Both the position numbers and the translations under genes were made by a program. A model generated the notes under the pieces. It saw only the letters and a list, made by a program, of their open reading frames with translations. It searched no databases and was not told where the DNA came from. A stretch of DNA of 61,759 nucleotides from Desulfobaccales bacterium (GTDB lineage Bacteria; Desulfobacterota; Desulfobaccia; Desulfobaccales; 0-14-0-80-60-11). The stretch covers positions 1-61,759 of the forward strand of contig JAUXZG010000084.1 in the NCBI GenBank assembly GCA_030694005.1. Direction: 5' to 3'. Positions 1 through 61,759 of the stretch are shown here, piece by piece (within the stretch, counting starts at the first letter, position 1; each line of letters opens with the position of its first letter).

Positions 1-24
1 GTAGCTGGTCGAGACTGGTTATCT

Positions 25-915
25 TCATGAGGCTGCCATTTGTGCGTAAGAATCAATGATTTTGGACACCTGACCGGGGGTCAGGCGGCCAAAGGTGTCC
101 TCCCCCACCCGCATGGCCGGAGCCAGAGCGCAACAGCCGATGCACCGCACCACTTCCAGGGTGAAGAGCATATCCTCGGTGGTCTGGCCGTGTTGGATCC
201 CCAATTTCCTTTCCAGTTGGTCCAGCAGGCGGGGTGAGCCTTTGACAAAGCAACCCGTGCCCAGGCAAACATTGATGATATGTTTTCCCCGGGGGGTCAG
301 GCTGAAGGCATTATAGAAACTGGCCACCCGTAAGATTTCCGTCAACGGCACCTTGAGCTCATCCGCCACATGTTCCAGGGAAGCCCGGGGCAGCCAGTTA
401 AAATGCCGGTTGATATCCAGCAAAATGGGCAGCAGGTTGCCGCGCTCGTCCCGGTGGCGGCCGATAATGTCCGCCACCGCGGCTTCCTCGGTGGCCGCCG
501 TATAGGCCGTGCGGGCGCGCGCCTCCTCCTCCGGCAGCTGCACCTCATAACGGATGGGACAGGCGTCCAGGCAGACCCCGCAGCCGGTGCACTTTTCCGG
601 ATTCACATAACGGGGATGCTTCTTAAGGGTAACTTCGAGATTGCCGGGCTCACCCGTAACCTCTTTCAGGTCTGTCAGGGTATGGATTTCGATGTTTGTG
701 TGCCGGCCGACCTCGACCAGTTTGGGGGAGATAATTCACATAGCGCAGTCGTTAGTGGGAAAGGTCTTGTCAATCTGTGCCATGGTGCCGCCGATGGCCG
801 AGCTCTTTTCCACCAGGTGGACATAGTAGCCCGAATTGGCCAGATCCAGCGCGGCCTGCATCCCGGCGATGCCGCCTCCGGCGACCAGTACCGACCCAAG
901 CACTTTTTCGGTCAT
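25..915 (-). CDS. HdrA N-terminal FAD module (selenocysteine-containing) fused to a NuoE-like thioredoxin-fold [2Fe-2S] domain
   Basis: ATG at 915 is preceded by AGGGGG. Fifty-nine codons ([29 protein letters not shown]...[10 protein letters not shown]) run into TGA at 736-738. The same frame then continues [18 protein letters not shown]...[16 protein letters not shown] into track ORF 25-606, which is NuoE-like (CLGTGC...CIGCCALAP). The paralog at 52531-55593 reads TNDCSMCILSPKL, with Cys aligned to the TGA. Confidence 0.75.
703..720 (-). promoter_or_regulatory. Candidate bacterial SECIS hairpin for the TGA at 736-738
   Basis: The minus-strand RNA CUGGUCG-AGGU-CGGCCGG forms a 7-bp stem (2 G-U pairs) with a GGU-containing loop. 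It starts 15 nt after the UGA. Folded by eye only. Confidence 0.45.
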
Positions 916-1334
916 AACAAACCCCCTGGCTGGCTAATTTTCTGTCATTGTAAGGAAGGAGAGTGAGGTTGATATCCGGTTCTATTTTTAAATGACTAAT
1001 TCTCTTGTACTTTTTAACTAAAGTTCATTTATCTTCTAGTTTATCTGCCCAATTTTTGTCAAGAAGAAATTTTGTCATAATTCCTCATAGAAATTATCTG
1101 CCTGATAGTTCAGCTAAAATGGTATCTCCTTTGGTCTCCGGTTTTGCTTCCAGCGCCCTCCTGATTTAACGTCAACCTGATAACTCCCCGGCGAATATTT
1201 TCACCCGAAACAAAAGACGGCCGCCGGCCTCAGCAAAAATTGCCTGGGGGACAAGACCAGGATTGGCCGGAATTAAATGAGCTTTAAGGGCGGGATTGAG
1301 GCAAAAAGGGGGTAAAGGTTTTCTCCCCCCGTCA

Positions 1335-1365
1335 GCCGGGCGGCGGGGTGGTCCCGCCGCCCGGC
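1335..1365 (-). terminator. Strong GC hairpin 10 nt downstream of the HdrA/MvhD gene stop
   Basis: GCCGGGCGGCGGG-gtggt-CCCGCCGCCCGGC is a perfect 13-bp stem. No clean U-tract follows, so it could be a terminator, an attenuator or an RNA-stability element. Confidence 0.4.
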
Positions 1366-1374
1366 GACAAAGGT

Positions 1375-3828
1375 TCACTGCAGGCTATAGTAAGGGGTCC
1401 GGTTGATAAAGATGCGGGAGACCACCCCTTCGCCATTCAGCTCTCTGAGACAGTTGTACGCCTGTTCCTTTTCCACCTCTAGAGCCTGGGCGATGTCGTG
1501 GAGTTGCAACGGCCTGGCTCTCCGCTGCAGCAGGTTGGTGATCCGGGTCCTAAAAAACTCCTCGCTGATGATGTCCGTCAAGGCCTGGTCATAGGCCAGG
1601 GGGTTGGGCATCTGCGAAGGGTAAGTGGTCTCTCCGGGGCAGCGCAGGCTGACCCCCAACACCCAGCGCACCCGGGCGTTATGCAAGGTGTCGTAAGTAG
1701 CCCTGAGCCTATTTAGAGTCGCTTCATCCCTGACGATGGGTCCCAGGCGGTCCATGGTGGCAAGAAAACTCTCCACGGTCCGGACATATTGTTGGGGCTT
1801 GTTCAGATCGCAGTGCGCCAGGGTGATGCGTTCCCTTTCCAAGCCGCATAGAGACAGCAGTTTTTTCAGCAACAAGACCCGGCTCCAGGTATGGTCCAGA
1901 CCGTAACTGTGGTGGCATTCCTCGGGCCGGCAGCCTATGAGTAAAAGACCGTTGGCCCCTTCTAAAAAGGCCCGTCCCATGACCAGGGGGTCAAGCTGGC
2001 CGAGGCATTGCAGCGGCAAGAGGTAAAGCCTGGGGCTGACGGTCAGGCCGCGCAGACCGGCATGGTCCGCGGCCGGGATGCCACTCCACTGGCACCCGAA
2101 ACCGATGACTTCATCGTCGTTGAGCTGCTGCGCCAGGGAAGCTACGGTGGCTTCATGGCGGGCGGTATTGTAAATCTGGGAACTTATGGCCAGATGGGGG
2201 CAGGCCGCGGCGCAGGTGGCGTCCCCCGTGCACACCAGGGGGTCCACTATTCGGGGAGTGCTGCCACCCAAGCCTTCCCACGGTTCGATCGCCCCACAGT
2301 CGCAGATTTCCCGGCAAAGGGTGCAAGAAGTGCACAGGTTCGCGTCCACCTGACAGACATTGAGGACCGCCAGGAGCTTCCCGGCCCTGGCCTTTCCCAA
2401 CAACGCCGCCTTTTTCTTGGCCGTCTGGCGTCCCTGGCGCAGGGCTTCCAGCAAGTCGCAAGGCTGGCGGGCCGAACCCGCGATGGGCAACTTCTCGTCC
2501 AGGGCCACCTCGTGGGGCATGACCATCTGGGGATACCTTTCCAAAAACACGCCTTCGATAACTTTCTTACCCAGAGTGTTGGCCGTCTTGGACGCAGCCG
2601 GACCGATGCGCCAACGGGGCGACAGGACCAGTTGGTCCCAGGGCAGCTCATGCTCCACCTGATCATCAAGACGGGTGAAAGTGAGGTAACCCGACTGGAC
2701 CGAGGGCCGGGTGTTGCCGTCGTAAACAACGAGAGAGATGCCCAGTTCCCGGCCCCGGCGACGCTCTGAAGTACTCAGGGGGAACGAAATCAGGTGGTTA
2801 TACAAAATAGCCATCCGGGCCTGGGGTGAATGCTCCCGGATATAGCTGGCGGTGCGCCAGGCGGCCCGGGCGGAAAGCTGGCCGTAAGGCTGATCCATCT
2901 CCACATCGTTAATCCAGAAAACCAGCCGGTGCTCCGGCGGGCCGTGGAGCCAGATGGACTCCTCCATCTCCCGTTGAGAAAGAACCCGCACCCCATCGTG
3001 GCCGAACTCAGACTCCTGGTCAAGGATCTCGGCGTCCAGGGCGGCGATGATGGTTCCGACCCGGTATTCCTGCGGAGGCTGGTCGGCAAACGAGATGGTG
3101 ACGTGGTATTCTCCCACCCTCCCCAGAACTTTTTCCACCGTGCCGCCGATGATCGTTTGCACCAGGGGGCTGTCGTACACCTCGCCCATAAGCTGCCGGA
3201 GACGGTCGTGGTAATGGCGTTCTCCGGGATAACGCTCATGCAGCCGGCGGAGCTCCTCCTCCATGTCCTTAAAGGGCACCGCGATGATGGTTTTGATCCC
3301 TTGGCGCAAAAGCTCCTGGGCGGCCCCGTAAGTGGCGATGCCCCCGCCCAGAATCATGATGGGTTCGTGAAAATCTATTTTAGTCTCAGAGGGAGTCCCT
3401 ATGGTCCGCAAGCCGGCCAGGGACGCCTTGATCAGCTTGGCCCCTTTCCGGGCCAGGTCGGCCGGCTCCCCAGGGTTTACCTGGGCTACATGGTCCCTCA
3501 GATTGACCATGTCGATCAAGCCTTGTTTGAATCCCAAGCCCTCCAGCTCCTGTTCGAATTTTTTCAGCAGGATGCGGCGTTCACACCCGGCCACCACCAG
3601 GCGATTAAGCTTTTTGCGGGCAATGGCCGCTTTAACTTTCTCCAGGCCGGGTCTTAAGCAGGGGAAAGGCAAGATGCCGATATGGGTAACCACCCCGGGG
3701 TCACGGAGCAGTTTGGCCATGGCCGTTAGGTCAACTTTGGGGGCGATCTTGGGGCCGCACTCGCAGAGAAAGACCCCGCAGCGGACCCCATCAGCCGGTT
3801 TTGGGGGTGATTTTACCGTGTGCATCAT
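1375..3828 (-). CDS. HdrA-like (C-terminal half) / MvhD-like fusion oxidoreductase with a winged-helix-like tail
   Basis: Track ORF 1375-3879. I moved the start to ATG 3828 (GAGGGAGGG Shine-Dalgarno, just after the upstream stop). CGVFLCECGPKIAP matches IGVFVCHCGINIAG of the large HdrA paralog. Also present: a GGGIATYG Rossmann-like motif, two Cys-rich ferredoxin motifs (CTSCTLCREICDC, CTGDATCAAACP), and an MvhD block (VIGFGCQWSG...LLIGCRPEECHHSYG). Confidence 0.8.
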   Translation of the reverse strand: MMHTVKSPPKPADGVRCGVFLCECGPKIAPKVDLTAMAKLLRDPGVVTHIGILPFPCLRPGLEKVKAAIARKKLNRLVVAGCERRILLKKFEQELEGLGFKQGLIDMVNLRDHVAQVNPGEPADLARKGAKLIKASLAGLRTIGTPSETKIDFHEPIMILGGGIATYGAAQELLRQGIKTIIAVPFKDMEEELRRLHERYPGERHYHDRLRQLMGEVYDSPLVQTIIGGTVEKVLGRVGEYHVTISFADQPPQEYRVGTIIAALDAEILDQESEFGHDGVRVLSQREMEESIWLHGPPEHRLVFWINDVEMDQPYGQLSARAAWRTASYIREHSPQARMAILYNHLISFPLSTSERRRGRELGISLVVYDGNTRPSVQSGYLTFTRLDDQVEHELPWDQLVLSPRWRIGPAASKTANTLGKKVIEGVFLERYPQMVMPHEVALDEKLPIAGSARQPCDLLEALRQGRQTAKKKAALLGKARAGKLLAVLNVCQVDANLCTSCTLCREICDCGAIEPWEGLGGSTPRIVDPLVCTGDATCAAACPHLAISSQIYNTARHEATVASLAQQLNDDEVIGFGCQWSGIPAADHAGLRGLTVSPRLYLLPLQCLGQLDPLVMGRAFLEGANGLLLIGCRPEECHHSYGLDHTWSRVLLLKKLLSLCGLERERITLAHCDLNKPQQYVRTVESFLATMDRLGPIVRDEATLNRLRATYDTLHNARVRWVLGVSLRCPGETTYPSQMPNPLAYDQALTDIISEEFFRTRITNLLQRRARPLQLHDIAQALEVEKEQAYNCLRELNGEGVVSRIFINRTPYYSLQ

Positions 3829-3838
3829 TAACCCTCCC

Positions 3839-4477
3839 TCAGTGGGCAAAGCCATGGCCGGTACGCCTGGAGACATCACCCCGCACCAGGTCTAGCCGGG
3901 TGCTCATGGCTCCGGTGGGGCAGACCGTGACACAGCAACCACAGGCGACACAGGCATTGTTAGGGACCCGGTAAGGGGTGTCCAGCTGTTTATTTACCCC
4001 CCGGGAGCCGAAGGTCAGGGCCTGCACCCCCACCACCTCGTTACAGACCGCCACGCAGCGGCCGCAGCGGAGACATTCCTCCTCGGGATCGGTTATGGTA
4101 AAGCGCGTGGCGGTCACCCCATACTCCCGGGCGAGATCCCGGATTTCCTTGGAGGCCGGACAATCAGCCAGGAGCATCTCCAGCACCCACCGCCGCACGT
4201 TTAAAACCCGCTCCGAGTGGGTAAACACCTCGAGTTTTGCTAGGGGCGGGTTGAGACAAGAGGGCATAACCTTGCCCCGTTTGCCATAGCGGACCTCCAC
4301 CACGCACAGGCGGCAGCCCCCCCAGGGCTTGACCGCGGGGTGAAAGCACAGGGTGGGTATGTGGATGTGGTATTGCTCGGCCGTCTCCAGGATGGTCCAG
4401 CCCGGGCGGGCCTGCACCGGCTGGCCGTCGATGGTGAAGTTGATTAAATCATCAGTTTTCTTTTTTTTCGGGCTCAT
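3839..4477 (-). CDS. 2Fe-2S / 4Fe-4S ferredoxin-like protein (NuoG/HndD N-terminal type)
   Basis: Track ORF 3839-4531. The start is set at ATG 4477 (MSPKKKK), which has an AGGAGGTGAA Shine-Dalgarno. Motifs: LCFHP...GGCRLCVVEV...MPSC, then CLRCGRCVAVC and CVACGCCVTVCP. Confidence 0.8.
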   Translation of the reverse strand: MSPKKKKTDDLINFTIDGQPVQARPGWTILETAEQYHIHIPTLCFHPAVKPWGGCRLCVVEVRYGKRGKVMPSCLNPPLAKLEVFTHSERVLNVRRWVLEMLLADCPASKEIRDLAREYGVTATRFTITDPEEECLRCGRCVAVCNEVVGVQALTFGSRGVNKQLDTPYRVPNNACVACGCCVTVCPTGAMSTRLDLVRGDVSRRTGHGFAH

Positions 4478-4488
4478 AAATTCACCTC

Positions 4489-6423
4489 CTACTCCACGAT
4501 AACGGCGCCCACCGGGCACACATCCATGCACGCGCCGCAGCGGATGCAGGCGGCATTATTGATGGTATGGGGCTTCTTTTTCCTGCCGCTGATGCAGTCC
4601 TGAGGACAGTTGCGCACGCACAGGGTGCAGCCGTTACAGGTCTTGGGGTCAACCCGGTAAATAATCAGGTCTTTGCATACCCCGGCGGGGCACTTATGGT
4701 CTTTGATGTGGGCCAGATATTCGTCCCTAAAGTATCTGATACTGGTCAGAACCGGATTGGGGGCGGTCCCCCCGAGACCGCACAAAGACCCGTCCCCGAC
4801 GGCCTGGGCCAGGCTTTTGAGCTCATCGATGTCCTCGACAGAGCCCTGGCCTCTGGAGAACTTGTCCAGGAACTCTTGCATGCCTTTGAGGCCCAGGCGG
4901 CAAGGCAGGCATTTGCCGCAGGACTCCTCCTGGAGAAAGCGCAGGAAGTAGCGGGCCACATCCACTACACAATCCCGGTTGTCCATGACGATCATGCCCC
5001 CCCCGCCCATGATGGACCCGGTCTGAGCCATGGAATCGAAGTCCACCGGGAGTTTCTTGAGCTCAGAGATAGGAACCGGGGCGCTAAGGCCGACGCGGGC
5101 TGGTTTCATATCTGCCGGGGGGAGATCCTTGAATTCGTAGGGGATGATGCCGCCCGAGGGGCCCCCGGTCTGGACCGCCTTGAACCTCTCCTGGCCGGGC
5201 ACGCCGCCACCGATCTCTTCGACGATGCGGCCCAGGGTGACGCCCATGGGCACCTCCACCAACCCGCTGTTTTTCACCTTGCCCACCAGGGAGAAGATCT
5301 TGGTGCCGGTGCTGTAAGGCACCCCCAGGTCGGTGTACCACTTGGCGCCCTTGTCAATGATGTGGGGCACATTGGCCCAGGTCTCCACATTATTAATAAT
5401 CGTGGGGCGGTTCCACAGACCTTGCTGTGCCGGGTAGGGAGGCCGGGTGATGGGCTCGCCCACACGGCCCTCCAGAGAAGCTATAATGGCGGTCTCTTCC
5501 CCACAGACATAGGCTCCTGCCCCGCGGTTGATCTGAAGGTCGAAATCAAAGCCCGTGCCCAGGATGTTTTGCCCCAACAGTCCCAGGGAGCGGGCCTGCT
5601 CGATGGCGATGGACAGGTGCCGGATGGCGATGGGATATTCGTGCCGGACATAGAGGAAACCCTTGTTTGCCCCCAGGGCGTAGGCCCCGATGATCATGCC
5701 TTCCAAAACTGCGTGGGGGTCGCCTTCCATGATGGCCCGGTCCATGAAGGCCCCTGGGTCCCCTTCCTCGCCATTGCCAATGATATAGACGGGCCCCGGA
5801 TTCTCCCGGGCAATATCGGCGGCGCGCCGCCACTTGCGGCCGGTGGGGAACCCGCCGCCACCCCGGCCGCGCAGGCCGGATAACGACACCGTGTTGATGA
5901 TGTCCTCCGGAGACATTTGCGTCAGGGCCTTGGCAAATGACTGGTAGGCTCCGGCCATCAGGGCGTCGTCGATCTTTAACGGATCGATAATCCCCACATT
6001 TTTGAGGATGATCTTCTGCTGCATCTTATAAAAAGGAATCTCGGCGGCGGATTTGTACCTGGCGCCATTGTCGCTGTATAGCAGCCGCTCCACCACCTGC
6101 CCTTTGACCAGACTGGCTTCCACAATTTCTTCAACATCCTCCGGTTTCACCCGGACATAAAACAGATCAGCAGGGGATAAGCTGACTAGGGTCCCCTGAC
6201 TGCAGAAGCCGTGGCAGCCCGTCTCTTTGATCAGGGGCTGGACCTTGGCCCTTAGCTTTTTGGCCTTGATGGTTGATTTAAAAGCCTGGGAAACCATAGC
6301 CGCGCCCTGGGCCAGGCAACCCGGCCCCAGGCACACCCTTACTACCGGCCGCTTAGGGTCTTGGGCCTTGAGCAGCTTTTTTTGCAGGCCGGCGAGTTGT
6401 GCGGCACTTTTGATCCTTTCCAT
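4489..6423 (-). CDS. NuoF/HndC-like NAD(P)H-binding FMN Fe-S flavoprotein with N-terminal thioredoxin-like and C-terminal 2x[4Fe-4S] domains
   Basis: 644-aa ORF. It has GLRGRGGGGFPTGRKW (FMN/NADH site), ESCGKCLPCRLG, and a C-terminal CNGCTLCVRNCP...CIRCGACMDVCP. Confidence 0.9.
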   Translation of the reverse strand: MERIKSAAQLAGLQKKLLKAQDPKRPVVRVCLGPGCLAQGAAMVSQAFKSTIKAKKLRAKVQPLIKETGCHGFCSQGTLVSLSPADLFYVRVKPEDVEEIVEASLVKGQVVERLLYSDNGARYKSAAEIPFYKMQQKIILKNVGIIDPLKIDDALMAGAYQSFAKALTQMSPEDIINTVSLSGLRGRGGGGFPTGRKWRRAADIARENPGPVYIIGNGEEGDPGAFMDRAIMEGDPHAVLEGMIIGAYALGANKGFLYVRHEYPIAIRHLSIAIEQARSLGLLGQNILGTGFDFDLQINRGAGAYVCGEETAIIASLEGRVGEPITRPPYPAQQGLWNRPTIINNVETWANVPHIIDKGAKWYTDLGVPYSTGTKIFSLVGKVKNSGLVEVPMGVTLGRIVEEIGGGVPGQERFKAVQTGGPSGGIIPYEFKDLPPADMKPARVGLSAPVPISELKKLPVDFDSMAQTGSIMGGGGMIVMDNRDCVVDVARYFLRFLQEESCGKCLPCRLGLKGMQEFLDKFSRGQGSVEDIDELKSLAQAVGDGSLCGLGGTAPNPVLTSIRYFRDEYLAHIKDHKCPAGVCKDLIIYRVDPKTCNGCTLCVRNCPQDCISGRKKKPHTINNAACIRCGACMDVCPVGAVIVE

Positions 6424-6450
6424 CTTTTCCTCCTGTGGCCAGGCAGACGA

Positions 6451-6906
6451 TTAGAGTTTTTCCAGGCGCTTCTGCAGCGAAGGGATGGAAGCCGCGCCCA
6501 GGTAATCTTCATCAATCATCACCACCGGGGCCAGGGCACAGGCGCCCACGCATTTGACGGTATCCAGAGTGAAACGCAGGTCTTCGGTGGTGTGGCCCCG
6601 GGCCACGGCCAGGTCCCGTTCACACGCCTCGACGAGACGGCCCCCCCCTTTAAGATGACAGGTGGTGCCCAAGCAGACTTTGATTTCATGTTCCCCTCGG
6701 GGCTCAAGACTGAAGGATTTATAGAAAGTGGCCACGGCCCAAGCCTGGGTTAAGGGGACTCCCACATGGTCACAGATCAACGCCAGGTGCTCCGGGGAAA
6801 TGTATTTATACTCGGCCTGCACATCCTGAAGCAGGCTGATGAGATGTTGGGGCTGCTTCGGATACCTTTCCAGGATGTCGTCGATCTCCAGGGTGGTTGC
6901 TTTCAT
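6451..6906 (-). CDS. NuoE/HndA-like thioredoxin-fold [2Fe-2S] subunit
   Basis: 151-aa ORF with CLGTTCHLKG...CVGACALAPV and the FYKSFSLEPRG motif typical of the 24-kDa subunit family. Confidence 0.9.
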   Translation of the reverse strand: MKATTLEIDDILERYPKQPQHLISLLQDVQAEYKYISPEHLALICDHVGVPLTQAWAVATFYKSFSLEPRGEHEIKVCLGTTCHLKGGGRLVEACERDLAVARGHTTEDLRFTLDTVKCVGACALAPVVMIDEDYLGAASIPSLQKRLEKL

Positions 6907-6964
6907 GCCTTGGCCCTCTCCTTTAAATGATGGGAATAATTTCGGTTTTCAGCAAATAATCCAG

Positions 6965-6979
6965 GCAATAAGCTTACCA
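6965..6979 (-). promoter_or_regulatory. Sigma-54 type -24/-12 promoter for the nuoE-like operon
   Basis: The minus strand reads TGGTAAGCTTATTGC, against the consensus TGGCACG-N4-TTGC. GG-to-GC spacing is correct. It lies about 59 nt upstream of ATG 6906, and a sigma-54 enhancer-binding protein gene sits immediately upstream. Confidence 0.6.
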
Positions 6980-7043
6980 AGTGGTTAACCTGCTGTTTTT
7001 CATGGAAATAAAGATCTCTCAGGAAGAGGCCACTTCGAGGATT

Positions 7044-7074
7044 TGTTTCACAGATGAAACGAACTGAAACAATG
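7044..7074. promoter_or_regulatory. Candidate enhancer (UAS) with TGTTTCA/TGAAACA half-sites
   Basis: TGTTTCA-caga-TGAAACg-aac-TGAAACAATG lies 65-95 nt upstream of the -24/-12 element. The 10-mer TGAAACAATG recurs in inverted orientation at 9213-9222, upstream of the regulator gene. Confidence 0.45.
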
Positions 7075-7150
7075 AGGGCTTTAACTCGCTGATATTATAT
7101 GATTAATTAACTAGAAAAAAAGTTTCTCCTTTTCGGGACATCTTTGGCAC

Positions 7151-7290
7151 ATTAATAGGCTGTTGAAAAACTATCCATTTCTTCAAATTGTCATTCTGAG
7201 CGAAGCGAAGAATCTAGTGAGATTAATAAGTTCTAGATCCTTCATCCGTTCAGGATGACACCCAAACCCGCTTTTCAACAGCCTGTTAAT
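7151..7290. repeat. 140-bp nested inverted-repeat (MITE-like) element
   Basis: Outer inverted repeat: ATTAATAGGCTGTTGAAAAA (7151-7170) against the reverse complement of CTTTTCAACAGCCTGTTAAT (7271-7290), 18/20 matching. Inner imperfect repeat: TGTCATTCTGAGCGAAGCGAAGAATCTAG (7189-7217) against CTAGATCCTTCATCCGTTCAGGATGACA (7233-7260). Confidence 0.6.
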
Positions 7291-7349
7291 CCGGCTTGGT
7301 AGGGGGAGGAAATCTGCTTAAGGAAGAGCTCAGAGGGAAATTTGGCTGG

Positions 7350-9092
7350 TTAGAAGAGCCCGTAGGCCTTCATTTTTCGCCACAGCGAGCTGCGGCTGAT
7401 TCCCAGGGAGCGGGCCGCCGCCTCCCGGCGCCCCCGGGCCTTTTGCAGGGCCTTCTGAATCGTCAGGCGTTCATCTTCCCAAAGGTAGCCGGACTTGCTC
7501 ACCTCCCGAATCAGGGGGAGGTTGGGACCCAGGGTCAAAGATGCTTCCATATCAGGCAGATGGGATTTGGTGATAATCGGCCCTTTGACAAAGACAAAGG
7601 CATATTCCAAAACCCGCTCCAGTTCCCGCACATTCCCCGGCCAGGAATACTTCTGGAACATGGTCATGACTTTGGGGTCCACCCCCCGCACCTCTTTTTT
7701 GTACTTGCGGTTGAGGCGGGCCACGAAATGGTTGACCAGCAGCGGGATATCCTCCACCCGTTCCCTTAAGGGCGGGAGATACAGGGGCACGGTCCGCAGA
7801 CGGTACAAAAGGTCCATGCGGAATCGCCCCTGGCGCACCTCCTGGAGCAGGTTGCGGCTGGTGGCGGCGATCACCCGGGCCTCCAAGGGGATGGGCCGGT
7901 TGCTGCCCACCCGTTCAAAGACCCTTTCCTCCAGGACCCTGAGGAGTTTGGTCTGGAGCTCGGGTTTGAGATCGGCAATTTCGTCCAGAAATAAAGTTCC
8001 ACCTTTGGCCAGCTCCAACCTCCCCACCTTGTGGCTGATGGCCCCGGTAAAAGCGCCTTTCACATGGCCGAACAATTCTGATTCAATCAAGGTCTCAACC
8101 AAAGCCGAACAATTAAAGGCTACGAAGGGCCCCCGGGCCCAGGGGCTTTGCCGGTGAATGGCCAGGGCCAAAAGGTCCTTGCCCGTGCCCGACTCCCCTT
8201 CCAGGACCACCGAGGCCTCAGAGGCAGCCACATCGGGCAGCAGGTCCAGCAACTGCCTTAAGGCGGGATGCTGTCCGATGATCTCCACTTCCCGGGGTGG
8301 CGGCGGCAAATCTGCACCGGGAACCTGCACCCGGGACAGGGGCTTAAAGGTCTGGACCGCCCCGACAATCACTTCTCTGCGGTTCTTGATGGCAGAGCTG
8401 TCAACCAGGATGGTGAGGCGGCGCCCGCCTTTATTGACAATGTGCACGTCCTGGTCCGTGCGGGTCACCCCGTCTTCCAGGGTGGCTTTGAGGAAGCAGC
8501 CGGCTCTGCAGCGGTCGGCTTTGAAGATATCCCAGCAGTATTGGCCCAGGACCTCCTCCCGCCTAAAACCGGTGATTTCCTGGGCCATCTTGTTGAAACC
8601 GGTGATGCGCCGGCGGTTGTTCACCGTGAAGATCCCCCCGGCAAAGTTTTCAAATACCGCTTCGGGGTCGATATCCAGGCCGTTATTGGCCCAGGTGGAC
8701 CAGGCCCTGGTAAGGGTGTTGTCCCTAAAGGTCAGGACGGCGCCGATGATCTTGTCCTCCGGACTATACAGGGGAGCCACCGAGTAGTTAAGGAAGTGGG
8801 TGGCGCCCGATGCCAGGTGGACCTGGGCCATCAGGTTGGCGCGGCTGGTGCCGGCCTTTAGGGCCTCCTTAAGCGCCAACTCAGCCTGGGGGAGATATTG
8901 CTCACCAAAGAGCTGGTCCAGAGGCAAGGTCTGGCCGCGACTCAGTTTTCTCTTGAGGAGTCGTTCGGTTTGGAGGGAGGCGGACAGGATTTGCCGCGAG
9001 GGGGAAATGATCAAGACGCCGTCACCCTCGGGCAGGTCCTCAAAATTGTTGGTTCCCTGGACCATCTGGAACCTTTGGCCTGGAGGTGCCAA
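7350..9092 (-). CDS. Sigma-54-dependent transcriptional activator (PAS-PAS-AAA+-Fis HTH)
   Basis: 580-aa ORF with GESGTGKDLLALAIH (Walker A), the GAFTGA motif (GHVKGAFTGA), and a C-terminal ARSLGISRSSLWRKMKAYGL helix-turn-helix. Confidence 0.92.
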   Translation of the reverse strand: MAPPGQRFQMVQGTNNFEDLPEGDGVLIISPSRQILSASLQTERLLKRKLSRGQTLPLDQLFGEQYLPQAELALKEALKAGTSRANLMAQVHLASGATHFLNYSVAPLYSPEDKIIGAVLTFRDNTLTRAWSTWANNGLDIDPEAVFENFAGGIFTVNNRRRITGFNKMAQEITGFRREEVLGQYCWDIFKADRCRAGCFLKATLEDGVTRTDQDVHIVNKGGRRLTILVDSSAIKNRREVIVGAVQTFKPLSRVQVPGADLPPPPREVEIIGQHPALRQLLDLLPDVAASEASVVLEGESGTGKDLLALAIHRQSPWARGPFVAFNCSALVETLIESELFGHVKGAFTGAISHKVGRLELAKGGTLFLDEIADLKPELQTKLLRVLEERVFERVGSNRPIPLEARVIAATSRNLLQEVRQGRFRMDLLYRLRTVPLYLPPLRERVEDIPLLVNHFVARLNRKYKKEVRGVDPKVMTMFQKYSWPGNVRELERVLEYAFVFVKGPIITKSHLPDMEASLTLGPNLPLIREVSKSGYLWEDERLTIQKALQKARGRREAAARSLGISRSSLWRKMKAYGLF

Positions 9093-9398
9093 CCCGCGCC
9101 GCGGCAGATCCAGGTAAGTAGGGGTTTTTAAAGGGTCAGGAAAAGCCCCCAGTTTTTTTATCTGATTTTAACAATAGCATCAACTAACCAAAACTTCAAA
9201 CAAATCTTAGGCCATTGTTTCACACTTGACACGAGATGTCTGGCTTCCGGTCCCCAAGATTAAACCTTATATCAACGGAAAATCAAAATTATCACCCAGG
9301 ATCGCTGAGCGGTTAAAAGTTTCGGGGGTTGGAGATAATTTTACGGGAGATTAGCCTTGCGAAGAGACCAGAAAGATTCATAATAAATTTAACATATC

Positions 9399-10145
9399 AT
9401 GGATGTCATAGAGATAATTACCAAAAGCGCCCTGGTTAGGTCAAAAATATCCGGCGTGGACTATGTGATCAACCCTTTTCTGGGGTGCGGCCACGGCTGC
9501 CGCTACTGCTATGCGGTCTTCATGCGAAAATACTCCCACCATCATCGTCAGGCTCCCTGGGGGACCTTCGTGGAGGTAAAGGTAAACCTGGTCGAGGTGT
9601 TGCGTTCAGAACTTCGCAGAAAAAAGCACCGGGGCCGGGCCCTACTTTCTAGTGTCTGCGATCCCTATCAACCCGTGGAACTTAAGTATCAATTGACGCG
9701 CCGATGTCTGGAAACCTTGAGGGATTATGGCTGGGGCATCGATATCCTGACCAGATCGCCCCTGGTAACCCGTGATCTGGATATTCTTGCGGAAATGCCT
9801 GAGGTTACCGTGGGGCTTTCCATCCCTACCGATAACGACCAAGTTCGCAAAGTCCTGGAGCCCAATGCTCCTCCTCTAGGGGCCCGCCTGACCGCTTTGC
9901 AACGATTGCATGAGGCCGGTATCCCTACCTGGGTATTCATAGCCCCTATCCTGCCCATGAATCCCAGAAAGCTTTATGAAGCTATTTCGGCATATATAAC
10001 TCATCTAAGGGTTGATCCACTTAACTACCGGAATCAGGTAGAGGAGATATTTCGCAGAAATCAATGGGATTATGCGCTCACCGATAAATATGCCGCTCAA
10101 ACCCGCGCCGCTTTACTCCGGATGTGGGCGAATAAGGTAAACTGA
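9399..10145 (+). CDS. Radical SAM protein (SplB/COG1533-like)
   Basis: 248-aa ORF with INPFLGCGHGCRYCYA, the CxxxCxxC radical SAM cluster motif in COG1533 context. Confidence 0.75.
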   Translation: MDVIEIITKSALVRSKISGVDYVINPFLGCGHGCRYCYAVFMRKYSHHHRQAPWGTFVEVKVNLVEVLRSELRRKKHRGRALLSSVCDPYQPVELKYQLTRRCLETLRDYGWGIDILTRSPLVTRDLDILAEMPEVTVGLSIPTDNDQVRKVLEPNAPPLGARLTALQRLHEAGIPTWVFIAPILPMNPRKLYEAISAYITHLRVDPLNYRNQVEEIFRRNQWDYALTDKYAAQTRAALLRMWANKVN

Positions 10146-10452
10146 CTTTGGAACAACCCAGATTAACTTGCCGGCAGTGGTTTTTGATAGGAAGTGGCTA
10201 GCTTGAATTGTGATGACTTAGATTTAAATTGACCATCACCAAATAGAATTCAGATCATATCTGACCTATAGGCGACTATGTCCAGAATCCAAATATTATA
10301 AGCATATCAAAACATTTTTTTGGGTCGCAAACCGGCGATATAGGGCAGTGATCAAGCTTCGCCTGCACCATCCTTCGTCCGCCCTACTTCTGGCGCCAGG
10401 GGTAATGAAGTGGCTCCGGTTATCTTGGACACGGGAATGTGTTATTGAACTG

Positions 10453-13400
10453 TCAGGCGCTGTCCACGTCGGCGGCCACCACCCGGTCCCGGCCTTCTCT
10501 TTTGGCCTGATAGAGGGCGGCGTCGGCCGCTCGGATCAGGACATCGGCAGATTCGCCGTGCCCCGGGAAGACAGCCACCCCGGCAGAAATAGTGACGGGG
10601 TGCAAAAACTTGCCCGGGTGCTGCTCATGGAGCTGTTTGACGCCCAGGCGCAATTGTTCGGTTCGCCCTAAGGTAACCTCAAGAGAGGCCCCGGCGATGA
10701 TGAGCAAAAACTCCTCCCCACCGAACCGGCAGGGGATGTCTTCCGCCCTAACCAGGCTCAGGATCAAATTGCCCAAGGCCACCAGCAGTTCATCGCCGGC
10801 ATTGTGTCCGAAGTTGTCATTGTATTGTTTGAAGTGGTCCAGATCTATCATGACCACTCCCAGGTGGATGCCCTGGCGTTTGACCCTATGTAACTCCCGG
10901 TCCAGGGTCTCTTCCAGGTACCGGCGGTTGAACAACCCGGTGAGGGGGTCCCGGATGGCCTGGTGGCGCAGGGTTTCCCGCAGCTTCAGGTTGGCCAGAG
11001 ATAGCCCCAGGTGTTCGGCCACGATGACGGCTAATTGCAGCCTGGACTCGGCCTGGGTTTTCAACTCCTCCGCCGTCAGGCCCAGGGTCCTGGGGGGGCC
11101 GAGGCGCACGTGCAGGACCCCGGGGGCTTCCCTCTGCATCATCATGGGCACGCACAGATAGTCGCCGGACCAGGAATCGGTTATATGGCGGCAAGGCAAT
11201 TCGGGGTGGCTCGCGGTCACCAGGTGGAGCCGGTTGCGCCGCACCGACCAGCAATCGTCCGGCGCAAAAACCGCTTCCGCCGGCGGCGATTCCCCCCACG
11301 CGGCCACCGCCTCAAAGTAGGTTTGGGAACTGTTGAGCAAGTACAGCGCCCCGGAATCATCCGGGAAGAGCTTGGCGGCGGACAGGGAGATGGCCGCGTA
11401 AGCTTCCTCGGCGGTGTGACAGGATTGGAGCACGTCATCCACGTCTTTGAGTAAAGACATCGTGCGGTGGCGTTCTTCGGTTTCGGCCACCATGCGCCTG
11501 AGGTGGTCATTGACCCGGGCCAGGGCCTCCTCATCCCGGCGGCGCCGGGTGATGTCTTTGAACACCACCACCGTGCCCACTGTCTGTCCCCGGTCCATGA
11601 CCGGGGTGGCCGTGTACTCCACCGGGAAGCCTTGGCCATCCTTGCGCCAGAAGAAATCGTCGCTCACCCGGTGGGTTTCGCCACTCTGAAGTGCGGCATA
11701 TACGGGACAGTCCTCTCGGAGATGCGGGGTCCCATCCTCTCTCGTATGGTGAATGAGGTCATGCATGGGCCGACCCACCAGTTCCCTGAGCTCATAGCCG
11801 ATCATTGCCGCGGCCGCAGGATTGGCGAAGGTCACTTCGCCTTGCCGGTTCAGCCCGAAGATCCCTTCCCCCGCAGCCTGCAGGATCATCTCCTGCTGCT
11901 CCCGCAGCTGTTCCAGCTCTTGCTCTACCCTCTTGTGGGCCGTGATATCGGAAAACACCCCGTTGACCTGGTCAATCCGGCCCTGTGGATCGCAAAAAAT
12001 CCGTCCCCGCTCCCTCACCCAGTGAACCTCGCCGTTTTTCGCTCTGATGCGGTACTCCCGGACATAGGCTCGGGTTGACTTCAAGGCTTCTAGAAAAATC
12101 TCTTTTATCGGGTTAAGGTCTTCGGCCAGGACGATATCGGACCATTTCAGCCGCCGGGCATTAAAGTCCTCTTTGCTGTAGCCGGTTATTTCCTCGACTT
12201 TATCGTCCAGGAAATCCACGGCCCAATCGGCGTAGCCGGTAAAAACCACCGCGGGGATATTGGCCAGCAGCAGCCGGTACTTCTGTTCGCTCTCCCGCAG
12301 GGCCTCTTCCGCCTGGCGGCGCTGGGTGATATCGGTCCCCGTACCGATGAGGTATGGTGCCCCATCCAATATGACTCGCAGGCCGGTGAAGATATAGGGG
12401 GTTTTGCTGCCGTCTTTGGAGATCAAGTCTGCTTCTGCCGCAGATTCTCCTGTTACAAAAACCTCCCGGATTTTCTCATCGATCTTCTTTTTATCTTCGC
12501 CACCAAAAAAATCCAACGGGTGCATGCCGGCAAATTCTTCGGCCGAGTAGCCGGTAGCTCGCTCAAAGTTCTCATTCCAACGCAGAAATCTTCCCTGTTC
12601 ATCAAAAAGATAAAAGATGCCGGGCAGACTATCTATGGTAGTGTCAGAGAAGAGCTTCTCCTCTAGTAAATTGTCCTCGATCTGCTTGCGGGTCGTAAGG
12701 TCCCGAACAAACACCCACATTACCGAAGGCTGCCCTCCATCGTCCTGGACCAGATAGGTTTGCAGTTCCACCGGCAATACCGAGCCGTCCCGGCGACGAT
12801 ACCCCTTCTCATAAAGGTCGGAATACCCCCGGGGCAGCACCTGCTCGGCAATGATCCGGGCTTCCTGCTCTCGCCAGGTTTCCGGAGTAAGATCCCGGTG
12901 GGAAAGCTTGACCAACTCTTCGGGCGGGTAACCCAGCATGGCCTGGAAAGCCGGATTCCATTCCACGATTTTCCCACTCAGGTCCACTACCGCGGAGCCG
13001 TCTCGGAGGTTTCCGTACAATTGGCGAAACCGGTTCTCGGATCGCTGTACCCGCAAAGTGGACTCGATGGTCAAGCCCATGGTGGTTAACAGGCTCAGCA
13101 CTACGAGACACGAGAGAATGGCGATACTGAGGCCCAGCATTCGGGCCACGGCGATGGGGCGGGAGGAGGTGAGAATCACGATGGACCAGTCCTGAAAGGG
13201 GAGCGGCTGCCGCAGGACCAGATAGCGCCGGCCCTGGAACCGGCAATCACCCCCGTCCCCCGGCGCCTGCTCCAGGATGGGGGCAAAGGGGCCGGGGCCA
13301 AACTGGCGGGAAGCGCTCAACTGCTCCCGCATTGCGGCGGACAGGGGCCAGAGGCTTTTCAAGTGCATGTCCAGCCGGTTGGTTAGGGTCACGACCCCAT

Positions 13401-14688
13401 GCGCATCGATAATCACAGCCAGGGCTTCTTGCGGGAATAAGCCTTTCAGGTCATTCATGATTCTATTGATTACCGCGACCCCGATGATCTCGCCGCGGTC
13501 GTCCCGCACCGGAAAGCTGGTGTAGTAGCCCAGTTCTCCGGAGGTCACCCCCAAAGCCCAATAGCTGCCCTTGGCCCCCTGCAAGGCTTGCCGGTAGTAG
13601 GGGCGGCACGCATAGGACTTGCCCAGGAAACTGTCCGGAGCCAAGCGGTTGGAAGAGGCGACGGTCAGACCCTCCCGGTCCAGCACATACATGATGGCGC
13701 ACGGCAGGGAGGCGTGCTGCTGGTCCAGGACTGCATTGGCCTGGTCGAGGTTCTGCGAAGTGCGGGAGGCCAGGTAGGAGATAATCCCCGGACAGCCGGC
13801 CAGGGCGGCCACCAGGTGATCGGCTTCCGTCATCTTATCCGTCAGGGAGACTTCCAGCACTTGGCCGTGGTGCTCTTGATCAGTCCTTACTTCCCTGGCG
13901 GCGGCGCGGCCGAGATATTGGGTGACGCACCAGCCGGTGATCACCAGGACCAGGACGCTCACCACGGTTCCCACCATCAGGTTGCGCCCCCACTTCTGGA
14001 GGCGGCTCTGCTTCTCTCGGCCCAGGGAGGCCACGGCAAACAACGAGAGACAGGCGCTGAGGCCGACGGCCAGAAAACCGCGCCCCAGTTGGATGGGCAC
14101 GCCCGTTGCGGCCAGGAAGACCTCGGTGTTGAGCCACGAGGCGGGGAAAAACGGGGCGGGGTCCACCACCAGGCCGGCAGCCGCGGCATAGCCGGCCAGG
14201 CAGAGGGCCGCACCCTGGAGAGCGCCCCGGCCTGGGGCGGCGCGGGGGGCGGCCTGCCATAACGCGACCGCGGCCCCCAAAGCGCCCACCAGCCCCAGGG
14301 AATAACGGGCTGACGCCCGGACGCCGGGAAGGCCGGCGAAGGCTCCCAACAGGGCCAACCCCAGGAGTACGGCCAGGACCCAGCGCCCCGGACCGCGGCC
14401 CCGGAGCATGATCAGGCCGGCTCGCCCGAATTCCGCCAGCAGCAGAAAAGACAGGATCAGCAGGCCCAGCCTGACCACATCAAAAACGGCATCAGTCCCC
14501 AGGCTCAGGGCCACCAGGTCCAGCCATTCCAGCAGCCCGTGGGTGGCCCCGAACAGCAGCAGCCACATCCAGGGGAGCGAACTCCGGGGTCGGCGGTGCA
14601 GATACAGGCAGATGGGCAAGAGGAGGAAAAACCCCAGCCCGTAAACGAAGTAAATGAAATCTATCTGGCCCCTGAGAAAATCAGTCAT
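10453..14688 (-). CDS. Multidomain membrane sensor diguanylate cyclase (TM region, Cache-like periplasmic domain, several PAS, GAF, GGDEF)
   Basis: 1411-aa ORF. It has multiple N-terminal hydrophobic helices and repeated PAS-like blocks. The C-terminus carries RAEDIPCRFGGEEF (an active GGEEF plus an RxxD I-site). Confidence 0.9.
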   Translation of the reverse strand: MTDFLRGQIDFIYFVYGLGFFLLLPICLYLHRRPRSSLPWMWLLLFGATHGLLEWLDLVALSLGTDAVFDVVRLGLLILSFLLLAEFGRAGLIMLRGRGPGRWVLAVLLGLALLGAFAGLPGVRASARYSLGLVGALGAAVALWQAAPRAAPGRGALQGAALCLAGYAAAAGLVVDPAPFFPASWLNTEVFLAATGVPIQLGRGFLAVGLSACLSLFAVASLGREKQSRLQKWGRNLMVGTVVSVLVLVITGWCVTQYLGRAAAREVRTDQEHHGQVLEVSLTDKMTEADHLVAALAGCPGIISYLASRTSQNLDQANAVLDQQHASLPCAIMYVLDREGLTVASSNRLAPDSFLGKSYACRPYYRQALQGAKGSYWALGVTSGELGYYTSFPVRDDRGEIIGVAVINRIMNDLKGLFPQEALAVIIDAHGVVTLTNRLDMHLKSLWPLSAAMREQLSASRQFGPGPFAPILEQAPGDGGDCRFQGRRYLVLRQPLPFQDWSIVILTSSRPIAVARMLGLSIAILSCLVVLSLLTTMGLTIESTLRVQRSENRFRQLYGNLRDGSAVVDLSGKIVEWNPAFQAMLGYPPEELVKLSHRDLTPETWREQEARIIAEQVLPRGYSDLYEKGYRRRDGSVLPVELQTYLVQDDGGQPSVMWVFVRDLTTRKQIEDNLLEEKLFSDTTIDSLPGIFYLFDEQGRFLRWNENFERATGYSAEEFAGMHPLDFFGGEDKKKIDEKIREVFVTGESAAEADLISKDGSKTPYIFTGLRVILDGAPYLIGTGTDITQRRQAEEALRESEQKYRLLLANIPAVVFTGYADWAVDFLDDKVEEITGYSKEDFNARRLKWSDIVLAEDLNPIKEIFLEALKSTRAYVREYRIRAKNGEVHWVRERGRIFCDPQGRIDQVNGVFSDITAHKRVEQELEQLREQQEMILQAAGEGIFGLNRQGEVTFANPAAAAMIGYELRELVGRPMHDLIHHTREDGTPHLREDCPVYAALQSGETHRVSDDFFWRKDGQGFPVEYTATPVMDRGQTVGTVVVFKDITRRRRDEEALARVNDHLRRMVAETEERHRTMSLLKDVDDVLQSCHTAEEAYAAISLSAAKLFPDDSGALYLLNSSQTYFEAVAAWGESPPAEAVFAPDDCWSVRRNRLHLVTASHPELPCRHITDSWSGDYLCVPMMMQREAPGVLHVRLGPPRTLGLTAEELKTQAESRLQLAVIVAEHLGLSLANLKLRETLRHQAIRDPLTGLFNRRYLEETLDRELHRVKRQGIHLGVVMIDLDHFKQYNDNFGHNAGDELLVALGNLILSLVRAEDIPCRFGGEEFLLIIAGASLEVTLGRTEQLRLGVKQLHEQHPGKFLHPVTISAGVAVFPGHGESADVLIRAADAALYQAKREGRDRVVAADVDSA

Positions 14689-14867
14689 TACCGACTCCTG
14701 CAGCAGTATCCGGCACGATCAGGACACTGGGAATGGTCAACGCAGTGGGGGAAACCCCATCCCCCGAGGTCAAGGCTTTTCCCAAGGCCAGGACGCCGGC
14801 AACGGCTGGGCTTGGCCGCCCTGGCCGGTAAATCCGGCGGTTCATGGCAATTCTGATGTATCGCGTC

Positions 14868-16673
14868 CTACTCGAACTTGAACCCTTTCTCGGTGAATAA
14901 CTTGAGGCAGGCATCCACCACCTCGGGTTCATAGAGGATGCCCTTATTCTTGGTGATTTCCTCCAGGGCCGCCTCAATCCCCAAGGCCGGCCGGTAAGGC
15001 CGGTGGGAACTCATAGCTTCCACCACGTCGGCCACCGCCAGGATGCGGGCCTCCAGGGTAATATCGGGGCCGGTCAGTCCCTGGGGGTAGCCCGAACCGT
15101 CCATCCGCTCGTGGTGCTGCAGGATAGCCTCGGCCACCGGCCAGGGGAACCGGATTTCTTTGACAATCTCGTAACCGGCCTGGGCATGGGATTTGGTGAG
15201 GCCAAATTCCGTGTCGCTTAATTTCCCCGGTTTGCTGAGAATCTCGGCCGGGGTGCTGATCTTGCCCAGGTCATGGAGCAATCCCATCACCCAGAGGCCG
15301 GCCACCCGGTCGGCTGAGAGCCCCAGTTCCCGGCCCACGGCGCAGGCAAGTTGGGTGACCCGGCGCTGATGCCCGGCGGTGTAGGGGTCCCGCGCTTCGG
15401 TGACCGTGGCCAGGGCCTGAATGGTGCCGTACTGGACTTCCGTTGTCCTGGCCAGGCTTTCCTTTAACGCCTCCTCGGCCTGTTTCTTTTCGGTCAGGTC
15501 CCGCCAGAGGCAATGGAGTACGGTCTTCCCTCGATACGTAATCGCCGTAAGCGAAACTTCGACGGGGAAGTCCTCGCCTCCGGCCTTGCGGTGTATCCAT
15601 TCGAACCGATGGTAACCTTTCTCGAAGGCGGCTTTTATCATCTCACCGGCCTTCTCAAACGAACTGCGCCCATCGGGCTGCTCCGGCGGAGACAACTCCG
15701 AAGGGGGGGTCATCAGGAGGTCATCCCGGCTGGAATATTCGAGCATGCGAACGGCGGCTTCGTTGCAGTCCACGAACGTTTCGCCATCGATCAGCATTAT
15801 GGCGTCCTCGGAAGCGTACAGGACGTCCATGAATCGCTTCTCACTTTCCTCTATCGCCGCCTCCGTCTGCTGGCGATCGGTGATATCCCGGGCGATGGAC
15901 AGCACCGCGGGCCGGCCCCGGAGGTCCATCAAGCGGCTGCTGCACTCGGTGGGGATAATCCGCCCGTCCCGGGTGACGAGCTCCGTCTCAAACACGAGGT
16001 GGCCCGTGGCCCGGAGTTGTTCCAGGATCTCAGCCCGCCGGGCGACATACTCCGGAGAGGTCACATCGCGCCCGGTAAGGTTCAGCAATTCGTCCCGGGT
16101 ATAGCCCAGAAGGCGGCAGGCCTCCTCATTCACCTCCAGCAGGCGTCCTTCCAGGTTGTTGATGAAGATGGCATCCCCGGCGGTTTGGAACAGGGTCCGG
16201 TAGCAGTGTGCCGCGTCCCGCAATTCTTGGGTGCGTTCCCGGACCGTCTCTTCCAGGTGGTCCCGCTCCCGGCGGAGGGCGTTCTCCGCGGCCCGGAGCC
16301 GCAGCATGACCCTGAGCTTGGCGGCCAGTTCGACATTGTCGATGGGCTTGGCGATGAAGTCGTCGGCCCCGGCTTCCAGCCCCTGGGCCTTCAATTCGGG
16401 GGTGGCCCCGTGCGCGGTCACCAGGATGACGTGGACGGACGCGGTCCGGGGATCGGCTTTGAGCCGGCGGCACATCTCGATGCCGTTCATGCCCGGCATC
16501 TGTACGTCGATGAGGGCGCCGTCGACGGCCTCGGACGCGGCCAACTCCAGGCCGGCCTCAGCGCTTGGCGCGGCCAGCAGCTTGATGTCTGGCAGATAGG
16601 CCGCCAGCAACTGCTCCAGGACGAAGAGGTTGTCGGGTCGGTCCTCCAAGACCAGGAGTACCGGAACGGTCAT
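14868..16673 (-). CDS. Response regulator receiver - PAS - PAS - HD-GYP phosphodiesterase
   Basis: Track ORF 14868-16856. The start is set at ATG 16673 (MTVPVLLVLEDRPDN, GAAGGAG Shine-Dalgarno). It has a receiver Asp pocket (LIDVQMPGMNG), HDLGK, and HHERMDGSGYP. Confidence 0.88.
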   Translation of the reverse strand: MTVPVLLVLEDRPDNLFVLEQLLAAYLPDIKLLAAPSAEAGLELAASEAVDGALIDVQMPGMNGIEMCRRLKADPRTASVHVILVTAHGATPELKAQGLEAGADDFIAKPIDNVELAAKLRVMLRLRAAENALRRERDHLEETVRERTQELRDAAHCYRTLFQTAGDAIFINNLEGRLLEVNEEACRLLGYTRDELLNLTGRDVTSPEYVARRAEILEQLRATGHLVFETELVTRDGRIIPTECSSRLMDLRGRPAVLSIARDITDRQQTEAAIEESEKRFMDVLYASEDAIMLIDGETFVDCNEAAVRMLEYSSRDDLLMTPPSELSPPEQPDGRSSFEKAGEMIKAAFEKGYHRFEWIHRKAGGEDFPVEVSLTAITYRGKTVLHCLWRDLTEKKQAEEALKESLARTTEVQYGTIQALATVTEARDPYTAGHQRRVTQLACAVGRELGLSADRVAGLWVMGLLHDLGKISTPAEILSKPGKLSDTEFGLTKSHAQAGYEIVKEIRFPWPVAEAILQHHERMDGSGYPQGLTGPDITLEARILAVADVVEAMSSHRPYRPALGIEAALEEITKNKGILYEPEVVDACLKLFTEKGFKFE

Positions 16674-17174
16674 GATCCCTACTCCTTCAGGGTAGTATTC
16701 AACTAGCGGCGGAGGCTGTCTTTTTTTCTCAGGGTAAGTACTTATGTGACCGTGAAAATCCGTCGAGCCGATGAGAAGCTTGGCGCAAAACTCCGTCCCC
16801 AGGCAGGAGCCTGGGAACGAGAGAAAAAAATGCCGGGGCGCACCATAAAGCTTCACCTGATGAATTGCTCATCGGATTTTTGCCTATTCTGCTGAAATTC
16901 TGCAATGGACCTTTAAGCCTCCTCATCCCCCGGGGCGGGCCCATCGTCAGGTTTGCTGTGGTCCAACAACCCCCAGGAGCGCAGTTCCCCTAAGATTCCC
17001 GGCAGGGCGCCGGCCAGGCCCTGGGCCAGCTGGCAAAAAAATTATGGTGGAAAGAAAAATGGATGGATAGCAGGCTATCTTGCCAAAACCGAAACTTCTC
17101 AAAAAATCTGGAAAATTCTTGATATGATCGGCATATCCAAGTCGGCGAATTCCATACTTTTCAAAGAGGTGAAT

Positions 17175-17341
17175 ATGTTAGTCGTCACTCTAAAGTTAGA
17201 TGAATGGTGTTCGTGGGAGAAGGTGTGGCTATCATGGTGGTGGAGATTCGCGGGAAGGAAGTCAAGCTTGGAATAACGGCCCCGCCGGAAATCTCGATAT
17301 CGCGGGAGAAAGTTAAGAAGAAAGAAAAGCAAGAAAAGTGA
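17175..17341 (+). pseudogene. csrA-like gene interrupted by a -1 frameshift
   Basis: ATG 17175 (AGAGGTG Shine-Dalgarno) encodes MLVVTLKLDE, which corresponds to CsrA beta1. The rest (MVFVGEGVAIMVVEIRGKEVKLGITAPPEISISREKVKKKEKQEK, 17204-17341) is in the -1 frame. It aligns residue for residue with the intact CsrA at 50058 ([37 protein letters not shown]). Confidence 0.7.
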
Positions 17342-17458
17342 AGACTCTGTAAAAGATACAAGATAGAATTAATTAACTTGACAAGCCAAATTGAATGGTA
17401 AATATTACTTTATTGATCGCAAACTATTCCACTAATTCAATAAGAAAGGAAGGTTCAA

Positions 17459-17902
17459 ATGGCCAGTGACGTCCTGAAGTTAACGGCGCAGATTGTCATT
17501 TCCCACGCCTCAATGAGCGAACTCACCTCTCCAGAATTAGTGGAGGAAATTAAAGAGGTCTACAATGTCTTGGCGTCTCTGGAAGGTGAAGGTGTAGTCC
17601 CTGAGACCATGGCACCGCAACAGGGCGAAGAAGCCGGGGTGGTGAAGAAACCTTCTATACCTCTAAAAGACATCGTTACCTATAAGCACGTCGTCTGTCT
17701 GGAATGTGGCAAAAAGATGCGAACCTTAAAAGCCCATATCCGCAAAGCCCACCATTTGATGCCGAAAGAATATTTTAAGAGATTTGACCTTGATCCCAAA
17801 AAATATCCTTTGGTATGCCGGGAATATTCAGAGCAGCGGAGCGCCATGGCTAAGAATAGAAGATTTGGTGAGCGCGGAACTCATCATAAGGCGACCAGTT
17901 AA
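17459..17902 (+). CDS. MucR/Ros family zinc-finger transcriptional regulator
   Basis: 147-aa ORF with CLECGKKMRTLKAHIRKAHHLMPKEYFKRFDLDPKKYPLVCREYSEQRSAMAK, the Ros/MucR signature. Confidence 0.85.
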   Translation: MASDVLKLTAQIVISHASMSELTSPELVEEIKEVYNVLASLEGEGVVPETMAPQQGEEAGVVKKPSIPLKDIVTYKHVVCLECGKKMRTLKAHIRKAHHLMPKEYFKRFDLDPKKYPLVCREYSEQRSAMAKNRRFGERGTHHKATS

Positions 17903-17966
17903 GTAAGCGCTCCAATATCCTTCCTTTTAACAAGACTGAAAAGTCGAAAAATTAGAGGAGAAAGCT

Positions 17967-18068
17967 GTGGGAGATAAAGGCAAGAAGGACAAGCGCAAGA
18001 AGGAAGCCAAAAAGCCTAAGAAAGACACTCAGAAGGTCGACAAAAAAGAAAAGCCCAGCAATAAGTAG
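17967..18068 (+). CDS. Possible 33-aa lysine-rich small protein
   Basis: GTG 17967 lies 6 nt after GAGGAG and encodes VGDKGKKDKRKKEAKKPKKDTQKVDKKEKPSNK. It is followed by the hairpin GGGCGGG-N9-CCCGCCC (18087-18109). It falls below the track's length cutoff. Confidence 0.3.
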   Translation: MGDKGKKDKRKKEAKKPKKDTQKVDKKEKPSNK

Positions 18069-18526
18069 CAGGTCAACCCACATGAGGGGCGGGTTACATC
18101 AGCCCGCCCTATCCCCTCACACAGCGCGCACGTTTTGAGACATTGCCTTTGCGCTCACTGGTGGCGCTATATCTTGCCATTATAGAAACATGTTCATATG
18201 TTGCCATATCATACCGATATCTAATAATTCCTTTTCGGTTCTGCCAACTTTTGCTGGAAGTTTAAGACGAAGGTAAATTCAATGAAGTGTCAGATCATAT
18301 CGAATTGGGATCGAAAGGTTGTCAGGTCAAACCTCGACTATTACACTTGAATTTTTCCCGTTTGCGGAGTTTCGTTTTCTAGCAGAGAACCGTGCTTTCC
18401 GAATTCATGGGGAAAGCGCAGCCCTTAAAATCCCAGATCTTTTAAGTTAACCGGCAAACCGGTTCAACAGGTTCACCAAATCCTGCCTGGCTAGTTCGCC
18501 GCGGACCTCAATCCCTAGGGACAGGA

Positions 18527-19066
18527 TTACGGTTCATTTGACCATGAGGCGGAGCCGCTTCCCAAAAAAAACCGCCACTTGCAGAACATATCTGGCGGAT
18601 GAGGGTCTGGGGGCGCAAACACGCATTCTGTCTGAAGGCGCGCGTCAATTTCTTTGGCAAAGCTGTCAAATTCCGCCCGATGCATTTCTTTGCAGTGATA
18701 CTCTTTCAGACCCCGCTTCAGCCGGGCTTCCTGAGTGGGGCAAGAGGGCACGGTTATAATGACTTCATCGGGTTTTTGCTGAATGCGATATCCCACCAGA
18801 ATATGCCAGGGCCAGTAACGCAAGGCCTTGACAAAACCGCTTAACCCCCGCTCTTGAATGTCGAATCGTTTCAAAAGGTCTTTAGCAGCTAGAGCCGGGA
18901 TTCTCCCCCAGACTTTTTCATTCAAGCGATCCGCGGTGGCCTCATCAATAAGTTCGGTGATGTAGATATACCAAAAGGAGTCCATCACCCGGTAATGCCG
19001 GAGCAGAAACTGAATATATTTCCGTAACTCAGCAGCCTCCATATCTTCAAAAATGGTCAAATCCAT
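18527..19066 (-). CDS. Hypothetical cytosolic protein (possibly DUF6125 / ATC-hydrolase-like)
   Basis: 179-aa ORF with Cys motifs ([24 protein letters not shown]...FCKWRF). The family assignment is from memory only. Confidence 0.55.
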
Positions 19067-19312
19067 GTTTCCTTCCTTTTCCTAGAACCTCAAACCCTAA
19101 CGCCTCCTTACTCGTGGGAATAATAGCACAAAAATTTTTTTAAGAACAAATTTCCCCCAGATTTCGGGCATACCAGAGCAGCGGTGATCAAGTATCATGG
19201 AATTGCGGCTTCAGAACCCCAGGCGGGGGGCAGGTCGGGTTCGAATCTTGCCAGGCGCACCGGTATTGGTTATTAAACGGGCGAGTTTTTCCTTTGCCTC
19301 CCCCTGGCTTTT

Positions 19313-20170
19313 TTACGCCACCAGGGCCAGATTTTGGAGCAATGGCCGGGGGTCCACCAGGTGGCGGACAAACCACTCCTCGTAATCCTTGGCGCCCAGG
19401 GCCAGGGCCAGAACTTCCGAAAAGTGGAAGACGGGAAGCCTCTCCCTGGAGGTGCAACGGATCTCCAGATTGAGCTGGCACATGGCACAGGCGGTGACCA
19501 GACAATGGGCCTTGGCAGCCACGGCGCTGTCGATGATTTCGTTGACCAGGGGGGTGACTATTTCCGGGTCGGTGGCGGAAAGAAAGGAGCCGCAACAGCG
19601 ATGCGTATAAGCCCCGATGATGGGCTCGGCCCCCAAGGCCACCAGAATATCTTCCATTTCGCCCTGGTAATATTTTTCCTTTTCCAGATCCGGGGGGCGA
19701 AACACGGCACAGCCGTAATAGGGCACAAACTTAAGACCCGTAAGGCTCCGTTTGGCGCTCTGTTTCAGGCGGTCCAATCCGAACCGCACCAGCACCTCCA
19801 TAAAGTGCATGATTTTCAAGTCCAAATTGATCGGCCGTCCCCAACGCTCTTCTAAAGAACGGTGGGTTTCCGGATCCTTCTTGAGACAGACCTTGGCATG
19901 CCGCAAATAATGCAGGCAGCGGGGGCACATGGCCACCAGGGGTCTGCCGGCCGGGGCCAGGGACAGGTTGCGGGCCGCCATTCCCAGGCTTAAATTCTTG
20001 CACATGGTTTGCGCGGAGGAGGAGCCGCAGCAGTTCCAGTCGGAAAGTTCGATGAGGTTCAGGCCCAATATTTTGGCAGACTGCATCAGGGACATATTGG
20101 CTTCCGCGGCCGTAGTGGCCATGGAGCAGCCCGGGAAGTATGAGAAGTCAATCTGGTGGTGAAGGCTCAT
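19313..20170 (-). CDS. hdrB: Heterodisulfide reductase subunit B-like (two CCG domains)
   Basis: 285-aa ORF with FPGCS...NCCGSSSA...YYGCAV...CCGSFL...CAMCQLNLE. Confidence 0.88.
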   Translation of the reverse strand: MSLHHQIDFSYFPGCSMATTAAEANMSLMQSAKILGLNLIELSDWNCCGSSSAQTMCKNLSLGMAARNLSLAPAGRPLVAMCPRCLHYLRHAKVCLKKDPETHRSLEERWGRPINLDLKIMHFMEVLVRFGLDRLKQSAKRSLTGLKFVPYYGCAVFRPPDLEKEKYYQGEMEDILVALGAEPIIGAYTHRCCGSFLSATDPEIVTPLVNEIIDSAVAAKAHCLVTACAMCQLNLEIRCTSRERLPVFHFSEVLALALGAKDYEEWFVRHLVDPRPLLQNLALVA

Positions 20171-20763
20171 TTAGACTCCCTCCAGTAGCACTTGAAAAGG
20201 TCGCCGATCTCTTCTTGGGCTTGCACCCGTGACGGCCTCAGGTCCAGCTTGCGCTTGGCCAGCATCTTGAGACCCACGTCCAGATCACTGAGCCAGCGTC
20301 GGGTTTTCACCTTGTAGCGCCACATGATCCCCAGTTTATGGGCGCGACCGTAACGTTCCAGGGACCTGAGCACTTCCTCGTGGAAGTCAAGGATGTTGGG
20401 CTTGGCTATGGCTACCCCTTCCTCCACCGCCATCAGGCGCAAGGTATCCATCACGGCCGCCATGTCGATGCCCATGGGGCACTGGCTGGAACAGGTATGA
20501 CAGCCTACGCAGATCCAGATGGTTTTACATCTCAGGACTTCCTCCCGCATGCCGAACTGCAGCAGGCGCAGGACCAGGTTGGGAGGATAATCCATGGCCC
20601 GGATGAAAGGACAGCCATTGGCGCAGGCGTGGCACTGATAACACCGATTTAGGTCGGTGCCGCTTTTCTCGATAACCTCGGCCGCCAGAAAACCCCGAGG
20701 TTGGCCAACTTCAATAACCGTCCTGGGGGCGGCCGGTTTTGCCAGGGGGGTGGTTTGGCTCAT
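20167..20763 (-). CDS. hdrC: Heterodisulfide reductase subunit C-like (2x[4Fe-4S])
   Basis: 198-aa ORF with CYQCHACANGCP and CVGCHTCSSQCP. It overlaps hdrB by 4 nt. Confidence 0.85.
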   Translation of the reverse strand: MSQTTPLAKPAAPRTVIEVGQPRGFLAAEVIEKSGTDLNRCYQCHACANGCPFIRAMDYPPNLVLRLLQFGMREEVLRCKTIWICVGCHTCSSQCPMGIDMAAVMDTLRLMAVEEGVAIAKPNILDFHEEVLRSLERYGRAHKLGIMWRYKVKTRRWLSDLDVGLKMLAKRKLDLRPSRVQAQEEIGDLFKCYWRESK

Positions 20764-20782
20764 TTCTCGTAAAGTTCCTTGG

Positions 20783-21184
20783 TTAATTAATTTTAGCCAC
20801 TCGGGCTGAGTGGGTATCTGGTGATTTTTCCTGATAATTTTGGATGGCCAGGGCCAGGGCTTCCGCCCCCAGATTGGAGCAGTGCATTTTGTTCGGGGGC
20901 AGACCCCCCAGGGCCTCGGTCACCGTTTGCTTGCTGATCTTTTTGGCTTCTTTAAGTTTCTTGCCTTTGGCCATCTCGCTCACAATGTCGGATACCGCAA
21001 TAGCCGCGACACAGCCAAAAGTCTGGAACTTGACGTCCACCAGACGATCGCCTTTGACCTTGATATAGAAAGTCATCATGTCGCCGCAGACGGGATTGCC
21101 CACTTCGCCGATACCGTCCGCATCTTCGATGACCCCGGCGTTTTTCGGGTTATTAAAATGGTCCATCACGGTTTGGCTGTACAT
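20783..21184 (-). CDS. iscU: IscU/NifU N-terminal-type Fe-S cluster scaffold
   Basis: 133-aa ORF with GNPVCGDMMTFYIKV...FGCVAAIA...MHCSNLGAEAL. Confidence 0.9.
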   Translation of the reverse strand: MYSQTVMDHFNNPKNAGVIEDADGIGEVGNPVCGDMMTFYIKVKGDRLVDVKFQTFGCVAAIAVSDIVSEMAKGKKLKEAKKISKQTVTEALGGLPPNKMHCSNLGAEALALAIQNYQEKSPDTHSARVAKIN

Positions 21185-21185
21185 C

Positions 21186-21617
21186 TTAAGCTTCTTGGCT
21201 GGATGGCCGGGTTTTTTCCATTCTCACCAGATCGGCCAGAGTAATTGAGCGCAATTTTTCAAACATGGCCTGGGCGGCCTCCCGCCAAAGGTGACGGGTG
21301 GGACAGGTGGCGGAACGCCCGCAGACTTCCGCGTGCTCTGAACATTCCACCAGGCTCGTGCCCTGTTCCAAAAGCGCCACGATTTCTCCCACGGAAATCT
21401 CCTCAGGGGGCTTGGCCAGGATGTGACCGCCCTTAGGGCCCCGCACACTTGCCACATAATGGGCCTTTTTCAAGGGAATGATAATTTGTTCCAAATATTT
21501 CGCCGAAATATCCTGACGTTTGGCAATATCTCCCAACCGAATGGGCCCCTGGTTATAATGCTCGGCCATATCCAACATGAGCCGAGTGCCGTAACGACTC
21601 TTGGTGGTAAGTTTCAT
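21186..21617 (-). CDS. Rrf2 family (IscR-like) transcriptional regulator with a Cys cluster
   Basis: Track ORF 21186-21656. The start is set at ATG 21617 (MKLTTKSRYGTRLMLDMA, AGGAGGA Shine-Dalgarno). It has CSEHAEVCGRSATCP. Confidence 0.85.
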   Translation of the reverse strand: MKLTTKSRYGTRLMLDMAEHYNQGPIRLGDIAKRQDISAKYLEQIIIPLKKAHYVASVRGPKGGHILAKPPEEISVGEIVALLEQGTSLVECSEHAEVCGRSATCPTRHLWREAAQAMFEKLRSITLADLVRMEKTRPSSQEA

Positions 21618-21619
21618 GA

Positions 21620-22807
21620 TTATCCTCCTGCGGTCGCCGCCATTTTTTTCCGCCACAGCGGAGAAAAGGACCGCAGTTTTTCCACGGCGGGGGGAAGATG
21701 TTCCAGCAAGTAGTGCACGTCTTCTTCCCGGTTGTCGCGATTCAGCGTAAAGACGATGGACCCCTGGGCCAGATCAGGGCGGATACCGATGGCGCACAGC
21801 ACCGGCGAGACCTTCAAGGCCTTGGAGGCGCAGGCCGAACCCGTGTTGGCATAAATCCCCTGGCGGTTCAGCAGGAAGATCAGGGCTTCGCCTTCGATGC
21901 CCTCAAAACAGAAACTGGCGTGGCCCGGCAGCCTCTCTACCTGATGACCGGTATAAATGAGGTTGGAAATCCCCTCCGTAATCCCGGCAACCAGGAGATG
22001 CCGCAGTCTGGTGAGGTGAGGGACCAGATGGGCCAATTCTTCCCGGGCCAACTCAGCCGCCTTACCCAGACCCACGATGCCGGGCACGTTTTCGGTGCCC
22101 CCCCGCCGGCCGTTTTCCTGGATGCCGCCGTGAATCTGGGGGACCAGGCGCAGCTTGCGGCGAAAATACAGGGCCCCAGTGCCCTTGGGGGCGCCCAGGA
22201 CGGGGCCCGAAAGAGTCAGCAAATCCACGCCTAATTCCTTTACCTCCACCGAGACACTACCCACCGTGGCCACGGCGTCGGTGTGGAAAAGGATTCCCGC
22301 GGCCCGACAAATCGCCGCCAACTCCGCGATGGGTTGGATGGTGCCGATCTCGTTGCTGCCATGCTGGATAGACACCATGACCGTGGCCGGAGTGAGGCTC
22401 CTCTTAAGACGTTCCGGTTCCACCTGGCCGTAACGGTTGACAGGCAGAAAGGTCACTTCAAAATCATGGAACTTTTCCAGGAACCTCGCGGCATTCAGCA
22501 CCGAGTGGTGTTCGATGGCCGAAACCACCAGATGTCTGCCCTTTTTGATATTGGCCAGCGCCGCTCCCTTGACGGCCAGGTTATTGGCTTCGGCGCCGGA
22601 TGAGGTAAAGACTAGCTCCTCGGTTTGGGCGCCGATAAGGTGGGCCACCTTGGTCCTTTGCTCTTCCAAAACCTCTTTGATCTCGGCGCCCAGGTCGTAA
22701 ACCGCGGAGGGATTCCCGAAACGCTCGGTGAAATAGGGAAGCATGGCCTCCAGAACTTCCCGGCGTACGGGGGTCGCGGCCGCATTATCCAAATATACTC
22801 GTTTCAT
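21620..22807 (-). CDS. nifS: Cysteine desulfurase (NifS/IscS class)
   Basis: 395-aa ORF with VYLDNAAATP, SAIEHHSV, a PLP-Lys region, and the active-site SGSACAS. Confidence 0.92.
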   Translation of the reverse strand: MKRVYLDNAAATPVRREVLEAMLPYFTERFGNPSAVYDLGAEIKEVLEEQRTKVAHLIGAQTEELVFTSSGAEANNLAVKGAALANIKKGRHLVVSAIEHHSVLNAARFLEKFHDFEVTFLPVNRYGQVEPERLKRSLTPATVMVSIQHGSNEIGTIQPIAELAAICRAAGILFHTDAVATVGSVSVEVKELGVDLLTLSGPVLGAPKGTGALYFRRKLRLVPQIHGGIQENGRRGGTENVPGIVGLGKAAELAREELAHLVPHLTRLRHLLVAGITEGISNLIYTGHQVERLPGHASFCFEGIEGEALIFLLNRQGIYANTGSACASKALKVSPVLCAIGIRPDLAQGSIVFTLNRDNREEDVHYLLEHLPPAVEKLRSFSPLWRKKMAATAGG

Positions 22808-22816
22808 AACCCCGCC

Positions 22817-23071
22817 TCAGTGGACCTTCTTGATGTAAAGCTTATAGTAATCTTCGTCTTCAGCTTCACAGATACCGACGAACTCTTGCCCATGCTTGGC
22901 GCACCAGGCCGGAATGTCTTCCAGGGCCCCGTCATAGTCGGTCAAGATTTCCAACACCTGCCCCTGTTTTAAATCCTTGATCAACTCGGTGGGCTCCAGA
23001 AGATGCATGGGACACACGCGGTAGACTAAATCCGCGGTGGCATCGGCCTTACATTCTTTTAAGAACTTCAT
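22817..23071 (-). CDS. TusA/SirA-like sulfur carrier protein
   Basis: 84-aa ORF with VCPMHLL (a CPxP-type motif) and VLEILTDYDGALEDIP. Confidence 0.75.
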   Translation of the reverse strand: MKFLKECKADATADLVYRVCPMHLLEPTELIKDLKQGQVLEILTDYDGALEDIPAWCAKHGQEFVGICEAEDEDYYKLYIKKVH

Positions 23072-23149
23072 TATGTTGTCCTCACAGGTCTAAGGAAGCC
23101 CCTGGCATCCTTATTTACAGTATTCCGATATTATATATTGTTTAAGTAT

Positions 23150-23177
23150 ACAATAATCTTTCTTTGCTCGAAGTCAA
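23150..23177 (-). promoter_or_regulatory. Sigma-70-like promoter of the tusA-nifS-rrf2-iscU-hdrCB operon with an overlapping palindrome
   Basis: The minus strand reads TTGACT-N16-TATTGT. The -10 is one arm of the inverted repeat TATTGT-N8-ACAATA (23136-23155). Confidence 0.45.
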
Positions 23178-23188
23178 GGGGGTTTCTG

Positions 23189-23246
23189 AAAAAACCGGGG
23201 TCGGGCCTAGCCGCGGCCAGACTGGGGTTCTCGGCTACCTCCCCGG
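23189..23246 (-). terminator. Structured intrinsic terminator after the NIL-ferredoxin gene
   Basis: On the minus strand, nested stems CCGGGG...CCCCGG and TAGCCG...CGGCTA are followed by a U6 tract (A-tract 23189-23194 on the plus strand). Confidence 0.5.
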
Positions 23247-23372
23247 CCCCTTCCCTGAATTGACGAGTTGGCCGGATTGGCCGCAGCTTGCCGGACAGAG
23301 GCCGCCGGCCCCAAACTTCAGGCAACGCTGAGGGCCCTCTCGGCTTCCCCCCTCCCGGCCTTCCCCGCCTAA

Positions 23373-23783
23373 TTAATCGAAAAGTATCTCTATAGCGAGG
23401 TAAGGACAGACCCTCAGGCAAAGCTCACAGGCGATGCAGCGTTCCTGGTCAAATGACACCGTCATGCTGGCCCGGTCGACCCCCAGCGCGTGGGTGGGAC
23501 AGGGGGCCAGGCAGGCGGTACAATGGATGCACCGCTCTTCATGCCATCTGACCTCTCGGGCCAGAGGCTCCACGCCCACCCCTAACTCCCCCAAGAAACC
23601 CATTGCGGCCTCGAGCTTCTTGGGGCTGCCGCCCAACTCCACTACCATACTGCCCCATTCCCTGGGGGTAATGCGGGCCCTGAGAATGTTGACCACCACC
23701 CCGTAATCCTGGATCAATTTGTAGGTAACGGGCTGGTCAATGAGATGCGGCGGGAAATTCAGCACCACTTTCTTTTTAAGCAT
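23373..23783 (-). CDS. NIL domain - 2x[4Fe-4S] ferredoxin protein
   Basis: 136-aa ORF. The N-terminus is NIL-like (KVVLNFPPHLIDQPVTYKLIQDYGVVVNILRA). The C-terminus carries CIHCTACLAPCP and CIACELCLRVCP. Confidence 0.85.
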   Translation of the reverse strand: MLKKKVVLNFPPHLIDQPVTYKLIQDYGVVVNILRARITPREWGSMVVELGGSPKKLEAAMGFLGELGVGVEPLAREVRWHEERCIHCTACLAPCPTHALGVDRASMTVSFDQERCIACELCLRVCPYLAIEILFD

Positions 23784-23816
23784 ATGCCTTCCTCAGCAAA
23801 ATTGGCTTGACCATTA

Positions 23817-25037
23817 TCAGCCTGCCTTTGGGGCTTCCCACGGCCGTTCTTTCAGGGGCCTGAAGGCGTACCCGGAGTCAAGGGAAGGAAGGGCCGCCAC
23901 GGCCTCGGTCAATAAAAAACTCCCTTCTTTAATCCACGCTTTCAAGATCAGGGCAATTTCCCGGGCCCGGACATAGGAGGACAGCCCGGCCGTGACCACC
24001 TTCTTCTGGCCCACCGTAATTTCTCCGGTTTTGAGTTGGGCCACCGTTACTTCGGCCAGGATTTCCGGTTTGCAGTTGGGGTAGGACTCGCTGTAGTCCA
24101 CCACCGGGGCAATGATGTCGGCGTCGCTAACCGAGGTGAACCGGAGGATCTCCTCATCCAGGATGGGGATGGGAATGCCGAGCCCCAAGGTCACCGTCAC
24201 CCCATATCCGGTAAAAGACGCGCCCCTGAGCCACCTGGAGCTCATTTTTTTCAGGTCCCCGGTAACCGCCAGGGTGCCGGCGCCCATTTTCGGCACTCCC
24301 AGCTCCGTGCGGCGCACCCCGGGATTATGCTGGGTGCCGTGGCTCACCACATAGCCGGTGTTGCCGCCCAGGAAGATCCTGGTGCCCACCCCTATGGTTT
24401 TATACAGGGGATCATTAAGGAGAGGACTGAGCCGGCCCGCGGTGCAATAGTTGGCGTTGCGCATCTTGGGCTGGAGAACTCCCATGTAGGTATAGATCAC
24501 TCGATCCGAGAGGTTCACGGCCACGTTGTAGTTCTGATAGGCGTTGCGCATGTTAAAGAGAACCGCCTCGTTCATATCCTCCAGGCGGATCCAGGTGTCC
24601 AGAATTTTGCGGGGATAACAGTCGGTGCCGTAAGTAGTGGCGGTAAGCCGCACATCCTTTCCCGAGACCAGGTCTTCTATAATGTGGCCGCCGCCATAAG
24701 CAAATTTCCCCGGGAACACCTTGTTGCGGGGATCGTCTTCGGGAAGCGCGGTGGCGCCCAGGAAAAGGTCCACCGCGGCGAAGCCGGCATAGGCCGGGAC
24801 CTCGTTTATGGTGACCCGGCCGCCGCCCATCTTGATCCGGGGATTGGCGTGACCCACATTGAAATAGGCGCCGGAGGAGCACATGGGGGCAAAGGTGCCG
24901 GTGGTGACCACATCCACCTCTTTGGCGGCCTGTTTGACACCCTTTTGCTTTACCACCTCAATGATCTCTTCGGCCGTGAAGACTACGGCCCGGCCCTGTC
25001 TGATCTTCTCGTTGATTTCGTTGATTGTCTTGGCCAT
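23817..25037 (-). CDS. COG1900 (DUF39) homocysteine biosynthesis-type protein
   Basis: 406-aa ORF with VVFTAEEIIE...VDVVTTGTFAPMCSSGAYFN. It is paired with a downstream NIL-ferredoxin gene, as in the methanogen MA1821/MA1822 arrangement. Confidence 0.8.
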   Translation of the reverse strand: MAKTINEINEKIRQGRAVVFTAEEIIEVVKQKGVKQAAKEVDVVTTGTFAPMCSSGAYFNVGHANPRIKMGGGRVTINEVPAYAGFAAVDLFLGATALPEDDPRNKVFPGKFAYGGGHIIEDLVSGKDVRLTATTYGTDCYPRKILDTWIRLEDMNEAVLFNMRNAYQNYNVAVNLSDRVIYTYMGVLQPKMRNANYCTAGRLSPLLNDPLYKTIGVGTRIFLGGNTGYVVSHGTQHNPGVRRTELGVPKMGAGTLAVTGDLKKMSSRWLRGASFTGYGVTVTLGLGIPIPILDEEILRFTSVSDADIIAPVVDYSESYPNCKPEILAEVTVAQLKTGEITVGQKKVVTAGLSSYVRAREIALILKAWIKEGSFLLTEAVAALPSLDSGYAFRPLKERPWEAPKAG

Positions 25038-25074
25038 GAGTAACTCCCTTGATACTGATTAACTTCTCCTGCGC

Positions 25075-26166
25075 CTAGCAACTCGGTTTTCCGGTCAAAG
25101 TTAACATGCGCTTAAGAGCGATCTTTGCCTCGGTTTTTATGGGTTCGGACACCGTGACTATATTAGCCTCCCCCGGGCTTTCCAGGGTGGCCAGGAGGTT
25201 TTCCAGATTGATTCTGAACATATTGGGACACAAGGAGTAATGCAGGTCCAGGACCTCTTTGTCCGGGTGTTCCAGGGCCAGCCGGTGCACCAGGTTGATT
25301 TCCGTGCCCACAATGATCGTGGTTTGAGGGGCTGCCCTGGCCACATAGTCTACGATGAAGCCGGTGGAACCGCAGGCGTCCGCCAGGGCCACCACTTCCT
25401 GGGTACACTCCGGATGCACCACCATCTTGGCCTGGGGGAAGGCCTCCTTCATTGCCAAGACCTGATCAACCTGAAAGCGGGTATGGACATGGCAATAACC
25501 ATCCCACAGGATCAGCCTGGCCCGGCGGATAGTTTCAGGACGGTTCCCGCCCAGCGGCCGGTCCGGGTCCCAGACGATCATGTCCTCGGGTTTGAGACCC
25601 AGTTGATTCCCGGTATTGCGGCCCAGGTGCTGGTCGGGGAAGAAAAACACCTTGGCAGCTCTTCCCAAGCCCCACCGCAGCGCCGCCAGGGCGTTGGCGG
25701 AGGTGCAGACCGTGCCTCCGTGCCGCCCGCAAAAGGCCTTGAGCCGGGCATCCGAATTCATGTACACCACGGGAACGATGCTTCCCTCTCCGGCGATGTC
25801 GGTCAGCTCCTCCCAGGCCGTTTCCACGGTATCCAGGGCCGCCATGTCCGCCATCAGGCACCCGGCTCTAGGGTTGGGGATTTGTACGGTTTGCTGTGGT
25901 TGGGCGAGAATTGCGGCGCTTTCCGCCATGAAATGCACACCGCAAAAAACGATGAACCGGGCGTCACAGTTCGCCGCGGCCTTCTGGGACAGGCCGAAAG
26001 AATCACCTCGATAATCCCCCAAGGCCACGATCTCTTTCCGTTGATAATGGTGAGTCAAGATCAGGAGCTCTTTCCCCAGGGCCTCCTTTTTGGCGCGGAT
26101 CTCTTCTCCCAGCTCAGCTTCATCCAGAGAGACCTGCCCTTCATCTCGCCGATAGGCCCGGTTCAT
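25075..26166 (-). CDS. nadA: Quinolinate synthase
   Basis: Track ORF 25075-26214. The start is set at ATG 26166 (MNRAYRR). It has LILTHHYQRKEIVALGDYRGDSFGLS, FCGVHFMAESAAIL, and HPEC. Confidence 0.85.
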   Translation of the reverse strand: MNRAYRRDEGQVSLDEAELGEEIRAKKEALGKELLILTHHYQRKEIVALGDYRGDSFGLSQKAAANCDARFIVFCGVHFMAESAAILAQPQQTVQIPNPRAGCLMADMAALDTVETAWEELTDIAGEGSIVPVVYMNSDARLKAFCGRHGGTVCTSANALAALRWGLGRAAKVFFFPDQHLGRNTGNQLGLKPEDMIVWDPDRPLGGNRPETIRRARLILWDGYCHVHTRFQVDQVLAMKEAFPQAKMVVHPECTQEVVALADACGSTGFIVDYVARAAPQTTIIVGTEINLVHRLALEHPDKEVLDLHYSLCPNMFRINLENLLATLESPGEANIVTVSEPIKTEAKIALKRMLTLTGKPSC

Positions 26167-26242
26167 TAAAGTCTTCCTTTGGAAAGGGGATTGTCCGCCC
26201 CATCCCAAAACCATGAGTCGCCTTAAAATTAATACTACACTT

Positions 26243-26265
26243 ATATATACAATTATTGTATATAT
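26243..26265. promoter_or_regulatory. 23-bp perfect palindrome in the divergent nadA / cysE control region
   Basis: ATATATACAAT-T-ATTGTATATAT has perfect 11-bp arms. A related half-site, TTATACAAATAAT, follows immediately. Confidence 0.55.
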
Positions 26266-26388
26266 TATACAAATAATTTATCTGTCAAGAAAAATGGTGG
26301 GGACGGTTTCTTGCCCCAAAAGGAACCTCCAAGTGACCCAGCAGGTTAGTGCCTGCCGGTTGCCGGGTTAAGGAGAGGGGAAGCCAAA

Positions 26389-27348
26389 ATGGACAAATTG
26401 GGTGCTCTGCAAGTGGAGCGATGCAAAACCGAGGTTAAGGCCGATCTAGACTCTCGGCAGGAAATTCCAGAGATTGTTGATAGGCTAATAAAATCATGCC
26501 GGGGGCAGGAAGGCTTCGACCACGTGGGCCCGGAACCCATTCCCTCCCGGGAAGCGGTGATAGATCTTATTCATCGGGGCTGTCGTCTCCTTTACCCGGG
26601 CTACTTTAATCGCACCCGGGTGGACGAGACTAACCTGGGCTTTTACCTGGGCCAGGAAGCCGTGGCTCTTTTTGAAGATCTTTCCCAGCAAATTACCCTG
26701 TCCCTCCGCCATGAGTGTCTGCGCTATGGCCTGCCTTGCATCCATTGCCAGGCTCGCGGTCAGGAAGAGGCGATCCGCCTCATGCGGGAACTTCCCCGTC
26801 TCAGAGCCCTCCTGGCCAAGGATGTCCGCGCCGCTTATGAGGGGGACCCGGCAGCCAAAGGCTATGACGAAATCATCTTCTGCTATCCGGGGCTGTTCGC
26901 GGTAACCGTTTACCGGCTGGCTCACCAGCTTTTAAAGCAAGAGGTGCCTCTGCTGCCGCGCATCATGACCGAATACGCCCACAGTCAGACCGGCATAGAC
27001 ATCCACCCCGGAGCCCGCATCGGGGAGAGTTTCTTCATGGATCACGGCACCGGGGTGGTGATTGGGGAGACCACGGAAATCGGTGACCGGGTGCGCATAT
27101 ACCAGGGGGTGACCCTGGGGGCCCTGTCCCTTCCCAGGGAGGCGGTGGACTCCCTGAGGGGACAAAAAAGGCACCCCACCGTCCAGGATGACGTGATCAT
27201 CTATGCCGGAGCCACCATCCTGGGGGGAGAGGCGGTGATCGGCGCCCGTTCAGTCATCGGCGGCAATGTGTGGATTACGGAGTCGGTGCCTCCCGACACC
27301 AAGGTCTTCCTGAAAAAGCCCGAGTTGATTTATAAAGGCTCAAGCTGA
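26389..27348 (+). CDS. cysE: Serine O-acetyltransferase (long N-terminal form)
   Basis: 319-aa ORF with DIHPGARIGESFFMDHGTGVVIGETTEIGDRVRIYQGVTLG hexapeptide repeats. Confidence 0.9.
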   Translation: MDKLGALQVERCKTEVKADLDSRQEIPEIVDRLIKSCRGQEGFDHVGPEPIPSREAVIDLIHRGCRLLYPGYFNRTRVDETNLGFYLGQEAVALFEDLSQQITLSLRHECLRYGLPCIHCQARGQEEAIRLMRELPRLRALLAKDVRAAYEGDPAAKGYDEIIFCYPGLFAVTVYRLAHQLLKQEVPLLPRIMTEYAHSQTGIDIHPGARIGESFFMDHGTGVVIGETTEIGDRVRIYQGVTLGALSLPREAVDSLRGQKRHPTVQDDVIIYAGATILGGEAVIGARSVIGGNVWITESVPPDTKVFLKKPELIYKGSS

Positions 27349-27469
27349 AGACCCGGGGAAGGATTCAGGGGTAATGTGCCCGTGGGGATTGGGGCTGCAT
27401 CTGTGGACCTATGGCTGACTTCTAAGTGCTGACCGTGGAAAGCTAATGGCGACGGAAGTGAGGGGAGGA

Positions 27470-28399
27470 ATGGACCGAATTTTTGCCGATATTCTGCACA
27501 CCGTGGGTTCCACGCCCCTGGTTCGCTTGCATGCGGTAACCAAGGGGCTTAAAGCCACCATCCTGGCCAAGCTGGAGATGCATAACCCCTTGGGGAGCGT
27601 CAAAGACCGCATCGGCGTATCCATGATCCAGGCAGCCGAAACCCAGGGCCTGATTCACCGCAACACCTTGATTGTGGAGCCCACCAGCGGCAATACGGGT
27701 ATCTCCCTGGCCTTTGTGTGCGCTGCCAAAAAATATCGCCTGGTTCTGACCATGCCGGATACCATGAGTGTGGAGAGAAGAAAGTTGTTGAAACACTTGG
27801 GCGCCGAATTAGTCCTCACCCCAGGGGCAGAGGGCATGACCGGGGCCCTAAACCGGGCCCGAGAAATACTGGCTAATACTAAAGGCGCCTATATGCCCAA
27901 CCAATTTGCCAATCCCGCCAATCCCGAGGTTCACCGCCGGACCACCGCCCAGGAAATCTGGCGGGCCACCGGGGGAGGCATCGATTTTTTGGTGGCCGGA
28001 GTGGGCACGGGAGGTACCATAACCGGGGTGGCCGAAGTAATTAAACGGCGCAAGCCCTCCTTTAAAGCGGTGGCCGTGGAACCCGCGGAATCTCCGGTGC
28101 TATCCGGAGGTCAGCCTGGACCTCATAAGATTCAGGGAATAGGGGCGGGGTTCATTCCCGAGGTATTAAATACCAGGATTATTGAGGAAATCATTACCGT
28201 CAGCAGCGATCAGGCCCTGGCAACCGCCAGAGAGGTGGCCAAACAAGAAGGCATCCTTTGCGGCATCTCCTCTGGGGCCGCGGCCTATGCCGCCCTGGAA
28301 TTAGCCAGACGCCCCGAGAACCACGGCAAGCAGATCGTGGTAATCTTCCCCAGCACCGGGGAACGATATTTGAGCACGGAGCTCTTCCAAGACCAGTAA
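27470..28399 (+). CDS. cysK: Cysteine synthase A (O-acetylserine sulfhydrylase)
   Basis: Track ORF 27446-28399. The start is set at ATG 27470 (GAGGGGAGG Shine-Dalgarno). It has [19 protein letters not shown] and GTGGTITG. Confidence 0.92.
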
Positions 28400-28883
28400 A
28401 GCAGGATAGAGGAGGGTTTTCCCAGGTACATCCCTAACCTTTGCCCGGCAAGTTTCCCTTCCCATCGGGGGCTACTTCAAGAATAGTAAATCCACGAGCC
28501 CCCTGCCCCGGCAATCATCAAGGGTTTAAGGGAAACCTTGTAGGAGGGGGTACCCCGCCCCTGAATGGTCTGCCTGGCTTAATGAGGACGCTTATCTCGG
28601 AGGAAAATTCAGTTGCGGCTTGCCGGCTGCTAGGGCCCCCGAGATCGGTGACCTCAGGCTGGCAGAAATTGATAAAATTGTTGCTAAGAGCTTGGGGAGT
28701 ATTTGCAGATCTCAGCCTTTAGTCGGCCTGTCCTGGGTTTGTCTGGTTAGATTTTAAGTTTCTTTAATTTATTAAAATTATTAAAAATATTTTCCCGTTG
28801 GCGGCAATTTCCCCAGGAGCGCAGTAATCCACCCGCCGCTCCGGTCGGTGCGGTCAGCGATGCCGGAGCCCAAAGGAGGCCAG

Positions 28884-29060
28884 TTATCTCAGACGTTGAT
28901 CAATATTGCCGGGGCCGCCACACTCCGGCAGGTAGCAACTCACATCCTTAAACTTACATGGCACCCGGCACGACGGGCAGAGGTCCGGCGGACACGACGC
29001 CTGGAGGGTAAAGGTGCAATTACCGCACCTCCAGAACATTTGCGCTGCTGCTTGAGTCAT
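28884..29060 (-). CDS. 58-aa Cys-rich zinc-ribbon / rubredoxin-like small protein
   Basis: ATG 29060 lies 8 nt after AAGGAGA and encodes MTQAAAQMFWRCGNCTFTLQASCPPDLCPSCRVPCKFKDVSCYLPECGGPGNIDQRLR. It is just below the 60-aa track cutoff. Confidence 0.6.
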   Translation of the reverse strand: MTQAAAQMFWRCGNCTFTLQASCPPDLCPSCRVPCKFKDVSCYLPECGGPGNIDQRLR

Positions 29061-29397
29061 GGCGCTGGTCTCCTTAGCTTTTATTGGTTACCGCCTTCTC
29101 AAACGATGTCGGGTATAATGCTCCTGTAGGGATCTTCATCCGGAGCATTTCCACAATCATGTGGCGTCCTGCCAAGGGCCCCATGTCTGACCGCGATGGT
29201 CGGATAGGCCAATAAAGCAAGGTCTCCATAGGGGTTGCTAGGGTCTTAAGTTTCTATGGTGCTGATTTTTCCCCGTGCTTTCCCGGAAGGGAAATTATAT
29301 ACACTAATATGATATATATAAGCTTAATAATATTTATAAAATAAAATGTCAAGGTTAAAAATAAGAGAAGGCTAATTTCTCCCTACCCCTGGTCTAG

Positions 29398-30348
29398 ATG
29401 GGAAAGAAGGCGATGGTTTCAGAAAAAAGACAGCTCAAAGAGGTCATCCCGGCTTCTTCCGCCAGCCTGGTTAACAACTCTCGTTGGGTAGGGATGATGT
29501 GTCTGTTTATCGCCACCCTGGCCTTATCGCTTGGTAGCCAGGCAATTTCTACAACCGCCGGTCAGGAAATAAACCTGGCCCCAGAGGGCAAAATAATGGC
29601 TCCATCTAAGGCGAAACCGGTGGCGAAGGCCCTAATCCCGCCGCTTGACGCCACCATCCCCTCGAAAACGGCCACGGCCACCTTCGCCCTTGGCTGATTC
29701 TGGAGTCCGGAAGCCCGGTTCGGGCTTCTCAAAGGCGTAATTCGCACCCGGGTGGGGTATTCCGGCGGTACCACCGAGAACCCCACCTATGACAATCTGG
29801 GCGATCATACTGAATCTATCCAGATAGACTATGATCCCACGGTGATCACTTACGAGCAGCTTTTGGATATCTTCTGGGCCAGCCACCACCCGGGGGTGAG
29901 AGCCGGGTCGCGGCAATACTTGATCGCGGTGTTTTATCATCACGAGGAACAGAAAAGGCTGGCTGGGGAAAGCAGAGACCGAGTGGCGGAGCAGCTCCAA
30001 GGCCAGATCTGCACCGAGATCCTGCCTGCCAAGGAGTTTTACTTAGCCGAAGATTATCATCAGAAGTATTATCTGCGACTGGTGCCGGATCTCATTAAGG
30101 AGTTCACCCTGATATATCCGAACCTTCGGGACCTGGTTGACTCCACGGCCGCGGCCCGAGCCAACGGCTATGCTGCCGGCTACCGCAACCCCGCGGCTCT
30201 CCAGGCGGAACTGGCCAGCTTAGGCCTATCCCCGGCGGGACAGAAACAGCTTCAGTCTCTGGTGACGGCCTTTCTACTGGAGTCTCCCTCCCGAAGCTGT
30301 CCAATCTCTAAAGTTGACCGGGAAGTTGGGAGGGAAAATAGGAAATGA
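29398..30348 (+). CDS. msrA: Peptide methionine sulfoxide reductase MsrA with selenocysteine at the catalytic position; N-terminal signal/anchor and C-terminal extension
   Basis: Track ORFs 29398-29697 and 29752-30348 share one frame and are separated only by TGA 29695-29697. The joined sequence reads [39 protein letters not shown], which matches the MsrA GCFWG...GYxGG...NPTY signature. Confidence 0.85.
29710..29728 (+). promoter_or_regulatory. Candidate SECIS hairpin for msrA
   Basis: GAAGCCCG-GUU-CGGGCUUC is a perfect 8-bp stem (or 7 bp with a GGUUC loop). It starts 12 nt after the UGA. Confidence 0.6.
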
Positions 30349-30415
30349 TATTCAACTAAATATTCACCAAAGCCCGTTTAAAAAATGCCAACCAAGGCTA
30401 ACCCCTTGAAATATC

Positions 30416-30493
30416 TGGCGCGCCCGAGAGGATTCGAACCTCCGACACACGGATTCGTAGTCCGTTGCTCTATCCAGACTGAGCTACGGGCGC
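30416..30493 (-). tRNA. tRNA-Arg (anticodon ACG), CCA encoded
   Basis: GCGCCCG TA GCTC AGTCTGGATA GAGC A ACGGA CTACGAA TCCGT GTGTC GGAGG TTCGAAT CCTCT CGGGCGC G CCA. All four stems are perfect. Confidence 0.95.
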
Positions 30494-30599
30494 GGGTGAA
30501 ATTTAGCGGTTGTGGGGAATTGGCCCCGAAGTTTTGATTAATATTTTTTATAACCCCTGGGGCCTGAAAGGTCAACTCCTTATCCACCCGGGACCAGCG

Positions 30600-30760
30600 C
30601 CACCCTGCCCCCTTCCCCAAAACCGCCTCAAAAACCCCTTCTAGATTTTTGGGGTGGGAAAGCGGGGCCGAAGGCCCCGCCTTACCCACCCCCCTTAAAG
30701 GGTTGGGAGGGGGGTTTGGGGGGAGGGCAGGGAGCCGCGCTCCCTGGCCCTCCCCCCAAA
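30600..30760. repeat. Cluster of G/C-tract palindromic repeats
   Basis: Hairpin 1: GGGGTGGGaaaGCGGGGCCgaaGGCCCCGCcttaCCCACCCC (30651-30692). Hairpin 2: GGGAGGGCAGGGAGC..GCTCCCTGGCCCTCCC (30721-30754). The CCCCTTAAAGGGTTGGGAGGGG motif is shared with the 60.4-kb cluster. Confidence 0.7.
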
Positions 30761-30770
30761 GACCCAACGA

Positions 30771-31359
30771 ATGATGTAAGAAGGGCAGGCGGATGATCAG
30801 GAGGAAGCCGTTTATGGACAGCAGGGTTCCCAGGCAGGCGGCCACCAAAGCGAAGTAAAAAACCGGCCGGGAAGAGGAGAGAATGGCGATGGAGGCCATG
30901 ACGATGGCGATCTGCAGCAGGACCTCGGCGTAGTCAAAGTAGGGGTCCTTGCTGCGGTTGAGGTCCCGCTCGTGTTCCAGCTTCGTGGCCTCTTTTTCGA
31001 TCTCCTCCTTTTCGACGCGGTAACGTGCCTCCTCCTTAACCATCTGCTGCAATAATGCCTCGTACCGTTTCTTGGCTTCCGGCTTTAAGGATTCCGACCT
31101 TTCCAGAAGATCAAGTTCAATCCGCAGCTTCTGACCCCGATAGAAATGCTCCCGGGTGGCCTTGGCCTGATAAAAAGCCCATTGGTCCGAAGCCTGCTGT
31201 TGGGCCAGGAGCATCTCCTTCATGGCGTTATTCCCCCCCAGGGAGGTGATGGCCAGCAAGACCGCGAATGATAGCGGTGGTGAGGGCCACGCGCCGGGTA
31301 AAGGTTTTTGCCTTTTCTTCCCCGAGTTCTTCAGGGTTGGGAAGCTCAATCTCGGCCAT
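30771..31359 (-). pseudogene. DUF4337-like membrane protein gene, frameshifted near the 5' end and lacking a native stop
   Basis: ATG 31359 (AGGAGA Shine-Dalgarno) encodes MAEIELPNPEELGEEKAKTFTRRVALTTAII and then stops at 31228. The family-like remainder (AVLLAITSLGGNNAMKEMLLAQQQASDQWAFYQAK...) is in the +1 frame (track ORF 30378-31412). That frame runs on through the repeats and the tRNA-Arg gene. Confidence 0.55.
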
Positions 31360-31618
31360 GACGGTTCATCTCCTGAAGAAAGTAGCAGTCGCCAGAGCGC
31401 CAGAAAAACCACAAAACGAGGCTGAGACTAACTAAGGCCCCTAAATAGGCATCACTTTTTACCTGGAAATAACCCTTTCATATGAATCTTGCGATGGTAA
31501 AAGAACGGATTGTGCCAATAGTGGTAAAAAGAGATGGCCATGTAATCTGTCACCGACTCAGGCAGGAATAGTCAATTAAAAAATAAAAATCTGGGGACGA
31601 CTCACTAACCCTGATTTT

Positions 31619-31930
31619 CTAACGGTGTCCAATCGATAAAATTAACTTGATAGAGATATAAGTTAAGATAAGAAAAAGGATGAAAGTAAGAGTAAGTTTC
31701 CCGTATTTTTTCCTATAATCTATAATAACTCCTTGGCTTGACTTAACTCTGATAAGGCCGCGCCAGTTACAGGTGTTGTCTTTGCAACGGAACGCCCTCC
31801 AGCCCCCGGCCCTTTTCCACCTCTCTCTAAACCCTCTGGTGTGACTGCGCCTAAGGTCTGTTGATCCACATTCCGGGCAGATTAATTGTGGCAACAAGGA
31901 TAGGGCCCCAATATTGGATATTGGCGTCAA
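31619..31930 (-). CDS. Hypothetical zinc-ribbon protein with a C-terminal transmembrane helix
   Basis: 103-aa ORF with CPECG...CKDNTCNW and the hydrophobic tail LTLTFILFLILTYISIKLIL. It lies in an AT-rich segment between two tRNA genes. Confidence 0.45.
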   Translation of the reverse strand: MTPISNIGALSLLPQLICPECGSTDLRRSHTRGFRERWKRAGGWRAFRCKDNTCNWRGLIRVKSSQGVIIDYRKKYGKLTLTFILFLILTYISIKLILSIGHR

Positions 31931-32055
31931 TGTTAATTAACGCTGGCATAGAAGTGGATAGTTGTCAATAATATTTATGCCCTACTGAGCCTTTAAGTAA
32001 GGTCACCTAAAAGCTCCACAAAAGAGTTGGGCAGAAGGAGGGGGAAGAAGATTAA

Positions 32056-32142
32056 TGGTGCCGGAGGCCGGACTCGAACCGGCACAGGCTGCCGCCCGGG
32101 GGATTTTGAGTCCCCTGCGTCTACCAATTCCACCACTCCGGC
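32056..32142 (-). tRNA. tRNA-Leu (anticodon CAA), CCA encoded
   Basis: GCCGGAG TG GTGG AATTGGTAG ACGC A GGGGA CTCAAAA TCCCC, then a long variable arm, then GCCGG TTCGAGT CCGGC CTCCGGC A CCA. Confidence 0.93.
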
Positions 32143-32294
32143 AAACCATAATATTTTAGCTTTCTTGACTCCTAATTGGCAAGTCCTTTTCCCCCGGAAT
32201 CTGGAAAAGGCCGGGCCGGCAGTTTAAGCAAGGGGGGTTCCGATACTATGGGCCATTAAACATAGTAATAAGGGCTTGTCACTTAAATTCCACC

Positions 32295-32348
32295 GTAGGG
32301 GCGCAACCTGGAGGTGCGCCCAGCTATTTAGCAGACACGCAGGTCTGC
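32295..32348. repeat. REP-like hairpin pair (GTAGGGGCGCAA... type)
   Basis: GTAGGGGCGCAACCTGGAGGTGCGCCC (32295-32321) and GCAGACacgcagGTCTGC (32331-32348). The 12-mer GTAGGGGCGCAA recurs at 51009. Confidence 0.55.
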
Positions 32349-32436
32349 CCCGACAAATTGATGGCAAAAAGGTAAAAGGCAGCCCAGAGGGGGGCCTAGT
32401 CGGCTAAGTGGCAAGAGTTTTTAGATCGCCAGACTC

Positions 32437-32476
32437 AAAAAAAACGGGGAGGAGGGCAGGGTAGAGGCCTCCTCCC
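32437..32476. terminator. Bidirectional intrinsic terminator
   Basis: A8 tract, then GGGAGGAGG-N12-CCTCCTCCC, then AGTTTTTG. It serves the minus-strand repeat-protein gene that ends at 32573. Confidence 0.75.
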
Positions 32477-32572
32477 AGTTTTTGCTAACCTTCAGTGGCG
32501 AGGGGGGATGGTGTTACTATTGCAGCCCCTCCCGTTAATGGTTCCTGTTGCCGATGCCGGGTCGGTTTGAGT

Positions 32573-33529
32573 TTAGCGCGCCGCCCGGAAATTGGGTTTA
32601 GCGCGGTAAATGTTGGCGCTGCCCTGGTTCACCATGGCATTGACCCGGCCCCGCTGCTGGGGAGTGAATTGGCCGACGGCCCGCATGGGGGCTTGGGCGG
32701 CTCTAATGTGACCCTGCTGATTTCCCAGCCGGTTAAACCCGGCCGGGGTGGGTTGTCCGGTCCGCACCCCTTGATAGCTGCGGTGTTGTTGGTTAGCCTC
32801 CCGCCAGTGGGGGCCGTTTTGGCCTCCCCAGTAAGGGTGAGCCTGCCCCGGCATACCGGGGCGCTGTCCCCAGGATGGATGCGGCTGCCGCCAGGCGTTG
32901 CCCGGGGCGGCCACTTGGTTATTGTGTTCGGCGCGGTAGATGTGCCGGCCGCTGCGGTCCAGCATGCCATTGAGCCGGGCCCGTTCACGAGGGTCCAGAC
33001 GGCCGTCGGCCCGCATGCGGGCTTCCGCGGCCTGGATGCGAGCCTGCTCCCTTTCCAGGCGATTAAATTCCTGAGGGGTCAGTTGTCCAGACTGGAGCCC
33101 CTGGTTGATACGATTCTGTTGGTTGGCTTCCCGCCAGTCAATGCTGCCCTGGGGGCCCCAGTTCGGGTGAGGTCCTTGCCGATTGACGGCCGGGGCCGCC
33201 ACCTGGTTATTGTGTTCAGCGCGGTAAATGTCCCGGCTGCTGCGGTCCAGCCTGGCATTGAGCCGGGCCCGCTCCCGGGGGTCCAGTTGGCCACCGGCTT
33301 TCATCCGGGCCTCTGCGCCCCGGATGCGAGCCTGCTCCTCTTCCAGGCGATTAAATTCCCGGGGAGTCAGTTGTCCGGATTGGACCCCTTCATAGATCCG
33401 CTCCTGTTGGTGGTCTTCCCGGCCATCGATGCCGGGGCTGAAGGTCTCTGCCAGGGCTGGCGAGCCGCCCAAGATGAGGCCGCCTACTACCAGTGCGGTA
33501 ACCACGCCTGAGTTCTTTCTCCTCATCAA
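32573..33529 (-). CDS. Secreted protein made of three tandem ~95-aa repeats
   Basis: 318-aa ORF. Signal peptide: MMRRKNSGVVTALVVGGLILGGSPALA. The repeat unit QQxRIxxGxQSGQLTPxEFNRLExEQARIxxAEARMxAxGxLDPRERARLNxxLDRSxRxIYRAEHNNQVAAP occurs three times; the third copy is degenerate. Confidence 0.8.
   Translation of the reverse strand: MMRRKNSGVVTALVVGGLILGGSPALAETFSPGIDGREDHQQERIYEGVQSGQLTPREFNRLEEEQARIRGAEARMKAGGQLDPRERARLNARLDRSSRDIYRAEHNNQVAAPAVNRQGPHPNWGPQGSIDWREANQQNRINQGLQSGQLTPQEFNRLEREQARIQAAEARMRADGRLDPRERARLNGMLDRSGRHIYRAEHNNQVAAPGNAWRQPHPSWGQRPGMPGQAHPYWGGQNGPHWREANQQHRSYQGVRTGQPTPAGFNRLGNQQGHIRAAQAPMRAVGQFTPQQRGRVNAMVNQGSANIYRAKPNFRAAR
32600..33440. repeat. Intragenic tandem DNA repeat (period about 288 nt, 3 copies)
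   Basis: For example, TTATTGTGTTCGGCGCGGTAGATGTGCCGGCCGCTGCGGTCCAGC at about 32920 against TTATTGTGTTCAGCGCGGTAAATGTCCCGGCTGCTGCGGTCCAGC at about 33207. Confidence 0.75.
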
Positions 33530-33593
33530 CCTATCCTCCTAACGTTTCCAGAAAAGCTTCAGGCCTGAATTTTCCTTGAGATTATCCCAACCT

Positions 33594-34121
33594 TTAACGG
33601 CCGGGTCGTGACACCGGAATCTCTCGGGGGCCTCCGGGGATCATGGGCGCCATACCCCCAGGGCCTCCTTTGATGCTCCGAGCTTCCTTCATCATCTGTT
33701 GCAAATAAAGAATATAGCGGGCCTGTTGCACCGGGGAGAGGATGGCCCTCTCCTCTTCGGTCTGCCGCAGTTTCAAGTTGATCATCTCCTGTTCTTGCCG
33801 CATTATTTTATCCAGCAGGACCCGCACCTCCGCTTCTGAGGGAGTGGGGTTGCGCATCAACTGGTTAAGCTGGCCGAAGGCGGCCTTGGCTTCGTGGCGG
33901 GCCTGCTCTTTTAAGGGGGTATATTTCTGGTCGAGCTTGAGCAACTGGTCCACCGTGCGTTGATCTACCCCCAGGGTGGGGCCCAACTGGGCGCGCTTAA
34001 CCTGTTGGAGTTCATTTTGAAATCCGCCAGGTCCTTTAAGAGGCTGCGCCAGGGCTAAGGGGGCCCAGGCCGCCAGGGCCAGGGTCAGGCCCAAGAATCT
34101 GAGAAACACACGGGGAGCCAT
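33594..34121 (-). CDS. Periplasmic coiled-coil protein, Spy/CpxP-like (tentative)
   Basis: Track ORF 33594-34403. The start is set at ATG 34121 (MAPRVFLRFLGLTLALAAWAPLALAQ signal peptide). The rest is helical and Q/E/K-rich. Confidence 0.6.
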   Translation of the reverse strand: MAPRVFLRFLGLTLALAAWAPLALAQPLKGPGGFQNELQQVKRAQLGPTLGVDQRTVDQLLKLDQKYTPLKEQARHEAKAAFGQLNQLMRNPTPSEAEVRVLLDKIMRQEQEMINLKLRQTEEERAILSPVQQARYILYLQQMMKEARSIKGGPGGMAPMIPGGPREIPVSRPGR

Positions 34122-34738
34122 GATCCATCCTTTGCTTTTGCTTTTAATTTTTTCAGGAAAATTTCCCGTTCCTGGTCGTTTAAATCCGCGATCACCGGGT
34201 CCGGGTCCCAATCGGGCAATTCCTCTTCTTCCTGCCACAGGCCATTGCCCATGCCGGCGAAGACAATCTGTTCTTGGGAGGGCTCCTGGGCCACTCGGGC
34301 TGGGGGGGCCTCTTTGGCCATGGGGGCTTGGGGGGCCTCCTGGGCCATTGGGGGTTGGGTCAGAACGGGCTTTTGGGGCTCGGTGAGATGCGCGGCGATC
34401 CACAAAACCAGGACCGCCAGGGCCGGGGCACCCAGAATATAATAGGGAATCTTAAACCGCCGACGGGAAGGGGCTTCCAGCGCCACCTGGACTTCCTGGG
34501 CGGCCTGGGCCAATTTCAGGTGCAACTGACGGTTGAAGGCGTCCCAGAATTCCTGGCCCGGGTCCTTAACCGGCGTAGCCTGGACCGCGGCCACCACCTC
34601 CTTAAAGGCCGCCAGTTCCTGGCGGCAGGCGGGGCAGCCTTCCAAATGGCTTGTCAGTTGCCGCTTCCAGAAGGCCGGCAGCTCACCGTCGGGGTACTCT
34701 GGCAACCACCGCTTCAGAATTTTGCACCGCCAACTCAT
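34085..34738 (-). CDS. Anti-sigma factor (zf-HC2) with one transmembrane helix
   Basis: Track ORF 34085-34750. ATG 34738 has a GAGGA Shine-Dalgarno. It has HLEGCPACRQEL and the transmembrane segment YYILGAPALAVLVLWIAAHL. Confidence 0.8.
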   Translation of the reverse strand: MSWRCKILKRWLPEYPDGELPAFWKRQLTSHLEGCPACRQELAAFKEVVAAVQATPVKDPGQEFWDAFNRQLHLKLAQAAQEVQVALEAPSRRRFKIPYYILGAPALAVLVLWIAAHLTEPQKPVLTQPPMAQEAPQAPMAKEAPPARVAQEPSQEQIVFAGMGNGLWQEEEELPDWDPDPVIADLNDQEREIFLKKLKAKAKDGSWLPVCFSDSWA

Positions 34739-35273
34739 GTTCGTCCTCACTCTTGAGATATTTCCTTAAGGTTTTGATGGCCTGACAGTAATTGACCCGC
34801 GCCGCGCCGGTGGTTCCCCCCAAGACCTGGCTGATCTCCTCATAGGAGAGGCACTGTTCCACCTTCAGGGTAATCACCGCCCGCTGTTTCGAGGGGAGTT
34901 TAGCCAGGGCGGCGTAGAGGCGTCGGTGGTCTTCTTTAGCCACCAGGTCGGCCTCCGGGGAATCATCCCCGGCCAGGATCACTTCGTCGCAGTCCAGGGG
35001 GTCCCCAAACTTCTTTTTACTTTTTAAATAGTTGTAACACTGATTAAGGGCTATTCTAAACAGCCAGGTGCGGAATTGCGCCTGCTGGCGAAAGCTCCGG
35101 ATATGGACAAAAGCTTGCACGAAGGCCTGTTGGGTCAGATCCTTGGCCTCTTCCGTATCCATCACGATGCGGCACGCCAGGCTGTAGATCTCCCGCTGGT
35201 ACTTCTTTACTAGTTCTTCGAAGGCCGGGAGGTTGCCATCTTGAGCCCGGGCCACGAGCTGAGAGTCAGTCAT
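34683..35273 (-). CDS. ECF-type RNA polymerase sigma-70 family factor
   Basis: 196-aa ORF with region 2 (AFEELVKKYQREIYSLACRI...DLTQQAFVQAF) and region 4 (LPSKQRAVITLKVEQCLSYEEISQVLGGTTGAARVNY). Its 3' end overlaps the anti-sigma gene by about 56 nt. Confidence 0.88.
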   Translation of the reverse strand: MTDSQLVARAQDGNLPAFEELVKKYQREIYSLACRIVMDTEEAKDLTQQAFVQAFVHIRSFRQQAQFRTWLFRIALNQCYNYLKSKKKFGDPLDCDEVILAGDDSPEADLVAKEDHRRLYAALAKLPSKQRAVITLKVEQCLSYEEISQVLGGTTGAARVNYCQAIKTLRKYLKSEDEHELAVQNSEAVVARVPRR

Positions 35274-35330
35274 GGGATCTGATCACCGGCTTTCAATAAT
35301 TTAGACTCCCAAAGGGGCCAAATGTTAAGG

Positions 35331-35357
35331 AGACGAGCCGGGGCATCAATAAGCTCC
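35331..35357 (-). promoter_or_regulatory. Possible ECF-type autoregulated promoter
   Basis: The minus strand reads GGAGCTT-N15-CGTCT, about 58 nt upstream of ATG 35273. This resembles GGAAC-N16-CGTC ECF promoters but is imperfect. Confidence 0.3.
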
Positions 35358-35586
35358 GAAATTTACAAGAGATTTCCCTAACCAAGTCGCAATTGGGTCT
35401 ATACAGTTTATCATATACTTAAAGACCTACTTTTTCCAACTGCTATCCGTACCGGGCCGGTGGCTGGCCCCGTCAGGGTTGGCTCTGGGCTGAGATGGTC
35501 TCGAAACTATGGTCCAGGGGGCATCTCCCGGCTCGTTCCGGCCTGCCGTATTTCCCTCAGGCCTACGCCGAAAGGTAGCAAGAGCA

Positions 35587-36687
35587 TCAAGACCCCAAGG
35601 CCGCGACGCCCGGCCAGCCGGTGTGGCCGTAAGCATACCCGCTTAAGGTGATGCCGCTGGCCCCGCCCAGGTAATATAACAGCACGTACAGGGAATTGGC
35701 CCGGCCGCGGCTGGAGGTGAGCTTGCGGTTCAAGGACCCGGCGGCCGCGGCGTGTATGGCAAAAAAACCGGCGCAGACCAGCGCCAGGGCCGCAGCGATG
35801 GCCAGCATGGACTTGATGAGGGTGATAAAAATGGCCAGGGCAAAGACCGTGGCGCCCAGGACCATGGTGCCGCCGTTGCCGATCTTGTTGCTGAGTTGGC
35901 CCGCCAGAGGCCCGATGAACACCCCGATAAGATATGACAGGTACATCAGGGTGATGACCTGGGTGGAGGCATAAAAAGGCGGTCCGGCGAGATAGAAGGG
36001 CAGATAGTTGAAGACCGAGGAGAACACAAACATGCCCCCGAAGGCCACCAGATAGGTACGCCTGAGGTCCCGGCGGGAGAGGAGCGCCCTGAAGCCCACT
36101 GCCTTTTCGGTGGTTATTATCTGACGGTCTCCCTCGGGCAACCAGCGCACCGTCACCACGGTGGCGGCCAACAGGAGGAGGGAAGCGGTGACAAAGGCGT
36201 AGCGCCAGTGCAGGGGCGGATGGATCCACCCTCCCAGCAACCGTCCGCTTAAGCCGCCGGCCACCGTGGCGGACACATAAGCACCCATCACCACATTCAA
36301 CTTGGAAAGAGGCAGGGCTCCTGAGAGGTACGCCGCCAGGCAGGTGGTCAGGGCCGGAATAAACAGCCCCTGGAGGAAGCGGGCGGCCACCAGAAGCGCC
36401 AAATTATTAGTGGCAGCGCAGAAAAACCCGCAGGCCGCCACCACCGCGCCCCCGGCCAGGATGAGGCGCCGCACCGGGAAGCGGTCCGCCAGCATCCCGA
36501 AAGGCAAATTGGCCAGGGCGATGCCCAGAATCACCGCGGACACCGAAAGCGAGGCCGTGGAGGCGCTTACGCCGAATTCTCGTTGCAATATCGGTAGAAC
36601 CGGTTGGGTGATGTAAACCGTGGTGAAGGCCGCGGCCACCAGACTGAAAACCAGAGCCTGCAGGCCAAAAAAGTTTGATTTAGTCAT
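35587..36687 (-). CDS. MFS transporter
   Basis: 366-aa ORF, hydrophobic throughout with about 11-12 predicted helices. It has an MFS-like loop (GMLADRFPVRRLIL). Confidence 0.8.
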   Translation of the reverse strand: MTKSNFFGLQALVFSLVAAAFTTVYITQPVLPILQREFGVSASTASLSVSAVILGIALANLPFGMLADRFPVRRLILAGGAVVAACGFFCAATNNLALLVAARFLQGLFIPALTTCLAAYLSGALPLSKLNVVMGAYVSATVAGGLSGRLLGGWIHPPLHWRYAFVTASLLLLAATVVTVRWLPEGDRQIITTEKAVGFRALLSRRDLRRTYLVAFGGMFVFSSVFNYLPFYLAGPPFYASTQVITLMYLSYLIGVFIGPLAGQLSNKIGNGGTMVLGATVFALAIFITLIKSMLAIAAALALVCAGFFAIHAAAAGSLNRKLTSSRGRANSLYVLLYYLGGASGITLSGYAYGHTGWPGVAALGS

Positions 36688-36728
36688 GGAGTTTGTCCTG
36701 TGGAGGGAGGGCCAGGGGCTTTAAAATC

Positions 36729-36868
36729 TATCAGCAGTCAGCAATCAGCTATCAGCTTGAAAAACCATAGATAACTTTGGCTGCCAATGAGAAGGTGCGC
36801 AGGCAATCCTGGCTGGCTGGTCTAACTCATTGATTTTGCTGAAAGCTGAAAGCTGATGGCTGAAAGCT
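36729..36868. repeat. Element bounded by inverted heptad-repeat arms (TCAGCNN)n
   Basis: Left arm: TATCAGCAGTCAGCAATCAGCTATCAGCTT (36729-36758). Right arm: GCTGAAAGCTGAAAGCTGATGGCTGAAAGCT (36838-36868), which is the reverse complement of the same 7-nt periodic motif. Confidence 0.6.
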
Positions 36869-36898
36869 TTTTTATTAGCCCCCTCCCCCAAAAATCCA

Positions 36899-39061
36899 TC
36901 AGGCCCCACCGGCAACCTCGCGGATAAACCGGTAGATCTCCGGAGAGACCGAAGTGAAGCGGACGGCGGCTTCGTTAAGGTTGTCGGCCCCGGGCTTCAC
37001 GGAGATGATCTTGGCATAGATTTTCCCAGGGATTTCTTGCCCGGTGTCATCCAGTAAATGGAGGCGGACATCTTCCCATTCTTCCAGGTCTCCCTCAAAG
37101 GCCACCGTGGCGGCGATTTCCGACAGATGGGTGATCCAGGCGGCCCCGGAAGCACCGGTGACGACCTTTTCTTTAATCCGGTAGAGGTGGATGGGGAGCT
37201 TCTGCGCCAGGGGGATGAGGGTTTCCGACCTCTCTTTAAGTCTGAGTTGGTAAGGCCCCTTAAGACCCTGCACCTCATAAATGGTGACCACTCCGGACAC
37301 GCCTTTCATCTCCGCCTGGATAATTTCGCCCACCTCTACCAGGTCTTTGATCTGTTCGTAGGTGGAGGAACTGATGAGCACCTGGCCGCCCACGGCATAA
37401 GAGTCGATCCTGGCGGTGAAGTTTACGTGGGAGCCCACCACGCTGTATTTGGTGCGCCGCTCCGAGCCGATGTTGCCCACCACCACTTCGCCGGTGTTCA
37501 CCGAGACGCCCATCTCCAGATGCGGCAGGCCATCGGCGGCGTTCAAGGCGTTGATCTCTTCCATGGCGATTTGCATCTGCAGGGCACAGGCCACCGCCCG
37601 GGCGGGATGGTCTTCCAGGGGCTCCGGGGCGCCGAAAAAGGCCAGAATCCCGTCGCCGATAATCTCATCGATGATGGCCCTGCTGTCTAAAAGAATCTCG
37701 ATCATCTTGCCCAGGTAACGGTTCAGAAAGGTGATCACCGCCTCCGGTTTCATATCCGCGGTGATGGCGGTGAAGCCCCTTAAGTCGGACATGAGGATGG
37801 TGACTTCCCGGATCTCGCCCCCCATTTCCAGGGCATCTTTGGATTCCAAAAGCCTTTTCACCACTTCTTGGGTGACATAACGGCCGAAGGTGTCCCGGAT
37901 GAAATCCCGTTTTTCCATATATTCCGTGAGTTGTTGGCCTAACTGGTTGAAGGAGTGGGCCAGGTGGACGATCTCTTTGCTGCCGGTCTCAGGCACCGCC
38001 ACCGAAAAGTCACCGTGACCGATGGCAGAGGTCTTCTCGGCCAGAATTTTCAGCGGCCGGGCGATGCTTCTGGAAATATAAATGATCATTAAGGCCAAAA
38101 ACCCCAACCCCAGTAGGGCCATAAGGATAAGTTTGGTGCTCAACCGGCGGGCGTCGGCGAACAATTCGTCTTCCGGAAAGATCACCGCCAGGGTCCAACC
38201 CAGGGAAGGCAGGGGGGCATAATACAGCCGGGATTTTTTTCCGGAAACAAAGTCCAGGAGGGGGACAAAGCCTTCCCCGCCGCGGATCATGTCCCGGCCG
38301 AGCCGGCGCAGGTGGGGGTCGCTCTTGGCCTCGGCGATGCTGAAAATACTTTCCCGCATGATCAACCCGCGCTCGGGATGGGTGACGAACACCCCGTTTT
38401 GGGAGATGAGAAAGGCGTACCCGGTCTGATAGAATTTCACCCCGGCCACCAGGTCTTTGAGCCACATCAGGGAAATATCGCAGGTGACCACCCCCCGGAA
38501 CTTTTTGCCGCCGGAAACTTTCCGATAGAAGGGCACGGAAAAAGTGGACATGATGATGTTGCCGCCCCCTTCATCATAGTAAGGTTCACTCCAGATGGGG
38601 CGGCCTAATTCCTGGGGGATTTGATACCAATCCGTGCCGAAATAGCGATAAGAGTCACTCCCCAAAATTTCCAGCTTGATCCCACCGTCGTGTCGAGAGG
38701 CATAGGGGGCGAAATAATATTTTTTAAGGTCAAAGGCGTAGGGTTGAAAGGCGACACAGACCCCGAACAGTTCGGGGTTGTCGCCCACCATGACCTGTAT
38801 CAATTGGCACAGTTCCGGGCGGACCAAAGGATGTTGTTCGATGGTGCGGGCCAGGCTGCGGGGGATTTTCTCGGCCCCATGCAGAACTACTTCAATTTTG
38901 TAGGCCGTGGCCCGGGTCAGGTTCCTGGCGTTCTCTGCCGCCTCATCTTCCATCCCCTGCGTAGAAGCGCGGTAGTTATAGGTGAACACGGCCAGAAAAA
39001 TGATGGCGGTGCCGGAGAGAATCAAAATAATGAGTTTAGTAGCCAGGCTTCTATTTTTCAT
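36899..39061 (-). CDS. Cache-sensor / HAMP / class III nucleotide cyclase with a conserved C-terminal domain (paralog 1)
   Basis: Track ORF 36899-39094. The start is set at ATG 39061 (MKNRSLATKLIILILSG). It has a periplasmic Cache-like region, HAMP, and a cyclase core (ILMSDLRGFT...IDEIIGDGILAFFGAP...VNTGEVVVGNIGS...YSVVGSHVNFTARI). Confidence 0.88.
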   Translation of the reverse strand: MKNRSLATKLIILILSGTAIIFLAVFTYNYRASTQGMEDEAAENARNLTRATAYKIEVVLHGAEKIPRSLARTIEQHPLVRPELCQLIQVMVGDNPELFGVCVAFQPYAFDLKKYYFAPYASRHDGGIKLEILGSDSYRYFGTDWYQIPQELGRPIWSEPYYDEGGGNIIMSTFSVPFYRKVSGGKKFRGVVTCDISLMWLKDLVAGVKFYQTGYAFLISQNGVFVTHPERGLIMRESIFSIAEAKSDPHLRRLGRDMIRGGEGFVPLLDFVSGKKSRLYYAPLPSLGWTLAVIFPEDELFADARRLSTKLILMALLGLGFLALMIIYISRSIARPLKILAEKTSAIGHGDFSVAVPETGSKEIVHLAHSFNQLGQQLTEYMEKRDFIRDTFGRYVTQEVVKRLLESKDALEMGGEIREVTILMSDLRGFTAITADMKPEAVITFLNRYLGKMIEILLDSRAIIDEIIGDGILAFFGAPEPLEDHPARAVACALQMQIAMEEINALNAADGLPHLEMGVSVNTGEVVVGNIGSERRTKYSVVGSHVNFTARIDSYAVGGQVLISSSTYEQIKDLVEVGEIIQAEMKGVSGVVTIYEVQGLKGPYQLRLKERSETLIPLAQKLPIHLYRIKEKVVTGASGAAWITHLSEIAATVAFEGDLEEWEDVRLHLLDDTGQEIPGKIYAKIISVKPGADNLNEAAVRFTSVSPEIYRFIREVAGGA

Positions 39062-40037
39062 GGGAGGCCAGACAGTTAACGAAAAATTCGGCAAAAGGGG
39101 GAATCTTCTTAATCAGACCGTTTTTCCTGAGCTCTTGCGCCGCCGGGTCATACGCCTCTGCCTGAAGAGTCCCCATGGGGAGGTTGCTTCCGGAAGGCAA
39201 GATGATGTCCTGCATGCGTGCCAGCATCCATTTCTGGTGGACCCTCTCGGTGGCGACATTGGCGGCGTTGACATATTTCATGACAATATCCAGGGCTTCT
39301 TCAGGATGGGCAAAGGCATACTGCCAGCCTGCAATGCTTGCCTGGACAAAGCTGCGGCAAAGTTCGGGTCGGTTCTTATAGGTATCCTCCAGGCAATAAA
39401 TGCCGTCTTCGGGAAAGTTCAGGCCATGGTCGGCCATGAAAAAAGTGGTCAGTTCCTCCGGATTCATCCCGGCATTGAGGATCAGGTGGTACTCGTTGTA
39501 CCACATAGCGGAGGCCACCTCCACGCCACCTCGCAAAAACAGGTTCAAGGTGGCTGATTGGGGGATGGTTTTCACGGCAAGCTGGTATTTTTGGAAAAAG
39601 GCCCGGGGCTGACCCTGAAAGTCCCCTCCCCAAAGCCCCACCTTCTTGCCGTTAATATCTTGGGGGGTGTTGATGCCGCCGGCCTTCTTGGCCACCAGCA
39701 TCAGGGCCGACCGTTGCACCAATTGGCCGATATTGACCAGCTTGACTCCCTGCGCCCGCTTAATAATCCCCGTGGTAAGCAGCCTGGTCCCGAAATCGGC
39801 CTTCCCTTGCGCCAGCAATTCGGACGGCGGCCGATCAGGCCCCCCTCTAAGGATCCGCACGTCCAGGTTGTGCTGCCGGTAGAAACCTTTTTCATAAGCC
39901 ACATAATAGCCCGCGAACTGGGATTGCGGCTGCCATTGGGGGATGAAAGAAACCTTTTTAAGGTCGGCTTCCTGAGCAAATCCGAGGGGCGGAAGCAATA
40001 GAAAAAGGCTGAGGCTGAAACTTAAAAGGCGCGTCAT
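39051..40037 (-). CDS. Orphan periplasmic substrate-binding protein (NMT1/THI5, NitT/TauT-like)
   Basis: 328-aa ORF with a signal peptide (MTRLLSFSLSLFLLLPPLGFAQ) and FIPQWQPQSQFAGYYVAYEKGFY. No permease or ATPase gene is adjacent. Confidence 0.8.
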   Translation of the reverse strand: MTRLLSFSLSLFLLLPPLGFAQEADLKKVSFIPQWQPQSQFAGYYVAYEKGFYRQHNLDVRILRGGPDRPPSELLAQGKADFGTRLLTTGIIKRAQGVKLVNIGQLVQRSALMLVAKKAGGINTPQDINGKKVGLWGGDFQGQPRAFFQKYQLAVKTIPQSATLNLFLRGGVEVASAMWYNEYHLILNAGMNPEELTTFFMADHGLNFPEDGIYCLEDTYKNRPELCRSFVQASIAGWQYAFAHPEEALDIVMKYVNAANVATERVHQKWMLARMQDIILPSGSNLPMGTLQAEAYDPAAQELRKNGLIKKIPPFAEFFVNCLASHEK

Positions 40038-40177
40038 GGTATCTGAGGTTGACTGTCTGAAGTATTTCTCATTTTACCTAATAATAGTAGTTTCTCCCAC
40101 GGCGTCTGGGCCATTGTTTAAGAATGGCCCAGCTCCCGGGCTGCTAACTTGTCAGAAATTTAGAGAAAACTAAGCCA

Positions 40178-42139
40178 CTAAGCGTTGCCTCTTGCCTGGC
40201 GCATAATCTGGTGGGCCTCCCGGGAGATGGAGGTGAAGCGGACGGCGGCTTCGTGAAGGTTGTCGCCCAGAGGCTTCACAGAAATGACCTTACCGTAAAT
40301 CTTCCCCGGGATTTCGGCCAGGCTCTCATCCAGCAGGTGGATGCGGACATCTTCCCACTCCTTAAGTTCCCCCTCATAGACGACCGTGGCCCCAATCTCC
40401 GAAAGATGGGTGATCCAGGCGGCGCCGGTAGCGCCGGTGATAATCTTTTCGTGAATCCGGCAGAGGTGGATGTTGATCTTTTCCTTAAGGGGGATGAGGG
40501 TCTCAGACCTTTCTTTGAGTTTGATGTTATAAGGTCCTTTGATAGCATGAACATCATAAAGAGTGGCGGCCCCGGGAACGCCTTTCATCTCCACTTCGAG
40601 GACATCCCCCACCTCGACGAGGTCCTTAACTTTGGCATAGGTGGAGGCGCTGATGAGCACTTGCCCTCCCACCGAGGAAGATTCGGCTCTGGCGGTGAAG
40701 TTGACCGGGGATCCAATAACGCTGTATTTGGTTCTCTTTTCGGAACCGATGTTGCCCACCACCACCGAGCCGGTATTCACGCCGATGCCCATTTCCAGAT
40801 GGGGCAGGCCGTCGGCTTCGTTTAAGAAATTGATCTCATCCATGGCCGCCTGCATCTCCAGAGCGCAGGCCACGGCCCGCACCGGATGGTCTTCTTGGGG
40901 TTCCGGGGCGCCAAAGAAGGCCAGGAGGCCGTCGCCGACGATCTCGTCGATAACCGCATGATAATCAACCAGAATTTCGATCATTTTTCCTAAATAGCGG
41001 TTGAGAAAGATTATGACCTCCTCCGGAGCCATATCCGCGGTCAAGGCAGTAAAACCTCGAAGGTCCGACATGAGGATGGAAACTTCTCTGGTCTCACCCC
41101 CCAATTCCAGGGCTTCTTTGGATTCCAGGAGCTTTTTGACCACCTCCTGGGTGACATAGCGGCCAAAAGTGTCCCGGATGAAGTCCCGTTTAGCGATATA
41201 ATCCGTGAGCTGGTCGCCCAGTTGGTTGAAAGAATGCGCCAGATGCAGGATCTCTTTGGCGCCTTTCTCCGGCACCGCCACGGCAAAGTTCCCTTCTCCC
41301 ACCTGCCTCACCCCATTTCGCAGGCGCACCAGGGGGCGCGAAATGGTCGCGGCAAACCAGACGGCTGATAACCCGCCCAGCAGTGAGAAAAATATGGCCC
41401 CGATTAAACCGGCCAGGTGCACTTTTCGGTCAATTGCGGCAGAAGCCTCTTCCATAGACTCCTTGGCTTTGGCCATTATTCCCTGGGAGGCTTTTTTGAT
41501 CTCCTCTTGGGTTGGTACAAAAAACTCGTCGATGTTTACTATGGCCCCCACGATGAACGGGGTCCCGGGAACATGGACTCTGGCCGAAAACCTTCTCCGG
41601 TTTTTGCCGTCTTTGTCAAAGAAAGTGTAGTAGCCCGTGACATTGTCAGTGGTAAGGGAACGCTTGATCAACTTCCAGGTTTCCGGGTATTCTTTCTGCC
41701 ATTCTAATTTAGCCTGGTTTTGACCTTCGACCTGCTTATCGGGGTGGAAAATGATCTCGCCACCCTTGTCATATAAATCAGTGTACCCCGCCACCCCTTC
41801 CACCGTGGAGATGTCCTGGATAGCTATCTTTCTCAAGTTTTTATCCTGGCGCATTTGGGCATAATTATAGGTTTTTTTTCCTTTCAACAGATAAGCCAGC
41901 TCCCGGGCTACATCTTCGGCCTTGTCCTTGACGATGTATTCTCCATTTTTGGTCAGAACCTCTTCAGCCACCTGAACGTTGGCGGCGGTAACCTCTTGCA
42001 CCGCATTTTGGGCGATTTCCAAGTTATGGACGGCCATTTTGTGTTCGACCCAATCGGTTAACATTAACATGCCGAGAATCAGCAGCGCGATGAGGGCCGC
42101 ATAGGAAAGGCTCAGGTAGGTGCGAATACTCAGACTCAT
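40178..42139 (-). CDS. Sensor / HAMP / class III nucleotide cyclase with a conserved C-terminal domain (paralog 2)
   Basis: Track ORF 40178-42181. An ATG at 42139 is likely the true start. From HAMP to the C-terminus it is about 75% identical by eye to the 36899-39061 protein, but its periplasmic sensor differs. Confidence 0.88.
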   Translation of the reverse strand: MSLSIRTYLSLSYAALIALLILGMLMLTDWVEHKMAVHNLEIAQNAVQEVTAANVQVAEEVLTKNGEYIVKDKAEDVARELAYLLKGKKTYNYAQMRQDKNLRKIAIQDISTVEGVAGYTDLYDKGGEIIFHPDKQVEGQNQAKLEWQKEYPETWKLIKRSLTTDNVTGYYTFFDKDGKNRRRFSARVHVPGTPFIVGAIVNIDEFFVPTQEEIKKASQGIMAKAKESMEEASAAIDRKVHLAGLIGAIFFSLLGGLSAVWFAATISRPLVRLRNGVRQVGEGNFAVAVPEKGAKEILHLAHSFNQLGDQLTDYIAKRDFIRDTFGRYVTQEVVKKLLESKEALELGGETREVSILMSDLRGFTALTADMAPEEVIIFLNRYLGKMIEILVDYHAVIDEIVGDGLLAFFGAPEPQEDHPVRAVACALEMQAAMDEINFLNEADGLPHLEMGIGVNTGSVVVGNIGSEKRTKYSVIGSPVNFTARAESSSVGGQVLISASTYAKVKDLVEVGDVLEVEMKGVPGAATLYDVHAIKGPYNIKLKERSETLIPLKEKINIHLCRIHEKIITGATGAAWITHLSEIGATVVYEGELKEWEDVRIHLLDESLAEIPGKIYGKVISVKPLGDNLHEAAVRFTSISREAHQIMRQARGNA

Positions 42140-42202
42140 GGAGGTCTCCAAGACCTGTCGTCTTAATAAATTGTTTCCCAAAGGGAAAATTCGCCCGGGC
42201 GA

Positions 42203-42433
42203 TTACCCGGAAGTATATAACTTTTCGGCCAGCCAGAACAGGAAATCAATAGCGTCGCGTCCAGCAAAAAATCCAGGGGGTCTTCGTCTGGAAAAAAAAG
42301 ATAAAGGAACAATTTTAACATCAACTTCGCGGGGAAAACGGTCTTTGACCAACGCTACCAGGCATCCTACGTCAAGAGGAGTGTAATTTTGATTCTCAGA
42401 GGGATGGAAATAGCAAAAAAGTATTTTTTTCAT
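42203..42433 (-). pseudogene. Remnant resembling the N-terminus of a B12-binding-domain radical SAM protein
   Basis: The 76-aa ORF MKKILFCYFHPSENQNYTPLDVGCLVALVKDRF...VKIVPL resembles only the first ~45 aa of that family. No radical SAM core follows. Confidence 0.3.
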
Positions 42434-42724
42434 AATTAAAGTAATGGGAAATCAAAATGTCGAATGATATATATACAAGGAATAGAAAGAATTTTCTTCC
42501 TCTCAAAAAATGGTCTTTTTTTCTATGGAATTGGCGACAGTCCCTGAGGGTTGTCTGCGGCAAGGCAAAAACCTGCCAACAAGACCGTCATCGCGACGGC
42601 CAACCGTAAAACCACTGCCTTCTTCATCTGTGTTTTCTCTGTTTATCGATGATTAAATCAGCTTGTGGTGTTTGTTTTGTGCTAATTATTATGTACTTTT
42701 CACAAATTGCGTCAAGTCTAATTG

Positions 42725-42764
42725 GAGAAAAAAGAAGGCCACCAGCTCAAACTTGCTGATGGCC
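42725..42764 (-). terminator. Intrinsic terminator of the 42798-43259 gene
   Basis: On the minus strand, GGCCATCAGC-aagtttga-GCTGGTGGCC is followed by TTCTTTTTTCT. Confidence 0.7.
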
Positions 42765-42797
42765 ACAATGTTGCATAATAAGGAAGTACCAACGAAA

Positions 42798-43259
42798 TTA
42801 AAACCGCTTCATTATTATTTCAGATGGCAAGGGTAAACCTCCCCTTGTACCCTTTAGATTTCCGCCATCTACCCAGAAATGGAAGGATACCCCATTTCTC
42901 AAATCCCATATCAGACAAAATTTGCCTCCTATTTTTTCGAATCTGGCCTTTATAGGACTACAGCCGGGGTTGATAGACCAACCCACACTGTTTCCCCAGC
43001 TATATTGGCCCTTGGCCGCATCCTGGGTCACTTCCTCGACAATAAGAATGGCATCGAGGCCATGGTCAGGGGGACAAGCCCAATTGCTCCATCGCCCTCT
43101 CCACTTTCCGGAGAAAGCCCGAATATCATCAGGAATGTCCGCGCCTGGCGTAACAATGTTCGCCTGCGGCATCTTTAGGTTGCCGGCCGCCCAAACCGGT
43201 GATGAAATCGCTATCACGGCAAGCACAAAAACAACTGTTAAAGATACTAAATTCTTCAT
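42798..43259 (-). CDS. Secreted hypothetical protein
   Basis: 153-aa ORF with a signal peptide (MKNLVSLTVVFVLAVIAISSPVWAAG). I recognise no motif. Confidence 0.6.
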   Translation of the reverse strand: MKNLVSLTVVFVLAVIAISSPVWAAGNLKMPQANIVTPGADIPDDIRAFSGKWRGRWSNWACPPDHGLDAILIVEEVTQDAAKGQYSWGNSVGWSINPGCSPIKARFEKIGGKFCLIWDLRNGVSFHFWVDGGNLKGTRGGLPLPSEIIMKRF

Positions 43260-43294
43260 CGCTTCCTCCCGAGGTTCCCTGCTGGAGTTCCGGC

Positions 43295-43336
43295 CCTTAA
43301 GAAAAGGGGTTGAGGGTTGGGTGAGAGGAGAAAGGG
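43295..43336. repeat. G/C-tract repeat copy
   Basis: CCTTAAGAAAAGGGGTTGAGGGTTGGGTGAGAGGAGAAAGGG is related to the GGGTTGGGAGGGG motifs at 30.7 and 60.5 kb. Confidence 0.45.
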
Positions 43337-43385
43337 CATGGACCCTGGTCCCCTGGTCTTCTCTTGAAGCCCCTGCCCATCAATT

Positions 43386-44696
43386 TCAGGGATAAAGCCG
43401 GTCCAGGAGGCGGGGAAAAGGAATGGCCTCCCGCACATGCGTAAGGCCGCAGAGCCAGGCCACCAGGCGCTCCACCCCCAGGCCGAAGCCGCTGTGGGGC
43501 ACACTGCCGTAACGGCGCAGGTCCAGGTACCACTCCAGCGGCTCCTGGGGCAGGTGATGCTCCTCAAGGCGCGCCAGCAGGGTGTCAAGATCAGCCACCC
43601 TTTGCGAGCCGCCGATAATTTCGCCATAGCCCTCCGGGGCCAGCATATCCATACACAAGGCCAGCCGGGGGTCCTTAGGGTCGGCCTCCATATAAAAAGC
43701 CTTGCAGCTCAGGGGATAGCGGTGCACCAGCACGGGGCGGTCAAACATCTGGGAGACCAGGGTTTCCTCGTCCCCTCCCAGGTCTTCTCCCCAGGCCGGC
43801 TCTTTGCCTTGCTCCTGCAGACGGGCCAGGGTTTCGGCATAGCTGAGCCGGGGAAAAGGGCCGGACACCGCCGCCAGCGGGGTGGGGTCCCGTTCCAGGA
43901 TTTGCAATTGGACCTCCTGGTTTTCCAGCACTTTTAAGACCACGAAGCGCACCAAGTCTTCCGCCAGTTGCATGATGTCTTCCAAGGTATAAAACGCGGC
44001 TTCCGCCTCCACCATCCAGAACTCCGTGAGGTGGCGCCGGGTCTTGGACTTCTCCGCCCTAAAAGTAGGGCCGAAGCAATAGACCTTGCCCAACGCCATG
44101 GCCGCGGCCTCCAGATAGAGCTGGCCGCTCTGGGACAGATAGGCCTTGCCCCGACCCAGATAATCCGTCTCAAAGAGATTGGTGGTGCCCTCGCAGGCGG
44201 TGGGGGTGAGGATGGGGGTGTCCACCTCCAAGAAACCCCGGGCGTGGAAAAACCCCCGGCAGGCCCGACAAACCTCATCCCTAACCCGCATGACGGCCTG
44301 TTGCCGGGGCGACCTGAGCCACAGGTGGCGCCGGTCCATCAAGAAGGCGACCCCGTGCTCTTTGGGGGCGATGGGGTAATCCTGGGCGATATTAAGCGGC
44401 TGCAGGCTGATGACTTCCAGTTCATAGCCCCCCGGGGCCCGGGGTTCGGCCCGCACCCGGCCCGTGAGGATCAGGGAGGACTCCAAGGTAAGGCGGTCAA
44501 ATTGTTTAAAGTCCTCTTCCGGCAGGTTGCCCTTGACCAGCACCCCCTGGGCCAGGCCGGTGCCGTCCCGCACCACCAGGAAGCGCACCTTGCCGCTGGA
44601 GCGGAGGTGATGGACCCAACCCCGGATGGTTACCGCTTGGCCGGCGAATTTTGCTAAGGAGGCGAGGTCCGCCACCGGAGGGGTATTAGAAGGCAT
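43386..44696 (-). CDS. asnS: Asparagine--tRNA ligase
   Basis: Track ORF 43386-44738 starts at a TTG; ATG 44696 (MPSNTPPVADL) is preferred. It has FGPTFRAEKSKTRRHLTEFWMVEAE and GGSQR...GFGLGVERLV (class II motifs 2 and 3). Confidence 0.88.
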   Translation of the reverse strand: MPSNTPPVADLASLAKFAGQAVTIRGWVHHLRSSGKVRFLVVRDGTGLAQGVLVKGNLPEEDFKQFDRLTLESSLILTGRVRAEPRAPGGYELEVISLQPLNIAQDYPIAPKEHGVAFLMDRRHLWLRSPRQQAVMRVRDEVCRACRGFFHARGFLEVDTPILTPTACEGTTNLFETDYLGRGKAYLSQSGQLYLEAAAMALGKVYCFGPTFRAEKSKTRRHLTEFWMVEAEAAFYTLEDIMQLAEDLVRFVVLKVLENQEVQLQILERDPTPLAAVSGPFPRLSYAETLARLQEQGKEPAWGEDLGGDEETLVSQMFDRPVLVHRYPLSCKAFYMEADPKDPRLALCMDMLAPEGYGEIIGGSQRVADLDTLLARLEEHHLPQEPLEWYLDLRRYGSVPHSGFGLGVERLVAWLCGLTHVREAIPFPRLLDRLYP

Positions 44697-44744
44697 AACA
44701 GTTAAAGGAATATTTGGTCGGAAAACTGCCCCGGTCAATTAATA

Positions 44745-44825
44745 GGGGAAAAGGGAAAAAGGAGAAGAGAAAAAAGATTGGCACCTTTCTCCCTTTTCGC
44801 CTCTTCCCCTCGTTCCCTTTTCCCC
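44745..44825. repeat. Long imperfect purine-tract/pyrimidine-tract hairpin between the surA-like gene and asnS
   Basis: GGGGAAAAGGGAAAAAGGAGAAGAGAAAAAAG...CTTTCTCCCTTTTCGCCTCTTCCCCTCGTTCCCTTTTCCCC. Both arms share GGGGAAAAGGGAA when the right arm is reverse-complemented. Confidence 0.55.
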
Positions 44826-44832
44826 CGTGGAT

Positions 44833-45786
44833 TTACAACATAATCTTGATAAACGCCTTTTCTCTTAAGGTCTTGACCCACTCGGAAAAGCGTTTTTCCA
44901 TCTGTTGTCGCATCAAGGCCCGGCGAATCTCCGGGGCCGCGTCTTCATAAGAGCGAGGGGCCCCAGTACGCCGCGCCACCAATTGAATCAATTGGAAACC
45001 GTCCGGAGTCTGCACCGGAGCCACCTCCCCCGGTCGCAGGCGCTTTAAATATTCTATAAGCGGCGGGGCCATATCGCTCAGGGGGATAAATCCCAAATCT
45101 CCCTCGCTCACCAAATGTTTCCTGGCTGTCTCCGAAAACGAGCGGCCCTCCTGAATCTCCTTCAGGATCAGCTCCACTTTCTGGCGCACCTCCTCTTTTT
45201 GGGCCGCGGTGGCCCCCGGTGGAAACGGGACCTGGATCATCCTCAGATGGGCCTGATTGCCGCCTTCCTTGGCAGATTCTTCATACACCCGGCGGATGTC
45301 CGGTTCATTGACCATGATCTTGGCCCCCACGGCCACCTGAACCATGCGTTCTTGGATCATCTGGTCAGAGAGCTGCTGCTTCAGTTCCTTTAAGGTGATA
45401 CCCCCCTGGGTCAAGGCTTTGGTGAGAGCGGCATCGTCCGCCAGGTTATTGCGTTTTTTGAAATCCCCGAGGGCCTGGTCCAACTCCCGGTCGGAGACGC
45501 TTATGCCCCGTTTTTTAGCCTCGGCCTGGGCCAGCTTGCGGTCGATCAAGCTTTCCAGCATCTGACGCTGGATGGCCTTGCTTTCTTTGCCCACGGGGTT
45601 CAGGCCGGATTGCGCCTGCATGGACTTAGACACCTGCTCCAGCTCCGACAGGGTGATGATCTCATCATTGACCTGGGCCACAATCCGGTCCACCACCTCG
45701 CCGGAGCCGGTTCCGGACAGGAGGAACTGGCCCAGGCAGACAAGGATAACCATAATCATGGTTCGCCCGAGATGGATGCTGGTCAT
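44833..45786 (-). CDS. SurA-like periplasmic chaperone / PPIC-type peptidyl-prolyl isomerase
   Basis: 317-aa ORF with a signal/anchor (IMVILVCLGQFLLSG), a SurA_N-like region (VVDRIVAQVNDEIITLSEL), and a rotamase block. Confidence 0.8.
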   Translation of the reverse strand: MTSIHLGRTMIMVILVCLGQFLLSGTGSGEVVDRIVAQVNDEIITLSELEQVSKSMQAQSGLNPVGKESKAIQRQMLESLIDRKLAQAEAKKRGISVSDRELDQALGDFKKRNNLADDAALTKALTQGGITLKELKQQLSDQMIQERMVQVAVGAKIMVNEPDIRRVYEESAKEGGNQAHLRMIQVPFPPGATAAQKEEVRQKVELILKEIQEGRSFSETARKHLVSEGDLGFIPLSDMAPPLIEYLKRLRPGEVAPVQTPDGFQLIQLVARRTGAPRSYEDAAPEIRRALMRQQMEKRFSEWVKTLREKAFIKIML

Positions 45787-45789
45787 TTT

Positions 45790-48700
45790 TTATCCCTCTC
45801 CCTCACCCTTAACAAATGTCTCCACTTCTTTCAAGCAGTTTTGCAAACGCTCCAACGTGGGGCCGGTTTCCGGCAGGCGCACCCTCAAGGTCTGATCCGG
45901 GGTGAGGCGGAAGCTTTCGGGCCGCGTTTTAAGTATCTTGAGCAAGCGCGCCAGGTTGAGTCGCTCCGGTTGGGCAAATTGCAGCAGGGCAAAGCTGTCC
46001 TGCACCTCAAGGCGCTTGATGCCCATTTGCCGTAAAAGGTGCTTGGTGCGGACCACCTCCAGCAAGTTGCGGCCTTCCGGCGGCAGGGGGCCGAAACGAT
46101 CCAACAGTTCTTCTTCCAACTCCTTGAGCATCTCTGGGGTCAGCCGTCCTGACAGTCGCCGGTAAAGGGCCAGGCGTTGCTGGATGTCCGGCACATAATC
46201 CTCCGGCAGATAGGCGGCCACCGGCAGGCGGAGCTCCGGATCCGGGGCCAGGTCTGCCGGGGCTTCCCCCTTAAACTCCCGGATGGCTTCCTCTAAGAGC
46301 TGGAGGTAGAGTTCGTATCCCACCTCCGCCAGGTGGCCTGATTGCGCCTGCCCTAAAAGATTGCCGGCCCCGCGAATCTGGAGGTCGTGCAGGGCGATCT
46401 TGAAGCCGGAGCCCAATTCGGTAAATTCCATCAGGGCCTTCAGGCGTTTCTGAGCTTCCGTTGAGAGGGCCGCCTCCTCGGGCACCAGGAGATAGGCATA
46501 GGCCTGGGCCTGGGCCCGGCCCACCCGGCCCCGCAACTGGTAGAGTTGCGCCAGCCCCAGGGTGTGGGCCCGGTTGATGATGATGGTGTTGGCCGCCGGG
46601 ATATCCAGACCGGCTTCAATGATGGCGGTGCACACCAGGACATCCACTGTCCCCCGCCAGAACCGCACCATTACCCTTTCTAATTCCCGTTCCGGCATCT
46701 GTCCATGAGCCATGGCCACCCGGGCCTGGGGCACCATCTCCTGGACATAGCGGGCCCAGGTGGCCAGGTTGCGGACCCGGTTGTGCACGAAGAAGACCTG
46801 GCCCTTGCGGGCCAGTTCCCGCTGGATGGCCGCCTGGATCACCGCCTTTTCCGGGCGGCACAGATAAGTGCGGATAGCCCGGCGATTTTCCGGCGGGGTA
46901 TTGATAAGGCTCAACTCCCTGAGACCCGTCAACGATAACTGCAAGGTGCGGGGGATGGGGGTGGCGGTAAGGGTAAGGACATCCACGGTGCGCCGCCACT
47001 CCTTCAATCTCTCCTTCTGGCGCACGCCGAAACGCTGCTCTTCATCTATGATGACCAGTCCCAGGTCCCGAAAAGTCACATCCTTTGAGAGCAAGCGATG
47101 GGTGCCGATGATGATGTCCACTTTTCCCTGGGCGGTGTCCTTAAGGAGGCGTCTTTGCTCGGCCGGCGGTTTGAAACGGCTCAGAACCTGAACCTCGAGG
47201 GGATAAGGGGAAAGACGCCGCTTAAAAGTGTCGTAGTGTTGCTCCGCCAGGATGGTGGTGGGCACCAGCATGGCCACCTGCTTGCCGTCCATGGCGGACT
47301 TGAACGCGGCCCTTAAGGCCACCTCGGTTTTACCGTAGCCCACATCGCCGCAAATCAAACGGTCCATGGGGGTATCTGAGGTCATGTCGGCCAGAACCTC
47401 GGAGATGGCCTGGAGTTGGTCCGGGGTCTCTTCATATTCGAAGCCGGCCTCGAACTCCCGAAAGACCGGGTCCGGCGGGGAGAAGTGATGACCCGGCAGG
47501 ACCCGGCGCAGGGCATAGAGCTCCACCAGCTCCTGGGCAATCTTTTCTACCGCCTTTTTCACCCGTTTTTTGGTGCGCTCCCAGGATTTGCCTCCTAAAC
47601 GCTCGATCCGGGGGCTGACCCCCTCCACCCCCAGGTATTTCTGCACCAGGTGCAGGCGGTCCACCGGCAGATAGAGGCGGTCGGCGTTTTGGTATTCCAG
47701 CTCTAAAAAGTCGTTGACCTCGGGGCCCACGGTGAGTTTTACCAGGCCCCGGTAAATACCGATGCCGTGATCCAGGTGGACGATGAAGTCACCCTCGGCA
47801 AGGTCGGCCAGAGAGGTAAAATACTGGGGCGGCCGGGTCTCCTTGTGGCGGCGTCCCTCCGGCCGGAACCCCAGGGCCTCGTCCTCGGTAACGACGACGA
47901 GCCCTGCGGAGAGGAGGCGGAAGCCTCCGGACAATTCCCCTACGGTGATTTCCACCCGGGGGCCCGGTTCCCAGGTGGGGCCCGGTTCCCAGGTGGGGGC
48001 CGGGTTGACCTCCACCTCCAGACCCTCTTCGGTCAAGAGACGGGCCAGGCGTTCGGCCCTATGATTGCTCAAGCAGACCAAGAGGACCTGAAAACCCTGG
48101 CTGCGCCATTCCCCCAGGCGCTGCGCCAGGGCCGGCACCAACCGGCCGGCTTCGGAAGCGTCATGGCTCAGTTCCCGGGCCAGGCCCTCATTTTTTTCCA
48201 CCTGGAAGGAGACCACCGCTTTCTGGTCCTCCTCGACCCAGGGGAGCAGGGGGCAAAAAATGGTGGCAAAGCGGCGGCGCTGCGTCTCCCAGGCCTCTTG
48301 ATCCAGCCAGCCGGCAGGCTCATGGGCGGCTTGCTCCTCGAGCTTCCTAAGTTCCTGGGCCAGGTTCAGGGGGTCCCACTCCACCGTTACCGTGTCTGGC
48401 GGCAGGTAATCCCACAAGGTCTGGGGCTGGGGGTAAAACTCTTGAAGATGGCGGTCAATGCGGGGGAAGTGGCGTCCCTCCTGCACCTGGTGCCAGAACT
48501 GCGGGTCCTGGCGGCGTTTGCGCCGGGCCAGAGCCTGTTCCCGAGCCGCTTCGTCCAGTACCACTTCGTTGGCCGGCAGCACCACCAGGTCCTCCAGAAC
48601 TTCCTGGGACCGCTGGGTGGCCGGGTCAAACAGGCGGAGGGACTCCACTTCATCCCCCCAGAACTCCAGGCGCACCGGCTGCCCGTAGAGGGGAGGAAAC

Positions 48701-49269
48701 AAATCAATAATCCCGCCCCGGACGGAAAACTCGCCCCGGTCTTCCACCACCGGGCGCCGCTCGTAACCCCCCTCCTGGAGATGCTTGAGAAAATCAGCCC
48801 GGTTCAGAGTTTCTCCCACCACCACATAGGCCGGCGCCTGACGGAGGCGCTCGGCGGGAGGCAGCTTCTGGCGCAGGGCCGTCGCCGGGGCCACTATCAG
48901 GCAGGGCTCCCGACTGGTGAGCAAAGTATAGGCCGCCCCCACCCGGGCGCAGCTTACCTCGGTGTCGAAGCTGAGTTCCTTAAAAGGCAGCACTTCATGG
49001 GCTGGAAAGATCAGCAGCCGGGGCCAGGCGCCGGGGCCGCCGGCTTCCGGTTCTCCCAGAAAAAAGGCCAGGTCTTTAAGGAAGACCTCATGCGCTCCGG
49101 AGTCCGGGGTGATGAGGAGCAAGGGGCGCTTAAGCCGGTGAAACAGCCGGGCCAGGACATAAGCCCCGGCCGCGGGAGTGAGCCCCTGAAAATAGACCTG
49201 GCTGCCGGGCTGGGAAAGGGCGGTGGCCAACTCTGGCCACCCGGCCCCTGCTGATAGAAAGAAGGGCAT
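45790..49269 (-). CDS. mfd: Transcription-repair coupling factor
   Basis: 1159-aa ORF with DRLICGDVGYGKTEVA (Walker A), the DEEQRFG box, helicase motifs, and the TRG/CarD-like region HLDHGIGIYRG. Confidence 0.95.
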   Translation of the reverse strand: MPFFLSAGAGWPELATALSQPGSQVYFQGLTPAAGAYVLARLFHRLKRPLLLITPDSGAHEVFLKDLAFFLGEPEAGGPGAWPRLLIFPAHEVLPFKELSFDTEVSCARVGAAYTLLTSREPCLIVAPATALRQKLPPAERLRQAPAYVVVGETLNRADFLKHLQEGGYERRPVVEDRGEFSVRGGIIDLFPPLYGQPVRLEFWGDEVESLRLFDPATQRSQEVLEDLVVLPANEVVLDEAAREQALARRKRRQDPQFWHQVQEGRHFPRIDRHLQEFYPQPQTLWDYLPPDTVTVEWDPLNLAQELRKLEEQAAHEPAGWLDQEAWETQRRRFATIFCPLLPWVEEDQKAVVSFQVEKNEGLARELSHDASEAGRLVPALAQRLGEWRSQGFQVLLVCLSNHRAERLARLLTEEGLEVEVNPAPTWEPGPTWEPGPRVEITVGELSGGFRLLSAGLVVVTEDEALGFRPEGRRHKETRPPQYFTSLADLAEGDFIVHLDHGIGIYRGLVKLTVGPEVNDFLELEYQNADRLYLPVDRLHLVQKYLGVEGVSPRIERLGGKSWERTKKRVKKAVEKIAQELVELYALRRVLPGHHFSPPDPVFREFEAGFEYEETPDQLQAISEVLADMTSDTPMDRLICGDVGYGKTEVALRAAFKSAMDGKQVAMLVPTTILAEQHYDTFKRRLSPYPLEVQVLSRFKPPAEQRRLLKDTAQGKVDIIIGTHRLLSKDVTFRDLGLVIIDEEQRFGVRQKERLKEWRRTVDVLTLTATPIPRTLQLSLTGLRELSLINTPPENRRAIRTYLCRPEKAVIQAAIQRELARKGQVFFVHNRVRNLATWARYVQEMVPQARVAMAHGQMPERELERVMVRFWRGTVDVLVCTAIIEAGLDIPAANTIIINRAHTLGLAQLYQLRGRVGRAQAQAYAYLLVPEEAALSTEAQKRLKALMEFTELGSGFKIALHDLQIRGAGNLLGQAQSGHLAEVGYELYLQLLEEAIREFKGEAPADLAPDPELRLPVAAYLPEDYVPDIQQRLALYRRLSGRLTPEMLKELEEELLDRFGPLPPEGRNLLEVVRTKHLLRQMGIKRLEVQDSFALLQFAQPERLNLARLLKILKTRPESFRLTPDQTLRVRLPETGPTLERLQNCLKEVETFVKGEGEG

Positions 49270-49907
49270 ACTGTAAAAATATCCCGAACCCGACTGATTT
49301 TCAAGTTAAGGAGCGCGACCCGGTAGGAGGGCCGGTTATCCGCCGGTTTTAGCTTTTCAGGGAAAAAGTCGACCGAAAATTGGCAACTTTGAAGAACGAC
49401 TGGCCAATTTGGGCTTATGAGTTTCTAAGAATGATTAAAATTATTATCAACCGCGGCTGATTATGTTAAGAGGTTTGAACAATATAATATGTTGAAAATG
49501 TGATATTTATTTAATTAGAGGGGAGCCTGTCAAATAACTTAAACATTGAATTTAGACAAAGGGAAATATCAAATCAAAAATAACCCGTAATTATAATTGG
49601 TTAGCGAACAAGCCCTCACCGTCACCAATGGTATGGGATTTGCAATAAAATTAATTGCATGGTCGACGACCATGAAATAGCCCTTGCCAAAAAATTTAAA
49701 AATAATAAGTCGTTTTGCGAGGCCTCTATTCTATCTGGTATGCTGCCACTGCCTTGGAAATGCCACCCTGTTGCCCTGTCGATTTAGGCCATCTCTAAAC
49801 TGGAGCTCCTCTGAAAAGGTCTGCTTCCGCTAGCGCCCGGGTAAAGTTCAGGCGAAATCCGGCCTGGCCGGGATAGTGCGCCCCTAAGAGGTGGCGTAAG
49901 GATTATC

Positions 49908-49934
49908 GGGATGAGGAATAATTTATCGCATCCC
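49908..49934 (+). promoter_or_regulatory. Hairpin presenting AGGA in its loop, in the csrA upstream region
   Basis: GGGATG-AGGAATAATTTATCG-CATCCC lies about 125 nt upstream of the csrA start. Further GGA triplets occur at 49900-49920 and 49967-49978, and the csrA Shine-Dalgarno is AGGAGA. Confidence 0.3.
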
Positions 49935-50057
49935 TTAATTATGCCGATTAAAGCAATCAGCCATCCAGGGAGGGAAGGCTATAGATGGTTAATGGTAACA
50001 GAACTTAATTGACCTCAACGGGTCGCGCAATTTCACCGCCATACTTAGGAGACAGGT

Positions 50058-50240
50058 GTGCTGATCCTTACCCGCAAAATCGGTGAGTCTCTGTTGATCG
50101 GAGATAATATCCGGGTGGCGGTGCTGGAAATCCGCGGCAAACAGGTCCGTTTAGGCATCGAGGCGCCGCCGGATATTGCGGTCATGCGGGAAGAACTCTG
50201 CCAGCAGGTTAACCGGAAAAACGGCAGGCCGCAGGGGTAG
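50058..50240 (+). CDS. csrA: Carbon storage regulator CsrA
   Basis: 60-aa ORF with a GTG start after AGGAGA. Sequence [47 protein letters not shown]. Confidence 0.92.
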
Positions 50241-50384
50241 AGTCCCATGACCTGTTAAAGGTCGTAAGTCTCTGGAGGAGAGAAGAAGAGGAAGAAGAAG
50301 ATAAAGACGACTTTTGATTCGAGGCGAAATCCCTCCGAATCCGCCCCCCTTACCCTTGCCCACCCTACCTTAGGCCGAATAACC

Positions 50385-50777
50385 GTGCGGGAAGAGCAGA
50401 TCATCACCTTCACCTCCGGCCTGTGGGGATTTAGCCAATTTCACCGCTATGTCCTCATTGAGCGTCCCCAGGAACTCCCCTTCCTCTGGCTCCTGAGCGT
50501 AGATAATCCGGACCTGGCCCTGGTGGTGATGGATCCGGCCGAGCTGGTGGCCGATTATCAGGTCCAGGTCAGCGACGCCGTCTTAAAAGATCTGGCCGCC
50601 GAAACCCTTGATGACCTGAGGGTGCTGGTCACCTTGACCATCCCCCCCGGGAGGGCGCAGGACGCTACCGCCAACCTGAGGGCGCCCCTGCTCCTTAACT
50701 TGAACGCGGCCCGGGGCAAACAGGTGGTGCTGGAAAACCAAGCCTATTCCCAGGCCCACCCCCTCTTTCCCAGGTAA
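50385..50777 (+). CDS. fliW: FliW (CsrA antagonist / flagellar assembly factor), apparently N-terminally short
   Basis: 130-aa ORF with a GTG start and IITFTSGLWGFSQFHRYVLIE...PFLWLLSVDNPDLALVVMDP. Typical FliW proteins have about 10-15 more N-terminal residues. Confidence 0.8.
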   Translation: MREEQIITFTSGLWGFSQFHRYVLIERPQELPFLWLLSVDNPDLALVVMDPAELVADYQVQVSDAVLKDLAAETLDDLRVLVTLTIPPGRAQDATANLRAPLLLNLNAARGKQVVLENQAYSQAHPLFPR

Positions 50778-50848
50778 GGGGGCCGGGCTGAAGCCCGCCG
50801 GCTTTAGCCTGGGCTTCCAAAAAAACTCCAGGCACTTTACGCAGGCTA

Positions 50849-50967
50849 GTATTAAGTTGCGAAAGTCCTTGCCCTTCCCCCCTCTTCTAAAGGGGGGCCA
50901 GGGGGGATTTAAAGGCTGCCGGAAAAATTCAGCTCATTTCACCTGGTTGAACTTATGCAACTAATAC
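50849..50967. repeat. MITE-like element: terminal inverted repeat around a G/C-tract palindrome
   Basis: GTATTAAGTTGC (50849-50860) pairs with GCAACTAATAC (50957-50967). The centre is CCTTGCCCTTCCCCCCTCTTCTAAAGGGGGGCCAGGGGGG. Confidence 0.45.
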
Positions 50968-51008
50968 CAAGTGGCCGTCAAAAAAGTAATAAATATTAGA
51001 AAGGACTT

Positions 51009-51060
51009 GTAGGGGCGCAATTTATTGCGCCCTTAAGGGCGTGATGAATCATGCCCCTAC
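51009..51060. repeat. Compound REP-like hairpin (GTAGGGGCGCAA... type)
   Basis: GTAGGGG[CGCAAtttaTTGCG]CCCttaaGGG[CGTGATgaaTCATG]CCCCTAC has outer stem GTAGGGG/CCCCTAC enclosing two inner hairpins. Confidence 0.6.
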
Positions 51061-51123
51061 GGAGAAATACCTTTATGGAGGCACCTTGGTATAAGTACTA
51101 GAGCCCGCGTTTACCTCCAAATT

Positions 51124-51164
51124 AAAAAAGCCGGGTGAGCCCCCAGGGCCCGCCCGGCTTTTTT
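51124..51164. terminator. Bidirectional intrinsic terminator between fliW and the hdrA operon
   Basis: AAAAAA-GCCGGGtgaGCCCccaGGGCccgCCCGGC-TTTTTT. Confidence 0.8.
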
Positions 51165-51217
51165 ACAGCATAGCATATTTCCCCGTAAAGGGCGGGGGGC
51201 CCCCGCCCCTACCGTGA

Positions 51218-52030
51218 TTACATCGGCTTGGTCTGCAGGGTGGATTCCTCTCCCAAAACCTTCCAGGGAGAAACCGCGGTGGGTGAGCCGGTCTCGTAGT
51301 CGAACAGGTCTTTCACCAGAGCGTTGGCCTTTTTATAGAGCACCCTTAAAGGGATGTCCGCCGGGCAGGCCTCTTCACACAGGCCGCAGTCGATGCAGCG
51401 CCCGGCCATGTGGATGGCCCGCACCAGCTGGAAGATGGTGTCCGGCGGCACCATGCCGGTGCTCATCAAATCCGGGTGCTCCAGGCTGCACTCTTTGCAG
51501 AAGCACATGGGGCAGACGTCCCGGCAGCCGTAACATTTGACGCAGCGCCCAAAATGGCCCAGCCACTCCTTCAAGGCGTCCGCCTCGGCCAGGCCCTCCA
51601 CGCGGGTCACCCGCTGGCTTTGGGGCACCGGCCGGCATTTTTCCCCATAATCAATAACCGAGGGGAAAGGGCCGGAGCATTCGCAATAATCGGCCTGGTC
51701 CTGCGGGCAGGCGACCCCCACCAGGACCACCTGGTCCGGGTCCAACTGCCCCCATTTATACAGCTCGATGAGCCCCCGCTCGTCGCAGCCCCGCACCTGG
51801 ATGGCGAAGGTTTCTTTAGGGTAGCGGGCCGCCACCTGCAGGAGCAGCTTGTCCAGAGGGTAGCGGGCGTCCCCCGGGGGCACGATGGCTTCGTCCACCT
51901 CGCTTAAGCGGTCCTTCGTAAAGAAGTGGGGTAGGGGATGGCCCTCCACCATCTTGTAGCCGATATAGCCGCCGGCCTTGCCTTCCGCCAACAGTTTCCG
52001 GACCTTGTCGCGTAACCTTTCCATGGGCAT
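51218..52030 (-). CDS. 4Fe-4S dicluster protein associated with HdrA/MvhD (AsrA / sulfhydrogenase-beta-like, tentative)
   Basis: 270-aa ORF with CVKCYGCRDVCPMCFCKEC and CIDCGLCEEACP. It is the last gene of the hdrA-mvhD operon. Confidence 0.65.
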   Translation of the reverse strand: MPMERLRDKVRKLLAEGKAGGYIGYKMVEGHPLPHFFTKDRLSEVDEAIVPPGDARYPLDKLLLQVAARYPKETFAIQVRGCDERGLIELYKWGQLDPDQVVLVGVACPQDQADYCECSGPFPSVIDYGEKCRPVPQSQRVTRVEGLAEADALKEWLGHFGRCVKCYGCRDVCPMCFCKECSLEHPDLMSTGMVPPDTIFQLVRAIHMAGRCIDCGLCEEACPADIPLRVLYKKANALVKDLFDYETGSPTAVSPWKVLGEESTLQTKPM

Positions 52031-52062
52031 TTATCCTTTGAGAACTATCTGGGAGTCCTGCT

Positions 52063-52494
52063 TTAAGCCGCCCGGGCCGCCTGTTTCAGGGGGGAGGGGC
52101 CCATTTTCTGGATCTTGGCGGTGAAGTCCCGCACCGTCTGGGCGAATTTGGGGCCTTCGGCGGCGGAGATCCAATCCAGGTGCAGCCTGCCTTCCTCCAT
52201 GCCCACGAACTTCATGAGGTCCTGGAGGAAGCGCATGCGCTTGATGGTCATGTAATTGCCTTTAAGATAATGGCAGTCGCCGATATGGCAGCCGCCGATG
52301 AGGACGCCGTCGGCCCCCTTTTGGAAGGCCCGCAGTACATGGTGCGGCGATACCGACCCGGAGCACATTACCCGGATGACCCGAATGTGGGGAGGGTATT
52401 GCAGACGGCTGACGCCGGCCAGGTCGGCGCCGGCGTAAGTGCACCAGTTACACAGAAATGCCAGGATTCTGGGTTCAAAATTGCTGTCGGCCAT
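52063..52494 (-). CDS. mvhD: MvhD-like hydrogenase/Hdr-associated [2Fe-2S] subunit
   Basis: 143-aa ORF with ILAFLCNWCTYAGADLAG...VMCSGSV...LIGGCHIGDCHY. Confidence 0.9.
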   Translation of the reverse strand: MADSNFEPRILAFLCNWCTYAGADLAGVSRLQYPPHIRVIRVMCSGSVSPHHVLRAFQKGADGVLIGGCHIGDCHYLKGNYMTIKRMRFLQDLMKFVGMEEGRLHLDWISAAEGPKFAQTVRDFTAKIQKMGPSPLKQAARAA

Positions 52495-52530
52495 CTTTCG
52501 TCCCTTGGTTTTTAAGTTGAGTCTTAAGCT

Positions 52531-55500
52531 TTAACCGGCTGCTTCTTCAGAAAGGGCCTGGTCCACTTGCGCATAGATCTGCTTGTGGCTGAACCCTAAC
52601 AGGGTGATGCATTCCGACGGGCAGGTGGCGGCGCAGGTGCCGCACCCCTTGCACAGGGCCTGGTTCACTTCGGCCACAGCCTCGTCTTCCTTGTAGGTAA
52701 TGGCCCCAAAGGGGCAAACCTCCACGCAGGCCTGGCAGCCCGAGCACAGCATGGGGTCCACAATAGCCACCACGCCCCCGGCCCTAATCGACTCCTGGGA
52801 CAGGATCACCGCGGCCCGGGCCGCCGCGGCCTTGGCCTGGGCGATGGACTCGTCAAGGGGTTTGGGGTAATGGGCCAGGCCGGCGACAAACACCCCTTCG
52901 GTGGCGAAATCCACCGGCCTGAGCTTCATATGGGCCTCCAGGAAGAAGCCTTCGTTGTTCAAGGGCACCTTGAACATCTTGGCCAGCTTTTCCTGGTCCT
53001 TGACAATGATGGCGGAGGCCAGGGTCAGGACCTCCGGGTGGATGCTGATGGGCAGGCGCAGGACATGGTCCAGCACGGTCACCTTAAGCCCGCCGTCCGC
53101 GGTCTGTTCCACCTTGGGCTTGCTGTCCAGGTCAAAGCGGATGAACATGACCCCTTTTTCCCGGGCTTCCTTGTAAAGGTTTTCCCGCAGACCGTAGGTG
53201 CGCATATCCCGATAGAGGATATATACGTCCATGTCCGGGTTGAGCTCTTTGAGCTTGACGGCGCTTTCCACCGAGTGGGTGCAGCACACCCGGCTGCAAT
53301 AGGGCCGCTCCGGCTCCCGGGAGCCCACGCACTGGATGAACACCGCGCTCTTGGCCCCCATGACCAGGGGGTTCTTCTCCCGCATGGCCTGATCCATCTC
53401 CAGGGCGAGAAACACCCGGGGATTTTCTTTGTAGAGATATTCCGTGGGCTTGTAGGGATGGCCGCCGATGGCGATGACCGCGGTGCCGTGCTCCACCGCG
53501 GTGTCCCGCCCCTGGGTGGTGACGGTGGACTTGAAATTGCCCACAAAGCCCGTAACCTCGGTGAGTTCGGAGTTGAGGTGCACCTCGATCTTGGGGTGGT
53601 TGGTCACCCTTTTTACCAACTTGTCCACGAAAGGCTTGATGGCCTCCCCGGTCCAGGCGTGGTTGAGCTCCAAGGCGTGGCCGCCCAAGAAGTCCTTTTT
53701 CTCCACCAGATGCACCTTGAAACCCTGGTCGGCCAACCCGAGGGCCGCTTCCATACCCGCCACGCCGCCACCGATGACCAGGCCGACCTTGGTGATGGGC
53801 AGGCTGAACTCCACCAGGGGCTGCTGCAGGGCCACCTTGGAGACGGACATGCGCACCTGGTCCTTGGCCCTCTTGGTGGCGAGCTCGGGCACGTCCATGT
53901 GGACCCAGGAGCCCTGGTCCCGAATGTTGGCCAGCTCAAAGAGGTATCTGTTCAGCCCGGCTTCTCTCAAGGTCTCCTGGAAGAGGGGTTCGTGGGTGCG
54001 GGGCGTACAGGAAGCCACCACCACCCTATTCAGGTGGTGCTCCTTGATGCGCTCCTTGATAAGCTCCTGGGTGTCCTGGGAGCAGGAGAACAGGTTGTTT
54101 TCCACATACTCCACAAAGGGCAGGGTCTTGGCGTAATCCCGCACCGCCTCCACGTCAATGACCCCGGCGATATTGATGCCGCAGTGGCAGACGAAGACGC
54201 CGATGCGCGGCGGTTCCTGGGAAACATCTCGCTCGGGGAATTCCGGTTTTTTGCGGGCCAGGGAAAAGCGGGCCGCGGTAAGAAGTGCGCTGGCCGCCGA
54301 AGCCGAGGCCGACGCCTCCATCACCGACTGGGGGATGTCCTTGGGTCCCTGGAAGGCGCCGCAGACAAAGACGCCGGGGCGGGAGGTGGACACCGGCGTA
54401 AAGGGCGAGGTCTGGGCAAACTTGTTGGTATTCAGGTCCACGCCCAGGGTGCGGGCCAACTCCATAACATCCGGGGAGGTTTCCAAGCCCACGGACAGGA
54501 CCAACATGTCAAAGACTTCATCCTTGATGTTGCCTTCTTCGTCAATATAGCGGATCTGGACATCGTCCGTGCCCGGCACCGGGTCCACGGTGTGGATGCG
54601 GGAGCGCACGAAGCGGACGCCTTGTTCCTCTTCGGCCCGCCAGTAATATTTCTCAAAGTCCTTCCCCATGGTGCGCATGTCCATGAAGAAGATGGTGGCC
54701 TCCAGGCCGTTCTTGCTGTGCTCCTTGGCGATCACCGCCTCTTTGATGGCATACATGCAGCACACCGCGGAACAGTGGCTGTTGTCGCAGCGATGCAGGT
54801 CCCGGGAGCCCACGCACTGGAGCCAGGCAACCTTCTTGGGTTCCTTGTGGTCCGAGGGCCGCACCAGGTGGCCTTCAAAGGGGCCGGAGGCGGACAGGAT
54901 GCGCTCGAACTCCATACTGGTGACGACATTGGGAAAAGCCGTGTAATGATAGGAGGCGTAAGGGGTGGGATCAAATATCTTGAAGCCCGGGGCCAGGATC
55001 ACCGCGCCCACCTGGATGTCCCGCTCTTTGTCCTGGTCGTCGAAGACCACCGCGCCGGTGGGGCAGAACTTTTCGCAGGCCTTGCATTTGCCGCCCTTCT
55101 TGAAGTAAAGGCAGGTGGCGGCATCAATGGCGTATTTGAGCGGCACCGTCTGGGGATACAGCACATAGGCCGATTTCCGGGGGGCCAGGCCCTGGTTGAA
55201 TTCATCGGGCACCTTTTTGGGGCACTTCTGGGCGCAGATGCCGCAGGCGATGCACTTGGCCGGGTCGATATAGCGGGCCGGCTGCTTCACCTTGACGGTA
55301 AAATTGCCCGGCTCGCCGCTGATCCCCTTAACCTGGGCCGGGGCCAGGATTTCGATGTTCAAATGGCGGCCGCATTCCACCAGCTTGGGGGACAGGATGC
55401 ACATGGAACAGTCGTTGGTGGGGAAGGTCTTGTCCAGCGCGGCCATGACCCCGCCGATGCCGGTTTGCTTCTCCACCACATAGACATAGAAACCGGAGTT

Positions 55501-55593
55501 GGCCAGGTCCAGGGCCGCCTGCACTCCGGCGATGCCCGCGCCCACCACCATCACCGCGCCTACGGGTTTACTTCCCTGCTTTTTTGCGCTCAT
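52531..55593 (-). CDS. hdrA: Large HdrA-like FAD/Fe-S oxidoreductase (two tandem HdrA-type modules, C-terminal 2x[4Fe-4S])
   Basis: 1020-aa ORF with [46 protein letters not shown], a second Rossmann motif (VIGGGVAGMEAALGLADQG), and CSGCQACVEVCP...CKGCGTCAATCP. Confidence 0.9.
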   Translation of the reverse strand: MSAKKQGSKPVGAVMVVGAGIAGVQAALDLANSGFYVYVVEKQTGIGGVMAALDKTFPTNDCSMCILSPKLVECGRHLNIEILAPAQVKGISGEPGNFTVKVKQPARYIDPAKCIACGICAQKCPKKVPDEFNQGLAPRKSAYVLYPQTVPLKYAIDAATCLYFKKGGKCKACEKFCPTGAVVFDDQDKERDIQVGAVILAPGFKIFDPTPYASYHYTAFPNVVTSMEFERILSASGPFEGHLVRPSDHKEPKKVAWLQCVGSRDLHRCDNSHCSAVCCMYAIKEAVIAKEHSKNGLEATIFFMDMRTMGKDFEKYYWRAEEEQGVRFVRSRIHTVDPVPGTDDVQIRYIDEEGNIKDEVFDMLVLSVGLETSPDVMELARTLGVDLNTNKFAQTSPFTPVSTSRPGVFVCGAFQGPKDIPQSVMEASASASAASALLTAARFSLARKKPEFPERDVSQEPPRIGVFVCHCGINIAGVIDVEAVRDYAKTLPFVEYVENNLFSCSQDTQELIKERIKEHHLNRVVVASCTPRTHEPLFQETLREAGLNRYLFELANIRDQGSWVHMDVPELATKRAKDQVRMSVSKVALQQPLVEFSLPITKVGLVIGGGVAGMEAALGLADQGFKVHLVEKKDFLGGHALELNHAWTGEAIKPFVDKLVKRVTNHPKIEVHLNSELTEVTGFVGNFKSTVTTQGRDTAVEHGTAVIAIGGHPYKPTEYLYKENPRVFLALEMDQAMREKNPLVMGAKSAVFIQCVGSREPERPYCSRVCCTHSVESAVKLKELNPDMDVYILYRDMRTYGLRENLYKEAREKGVMFIRFDLDSKPKVEQTADGGLKVTVLDHVLRLPISIHPEVLTLASAIIVKDQEKLAKMFKVPLNNEGFFLEAHMKLRPVDFATEGVFVAGLAHYPKPLDESIAQAKAAAARAAVILSQESIRAGGVVAIVDPMLCSGCQACVEVCPFGAITYKEDEAVAEVNQALCKGCGTCAATCPSECITLLGFSHKQIYAQVDQALSEEAAG

Positions 55594-55844
55594 AGGGCTT
55601 CACCTGCAATTTATGGTTTCTAAACATTAAGTTATGCACATTTTGTGAAAATATCAACAAGAATAGCCGAGCCAATACCTCTCAAGCAAAGCATTTGGCT
55701 ATCGAGCTTTATAGAACAAGGGGGGTTGCCGCGTCAAGAAAAAATCGGGTGCGGCAATTTTGTCTTGGGGCTAATGGGATACCGACAATTTAGTTTTTCC
55801 TGAGAATCCCTAAAAACGGGGCCAGGTAAGGCGCGGCCCCCAAC

Positions 55845-55865
55845 CTCCTCCCCTCAGGGGAGGAG
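55845..55865. repeat. Perfect 9-bp G/C-tract hairpin
   Basis: CTCCTCCCC-tca-GGGGAGGAG. Confidence 0.5.
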
Positions 55866-56029
55866 AAATACCTCGGTCTGTCTTTTAAAGATAAATAAGG
55901 CAAAAGTGGGACGCCAATCTTCGGAACCTTTAGAAAACCGGGGTAACCAAAATTCCCCTTGCCAAGCTTTGGTGAAAGACTTAAAATATACGCAAGTTAA
56001 GGATTTTTTAAAAGAGCCCCACAATTAAG

Positions 56030-56057
56030 TTGACTTTCCCTTTTTCGGCAATATATT
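56030..56057 (+). promoter_or_regulatory. Sigma-70-like promoter
   Basis: TTGACT-N16-TATATT lies about 95 nt upstream of ATG 56155. Confidence 0.5.
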
Positions 56058-56154
56058 ATGCCCGGGAAAGGAGTTTGGCGGCTTTTTCTCGTTTACTCCA
56101 GTGGGGGGGAGGAAAGCCGGGTGTCAACCTTTGCTTGAGAGGAGGAAGGAGAGT

Positions 56155-56496
56155 ATGCGGTCAAAACTGTTGGTTGGGTTGGTATTGGCCCTGGTGGCGG
56201 TGATGTTCATTGTTCCGTGTGCCATGGCTCAAAAGAAAGCGGCTGGTGCCAAGTTGCTCTGTGTCTCCAAGAAGGAGCTAAAGGGGGAAGAGACGGTGGC
56301 CTCTTGCCTGGCCAAGGGTGAACGGTTTGCCGTGCTTGATCCTTATGGCCTGGTACGTATCTTGACCCCGGAGGAAGTGGAGCTGACCAAGGCTTTCAAT
56401 CCCAAAGCCTTCGAGACCCGGGCCTATGGGATGAAGTACGAGAAACTGGCGCCCGCGATGACGCCTTTTGCTGTACCCTTGGAGGCGAGCGAGTAA
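56155..56496 (+). CDS. Small secreted hypothetical protein
   Basis: Track ORF 56101-56496. The start is set at ATG 56155 (GAGGAGGAAGGAG Shine-Dalgarno). Signal peptide: MRSKLLVGLVLALVAVMFIVPCAMA. Confidence 0.6.
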   Translation: MRSKLLVGLVLALVAVMFIVPCAMAQKKAAGAKLLCVSKKELKGEETVASCLAKGERFAVLDPYGLVRILTPEEVELTKAFNPKAFETRAYGMKYEKLAPAMTPFAVPLEASE

Positions 56497-56566
56497 TTAG
56501 CCTGATCTTCCTGATCTGGAGAGGAAATCCCTCCGGATCGGGCAATTTGCGAAACCGTCTGGTTGA

Positions 56567-56597
56567 GCCCTCAAAGCCTGCTTTGGGGGCTTTTTTT
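56567..56597 (+). terminator. Intrinsic terminator 12 nt upstream of the sufC start codon
   Basis: GCCCTCAAAG-cctg-CTTTGGGGGC (one G-U pair) is followed by TTTTTTT. Confidence 0.7.
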
Positions 56598-56608
56598 ATG
56601 GGGTTGCT

Positions 56609-57334
56609 ATGTTAGCCATCGAAGACCTCTGGGTGAATATCGACGACAAAGAAGTGCTCAAGGGCATCCAACTGACGGTCCCCTTAGGGGAGACCCACAT
56701 CCTCTTCGGCAAGAACGGCTCCGGCAAATCGTCTTTGCTTATGACCATCATGGGTTTTAGCCGCTACCAGGTAAAGCAGGGGCGGATCCTCTATAAAGGC
56801 GAGGACATCACCCATCTGCCCACCTATGCCCGGGCCCGTCTGGGTTTGGGCCTGTCCTTCCAGCGCCCGCCCACCATTCGGGGCGTGAAGACTGCCGACA
56901 TCCTCATGGCCTGTGCCCATGGCCGCATCTCCCCCCAGGCCCTGGCCGCGGCCTACGATTTTACCCCCTTCCTGGAGCGGGAAATCAACTATGGTTTTTC
57001 CGGGGGGGAAATCAAGCGCTCGGAACTCATGCAATTACTGGCCCAAGACCCGGAGATGGTGCTCTTGGATGAACCGGAATCCGGGGTGGACCTGGAGAAT
57101 TTGCAGGTGGTGGGGGAGATCATCGGCCGCCTGCTCCAGAAGGACCGCCGCCGTCAGCATCGGGAAAAATCCGGACTGATCATCACCCATACCGGCTTCA
57201 TCATGGACTATGTCAATGCCGATCGGGGTTATATTATGTTCGATGGCCGCCTCCTGTGCCACGGCAATCCCCGGGACATACTCCAGGACATCAAAAATTT
57301 CGGCTACGAGGAGTGCAGCAGATGTCTGAGGTAA
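56609..57334 (+). CDS. sufC: Fe-S cluster assembly ATPase SufC
   Basis: 241-aa ORF with MLAIEDLWVNIDDKEVLKGI, GKNGSGKSSLL (Walker A), the FSGGEIKR signature, and LLDEPESGVD. Confidence 0.9.
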   Translation: MLAIEDLWVNIDDKEVLKGIQLTVPLGETHILFGKNGSGKSSLLMTIMGFSRYQVKQGRILYKGEDITHLPTYARARLGLGLSFQRPPTIRGVKTADILMACAHGRISPQALAAAYDFTPFLEREINYGFSGGEIKRSELMQLLAQDPEMVLLDEPESGVDLENLQVVGEIIGRLLQKDRRRQHREKSGLIITHTGFIMDYVNADRGYIMFDGRLLCHGNPRDILQDIKNFGYEECSRCLR

Positions 57335-58533
57335 AAAAGCGGGCCCAGCTGAGCCGGGATAAAAAAGCCCCCCTGGGGCCGGACCTGGATCTGGCAGACT
57401 TCTCCCGCCACGGAGGGGAGTGGGCCTATGACCCGGATTACCAACACTTCGCCCCGGAGGAGCGGGGCCATCTGCTGAAAGCCGGCATTGAGCTTACCGA
57501 TGAAGACCATGCCGGCACTTTCCTTCAGGCCGACACCAGGGTGGTCCACTGCCAGGCCAACCGGCCCGGGGTGGAAGTGCTGCCCATCACCCAGGCCCTG
57601 GCCACCCACGATTGGGTGGCCCAGCATCTCTGGCAACTGGTGCAGGTGGACGCGGACAAATACACCGCCCGGACCGAGTTGGACCTGGATAACGGCTATT
57701 TTATCCGGGCCTTGCCTCAGGTGAAGGTGGAGCAGCCGGTGGAGGCCTGCCTGTACTTACGCACCGACCGCTTTGCCCAGCATGTCCACAATCTGGTGGT
57801 GGTGGAGCCGGGGGCTCATCTTCATATCATCACCGGCTGCACCACCCATCCCGGGGTGCGCTCGGGCCTGCATATCGGGGTCTCCGAATTTTATGTGCGG
57901 GAAGGTGGGCACCTCACCTTCACCATGGTCCACAACTGGGCCGAAGACATCCATGTGCGGCCCCGCACCGGGGTCCTGGTGGAGGCCGGCGGCACCTTCG
58001 TCTCCAACTATATCCTTTTAAGGCCGGTGAAAACCTTGCAGATGTATCCCACCGTAACCCTGGCCGGGGAGGGGGCCGTGGCCAGCCTAAATTCCATCGT
58101 CATCGCCCATCCCGGGGCCCAGGTGGATATTGGCGGCCGGGTGATCTTGAAGGCCCCGCACAGCCGGGCCGAAATCGTCGCCCGCACCATCACCACCGGC
58201 GGGTTGAGCATCAGCCGGGGCCACCTTATTGGGCTGGCGCCGGACATCAAGGCGCACCTGGAATGCCGGGGGCTGATTCTGGCCCCCACCGGTCAGATTA
58301 TCGCCATCCCGGAACTGGAAGGCCATGTGGCCGGGGTGGACATGTCCCACGAGGCCGCGGTGGGCCGCATTGCCGCCGAGGAGATCGAATACCTCATGGC
58401 CCGGGGCCTGGACGAAGAAGAAGCCGTGTCCACCATCGTCCGGGGTTTCTTGAGGGTCAAGATCGAGGGACTGCCGCCGGGCCTGGAGGAAGAGATCGAA
58501 AATACCATCCAGGAAACCGGCAAGGGGCTGTAA
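57322..58533 (+). CDS. sufB: SufB/SufD family Fe-S assembly protein
   Basis: Track ORF 57256-58533. The start is set at ATG 57322, overlapping the sufC end. The beta-helix-type region has HLHIITGCTTHP...; the C-terminus reads HEAAVGRIAAEEIEYLMARGLDEEEAVSTIVRGF. Confidence 0.85.
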   Translation: MSEVKKRAQLSRDKKAPLGPDLDLADFSRHGGEWAYDPDYQHFAPEERGHLLKAGIELTDEDHAGTFLQADTRVVHCQANRPGVEVLPITQALATHDWVAQHLWQLVQVDADKYTARTELDLDNGYFIRALPQVKVEQPVEACLYLRTDRFAQHVHNLVVVEPGAHLHIITGCTTHPGVRSGLHIGVSEFYVREGGHLTFTMVHNWAEDIHVRPRTGVLVEAGGTFVSNYILLRPVKTLQMYPTVTLAGEGAVASLNSIVIAHPGAQVDIGGRVILKAPHSRAEIVARTITTGGLSISRGHLIGLAPDIKAHLECRGLILAPTGQIIAIPELEGHVAGVDMSHEAAVGRIAAEEIEYLMARGLDEEEAVSTIVRGFLRVKIEGLPPGLEEEIENTIQETGKGL

Positions 58534-58581
58534 AGGCAATTTAAGAGATCTGAAAAAACCCTATGATTTGGTAGTTGCCAT

Positions 58582-58622
58582 GGGTGGCGGCCAGAGACGG
58601 CCGCCCCACCGCTTTGGTTTTT
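58582..58622 (+). terminator. Intrinsic terminator after sufB
   Basis: GGGTGGCGGCC-agagac-GGCCGCCCCACC is followed by GCTTTGGTTTTT. Confidence 0.55.
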
Positions 58623-59047
58623 CAGGTGGGGCGGGCCTCCGTGCCCGTCACCCATATGCACAAATCCCCCATTGTCCGCCCCAAATCCTCGGGCAGCATT
58701 AAAAGCTCATCCGGGGTGGCCAGGAAATGGCTGGCGTGGGGCTGAAAGGCAAAGACAGGCCTGCCCTCCCATTCCGGGGCCACCCCGGGTCCAATTTCCC
58801 TTACCCTCCCCACCACCGCGTAACCGTATTGCAGAGGAAAGGCAAAATTGCCGGCCAGGGCCGGGATGGTCTCATCCTTGGGTAGGTCCAATGGGGCCAG
58901 GCCGCGGTATACCAGCAGCTCGGTGCCGGGGCTGATAGCGGAAATTAAGGTTTGGACCAGCATCTGGCCAAAGGCCGGGGGCGGCAGCGCTTCGGGGGCC
59001 ACGGCCACCTGTTGCGGCCCCATGAAGTAAAGGACCTGCCGCGCCAT
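58622..59047 (-). pseudogene. Truncated zinc-type alcohol dehydrogenase (MDR) gene: GroES-like N-terminal domain only
   Basis: The 141-aa ORF (...LISAISPGTELLVYRG...GYAVVGRVREIGPGV...GRPVFAFQPHASHF) ends inside the sufB terminator. No Rossmann domain follows. Confidence 0.5.
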
Positions 59048-59106
59048 TTATTCTCCCCAGTCCGGCTCGCCCCGCACCACCAGGTCCTCGCCTCCCCTGG
59101 CATAGC

Positions 59107-59754
59107 TTAAGTGGTGCAGGCGGGGAAAGCGCGGCAGATGGGAGGGCCCCCCAGGTGGTCCACCACCCTCAGGCCCCCCACCAGCCAGGGGGCGATGGTC
59201 AGGACCATCTGGTCCACCAGGCGGGAGACGAGAAAACTGGTGATGACCTGGGCGCCGCCTTCCACCATCAGGCTGTGGATGCCCAGGTCGCTTAAAAGCT
59301 TAAGGAGAGAGACCAGATCCACCCAGCCGTCAGCGCTGGGCAGGCGAAAAACCCTGGCTCCGGCGGTCTCCAGGGCTTCCAGGCGCTGGGGGTCCGCCTC
59401 CTGGGCCGTGGCAATCCAGGGGCTGCGACCATGGCGCAACAGTTCGGCGTAAGGGGGAAAACGCAGGCGACTGTCCATAATGACGGTTTGGGGATCTCTG
59501 CCGGCCACCAACCTCACCGTGAGACGCGGATTATCTGCCAACACGGTGCCGATGCCCACCAGGATGGCGTCATGGCAGGCGCGCTGGCTGTGGGTCAAAG
59601 TCATGGACTCAGGCCCGCTTAACGCCAGGGGTCGGCCCGAACGGGCCGCAATGCTGCCGTCCAGGCTCTGGGCATGGCTTAAGGTAACGAATGGGCGGCC
59701 AAGGCGCGGGCCCTGGGGGGCCGCGGATTTCAAGAGGAGGTCGGTGGGGTCCAT
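59107..59754 (-). CDS. RibD C-terminal-type pyrimidine reductase (riboflavin biosynthesis)
   Basis: 215-aa ORF with RPFVTLSHAQSLDGSIA...DAILVGIGTVLADNPRLTVR...LMVEGGAQVITSFL. Confidence 0.82.
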   Translation of the reverse strand: MDPTDLLLKSAAPQGPRLGRPFVTLSHAQSLDGSIAARSGRPLALSGPESMTLTHSQRACHDAILVGIGTVLADNPRLTVRLVAGRDPQTVIMDSRLRFPPYAELLRHGRSPWIATAQEADPQRLEALETAGARVFRLPSADGWVDLVSLLKLLSDLGIHSLMVEGGAQVITSFLVSRLVDQMVLTIAPWLVGGLRVVDHLGGPPICRAFPACTT

Positions 59755-59992
59755 GATTTTGATCTCAGTAGATGTGCAGCCGGGCGAATCTTGCCTTCTC
59801 TTCTAAATCGGTGCAGATGCGCTGGTTTATCTTGTAAATAGGGGCGGATCGGTTGATTGTCAAGGTAGTTGAGGACAGGACCGAGACCAAAGAGGCGACT
59901 AAGGCGGGTCGCGCCTTAATAGCCTCTGGCCCAAGGCCCCATGGGACAGGAGACCATACGCGATTTTTTTACTAGAGGCCGAAAACTTTTGT

Positions 59993-60412
59993 TTACACCC
60001 TTTCCAGTTCATTGAAAAAAAAGGCGATTTCCGCCTGGGCGCTCTCGGGGCTGTCCGAGCCGTGGACGAGGTTTTGCTCCACATCCCGGGCGAAATCGGC
60101 GCGGATGGTGCCCGGCGCGGCCTGGCGGTAATCGGTGGCCCCCATCAAGTCCCGGTTCACCTGGATGGCGTTTTCTCCTGCCAAAATCATGGCCACAATG
60201 GGCCCGGAACTCATGAAGTGGGTAAGACTCACGTAAAACGGCCTCTCCTTATGTACCGCATAAAAGGCCCGGGCCTGGTCCAGGGGGAGATGCACCATCT
60301 TTAAGGCACGAATCTTGAGGCCGTGAGCCTCGAACCGACGGATGACCTCCCCGATTAACCCCCGGGCCACCCCATCGGGCTTGATCATGGATAAAGTCTG
60401 CTCCCATTCCAT
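59993..60412 (-). CDS. ndk: Nucleoside diphosphate kinase
   Basis: 139-aa ORF with [24 protein letters not shown], and NLVHGSDS (active-site His). Confidence 0.95.
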
Positions 60413-60443
60413 GGCTGACTGGCTCCTTTGTGTTGATGTTTTT

Positions 60444-60636
60444 GGGGGAGGGGGCAGGAGTCGCAGACTCCTGCCCCCTCCCCCAAACCCCCATCCCCAA
60501 CCCCTTAAGGGTTTTATTTAGCCTGAGACGGCGGAGCCAAAGGCCCAGCCTTCTCCGGCTCCCATAAAGGGGGTTGGGAGGGGAGTATGAGGGGAGGGCG
60601 GGGGAACTCTTATAAAAAATTCCCCCGACCCTCCCC
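60444..60636. repeat. Cluster of three G/C-tract palindromic repeats
   Basis: Perfect 19-bp hairpin: GGGGGAGGGGGCAGGAGTC-gca-GACTCCTGCCCCCTCCCCC (60444-60484). Inverted repeat: CCCCATCCCCAACCCCTTAAGGG against AAAGGGGGTTGGGAGGGGAG. Hairpin: GGGGAGGGCGGGGGAA...TTCCCCCGACCCTCCCC (60591-60636). Confidence 0.75.
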
Positions 60637-60659
60637 TCAAGTAACCTCTCACATCTCCT

Positions 60660-61759
60660 TTACCGCTCCTCCCGCCGTTCCACCCTCCCGTAGTGGTCGA
60701 ATTGCAGGGTAAAGGTGCCGCGGCCCTGGGTTAAGGAGCGCAGGGTGGTGGCGTAGCCGAACATTTCGGCCAGGGGGGCCTGGCCGGAGATGAGGCGCAC
60801 CGGCCCCTTGGCCAGCAGTTGTTCCACTTTGCCTTTGCGGGCATTGAGGTCTCCCAGGATCTCGCCGGTGAATTCCTCCGGGGTGATGATCTCCACCTTC
60901 ATGATGGGTTCCAGCAGGTGGGGCTGGGCCTTTGCGAAGCCGTTTTTCAACGCGGTCATGGCGGCGATGCGGAAGGCCATCTCCGTGGCCTGGCCTTCTT
61001 TTACCAGCGCGTCTTTAAGCTCCACGGCGGTATCCAGGGCCGGATGCCCATAGACCGGACCCCCTTCCAGGGCTTCCCTGACCGCCTGGGCCACCATGGG
61101 CACAAAGACCTGGGCGGCATGCTCTTCGGGCAAACGCGAGGTAAAGGAATTGCCGGAGCCCCGGGGGCGGGGAGCCAGGCTGAGTTGGACCTGGCCGAAA
61201 TGGTGCTTGCCGGCCAGTTCCCGGTCAAAGAGGCCAGTTTCCAGGGCGGCGCCGGCGATGGTCTCCCGGTAGACCACCTGGGGGCGGCCGGCCCGCACCC
61301 GCGTATGAAACTCCCTTTCCAAGCGGTGGAGGATCACTTCCAGATGCAGCTCCCCCATACCGGAAAGCAGGGTCTGGCCGGTATCTTCATCGATATGGAT
61401 CTGGAGGCTGGGGTCCTCCTCCGCCACCCGGGTTAAGGCCGGCCCCAGCCGTTCCTGATCGTCCCGGGTCATGGGTTCAATGGCCAGGGAAATCACCGGC
61501 ACATACGAGGAGATGGGTTCCAGGACGATGGGGCTGGCCCGGTTGCACAAAGTGTCGCCGGTGGTGGTGGCTTTCAGCCCCAAAAGGGCGACAATGCTGC
61601 CGGCGTGGGCCTCCTCCAAAGGCTCCCGCTTATTGGCGTGCAAGCGCAGGAGCCGGGTAACCTTTTCCGTGGTCCCTTTTACCGGGTTATAAATTTCCTG
61701 GCCGGATTTTAAGGTGCCGGAGTAAATGCGGACATAGGTGAGGCGCTGGCCCTGGTCCA
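60660..61759 (-). CDS. fusA: Elongation factor G family protein (C-terminal part; the 5' end lies beyond the window)
   Basis: The ORF is open to the window edge. It has GDTLC...VISLAIEPMTRDDQERLGPAL...GMGELHLEVILHRLEREF...VVYRETI. The track ORF starts at an internal Met. Confidence 0.88.
   Translation of the reverse strand, partial: DQGQRLTYVRIYSGTLKSGQEIYNPVKGTTEKVTRLLRLHANKREPLEEAHAGSIVALLGLKATTTGDTLCNRASPIVLEPISSYVPVISLAIEPMTRDDQERLGPALTRVAEEDPSLQIHIDEDTGQTLLSGMGELHLEVILHRLEREFHTRVRAGRPQVVYRETIAGAALETGLFDRELAGKHHFGQVQLSLAPRPRGSGNSFTSRLPEEHAAQVFVPMVAQAVREALEGGPVYGHPALDTAVELKDALVKEGQATEMAFRIAAMTALKNGFAKAQPHLLEPIMKVEIITPEEFTGEILGDLNARKGKVEQLLAKGPVRLISGQAPLAEMFGYATTLRSLTQGRGTFTLQFDHYGRVERREER

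Follow-up and report, generated by a model that had tools for sequence, protein, structure and literature searches.

A UGA codon within an HdrA_N::NuoE fusion gene of a Desulfobaccales bacterium is almost certainly read as selenocysteine

The window, by which we mean the whole stretch of 61,759 nucleotides of Desulfobaccales DNA that was analysed, carries at one end a minus-strand gene (25..915) predicted to specify a selenoprotein of 296 residues. Judged from the sequence, its in-frame TGA at 738-736 is almost certainly a selenocysteine codon provided with its own recoding hairpin, and the family concerned, HdrA, is a known one. The explanation as a whole, namely a 296-residue HdrA_N::NuoE selenoprotein in which UGA would be read as selenocysteine (Sec) via the hairpin at 720-703, is in our estimation highly probable. 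A first-pass annotation of this DNA had taken the TGA for a Sec codon, and the proposal is supported by the alternation of TGA with Cys codons, purifying selection, a frozen hairpin, the alignment with Sec197 of HdrA, and Sec sites elsewhere in the same operon.

The coding sequence begins at ATG 915-913 and ends at TGA 27-25, giving 296 codons plus the stop on the minus strand; its extent is based upon translation, Pfam matches and Cys-type homologs of the same architecture. A Shine-Dalgarno-like GGGGG (922..926, minus strand) was read 6 nt 5' of the ATG, and most orthologs possess a purine-rich AGGG or GGAG at an equal distance. There are 59 sense codons between ATG 915 and the TGA at 738-736, followed by 43 more up to GTG 606, and ATG, GTG and TTG are absent from the latter. 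The coordinates, codon counts, TGA position and start with its Shine-Dalgarno sequence in the first-pass annotation match ours base for base, and its reading of the Cys-containing paralog at 52531-55593 (minus strand) agrees as well. The UGA, residue 60 (736..738, minus strand), takes the second Cys position of a CxxC/U motif, C57-A-M-U60. The codon for Cys57, which pairs with Sec60 in the CxxU motif, was read at 745..747 (minus strand), and this column is invariant among the homologs (C60 in P0002).

Instead of a whole HdrA, the product combines the first ~120 residues of HdrA and a NuoE/HydC-type [2Fe-2S] domain in one fusion. It had been described as HdrA-like; the homology to HdrA on both sides of the TGA stands, but only the N-terminal ~120 residues are HdrA. 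This part (residues 4-122; 550..906, minus strand), delimited by paralog identity, matches to HdrA chains and Foldseek, comprises an FAD-binding beta-alpha-beta unit with its GxGxxG at 862-879 (minus strand), the CxxU motif, a beta-meander, and the first CxxCxxCxxxCP motif. Residues 4-122 share 60% identity with residues 9-127 of the 1020-amino acid HdrA that the window itself encodes. They correspond to approximately residues 145-260 of the solved HdrA chains (E 4e-44 to 4e-38); five solved HdrA sequences were matched at E values of 3.8e-44 to 6e-34, and Foldseek placed 114 residues on HdrA at 56-58% identity. Pfam recognizes FAD_oxidored and NAD_binding_8 at residues 8-50, and Fer4 at 103-120. 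The Fer4 match covers the [4Fe-4S] motif C109-x2-C112-x2-C115-x3-C119-P120 (556..591, minus strand), the four cysteines and the proline of which are all invariant in the homolog alignment.

The remainder of the protein is NuoE-like, and the complete HdrA architecture, which comprises a full TrxR-like domain together with inserted and C-terminal ferredoxin domains, is not found in the one polypeptide; in the relatives the missing HdrA sequence is encoded by the third gene of the operon. A NuoE/HydC/BfuC-type thioredoxin-like [2Fe-2S] domain occupies residues 148-290 (46..474, minus strand), where 2Fe-2S_thioredx (PF01257) is matched at E 2e-47 over profile positions 2-144 of 145; no variation is seen in the alignment at the Cys ligands C217, C222, C258 and C262. 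The best structural matches to this part are HydC/BfuC chains, the C subunits of the electron-bifurcating HydABC, NiFe-HydABCSL (49% identity) and NfnABC. The Cys-type homologs, at a full length of ~300 amino acids, have an architecture equal to that of the window protein. One of them, P0002 (74% identical), was modelled as a stand-in for it; the predicted structure (mean pLDDT 76, pTM 0.35, with the motif loop at residues 51-59 below 50) resolves two domains and not a completion of the HdrA fragment.

The comparison with 80 related or orthologous loci from named genomes revealed that codon 60 is TGA in ~44 loci from Desulfobacterota metagenome-assembled genomes (MAGs) and TGC or TGT in 42. 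The TGA-type loci derive from MAGs of the Desulfobaccales, Syntrophales and Syntrophobacterales, and the TGC/TGT-type from other clades and phyla. In alignment with solved structures, codon 60 falls on the Sec (printed X) of HdrA chain 9sfi_A and on Cys197 of 5odc_A, that is, on the known Sec site.

Purifying selection acts on the protein sequence to either side of the TGA, as judged by the pattern of codon substitution. Over the 20 codons upstream of the TGA the variable sites number 3, 3 and 18 of 20 at codon positions 1, 2 and 3, respectively. Were the TGA a true stop, the region would specify a 59-residue peptide and a separate NuoE-like protein starting at GTG 606, or else the upstream part would be the remnant of a dead HdrA. 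This reading matches the output of the gene callers, and GTG 606 is a possible start, but we consider it most unlikely: the 43-codon interval from the TGA to GTG 606, which lacks a start codon, shows synonymous change while its protein sequence is conserved; among the relatives the earliest in-frame start shifts between 13 and 65 codons downstream of the TGA; the upstream 59 codons are themselves under purifying selection; and the Cys-type orthologs are single uninterrupted ORFs.

The probability that TGC or TGT was misread as TGA through a sequencing or assembly error, or that TGA has been reassigned throughout the genome, is negligible. Frameshifts are evident in some of the related MAGs, which were assembled from long reads (L006, L014, L032, L038, and the MvhA gene of L083), but the TGA is shared, with the hairpin and at one and the same place, by ~44 independent assemblies from different technologies. 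TGA also terminates 10 of the 29 long ORFs in the window, the gene's own stop included, and is thus still an ordinary stop there. A scan of the window for further ORFs broken by one TGA gave no convincing case besides the HdrA_N::NuoE gene; a split-ORF candidate at 57070 proved to be an ordinary overlap between ABC ATPase and SufBD-family genes.

The predicted bacterial SECIS hairpin (703..720, minus strand), which is supported by folding and by synonymous-site invariance, is formed by a 7-bp stem (CUGGUCG/CGGCCGG) closing the 4-nt loop AGGU. A hairpin with a GGU loop had been noted in the first-pass annotation 15 nt downstream of the UGA, and it is indeed present; the 15-nt spacer and the 7-nt arm place the start of the loop 22 nt after the UGA. 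Our yardstick was the bacterial SECIS model (PMC13188914, Fig. 2), which requires a loop of 3-9 nt and an upper stem of 4-16 bp situated 3' of the in-frame UGA within the ORF, a G at loop position 1 or 2 (or both), with G or U as the usual next base, a UGA-to-loop distance of 16-37 nt, and a minimum free energy of -7.5 kcal/mol or lower (PMC13188914). The hairpin lies within all of these ranges, with a loop of 4 nt reading A-G-G-U, a stem of 7 bp, a distance of 22 nt, and an energy of -9.1 kcal/mol alone or -10.2 with its flanks. As with the bacterial SECIS elements of the E. coli fdhF type and the consensus of Zhang and Gladyshev (PMC13188914), it is situated within the coding sequence, a short way 3' of the UGA, and has a small apical loop with GG/GU and a spacing and stability within the described ranges; by comparison with the fdhF element its sequence is unrelated and a bulged U is not evident.

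Synonymous-site freezing was employed as the test of selection at the RNA level in place of covariation, none of which was found by RNAalifold because the stem is invariant. Among 37 distinct TGA-type sequences the 18-nt hairpin does not vary, while pairwise nucleotide identity outside it is 64-98%. All six of its synonymous sites are invariant versus 2 of 53 in the flanks (Fisher p = 6e-7). By comparison, none of these six sites is invariant in the Cys-type genes, where many synonymous codons are used. The sole change seen in the hairpin is that of a stem U-G to U-A (L001, L025). These patterns point to selection on the hairpin RNA beyond the needs of the protein. The hairpin is small, and folding of the 76-nt segment was not better than that of shuffled sequences (z = +1.15). 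Rfam returned only two tRNAs and no SECIS family for the whole window at the gathering threshold, and only chance snoRNA matches, again with no SECIS family, for region 640-780 at E values up to 10. The invariant SECIS provides a search signature for such genes, consisting of TGA, 15 nt, and then CTGGTCGAGGTCGGCCGG.

No genes for selA, selB or selD were found among the 36 window ORFs using Pfam and NCBIfam, and sel genes were likewise not found in 38 related loci. The window ORFs of SelA- or SelB-like size are an asparagine-tRNA ligase and an adenylate/guanylate cyclase. ARAGORN detected no tRNA-Sec in the window or in the 38 related Sec-clade loci. Since selC need not be linked to selenoprotein genes, this is to be expected. 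The Sec codons in MvhD and MvhA of the relatives speak indirectly for such machinery in the host.

The lack of Sec machinery in these sequences and of covariation in the hairpin would also suit a selenium-free protein, in which a standard tRNA (a near-cognate Trp or Cys tRNA, or a suppressor) decodes the UGA and the hairpin merely slows the ribosome or stimulates read-through. We regard this as very unlikely. The codon coincides with the established Sec site of HdrA (PMC9312934; PMC13518236), and the hairpin agrees with the bacterial SECIS model in every respect (PMC13188914); moreover, the MvhD and [NiFeSe] MvhA genes in the same operon of the relatives carry TGA at known Sec sites, the Cys-type orthologs have TGC or TGT in both genes, and few known bacteria are as rich in Sec as those of related orders (PMC1794560).

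In the selenocysteine interpretation, the UGA at 738-736 would be read as Sec during translation, with the hairpin at 720-703 acting as a SECIS which would bring SelB-GTP-Sec-tRNA(Sec) to the ribosome as a competitor of release factor 2. HdrA is catalogued as a CxxU selenoprotein family (PMC9312934; COG1148), Sec-HdrA is frequent in the Deltaproteobacteria (PMC1794560), and Sec197 has been seen in the cryo-EM map of the Methanococcus maripaludis Hdr (PMC13518236). The earlier statement that HdrA is an established Sec family at this very position is thus borne out by the literature (PMC9312934, PMC1794560) and by the alignment to 9sfi_A. By analogy, Sec60 would take the position of Cys197/Sec197 in the methanogen HdrA. 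Two roles have been proposed for HdrA residue 197, as a ligand of the [4Fe-4S] cluster in the N-terminal domain of the partner (PMC9012536) and as part of a Cys-Sec relay beside the FAD (PMC13518236). Sec60 may accordingly serve either as such a ligand or in a selenenylsulfide relay between the bifurcating FAD and that cluster.

The Sec-HdrA of the Methanococcales (M. maripaludis Sec197, PDB 9sfi) matches the same segment of the window protein at E ~1e-39 to 1e-44 over ~115 residues, while HdrA in PDB 5odc (M. thermolithotrophicus/M. wolfeii) has Cys197 at the position equivalent to Sec60. The proteins share the motif DKTFPTxDCxM-U/C with Sec on the same aligned residue. They differ in that the window polypeptide is the equivalent of residues ~145-260 only, that its SECIS is of the bacterial type, within the coding sequence, whereas the archaeal type resides in the 3'-UTR, and that HdrBC genes are not adjacent to it.

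The next gene (1..28, minus strand) starts at ATG 28-26, overlaps the stop of the HdrA_N::NuoE gene as ATGA, and runs off the window; on the basis of orthology it is NuoF/HydB-like. It reads MKITSLDQL, and its ortholog in L002, the closest relative of the window locus, begins MKITSLEQL and possesses the Pfam domains Complex1_51K, NADH_4Fe-4S and two copies of Fer4. The related loci that extend far enough keep this order, with a NuoF-like gene after HdrA_N::NuoE. The edge of the window cuts the operon 3' of the gene, and the partners, including MvhD, MvhG and MvhA, are known only from the relatives. In all of the relatives examined HdrA_N(U)::NuoE opens the operon and is followed by the NuoF-like gene and NuoG_N::HdrA_C plus a second HdrA module; in the Sec clade the operon continues with MvhD(U), MvhG and the [NiFeSe] MvhA(U). 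MvhD has a TGA at the known Sec site G-U-HxGxCHY in 18 Sec-clade loci, including L002, and MvhA, the large subunit of the [NiFeSe] hydrogenase, has one at the known site DP-U-xxC in L018 and L083. Since a sigma-54 activator adjoins the gene, a sigma-54 promoter was sought upstream of it and its orthologs; no conserved -24/-12 element was found.

Zhang et al. (2006, PMC1794560) described deltaproteobacterial selenoprotein operons of the order (glpC-)hdrA-frhD-frhG-frhA, including a variant 'hdrA_N-unknown-hdrA_C'. The order in the relatives, HdrA_N(U), intervening gene, HdrA_C, MvhD/FrhD(U), small subunit and [NiFeSe] large subunit (U), corresponds to it, and the lineages are the same, that is, Syntrophobacterales and allies (PMC1794560). 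In the relatives the counterpart of the 2006 'unknown' gene is NuoF-like, and each HdrA half carries a fused domain, NuoE-like in one and NuoG-N-like in the other; a further difference is that glpC is not upstream in L083. Comparing by description, equivalence to the S. fumaroxidans 'hdrA_N' arrangement is likely. In the literature searched, the HdrA_N::NuoE and NuoG_N::HdrA_C fusions are not described beyond that 2006 remark, nor did we find there a characterisation of an enzyme with a Bfu module inside a split double HdrA.

The arrangement suggests that HdrA has been split around a NuoE-NuoF-NuoG (Bfu/HydCBA-like) module, and would be reassembled from two polypeptides. As predicted from the encoded modules, the complex probably catalyses electron bifurcation or confurcation linked to H2, NAD(P)H and ferredoxin. 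A close counterpart in module content is BamEFGHI (Bam-Bfu) of class II benzoyl-CoA reductase, in which a Sec-containing MvhD-like adaptor connects a HydCBA-like confurcating module to a fused double HdrA (bioRxiv 10.64898/2026.04.10.717634; PMC9304861). From its description Bam-Bfu has the same modules (NuoE/F/G-like, double HdrA and Sec-MvhD), and in both systems the first TrxR domain of the double HdrA lacks the N-terminal domain and has a CxxC-type pair near residue 60 (Cys59-Cys62 in BamE, C57-U60 here); the pair is Cys-Cys there and Cys-Sec here. The Bam subunits are separate, whereas here the severed parts of HdrA are joined to NuoE-like and NuoG-like subunits, and the output partner is an Mvh-type [NiFeSe] hydrogenase rather than BamBC/BamD.

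We offer a broader proposal tentatively, as a possibility that we rate at somewhat less than even. The gene may specify the first subunit of a widespread enzyme in which a Bfu-type NuoE-NuoF-NuoG module is inserted into a fused double HdrA, with the bifurcating HdrA flavin domain and its ferredoxin insert put together from two polypeptides, and with coupling to an Mvh-type [NiFeSe] hydrogenase; in the Desulfobacterota it might contain up to three Sec residues, with U60 as a selenenylsulfide switch between FAD and Fe-S. If true, two modules for electron bifurcation would stand in series, the arrangement that was described in 2026 for class II benzoyl-CoA reductase.

The result is an annotation correction and not a new kind of biology, HdrA selenoproteins being already known. 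It had been predicted that automatic annotation would truncate the gene, and the closest database proteins (80-93% identical) do have only 193-237 amino acids and begin after the TGA. P0032 and P0034 start at the same GTG, and P0023 and P0033 directly after the TGA; in L083 the N-terminal part is annotated as a separate gene of 59 amino acids. The window gene and dozens of orthologs are thus mis-annotated in public data, where a 59-residue fragment accompanies a shortened "NADH-quinone oxidoreductase subunit E" or only the shortened protein is given. The conservation of the operon suggests a hydrogenase-HdrA-NuoEF complex that could be purified, and the purified complex could address the role of Sec at HdrA position 197, which the methanogen structure paper calls unresolved (PMC13518236). 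The correction restores a redox-active CxxU site and enlarges the selenoproteome of the Desulfobaccales and of Syntrophales-type bacteria.

The gene under study runs on the minus strand from an ATG (915-913), six bases before which stands a GGGGG run (926-922), through 59 codons to an internal TGA (738-736), and then in the same frame through 236 further codons to a terminal TGA (27-25). The first-pass annotation had read the internal TGA as a selenocysteine (Sec) codon, and the elements on which it relied (the TGA, the frame, the ATG, the Shine-Dalgarno-like run and a hairpin 15 nt downstream) all proved correct when reread in the sequence. It had also stated that ORF calling retains the 3' part only and that automatic annotation would truncate the gene. 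Indeed, the mechanical ORF list begins at GTG 606, the first ATG, GTG or TTG past the TGA (44 codons on). A protein search returned relatives of ~300 aa that share the architecture and have Cys where this gene has TGA, and closer ones (80-93% identical) of only 193-237 aa whose first residue lies after the TGA, the signature of gene-caller truncation.

Pfam places the start of an FAD/NAD Rossmann fold at residues 8-50 of the 296-residue product and a single 4Fe-4S motif at 103-120; the NuoE-type thioredoxin-like [2Fe-2S] domain, at 148-290, is complete (E 2e-47). Residues ~145-260 of five solved HdrA sequences align to residues 8-123 (E 4e-44 to 6e-34), and the window's own 1020-aa HdrA (52531-55593, minus strand), the Cys-containing paralog with which the TGA region was compared, shares 60% identity over its residues 9-127 with residues 4-122 of the product. 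In a predicted structure, made for a 74%-identical Cys homolog rather than the window protein, the two parts are separate domains; Foldseek relates the N-terminal 114 residues of this model to HdrA, and its C-terminal domain to the C subunits of electron-bifurcating HydABC, NiFe-HydABCSL (49% identity), NfnABC and WOR-Bfu. Rather than a complete HdrA, the product thus joins an N-terminal HdrA segment to a NuoE/HydC-like subunit, and the earlier description of the gene as HdrA-like holds for the former part only.

A genome scan, with each species represented by one genome, found 529 matching places, and the best 80 loci were retained. Among these, about 44 loci have TGA at the aligned codon and 42 have TGC or TGT. 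Every TGA locus is a MAG, labelled Desulfobacca, Desulfobaccales, Syntrophales, Syntrophobacterales, Thermodesulfobacteriota or "delta proteobacterium"; among the Cys-type loci are Cloacimonadota, Aminicenantes, WOR-3, Dehalococcoidia, Ignavibacteria, Bacteroidota, Latescibacterota and Actinomycetota. Sequencing error or genome-wide reassignment of TGA has a negligible probability, since the codon recurs in forty-odd independent assemblies and TGA still ends 10/29 long ORFs in the window, this gene included. By neighbour joining, all TGA forms but one sequence (L042) fall into a single clade. A small Cys subclade (L026, L027, L031, L033) adjoins L042, so there has been at least one Sec/Cys switch within the group. 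L042 (6001-6834) comes from the same MAG as L018 and is a second TGA-type fusion gene with an identical hairpin; it sorts with the Cys-type sequences, which suggests such a switch or gene conversion, and its NuoE part seems continuous into NuoF. L018 carries a 655-nt duplicated segment (1227-1881 and 5685-6338, 94% identity) comprising ~320 nt upstream and the first ~110 codons, with TGA and hairpin. Its second copy heads an hdrA that ends after ~150 codons, beside MvhG-like and MvhA-like genes, and could be left over from recombination or an artefact of assembly.

Both sides of the TGA are coding, as had been proposed, and the orthologs are not unrelated upstream of it. Over the 20 codons before the TGA, the 37 distinct TGA-type sequences vary at 3/20, 3/20 and 18/20 sites in codon positions 1, 2 and 3, the pattern of translated, constrained sequence. 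Directly after it the residues [I/V]ISPKLVEVG[R/Q]H are conserved, and the first possible start lies 13-65 codons on, at a position differing by locus. On this comparative reading, translation must cross the TGA. That the UGA is a true stop separating two products is very improbable, being contradicted by this coding pattern and the codon alternation as well as by the hairpin, the Sec site and the operon considered below.

The hairpin (CUGGUCG-AGGU-CGGCCGG, 720-703, minus strand) has a 7-bp stem and a 4-nt loop, starts 15 bases past the TGA, and has a folding energy of -9.1 to -10.2 kcal/mol. Within the TGA clade its 18 bases (CTGGTCGAGGTCGGCCGG) are unchanged but for one substitution, G to A in L001 and L025, which turns a U-G pair into U-A; outside the hairpin the TGA-type sequences are 64-98% identical pairwise. 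Its third-codon positions are fixed at 6/6 sites versus 2/53 in the flanking 53 codons (Fisher p = 6e-7); at the same six codons the Cys-type genes use many synonymous codons and 0/6 are invariant. From these alignments, the hairpin is evidently selected as RNA. The earlier suggestion that it be examined as a SECIS element was borne out by the published bacterial model (PMC13188914, Fig. 2), with all four of whose criteria it agrees: the loop has 4 nt (A-G-G-U) on a 7-bp stem and begins 22 nt past the UGA, and the MFE lies under -7.5 kcal/mol. A scan of Rfam gave no match to it, its stability does not exceed that of shuffled sequence (z = +1.15; the element is too small to stand out), and the stem shows no covariation because it is invariant.

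The TGA aligns with the Sec (X) of KTFPTDDCAMXILAPKM in Methanococcus maripaludis HdrA (PDB 9sfi_A) and with residue 197 of 5odc_A, and thus falls at the established HdrA position, as first claimed. Cys197 of one HdrA protomer is described as a ligand to the [4Fe-4S] cluster in the N-terminal domain of the other, and in fused double HdrAs Cys197 and the N-terminal domain are present in complementary fashion (PMC9012536). In the M. maripaludis super-assembly the density at Sec197 was interpreted as a bond between Cys and Sec, which may relay electrons between FAD and cluster A3, a role called unresolved there (PMC13518236). BamE of benzoyl-CoA reductase, a fused double HdrA, has a Cys59-Cys62 disulfide in one conformational state (bioRxiv 10.64898/2026.04.10.717634); we presume this pair to be equivalent to C57-U60 here.

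Positions 1-915 of the window hold only the first gene of a three-gene set. The window edge lies 24 bases beyond the stop, and the next gene (ATG 28-26, minus strand) begins MKITSLDQL, the ortholog in L002 reading MKITSLEQL. Among the best 80 of 529 loci, L002 is the nearest relative in the tree (82% identity). There, gene 2 is NuoF/HydB-like (Complex1_51K, NADH_4Fe-4S and two Fer4 motifs). In the product of gene 3 (1086 aa) the remainder of HdrA stands behind a NuoG-like [2Fe-2S]/[4Fe-4S] N-terminus and is colinear with residues ~110-1014 of the 1020-aa HdrA (49% identity); it comprises the rest of the module 1 TrxR-like domain, an N-terminal-type domain in internal position (VGVFVCNCGLNIGG) and a second HdrA module without the CxxC motif, the same complementary pattern as in the fused double HdrAs of PMC9012536. 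HdrA is thus split (e.g. L002:6001-12064), its first ~120 residues on the NuoE-like subunit, then a NuoF-like gene, and the rest behind the NuoG-like N-terminus. This order is found in all loci long enough among the best 80 of 529 (L001-L080), in Sec and Cys clades and many phyla. In some relatives the NuoF-like subunit carries an added GltD/NfnB-like NAD(P)H-binding C-terminal part (Fer4_20, Pyr_redox_2), as in L083 (10644-13811), where it reaches 1055 aa. Such an extension is the probable reason why several loci have gaps of 1.4-3 kb between NuoF and gene 3.

Sec-clade loci continue with MvhD, a 65-aa ORF and genes for the small and large [NiFe] hydrogenase subunits. MvhD has TGA at G-U-HxGxCHY in 18 Sec-clade loci (L002:12346, L003:12334, L007:9164, L083:17362 and 14 more), that of L083 being split by gene callers into 67-aa and 48-aa fragments. 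The large subunit has the C-terminal motif RAYDP-TGA-LSC (DP-U-LSC), a [NiFeSe]-type Sec site, at L018:4798 and L083:20297; the L083 copy also bears an assembly frameshift. Cys-type loci have TGC or TGT at both sites. In a Cloacimonadota MAG (L067:168) the fusion gene is Cys-type, yet an MvhD with TGA at the Sec position lies upstream of the operon. That several codons at known Sec sites change between Sec and Cys in step with the HdrA codon is a strong indirect indication that the Sec-clade organisms decode Sec. Read-through of the UGA with a standard amino acid is quite improbable, as it is contradicted by these operon codons, the TGA/Cys alternation, coding across the TGA, selection on the hairpin and the known Sec site. 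UGA 738-736 is very probably a selenocysteine codon, at which insertion would be SelB-dependent.

Related modules occur elsewhere in the window, all on the minus strand. Directly upstream of the gene is a paralogous set (1375-9092) of a sigma-54 activator with PAS domains (7350-9092), NuoE (6451-6906), NuoF (4489-6423), a NuoG-N-like 2Fe-2S/4Fe-4S protein (3839-4531) and an 834-aa protein whose HdrA-like body is followed by a C-terminal MvhD domain (1375-3879). L002 has the same set, as far as the locus extends, on the opposite strand. A sigma-54 promoter motif was looked for ahead of the Sec gene and not found. A Cys-type cluster (51218-55593) comprises the 1020-aa fused double HdrA (52531-55593), whose module 1 has CxxC without the N-terminal domain and module 2 the reverse, MvhD with GCHIGDCHY (52063-52494) and a 270-aa protein without Pfam match (51218-52030). 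An HdrB-like protein with two CCG domains (19313-20170) is adjoined by ORF 20167-20763; the small ORFs near it may be HdrC-like, and together they are possible partners for one HdrA system.

By description, the layout in the relatives is in keeping with the "hdrA_N-unknown-hdrA_C" variant noted in 2006 among hdrA-frhD-frhG-frhA selenoprotein operons (PMC1794560), and as a whole the assembly most resembles, among characterised systems, BamEFGHI of class II benzoyl-CoA reductase (PMC9304861; bioRxiv 10.64898/2026.04.10.717634). One FAD domain would be assembled from the first and third gene products, U60 would act as a cluster ligand or selenenylsulfide relay, and the whole complex might have an H2/NAD(P)H/ferredoxin bifurcating or confurcating function. 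Only tentatively do we suggest that the complex belongs to a widespread, uncharacterised type of split-HdrA/Bfu/[NiFeSe] hydrogenase that has two bifurcation modules. Sec at the CxxU motif of HdrA is already known: HdrA is a listed CxxU selenoprotein family (PMC9312934), textbook in methanogens and well catalogued in Deltaproteobacteria, where it is common (seven copies in Syntrophobacter fumaroxidans, four in Syntrophus aciditrophicus; PMC1794560). The gene at 915..25 is a new, mis-annotated member of this Sec-HdrA family in a hardly described fusion context.

Follow-up and report, generated by a model that had tools for sequence, protein, structure and literature searches.

What do the five co-oriented genes at the start of this contig encode, and do they make up one electron-bifurcating machine or belong to two? 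To link a third redox pair with NADH and ferredoxin, anaerobes rely mainly on two kinds of module, Bfu-type and HdrA-type, whose combination has only just been seen, in a one-megadalton benzoyl-CoA reductase. The window analysed here is the whole contig of 61,759 nucleotides, and its start falls inside an operon. Between positions 25 and 6979 it carries NuoE-, NuoF- and NuoG-N-like genes, an HdrA/MvhD fusion gene and an HdrA-NuoE fragment, all on the minus strand; a sequence-only reading had listed five co-oriented genes with such NuoE/NuoF/NuoG-N-like, HdrA-type and MvhD-type modules. That reading took them as a single set split by a gap; we find instead that they are a conserved four-gene operon followed by the first gene of an independent hydrogenase operon. 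Unit 1 (1375-9092, minus strand) comprises an activator gene (9092-7350), putative enhancer repeats, a -24/-12 promoter, the operon bfuC, bfuB, bfuA and an 817-aa fusion gene (6906-1375), and putative terminator hairpins. Unit 2 begins with the gene at 25-915 on the same strand and continues on a second contig, C2.

The first three genes of the operon encode a Bfu core. The bfuC gene (6451..6906, minus strand) specifies a 151-aa NuoE/HydC-like, thioredoxin-like [2Fe-2S] subunit (PF01257, 7.6e-46; the HoxE/NuoE NCBIfam models also match) and adjoins bfuB in 63 of 65 related loci. The product of bfuB (4489..6423, minus strand) is a NuoF/HydB-like FMN/NAD(H) subunit of 644 aa; its N-terminus forms a [2Fe-2S] domain and its C-terminus a 2x[4Fe-4S] ferredoxin domain, and it also has a [4Fe-4S] cluster and a CPxxxC site (Pfam Complex1_51K, NADH_4Fe-4S, 2Fe-2S_thioredx and Fer4). 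Its best PDB matches are the B subunits of bifurcating Bfu enzymes (7T2R_B at 2.6e-214, 9MQX_B, 8A6T_B, 9N5U_B and 8OH5_B), whereas non-bifurcating NuoF matches at about 1e-102, roughly 100 orders of magnitude more weakly than the solved bifurcating B subunits. Every Cys motif is kept in full-length alignments to 7T2R_B and 9MQX_B, and these motifs are invariant across six BfuB proteins. The same six-protein comparison ruled out a 24-aa insertion at about residues 435-457 as a family trait; it is lineage-specific. The third gene, bfuA (3839..4477, minus strand), encodes a short NuoG-N/HoxU-like wire of 212 aa with a [2Fe-2S] and two [4Fe-4S] clusters (Pfam Fer2_4 and Fer4_7) and has neither the His-ligated cluster nor the C-terminal catalytic domain. 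Its best PDB match is 9MQX_A, a G-like chain of 247 aa to which it aligns over residues 3-183 with 12 of 12 Cys matched; since PMC12318220 cites PDB entry 9MQX once, we take this chain to be the short BfuA (WorA) of WorABCSL.

By these features unit 1 most likely belongs to the Bfu family. It has the BfuB cofactor sites, an adjacent bfuC and a short BfuA accompanied by a further subunit, and by this gene content it fits Type 2 of the family (PMC9304861). The enzymes of Acetomicrobium mobile that represent Type 2/3, WorABCSL (PDB 9MQX, an assignment we infer) and NiFe-HydABCSL (PDB 7T2R), include the best matches of the unit 1 BfuB (7T2R_B and 9MQX_B), and they share with unit 1 a short WorA-like BfuA, a HydC-like BfuC and an extra subunit for the third electron pair. 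They differ from it in that their extra subunit is a tungsten oxidoreductase or NiFe hydrogenase, not an HdrA/MvhD/winged-helix fusion. The types named in the Bfu classification are Rub, Nuo, Nfn, F420, NiFe, Mbh, FeFe, Fdh, Por, Codh, Wor and Bam, and a stand-alone HdrA/MvhD type is not among them (PMC9304861). BfuBC is most likely the NAD(H)/ferredoxin-binding core of unit 1 and the place where bifurcation sits.

The fourth gene (1375..3828, minus strand) encodes the 817-aa subunit, in which an HdrA N-terminal [4Fe-4S] domain, a degenerate TrxR-like domain, a C-terminal ferredoxin domain, an MvhD [2Fe-2S] domain, a helical extension and a winged helix follow one another. The MvhD part is a clear FlpD domain (PF02662, 9.7e-29, residues 574-696) that matches 5ODC_D, and its Cys579, 608, 633 and 638 are invariant in the family. 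The HdrA part matches the HdrA2/HdrA NCBIfam models below their cut-offs. An AlphaFold2 model of the protein (pLDDT 85) nevertheless finds HdrA chains as its top Foldseek matches (8RVY_A, 5ODC_A and 7BKD_A, with E about 1e-29 and TM scores, on the target, of 0.5-0.66). The C-terminal 132 aa (pLDDT 87) resemble winged-helix folds such as SmtB, MarR and Z-alpha.

We then read the flavin environment of this HdrA part from a profile alignment of 34 family members to 5ODC_A. In HdrA, Glu356 positions Lys409. Most members carry Glu at the Glu356 position (Glu289 in the 817-aa protein) and some carry His or Asp, with a two-residue local shift possible in this part of the alignment. At the position of Lys409, the consensus is Asn, with Arg, His or Gln in other members and Lys in none of the 34. 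Lys409, at the flavin N5 (M. thermolithotrophicus numbering), has been proposed as the mark of a bifurcating HdrA (PMC12054007). The family also lacks the Cys197 motif and the Cys386/399/403/404 ligands of the TrxR-domain [4Fe-4S] cluster, as well as the inserted 2x[4Fe-4S] ferredoxin domain, with some 70 residues gone. The degenerate TrxR domain retains the GxGxxG and C-terminal G...D motifs but has neither the beta2 acidic residue nor the GG motif, so that FAD binding by this domain is uncertain. With Lys409, an Fe-S cluster and the inserted ferredoxin domain all missing, bifurcation would be placed in BfuBC rather than in HdrA, and the HdrA part most likely keeps its fold in a non-bifurcating, adaptor role. 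The earlier proposal of a bifurcating complex is supported for an NADH- and ferredoxin-linked type, with the likely site moved to the FMN/Fe-S core of BfuBC.

A precedent for such an adaptor is found in the Bam[(BC)2DEFGHI]2 complex of Geobacter metallireducens, in which BamGH form a HydBC-type confurcating input, the TrxR2 domain of BamE is a structural, non-bifurcating FAD domain, and BamF is a long MvhD whose winged helix contacts BamI (10.64898/2026.04.10.717634). In that complex the BfuA homologue is the docking site of the winged helix, and electrons leave it for the C-terminal ferredoxin clusters and then reach the MvhD-type cluster (10.64898/2026.04.10.717634). BamG, BamH and BamI correspond to BfuC, BfuB and BfuA, with NADH and ferredoxin as input, and the TrxR2 half of BamE (N-domain, FAD domain and C-terminal ferredoxin clusters) together with BamF corresponds to the 817-aa fusion. 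By this analogy, the fourth subunit most likely plays a role resembling that of the TrxR2 half of BamE plus BamF. Unit 1 differs from Bam in lacking the bifurcating TrxR1 half, the HdrBC-like BamD and the BamBC tungsten module, in fusing the equivalents of the BamE half and BamF into one protein, and in having its own sigma-54 activator. A class II benzoyl-CoA reductase was rejected as the identity of either unit, as no BamB tungsten subunit, BamC or BamD is encoded beside them; an AOR-family gene (AFOR_N) had no match in the whole genome, which is 94.7% complete. The non-canonical subunit composition recognized in the sequence-only reading is borne out, but it has a precedent in BamGHI, BamF and the TrxR2 half of BamE (10.64898/2026.04.10.717634).

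Other known systems resemble unit 1 in part. With the MvhADG-HdrABC complexes of methanogens (PDB 5ODC, 8RVU and 7BKB) it has in common the HdrA fold and the MvhD [2Fe-2S] adaptor; unlike them, it has no hydrogenase, HdrBC, Lys409, TrxR-domain cluster or inserted ferredoxin domain, and its mid-potential feed would be a Bfu module. HdrA2B2C2 of Methanosarcina acetivorans has an HdrA with a C-terminal MvhD fusion, as does the 817-aa protein, and the corresponding model, NF040770, is its best NCBIfam match, at 232 bits against a model cut-off of 1100 bits. In contrast to that system, the 817-aa protein has no HdrB2C2 partners, its flavin site is degenerate, and it carries the additional helical extension and winged helix. 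The Desulfotignum phosphitoxidans genome paper mentions a putative transcription unit 'nuoEFGmvhD' linking NADH to ferredoxin reduction (PMC4046663). Compared by its description, it apparently has the same gene order as unit 1, with the large gene named for its MvhD domain; the mention is an annotation, made without domain analysis, regulation, distribution or experiment. We found no biochemical characterization of unit 1 in the literature beyond this annotation, nor a paper using "Hdr-Bfu" or a similar name, nor a characterized orthologue.

We next considered how widely unit 1 is conserved and what accompanies it. Related loci were found by profile search, a single-protein query having given no relatives, and all homologous loci come from metagenome-assembled genomes (MAGs). 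Of 65 related Thermodesulfobacteriota loci, 63 share the order bfuC-bfuB-bfuA-hdrA/mvhD; the fourth gene always lies alongside the others, and the gene at 25-915 is not part of the conserved set. Relatives are present in 152 species genomes; of 401 genomes sampled from the phylum, 37 contain them, and more than 300 full-length homologues share 53-74% identity. The homologue clusters consist of MAG entries only, named "hydrogenase iron-sulfur subunit" or "heterodisulfide reductase subunit A". The flanks of unit 1 differ between loci. When open reading frames within 6 kb downstream were clustered across 60 loci, no output partner was generally conserved. Other sigma-54 activators formed the largest group (16 loci); next came a membrane Fe-S protein (8 loci) together with an HdrB-like CCG protein (6 loci), an IscU-like protein (7 loci) and large HdrA genes (7 loci). 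Likewise, unit 1 itself encodes no HdrBC/HdrD-type disulfide-reducing partner and no formate dehydrogenase, and a CCG-domain gene lies downstream in only those 6 of the 60 loci. The adaptor model therefore points to no particular output, in line with the earlier statement that the acceptor cannot be read from the sequence.

Taken with the composition of the operon, we consider it probable that unit 1 encodes a soluble four-subunit Bfu enzyme of the HydABC type that bifurcates at BfuBC and uses its fourth subunit as an adaptor, and that unit 2 is independent of it. BfuB and BfuC would bind NAD(H) and ferredoxin, with bifurcation or confurcation at the FMN and neighbouring Fe-S clusters, and the short BfuA would wire this core to the fourth subunit, a non-bifurcating HdrA scaffold joined to a winged helix and an MvhD-type [2Fe-2S] adaptor. 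Mid-potential electrons would then move between the enzyme, at its MvhD-type cluster or its degenerate flavin site, and a partner or substrate encoded outside the operon, giving a coupled NAD(H)/ferredoxin/third-substrate activity. Such an enzyme would be a compact, four-gene input-plus-adaptor version of the combined modules, encoded with a regulator of its own by at least 150 species-level genomes among the relatives of sulfate reducers. It would offer a small, expressible model for the hand-over of electrons from Bfu to MvhD/HdrA modules, and once its partner or substrate were identified, the known energy metabolism of bacteria that abound in sediment and groundwater would gain a reaction.

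The strongest alternative is that the 817-aa subunit is itself the catalytic end, its degenerate flavin domain, lined by invariant His, Asp, Glu and Cys residues, binding a third substrate, either a small molecule or a protein, and reducing or oxidizing it. Four subfamily-specific motifs are invariant, HERYPGE (197-203), FGHDG (275-279), FWxND (304-308) and PCD (Cys457-Asp458), and they stand in place of the HdrA cluster and flavin-environment residues; these polar residues could form a catalytic or metal site instead of part of a passive adaptor. The genome also holds a second, paralogous cassette on another contig (C85), and the two cassettes differ in their upstream repeats and are each provided with a separate activator. 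The four motifs are absent from this paralogue, as substrate specificity would predict. That unit 1 recurs as a self-contained cassette, regulator included, at about 60 loci whose flanks are unrelated also speaks for a catalytic end. On this account unit 1 would be a complete, new Bfu reaction type with no need of a further partner. However, no known catalytic motif or Pfam domain covers the region, and the equivalent TrxR2 domain of BamE is described as structural. We therefore regard a catalytic fourth subunit as possible and rather unlikely. Its fuller form is equally tentative: unit 1 may be a free-standing, sigma-54-switched member of a new Bfu reaction class, with a newly evolved site, built from the residues of these four motifs where an Fe-S cluster next to the flavin pocket has been replaced, and a third substrate sensed through the Cys3-PAS domain of the activator. 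If this were true, the two paralogous cassettes would serve two different substrates.

Between units 1 and 2 lies a 460-nt gap (916-1374). The gap is real, as previously described; it separates two units and does not split one set. It is AT-rich and opens with two tandem hairpins (1302..1368, minus strand) directly 3' of the stop codon of the 817-aa gene, the second followed by UUUUU. These fold with a minimum free energy of -48.6 kcal/mol (z = -4.7), equalled by none of 200 shuffled sequences, and are likely the terminator of unit 1. An Rfam scan of 1-9400 placed no known RNA in the gap, giving a sub-threshold Acido-1 match only, and a simple sigma-70 scan gave nothing convincing upstream of the gene at 25-915. 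The four genes and their activator are kept without the gene at 25-915 in about 60 other loci, and the position and orientation of unit 2 differ in two loci of the same family (divergent from the activator gene in L007; 10 kb away on the opposite strand in G051). Given the terminator, the variable flanks and the variable placement of unit 2, the two units are separate, and the gap is, as judged from its sequence, the boundary between two transcription units. A single large operon or supercomplex, driven throughout by the sigma-54 promoter and assembled jointly with the Mvh hydrogenase, would account for the adjacency and common orientation of the units here and for their being neighbours, in other arrangements, in L007 and G051. 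It is very unlikely in view of the hairpins and gap, the absence of unit 2 from nearly all unit 1 loci, its differing placement in those two, and the full BfuCBA set that unit 2 carries of its own.

We consider it no less improbable that the HdrA-like domain of unit 1 is a second genuine bifurcation site, giving two coupled bifurcations as in class II benzoyl-CoA reductase. The HdrA fold with its N- and C-terminal cluster domains, the fused MvhD and the Glu at the Glu356 position in most members would suit such a site, but none of the 34 members has Lys409, the flavin-adjacent cluster and inserted ferredoxin domain are lost, and the operon encodes no high-potential exit of the HdrBC/BamD type. 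Scarcely credible is the idea that the C-terminal winged helix binds DNA and makes the 817-aa protein a redox-sensing transcription factor, instead of or besides an enzyme subunit: it folds as an ArsR/MarR/Z-alpha-like domain, but the Foldseek E-values are weak (none better than 3e-3), a dedicated activator with conserved sites already serves the operon, and the winged helix of BamF contacts BamI, not DNA.

Unit 2 combines the same two module types in another way. Its first gene (25..915, minus strand) fuses an HdrA FAD-binding fragment (residues 8-122, matching 5ODC_A 145-259) to a BfuC/NuoE domain (residues 146-290, matching 7T2R_C); the HdrA part consists of the FAD-binding start, a selenocysteine (Sec) at the Cys197-type site and the first ferredoxin Cys motif. 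We read the in-frame TGA at 736-738 as Sec on the basis of homology, its conservation in five same-family genomes (79-81% identity) and the presence of SelB in the genome. The fold downstream of this TGA, checked as a SECIS, was no better than shuffled sequences, and aragorn found no tRNA-Sec in this MAG. The start of NuoF2 overlaps the stop of the gene at 25-915, and NuoF2 runs on into contig C2, a link based on a 141-bp overlap in the assembly, where strains fork, and on synteny in relatives. Contig C2 encodes NuoF2 (BfuB), a NuoG-N::HdrA::HdrA (BfuA::HdrA) fusion, MvhD(Sec), MvhG and MvhA(Sec), the last belonging to a [NiFeSe] Mvh hydrogenase. The earlier view that no hydrogenase lies in the same operon is thus correct for unit 1 and fails for the gene at 25-915, whose operon holds MvhG and MvhA. 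By its gene content, unit 2 is an independent operon with a double-TrxR (type II) HdrA interrupted by bfuC-bfuB-bfuA; the break falls inside the inserted ferredoxin domain of the HdrA, and the HdrA pieces are fused in frame to the bfu genes on either side. The split HdrA keeps Lys409 and Glu356 and, with its Sec at the Cys197-type site and an Mvh-type hydrogenase, resembles MvhADG-HdrABC, from which it differs in lacking HdrBC and in the Bfu module inserted into hdrA. As with BamE and BamF, it pairs a full double-TrxR HdrA with an MvhD, here Sec-containing; unlike Bam, it has the [NiFeSe] Mvh hydrogenase where Bam has BamBC, and the bfu genes divide its HdrA. Since the Sec-MvhD and [NiFeSe] Mvh hydrogenase follow, unit 2 would be an H2-linked two-module machine, the modules hard-wired by gene fusion to a selenium-containing hydrogenase.

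Control of unit 1 by sigma-54 and an enhancer-binding protein, as already proposed, is supported. The activator gene (7350..9092, minus strand) encodes a PAS-PAS-AAA+ (GAFTGA)-HTH_8 protein (Sigma54_activat 1.6e-63, PAS_9, PAS_4 and HTH_8), lies directly upstream of bfuC in 49 of the 55 loci with enough room, and has C186, C195 and C199 of its second PAS domain conserved in 100% of 54 orthologues. A -24/-12 promoter, TGGTAAGCTTATTGC, is located at 6965..6979 (minus strand) upstream of bfuC, and rpoN is present in the genome (444.6 bits). A single TGG-N9-TGC box occurs in 57 of 64 orthologous upstream regions, where about 0.06 per locus is expected by chance, and in 53 of the 57 it lies 47-100 nt before the bfuC start. 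Putative upstream activator sites with the half-sites TGTTTCA, CGTTTCA and TGAAACA are found at 7044..7071 (minus strand). In 46 of 48 orthologous loci the 220 nt preceding the sigma-54 box contain TGTTTCA/TGAAACA, mostly as two to four copies, against a genome background of 0.09 per kb. Among 157 sigma-54-like boxes genome-wide, examined for a regulon, only the unit 1 promoter has at least two heptamers upstream. Transcription of unit 1 would require sigma-54 together with the neighbouring Cys3-PAS activator, bound to the TGTTTCA repeats, presumably in response to a signal sensed by that activator. Between the activator gene and the enhancer sites lies a palindromic, MITE-like dispersed repeat of about 135 bp (7153..7290), of which blastn finds at least nine near full-length copies on other contigs at 76-84% identity, some matching in both orientations.

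The genes considered here all lie on the minus strand of the window, which is the entire contig C171 of a 2.6 Mb metagenome-assembled genome (MAG; 260 contigs, 94.7% complete). The activator gene (9092-7350) encodes a 580-aa protein with two PAS domains, a sigma-54 AAA+ domain carrying GAFTGA and an HTH_8 domain, and a 443-nt intergenic region separates it from bfuC (6906-6451), which encodes a NuoE-like protein. Then come bfuB (6423-4489), whose NuoF-like product bears a thioredoxin-like 2Fe-2S domain at its N-terminus and a double 4Fe-4S domain at its C-terminus; bfuA (4477-3839), which encodes a 212-aa NuoG-N/HoxU-like protein with one 2Fe-2S and two [4Fe-4S] motifs; and a gene for an 817-aa fusion protein (3828-1375), in which an FlpD/MvhD domain occupies residues 574-696 and the rest gives sub-threshold matches to HdrA/HdrA2 models. 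Beyond a 460-nt gap, a gene at 915-25 with an in-frame TGA at 738-736 encodes an HdrA fragment joined to a NuoE/HydC domain. Thus, ORFs and domain matches bear out the five NuoE/NuoF/ferredoxin/HdrA/MvhD genes that the sequence-only reading had placed within 25-6979. However, its view that they form one set split by a gap gives way to two units.

Two terminator-like hairpins lie immediately 3' of the stop codon of the 817-aa gene (minimum free energy -48.6 kcal/mol, z = -4.7), the second of which ends in UUUUU with an AT-rich stretch beyond it. With the 817-aa family as a profile, 152 species genomes gave relatives, the best 80 of which come without exception from Thermodesulfobacteriota MAGs, of the orders Desulfobaccales, Desulfarculales, Syntrophobacterales, Desulfobacterales, Desulfatiglandales and Syntrophales. 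The neighbourhood comparison across this phylum that had been proposed for these genes was carried out by tblastn with the window proteins as queries. The NuoE-NuoF-ferredoxin-HdrA/MvhD order is kept in 63 of the 65 loci with room for it, and the activator gene lies directly 5' of the cassette in 49/55; these counts come from tblastn and simple ORF logic applied to loci that are all from MAGs, and include one redundant locus pair. A homologue of the gene at 915-25 adjoins the cassette only in L007, the locus of the closest relative, where it and the activator gene are divergently oriented; downstream flanks otherwise vary among loci. Given the hairpins, the kept synteny and this single adjoining homologue, we take the conserved entity to be the activator plus four genes (unit 1), with the gene at 915-25 predicted to open another operon (unit 2).

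Control of unit 1 by sigma-54 and an enhancer-binding protein, as previously suggested, remains the predicted mode of regulation, and rpoN is found in the genome. The sigma-54 box TGGTAAGCTTATTGC at 6979-6965 is, taken alone, no better than chance within the window. A single TGG-N9-TGC box, most commonly TGGCAC-N5-TTGC, occurs in 57 of 64 orthologous upstream regions at a chance expectation of about 0.06 per locus, and lies 47-100 nt 5' of the start codon in 53 of these 57. The heptamer TGTTTCA/TGAAACA is present 5' of the box in 46/48 loci, mostly in 2-4 copies, and of the 157 sigma-54-like boxes in this genome, the bfuC box alone has at least two such heptamers upstream. Cysteines C186, C195 and C199 of the second PAS domain of the activator are invariant across 54 orthologues, suggesting that this domain may sense redox state through a metal or an Fe-S cluster. 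An insertion at 7153-7290, a palindromic, MITE-like dispersed repeat of about 135 bp, separates the activator gene from the putative enhancer sites; at least nine near full-length copies (76-84% identity) are found on other contigs.

Among proteins of solved structure, BfuB matches the B subunits of bifurcating Bfu/HydABC enzymes (7T2R_B at 2.6e-214; also 9MQX_B, 8A6T_B, 7Q4V_B, 9N5U_B, 8OH5_B and 7P5H_B) and retains all of their cluster motifs, whereas respiratory NuoF is a far weaker match (about 1e-102). The best structure match of BfuA is 9MQX_A, a 247-aa chain that we infer to be the short BfuA (WorA) of WorABCSL, and all cysteines are aligned. Under the classification of Schut et al. (PMC9304861), the unit 1 sequences would thus describe a BfuBC core combined with a Type 2 BfuA and a single extra subunit. 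The Bfu types named there (Rub, Nuo, Nfn, F420, NiFe, Mbh, FeFe, Fdh, Por, Codh, Wor and Bam) include no stand-alone HdrA type, in keeping with the earlier view that the composition is non-canonical. BfuB also carries a 24-aa insertion, PADMKPARVGLSAPVPISELKK, at residues ~435-457, which neither the solved BfuB structures nor the genome's other BfuB proteins have and which is partly present in one Desulfobacca-labelled relative.

The extra subunit, the 817-aa protein, has more than 300 full-length homologues at 53-74% identity. Its AlphaFold model (pLDDT 85) has an HdrA fold, with 8RVY_A, 5ODC_A and 7BKD_A as the best Foldseek matches, and its last 132 residues (pLDDT 87) end in a winged helix. 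The family retains the four cysteines that belong to the cluster of the N-terminal domain, GxGxxG, the MvhD Cys and the C-terminal ferredoxin domain; the last of these varies at the second Cys of its second motif (Gly/Asp/Cys/Glu/Ala). Relative to the methanogen HdrA structure 5ODC_A, Cys386/399/403/404, the Cys197 motif and the inserted ferredoxin domain are missing, and Lys409 is replaced by Asn, Arg, His or Gln in 34/34 members. A bifurcating HdrA has been proposed to be recognisable by Lys409 and Glu356 (PMC12054007); by that criterion, and with Lys409 replaced, the HdrA domain of the family is predicted to be non-bifurcating. A less likely alternative is that the subunit is nevertheless catalytic: HERYPGE, FGHDG, FWxND and Cys457-Asp458 in its degenerate flavin domain are invariant in the subfamily and not kept in a paralogue on contig C85, which would fit such a role.

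A close comparison is with class II benzoyl-CoA reductase (Bam), for which a cryo-EM preprint (10.64898/2026.04.10.717634) describes BamGH as a HydBC-type confurcating input, and BamI as a wire that passes electrons to the C-terminal ferredoxin clusters of BamE, from where the next carrier is the BamF 2Fe-2S cluster. The FAD of the BamE TrxR2 domain is structural and non-bifurcating, and BamF is a longer form of MvhD that touches BamI through its winged helix. BamGHI has been co-expressed anaerobically in E. coli. Unit 1 encodes counterparts of BamGH, of BamI, of the TrxR2/C-terminal ferredoxin part of BamE, and of BamF with its winged helix, but lacks the bifurcating TrxR1 half, BamD and BamBC. 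That unit 1 is itself a Bam enzyme was rejected because the genome (94.7% complete) yielded no AOR-family gene. With the input and adaptor parts of Bam present and the remaining parts missing, unit 1 is instead probably a Bfu core plus adaptor, whose output would be encoded elsewhere or would be a direct substrate.

The 817-aa family occurs in 37/401 sampled genomes of the phylum (28/340 among high-quality ones), concentrated in few taxonomic families, and after clustering at 50% only about four representatives span the full length including the tail. The literature did not show such clusters to be characterised under another name; it yielded annotation-level mentions, namely for Desulfotignum phosphitoxidans FiPS-3, which is reported to carry a 'nuoEFGmvhD' unit (PMC4046663), and for Desulfatiglandales MAGs, in which 'NuoEFG complexes' are named (PMC13343851). 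A second complete cassette lies on contig C85 (locus L087, 2105-9596), with identities to unit 1 of 47% (activator), 62% (BfuC), 65% (BfuB), 49% (BfuA) and 39.5% (fusion protein). It has its own sigma-54-like box, TGGCCC-N5-TTGC, with upstream repeats that differ from those of unit 1, and its 814-aa HdrA/MvhD fusion protein lacks the HERYPGE, FGHDG and PCD motifs. A third BfuCBA set, on contig C46 (locus L088, 13-3776), lies directly 3' of a TPP-enzyme (pyruvate:ferredoxin oxidoreductase-type) gene fragment and resembles the predicted Por-Bfu type, and contig C77 carries an additional BfuCB pair.

The gene at 915-25 is readable only when the TGA at 738-736 is decoded. Residues 8-122 of its product align with HdrA (5ODC_A 145-259), the TGA falling on the Cys/Sec position of the DCxMC motif, and residues 146-290 form the NuoE/HydC domain. 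Window positions 1-141, reverse-complemented, form the start of contig C2, and C136, a 1062-bp contig, is a 95%-identical variant of window positions 1-1062 (56 mismatches). Because this variant has the same 141-mer junction to C2, we conclude that the strains fork here and that this strain variation interrupted the assembly within the unit 2 operon, which continues on C2 (locus L003, 114-9792). There, NuoF2 starts in overlap with the stop of the gene at 915-25. A 1087-aa protein comprises a BfuA-N domain, HdrA residues 250-504 and a second HdrA (2-234 and 507-648 of 5ODC_A), and MvhD has Sec in LVCG-U-HLGECHY (TGA 6339-6341). The insertion of an IS200-like transposase gene (6667-7149) separates mvhD from mvhG, and MvhA ends in RAYDP-U-LSCATH (Sec codon 9755-9757), a C-terminus that marks it as a predicted [NiFeSe] enzyme. 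Thus, the earlier statement that the operon encodes no hydrogenase holds for unit 1 but not for the gene at 915-25, whose operon encodes MvhG and this MvhA.

Unit 2 has three selenoproteins, the HdrA fragment::BfuC fusion (Sec60), MvhD and MvhA, and SelB is found in the genome. Two genomes of the same family (G051 and G373) have the same gene order minus the transposase; the HdrA-fragment::NuoE fusion is full-length in only ~12/401 genomes, with the TGA kept within the same family. The split HdrA retains the Lys409 and Glu356 equivalents, and the layout would equal a double-TrxR HdrA cut within its inserted ferredoxin domain by bfuC-bfuB-bfuA. An uncut protein of this kind, a 1020-aa double-TrxR (type II, BamE-like) HdrA, is encoded at 52531-55593 on the minus strand (52% identity). 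It is followed by a 143-aa MvhD (the pair spans 52063-55593) and then by a 270-aa ORF without a Pfam match, and no AOR/BamB gene is found anywhere in the genome. The minus strand also carries HdrB-like (CCG domains) and HdrC-like genes at 19313-20763, beside rrf2, nifS and a NIL-ferredoxin gene and far from any hdrA; one of the HdrA systems could have their products as its output partner.

Follow-up and report, generated by a model that had tools for sequence, protein, structure and literature searches.

In Desulfobaccales-type bacteria, the hdrC–hdrB gene pair is, as far as sequence can tell, a conserved and co-regulated part of a cysteine desulfurase/scaffold operon, and seems to have been fixed as a component of a minimal NifS–IscU iron–sulfur/sulfur-mobilisation operon. 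The DNA analysed (the window) is a 61,759-nt stretch from a Desulfobaccales bacterium, contig JAUXZG010000084.1 of GCA_030694005.1. From this linkage, we suggest that the transfer of cysteine sulfur to iron–sulfur clusters includes an undescribed reductase step. A first-pass annotation had observed this arrangement, could not assign it to a described system and read it as reduction of protein persulfides or disulfides by HdrCB. We confirm the observation, and a literature search likewise returned no published description of hdrCB within a nifS–iscU operon. The interpretation is partly supported, and such a reductase activity is what we infer here.

The gene set, order and tight packing described in that annotation all stand. 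Along the minus strand, nadA (quinolinate synthase, a [4Fe–4S] enzyme; 25075–26214; PF02445 321 bits, TIGR00550 285.5 against a cut-off of 262.9) is followed by COG1900/DUF39 (HcyBio, a homocysteine-synthesis sulfur-incorporation enzyme; 23817–25037; PF01837 502 bits) and a NIL-domain protein with two [4Fe–4S] ferredoxin sites (NIL-Fd; 23373–23783; PF09383 and Fer4 families). Beyond a promoter lie genes for a TusA-like sulfur carrier (84 aa; 22817–23071; PF01206 58.8 bits), a NifS-type class-V cysteine desulfurase (395 aa; 21620–22807; PF00266 261 bits; TIGR03402 (NifS) 461 bits, below its cut-off of 531), an Rrf2-family regulator (143 aa from the ATG at 21617; 21186–21617; PF02082 143 bits), an IscU/clostridial-type NifU scaffold (133 aa; 20783–21184; NifU_N PF01592 158 bits; TIGR03419 183.1 against a cut-off of 187.9), HdrC (198 aa; 20167–20763) and HdrB (285 aa; 19313–20170). 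Successive gaps are 9 nt (tusA–nifS), 2 nt (nifS–rrf2), 1 nt (rrf2–iscU) and 19 nt (iscU–hdrC), with hdrC and hdrB overlapping by 4 nt as ATGA. On the plus strand, cysE (serine O-acetyltransferase; 26389–27348; NF041874 157.5 against a cut-off of 150, TIGR01172 167 bits) and cysK (cysteine synthase A; 27446–28399; TIGR01139 457 against a cut-off of 351) diverge from nadA. The same gene order emerges when genes are called independently on a 483-kb contig and recurs in more than 20 other genome bins, ruling out an assembly accident.

The HdrB-like protein matches PF02754 twice, with two complete CCG motifs, and can be aligned end to end with HdrB of 5ODC and 7BKB, keeping ten of ten CCG cysteines; its predicted structure (pLDDT 79) gives TM scores of 0.82–0.85 against solved HdrB chains. 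The HdrC-like protein contains two CX2CX2CX3CP ([4Fe–4S]) motifs and matches HdrC chains in the PDB (E 8e-14), with the Fer4_8/Fer4_17 and HdrC models matching below their cut-offs. In HdrB, the two CCG domains hold noncubane [4Fe–4S] clusters that perform disulfide reduction. These features identify the pair as a predicted soluble HdrBC-type iron–sulfur oxidoreductase, with two putative [4Fe–4S] clusters in HdrC and two putative CCG sites of noncubane-cluster type in HdrB. Identity to HdrB and HdrC of the methanogen heterodisulfide reductase is only 22–25%, and both proteins score far under curated equivalog cut-offs, so the substrate is not transferable by homology.

A promoter scan places TTGACT-N16-TATTGT ahead of tusA (23177–23150, minus strand; −35 at 23177–23172), with an equivalent conserved in related loci; together with a TATA-N9-TATA operator (23131–23153) it makes up a control element at 23131–23177. 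The promoter proposed earlier is thus borne out, but the accompanying terminator is only plausible: the GC-rich spacer (23178–23372, minus strand) ends in a U6 tract and may terminate the nadA–COG1900–NIL-Fd unit, yet its fold energy (−93.7 kcal/mol, z −0.46) is no better than that of shuffles and a terminator scan made no call in it. The six genes from tusA to hdrB are predicted to be packed as one transcription unit under one promoter. A separate internal promoter for hdrC is unlikely, because the iscU–hdrC gap is small (median 16 nt, maximum 89 nt, 26 loci).

The operator recurs in 27 of 30 orthologous promoter segments, hdrCB-only loci included. The copy at tusA is the third-best PWM match in the genome, and a perfect 23-bp palindrome in the nadA/cysE spacer (26243–26265; 25.9 bits), outside the PWM training set, is the fourth-best in 2.6 Mb. 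Equivalent operators occupy 13 of 14 cysE<>nadA/COG1900 spacers, which were also left out of training. The fifth-best match (29297–29319; 24.4 bits) adjoins a cTTGACa −35 that is divergent from Sec-msrA and aimed at a gene for a 58-aa Cys-rich, rubredoxin/zinc-ribbon-like protein (28884–29060, minus strand; from its translation). The window therefore holds three of the five best matches, in a genome with only about 20 positions above 18 bits. A homologue of the 58-aa protein (57% identity) is encoded directly upstream of hdrC in locus L019, with its own TTGAC/TATA-rich promoter; this protein probably belongs to the regulon and is a candidate for a small redox partner. As the earlier annotation had it, cysE–cysK diverge from shared control sequence: they and nadA–COG1900–NIL-Fd carry the same operator as the tusA operon, and COG1900 and NIL-Fd seem to be part of one predicted regulon with it.

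The operon's regulator looks IscR-like, with IscR and CymR models both matching below cut-off and C92, C99 and C105 invariant in 29 of 29 orthologues. IscR itself has three cluster-ligand cysteines. We propose that the Rrf2 protein would bind the TATA-N9-TATA operator and report Fe–S or cysteine status. All 26 TusA orthologues retain C20 (within a CPMH motif) and C57.

Within the hdrB orthologue clade (n = 35, SH-aLRT 98), hdrCB lies directly behind nifS/iscU in 26 loci; seven bear deletion scars of tusA, nifS or iscU and one is truncated where its contig ends. No hdrA occurs within 6 kb of any of the 35. The linkage is therefore not idiosyncratic to this genome, nor is adjacency to hdrA the norm. 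The hdrC and hdrB reading frames overlap as ATGA in 35 of 36 loci. Because most of these orthologues are close relatives (71–84% identity), many of the loci amount to one inheritance event, as they would had hdrCB been captured once behind iscU in a Desulfobaccales ancestor and passively inherited, with no functional meaning. We consider that explanation very improbable, since distant relatives (45–51% identity), in a different clade, adjoin another nifS/iscU type or cysE/cysK in at least four gene orders: iscU-nifS-hdrC-hdrB (L044, L052), hdrCB-iscU-nifS(-cysE-cysK) (L046, L086), cysE-hdrCB (L050) and cysK-hdrCB (L085). Passive inheritance also sits badly with the tight, conserved gene spacing. 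TusA was undetected beside the distant hdrCB–nifS–iscU and cysE/cysK–hdrCB arrangements; the association with Fe–S and sulfur genes claimed earlier holds, but TusA is no universal partner. Weighing against a sulfur-mobilisation role, neighbours are unrelated in 15 of 21 loci of the 45–58% identity clade.

Through natural splits or decay, the operon is no longer intact in at least five lineages, and in these hdrCB persists under purifying selection (hdrB dN/dS 0.11–0.20 for split-versus-intact pairs, 0.105–0.145 for intact pairs). Promoter and operator have survived these separate deletion events, the operator being kept in front of hdrCB, and this too speaks against passive inheritance. Four genomes have an intact tusA-nifS-rrf2-iscU elsewhere, without hdrCB, and in one genome with a split hdrCB we found no orthologue of the operon's NifS. 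Coupling in cis to tusA–nifS–iscU is not obligatory; hdrCB has no need of these genes alongside it, and this counts against a dedicated role in NifS–IscU chemistry.

The absence of an adjacent HdrA, part of the original observation, is true of the neighbourhood and not beyond it. The nearest HdrA-like genes lie at 1375–3879 and 52531–55593, the latter in an unlinked module 32 kb from hdrCB (51218–55593) that encodes a double HdrA (1020 aa), MvhD (PF02662 185 bits) and a 270-aa protein. HdrCB could draw electrons from this module, or could form a classical HdrABC complex with it in trans, which counts against our preferred reading. The pair would then be the BC part of a flavin-based HdrABC(-MvhD) that reduces an energy-metabolism disulfide (for example DsrC or some thiol cofactor), and would sit in an isc operon only as a cluster-rich protein (four Fe–S clusters) that benefits from co-expression with assembly genes. 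Homologues of the module adjoin hdrCB in Actinomycetota and Acidobacteriota. Among distant relatives (33–40% identity), 13 of 16 loci are ordered hdrC-hdrB-hdrA(double)-mvhD; the window's double HdrA, MvhD and 270-aa protein are homologous to products of the linked genes, MvhD and the 270-aa protein being 66% and 43% identical to their counterparts in L069. The genome has at least eight HdrA-like genes and only two small hdrCB pairs, and in the related locus L081 an HdrA-like gene directly follows iscU. We nevertheless judge this explanation unlikely. The 35 orthologues, from many genomes and after various rearrangements, lack hdrA within 6 kb; on repeated, independent occasions hdrCB has come to adjoin nifS/iscU/cysEK and not genes of energy metabolism; it retained the sulfur-regulon operator after splits; and hitch-hiking on cluster supply would not lead one to expect recurrence in four different gene orders.

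We give about an even chance to the reading that HdrCB is a persulfide/disulfide reductase serving NifS–IscU sulfur mobilisation. This reading is favoured by the family features, operon packing, conservation and independent recurrence, and by the shared operator, the invariant Rrf2 cysteines and purifying selection on hdrB. It would also supply a missing reductant, since no ISC-type ferredoxin scores above cut-off in this 94.7%-complete genome. HdrB would use two electrons to reduce cysteine-derived sulfane sulfur, held as a persulfide on NifS or IscU, or possibly on TusA or free cysteine, to sulfide for cluster building; alternatively, it may re-reduce disulfides left behind. HdrC would receive the electrons from a ferredoxin-like donor, candidates being NIL-Fd, the 58-aa Cys-rich protein and the unlinked HdrA–MvhD module. 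HdrCB would thereby fill the role of the ISC ferredoxin or of the redox domain of full-length NifU.

A service to cysteine/homocysteine synthesis, not cluster assembly, strikes us as similarly doubtful to the HdrABC alternative. HdrCB might reduce low-molecular-weight species (cysteine persulfide, cystine, S-sulfocysteine) to keep the cysteine pool usable, or might assist DUF39/NIL-Fd, either as their reductant or as a partner in sulfur release. The pair lies directly behind cysE or cysK in L050 and L085, adjoins iscU-nifS-cysE-cysK in L046 and L052, and still adjoins COG1900–NIL-Fd in six split loci; the same operator is present at cysEK and nadA–DUF39–NIL-Fd. The DUF39 protein bears a persulfide, and a two-electron reduction is required in its pathway (PMC5764234). 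COG1900 adjacency after splits is, however, the default outcome of internal deletion and hence weak, and 11 of 35 loci have the tusA-to-hdrB operon without COG1900/NIL-Fd within 6 kb. Moreover, homocysteine synthesis in Desulfovibrio vulgaris relies on DUF39, NIL/Fd and COG2122, and 'heterodisulfide' has no occurrence in the text of that study (PMC5764234).

Among known systems, the methanogen HdrABC–MvhAGD (5ODC) and Fdh–Hdr–Fmd (7BKB) complexes share the two-subunit architecture and fold of HdrCB, including both CX31-39CCX33-37CXXC motifs in HdrB and two [4Fe–4S] motifs in HdrC. Here, in contrast, hdrCB lies in an Fe–S/cysteine context without adjacent hdrA, mvhD or hydrogenase genes, and one would not expect CoM-S-S-CoB as the substrate in a bacterial host of Desulfobaccales type. 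Reduction of the DsrC trisulfide is the task of DsrK in DsrMK(JOP), likewise a CCG-domain noncubane-cluster enzyme releasing sulfide from protein-bound sulfur. It is a fused, HdrD-type protein, membrane-anchored via DsrM and quinol-fed, whereas HdrCB is a predicted soluble enzyme of two separate subunits, and no DsrC is encoded beside it.

In the ISC pathway, the IscR-controlled iscRSUA-hscBA-fdx operon supplies a ferredoxin that reduces persulfide. Both operons place an Rrf2 protein with three cysteines among desulfurase and scaffold genes and have a palindromic operator and a dedicated redox protein. Here the regulator is the third gene, not the first, the redox protein is HdrCB and not a [2Fe–2S] ferredoxin, and the TATA-N9-TATA operator is presumably unlike the E. 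coli IscR sites.

The two proteins of the DUF39 (COG1900) and NIL/ferredoxin pathway are encoded immediately upstream of our operon, and persulfide and reductive sulfur chemistry are common ground; the pathway as published names DUF39, NIL/Fd and COG2122 and includes nothing Hdr-like (PMC5764234). The sHdr system, a heterodisulfide-reductase-like system of sulfur oxidisers, offers a parallel in substrate: there as here, genes for HdrBC-like proteins are associated with one for a TusA-type carrier, and the sHdr proteins take protein-bound sulfur from TusA/DsrE3, the presumed substrate in both cases being protein-bound sulfane sulfur and not a cofactor heterodisulfide. That system works oxidatively in dissimilatory sulfur oxidation, with hdrA, two hdrBC pairs, lipoate-binding proteins (LbpA) and DsrE3 (PMC11094781), whereas the operon described here has one hdrCB pair, no adjacent hdrA, and NifS, IscU and an Rrf2 regulator as its partners.

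The first-pass annotation had read two minus-strand units and a divergent cysteine pair from the sequence, and ORF listing together with family scans recovers every gene that it named. The upstream unit runs nadA (25075–26214; family scans), DUF39/COG1900, also termed HcyBio (23817–25037; PF01837, 502 bits), and a NIL-domain ferredoxin protein, NIL-Fd (23373–23783; PF09383 and Fer4 matches); the HcyBio and NIL-ferredoxin proteins of the homocysteine pathway are both present in the window. A GC-rich spacer of 300 nt leads to the second unit, on the same strand: tusA (22817–23071; family scans), a class V, nifS-type cysteine desulfurase (21620–22807; PF00266, 261 bits), an Rrf2 regulator (21186–21617; family scans), iscU of the clostridial NifU type (20783–21184; PF01592, 158 bits), an hdrC-like gene (20167–20763; Fer4_8/Fer4_17) and an hdrB-like gene (19313–20170; two PF02754 matches). 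On the plus strand, cysE (26389–27348) and cysK (27446–28399) diverge from nadA. A class V desulfurase and a U-type scaffold are thus both encoded, scoring slightly below the NifS and NifU_clost equivalog cut-offs.

Gaps in the second unit, read from the sequence, are 9, 2, 1 and 19 nt, and hdrC and hdrB overlap at an ATGA. A promoter scan places a promoter-like TTGACT-N16-TATTGT site at 23177–23150. The terminator that the first-pass annotation had set in the spacer between NIL-Fd and tusA is possible: a GC-rich fold followed by U6 is there, but the fold is no better than that of shuffled sequences and the scan made no call. An internal hdrC promoter was rejected, with no promoter-like site called in the 19-nt iscU–hdrC gap and a short gap in all orthologs (median 16 nt, maximum 89 nt). 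Such gaps leave no room for a general promoter, in keeping with the claim that hdrCB is transcribed as part of the operon.

The window pair is a genuine HdrB and HdrC at the family level. HdrB aligns end to end with the HdrB of methanogen complexes and carries ten CCG cysteines in two motifs (C15, C47–C48, C82/C85 and C154, C192–C193, C228/C231), all of which align to 5ODC_B and are invariant in 16 relatives. An AlphaFold model built from 16 relatives (pLDDT 79.1, pTM 0.80) has HdrB chains as all six of its best PDB matches (TM 0.81–0.85). HdrC contains two [4Fe-4S] motifs and is matched by PDB HdrC chains at E = 8e-14. The curated CoB–CoM equivalog cut-offs are not reached (TIGR03288, 95.8 against 345; TIGR03290, 64.9 against 160), and the best HdrB-side model, MFR SdhE, scores 133, short of its cut-off of 500. 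Because the scores fall so far below the CoB–CoM cut-offs, with only 22–25% identity to solved HdrB, the substrate of HdrCB is not transferable by homology. The host lineage, which is of Desulfobaccales type, is not a known producer of CoM or CoB.

Searching 5.8 billion proteins brought up more than 120 metagenome-derived clusters at ≥75% identity, with Desulfobaccales, Thermodesulfobacteriota or 'Deltaproteobacteria' as named sources. Scanning species-representative genomes gave 78 loci (33–83% identity), in which homologs of all window genes were placed by tblastn and from which an HdrB tree was built. The window's HdrB forms a clade of 35 rows (SH-aLRT 98). Directly after nifS/iscU is where hdrCB lies in 26 of the 35 rows, a count over metagenome bins whose kin are not independent and whose neighbours were assigned by tblastn with the window proteins and crude ORF calling. 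The rest comprise six rows with hdrCB behind COG1900/NIL-Fd, one behind rrf2 alone, one cut by a contig end and one with other neighbours. The operon also occurs in L058, a bin that bears the name of the cultured relative Desulfobacca acetoxidans. The 4-nt hdrC/hdrB overlap is conserved in 35 of 36 loci, and on a 483-kb contig genes called independently and carrying precomputed Pfam annotations stand in the same order (NadA–HcyBio–NIL/Fd ... TusA–Aminotran_5–Rrf2–NifU_N–Fer4–CCG). An HdrA-like gene was found within 6 kb in 0 of the 35 orthologs and was not found within 15 kb of hdrCB in the window; the hdrA-free linkage described at first pass is therefore not idiosyncratic. We consider it very probable that hdrCB truly belongs to this sulfur/Fe-S gene set and shares its regulation, and passive linkage of the pair to these genes highly improbable.

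The tree holds three further clades. A paralogous HdrB clade (62–67% identity) has other neighbours and a copy in the window's own genome, on contig C47 (9284–10737), where hdrC and hdrB are 61% and 67% identical to the window pair. That copy sits behind a surE-like gene, convergent with trxB–trxA and metF-like genes (named by eye); a SAM decarboxylase gene (TIGR03330) comes after the C47-type paralog in relatives, likewise in the locus L055. In a Desulfobacterales-type clade (45–58%), neighbours are mostly unrelated (by eye, cytidylate-kinase-like, FemAB-like, ArgS, malic enzyme and SelD, with many crude ORF calls spurious), and a sulfur context is seen in six loci: iscU–nifS–hdrC–hdrB in L044 and L052, hdrCB–iscU–nifS–cysE–cysK in L046, cysE–hdrCB in L050 and, in a further set of 401 genomes sampled from the phylum, cysK–hdrCB in L085 and hdrCB–iscU–nifS in L086. 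The nifS and iscU of these arrangements are only 41–50% identical to the window's and represent another paralog type. Placement of hdrCB next to cysE or cysK speaks for an alternative in which HdrCB serves cysteine or homocysteine supply and not cluster building, to which we give a low probability.

Of the 16 loci in the most distant clade (33–40%; Actinomycetota, Acidobacteriota and Desulfofundulus), 13 are ordered hdrC–hdrB–hdrA(double)–mvhD. The window itself encodes, on the minus strand, a double HdrA of 1020 aa (52531–55593), a 143-aa MvhD (52063–52494) and a 270-aa protein (51218–52030), and homologs of all three adjoin hdrCB in Actinomycetota and Acidobacteriota loci, for example L069. 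This physical linkage in distant relatives favours a classical HdrABC–MvhD complex formed in trans; that such a complex would serve energy metabolism alone we think unlikely. Association with HdrA and MvhD in trans and a sulfur-trafficking substrate may, in any case, be compatible with each other. In the window, the HdrA–MvhD–270-aa set (51218–55593, minus strand) has no hdrBC alongside and is divergent from a minimal SufC–SufB pair (56609–58533, plus strand). Separately, the window encodes an 834-aa fusion of an HdrA-related sequence with an MvhD domain, next to an HdrA N-terminal segment that is interrupted by one TGA, a possible selenocysteine codon (502–894 and 1375–3879, minus strand).

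Seven loci without nifS/iscU bear deletion scars and so do not represent a different ancestral state. L004 and L007 retain a TusA fragment (residues 43–65) 60 nt ahead of hdrC, and L009 a remnant of the IscU C terminus; in L019, L020 and L006, NifS C-terminal fragments and a truncated IscU flank an intact rrf2, and L001 holds decayed remnants of NifS and IscU. After these splits hdrCB remains behind the same control region, with promoter and operator kept in L004, L007, L009 and L006. An intact tusA–nifS–rrf2–iscU lacking hdrCB stands on another contig in four of five split genomes (NifS 74–78% identical); in the fifth, an ortholog of this NifS was not found. The dN/dS of hdrB is 0.11–0.20 for split-versus-intact pairs and 0.105–0.145 for intact pairs, one very shallow pair being noisier. 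Together, the splits and dN/dS values indicate that hdrCB is kept and constrained without coupling in cis to this particular NifS/IscU/TusA set. In one split operon (L081:3810–9175), an HdrA-like gene follows tusA–nifS–rrf2–iscU by about 70 nt and shares 51% identity with the double HdrA of the window. The idea, prompted by this iscU–hdrA order, that hdrA is a hidden operon member was rejected: the order is a single case at that identity, with no mvhD detected there.

Alignment of tusA promoters revealed, in 27 of 30 segments, a cTTGACa box with a TATA-N9-TATA inverted repeat after it. We made a symmetrised 23-nt matrix from these sites and ran it across the full 2.6-Mb genome, where only about 20 positions exceed 18 bits. 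The first hit is 73 nt ahead of the gene pair mnmA–mtaB (C249:21858–24694); the second is upstream of a PhnD-like/sigma-54 regulator/type III SQR selenoprotein cluster on contig C233; the third is the tusA promoter (23131–23153); and the fourth, absent from the training set, is a perfect 23-bp palindrome between nadA and cysE (26243–26265). By the same matrix, 13 of 14 spacers between cysE and a divergent nadA/COG1900 contain a site above 18 bits. The mnmA operator is weakly conserved (≥18 bits in one of five relatives, about 17 in two more), and mnmA–mtaB is a tentative member of the regulon. MnmA is the tRNA 2-thiouridine synthase, which in E. coli receives sulfur from TusA.

The fifth hit (29297–29319) adjoins a cTTGACa box oriented toward a 58-aa gene (28884–29060, minus strand), whose rubredoxin/zinc-ribbon-like product has nine cysteines. 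A 57%-identical homolog lies immediately upstream of hdrC in L019 (6984–7157), with its own TTGAC/TATA-rich promoter, and the protein is a candidate for the role of small electron carrier within the regulon. The C233 cluster (16100–20620) encodes a PhnD-like binding protein, a sigma-54 HAMP/GAF regulator, a receiver-like protein and the type III SQR selenoprotein; the same type of cluster comes after hdrB in six relatives (L009, L010, L022, L023, L026 and L027). No operator above 16 bits was found directly downstream of hdrB, before the PhnD-like gene, in relatives. The window instead has an AT-rich islet with a tRNA fragment 3′ of hdrB, a difference that suggests rearrangement.

The operon's Rrf2 has three cysteines (C92, C99 and C105) with the same spacing as in IscR, invariant in 29 of 29 orthologs; the IscR-type histidine (H109 in the window) is not conserved, being present in just 4 of 29. 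We infer that this Rrf2 would bind the TATA-N9-TATA operator at its own promoter. The locus defines a sulfur/Fe-S regulon that is compact and whose operator is clear.

Six further contigs of the same genome (C94, C43, C104, C142, C173 and C138) hold three more nifS genes, two with iscU adjoining, an Rrf2 paralog (73% identical) that adjoins a truncated iscU, and one further copy each of COG1900 (60%) and NIL-Fd (44%). The genome thus has several paralogous modules for sulfur mobilisation, and the set in the window is one of them. At the head of the COG1900/NIL-Fd unit, nadA is the conserved first gene in about ten loci, and a second nadA, 35% identical, lies elsewhere in the genome (C74:6888–7742). 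Quinolinate synthase (NadA) is a labile [4Fe-4S] enzyme, which may in part account for the place of this paralog in the sulfur regulon.

As to functional class, we give even weight to HdrCB being, or not being, a reductase that acts on a sulfur–sulfur bond from cysteine desulfuration. The noncubane clusters of HdrB would act on a bond arising in that process, HdrC would provide the electron entry route, and the likeliest substrate would be a persulfide carried by NifS or IscU, whose reduction would yield the sulfide used to assemble clusters. This reading is attractive because the scaffold, a NifU of the short type, lacks a redox domain, and because the 94.7%-complete genome gave no match above cut-off to a dedicated [2Fe-2S] ISC ferredoxin (best TIGR02007 match 41.8 bits against 132, within a 661-aa frame). 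It also gains from the neighbouring modules (NifS/TusA and DUF39), every one of which handles persulfides that require two electrons; DUF39 bears a persulfide (PMC5764234).

Taken jointly, and only tentatively, HdrCB might be the missing reductase of minimal NifS–IscU assembly in strict anaerobes, placed inside an IscR-like regulon, a combination that we hold to be rather doubtful. A noncubane-cluster CCG enzyme would here turn the cysteine-derived persulfide on desulfurase or scaffold into sulfide, taking the place of the ISC ferredoxin or of the redox domain in NifU, and the regulon would extend to the synthesis of cysteine, homocysteine and NAD, perhaps with tRNA thiolation as well. If true, this would be the first biosynthetic, non-respiratory role of an HdrBC-type enzyme.

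What is new here is an HdrBC module within a biosynthetic Fe-S/sulfur operon and regulon; full-text literature searches found no paper that connects HdrBC to nifS/iscU, to COG1900 or to a cysteine desulfurase. Anaerobes very commonly encode HdrBC-like proteins and, to our knowledge, most of those beyond methanogenesis have no assigned substrate. A co-regulated, conserved HdrCB in a NifS–IscU operon offers a concrete test case for such substrates and for the source of the electrons that turn persulfide sulfur into cluster sulfide in the minimal NifS–IscU systems of strict anaerobes. The host of the regulon belongs to an uncultured lineage that is environmentally abundant, as its metagenomic protein clusters attest.

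Precedents for CCG enzymes working on protein-bound sulfur are sHdr and DsrK. The sHdr system, which gets its sulfur from TusA/DsrE3 (PMC11094781), is encoded by an hdrC1B1A-hyp-hdrC2B2 cluster, whereas in the window hdrCB is present as just one pair and lacks a neighbouring hdrA. TusA/DsrE-type transferases accompany sHdr; the window operon encodes a TusA.
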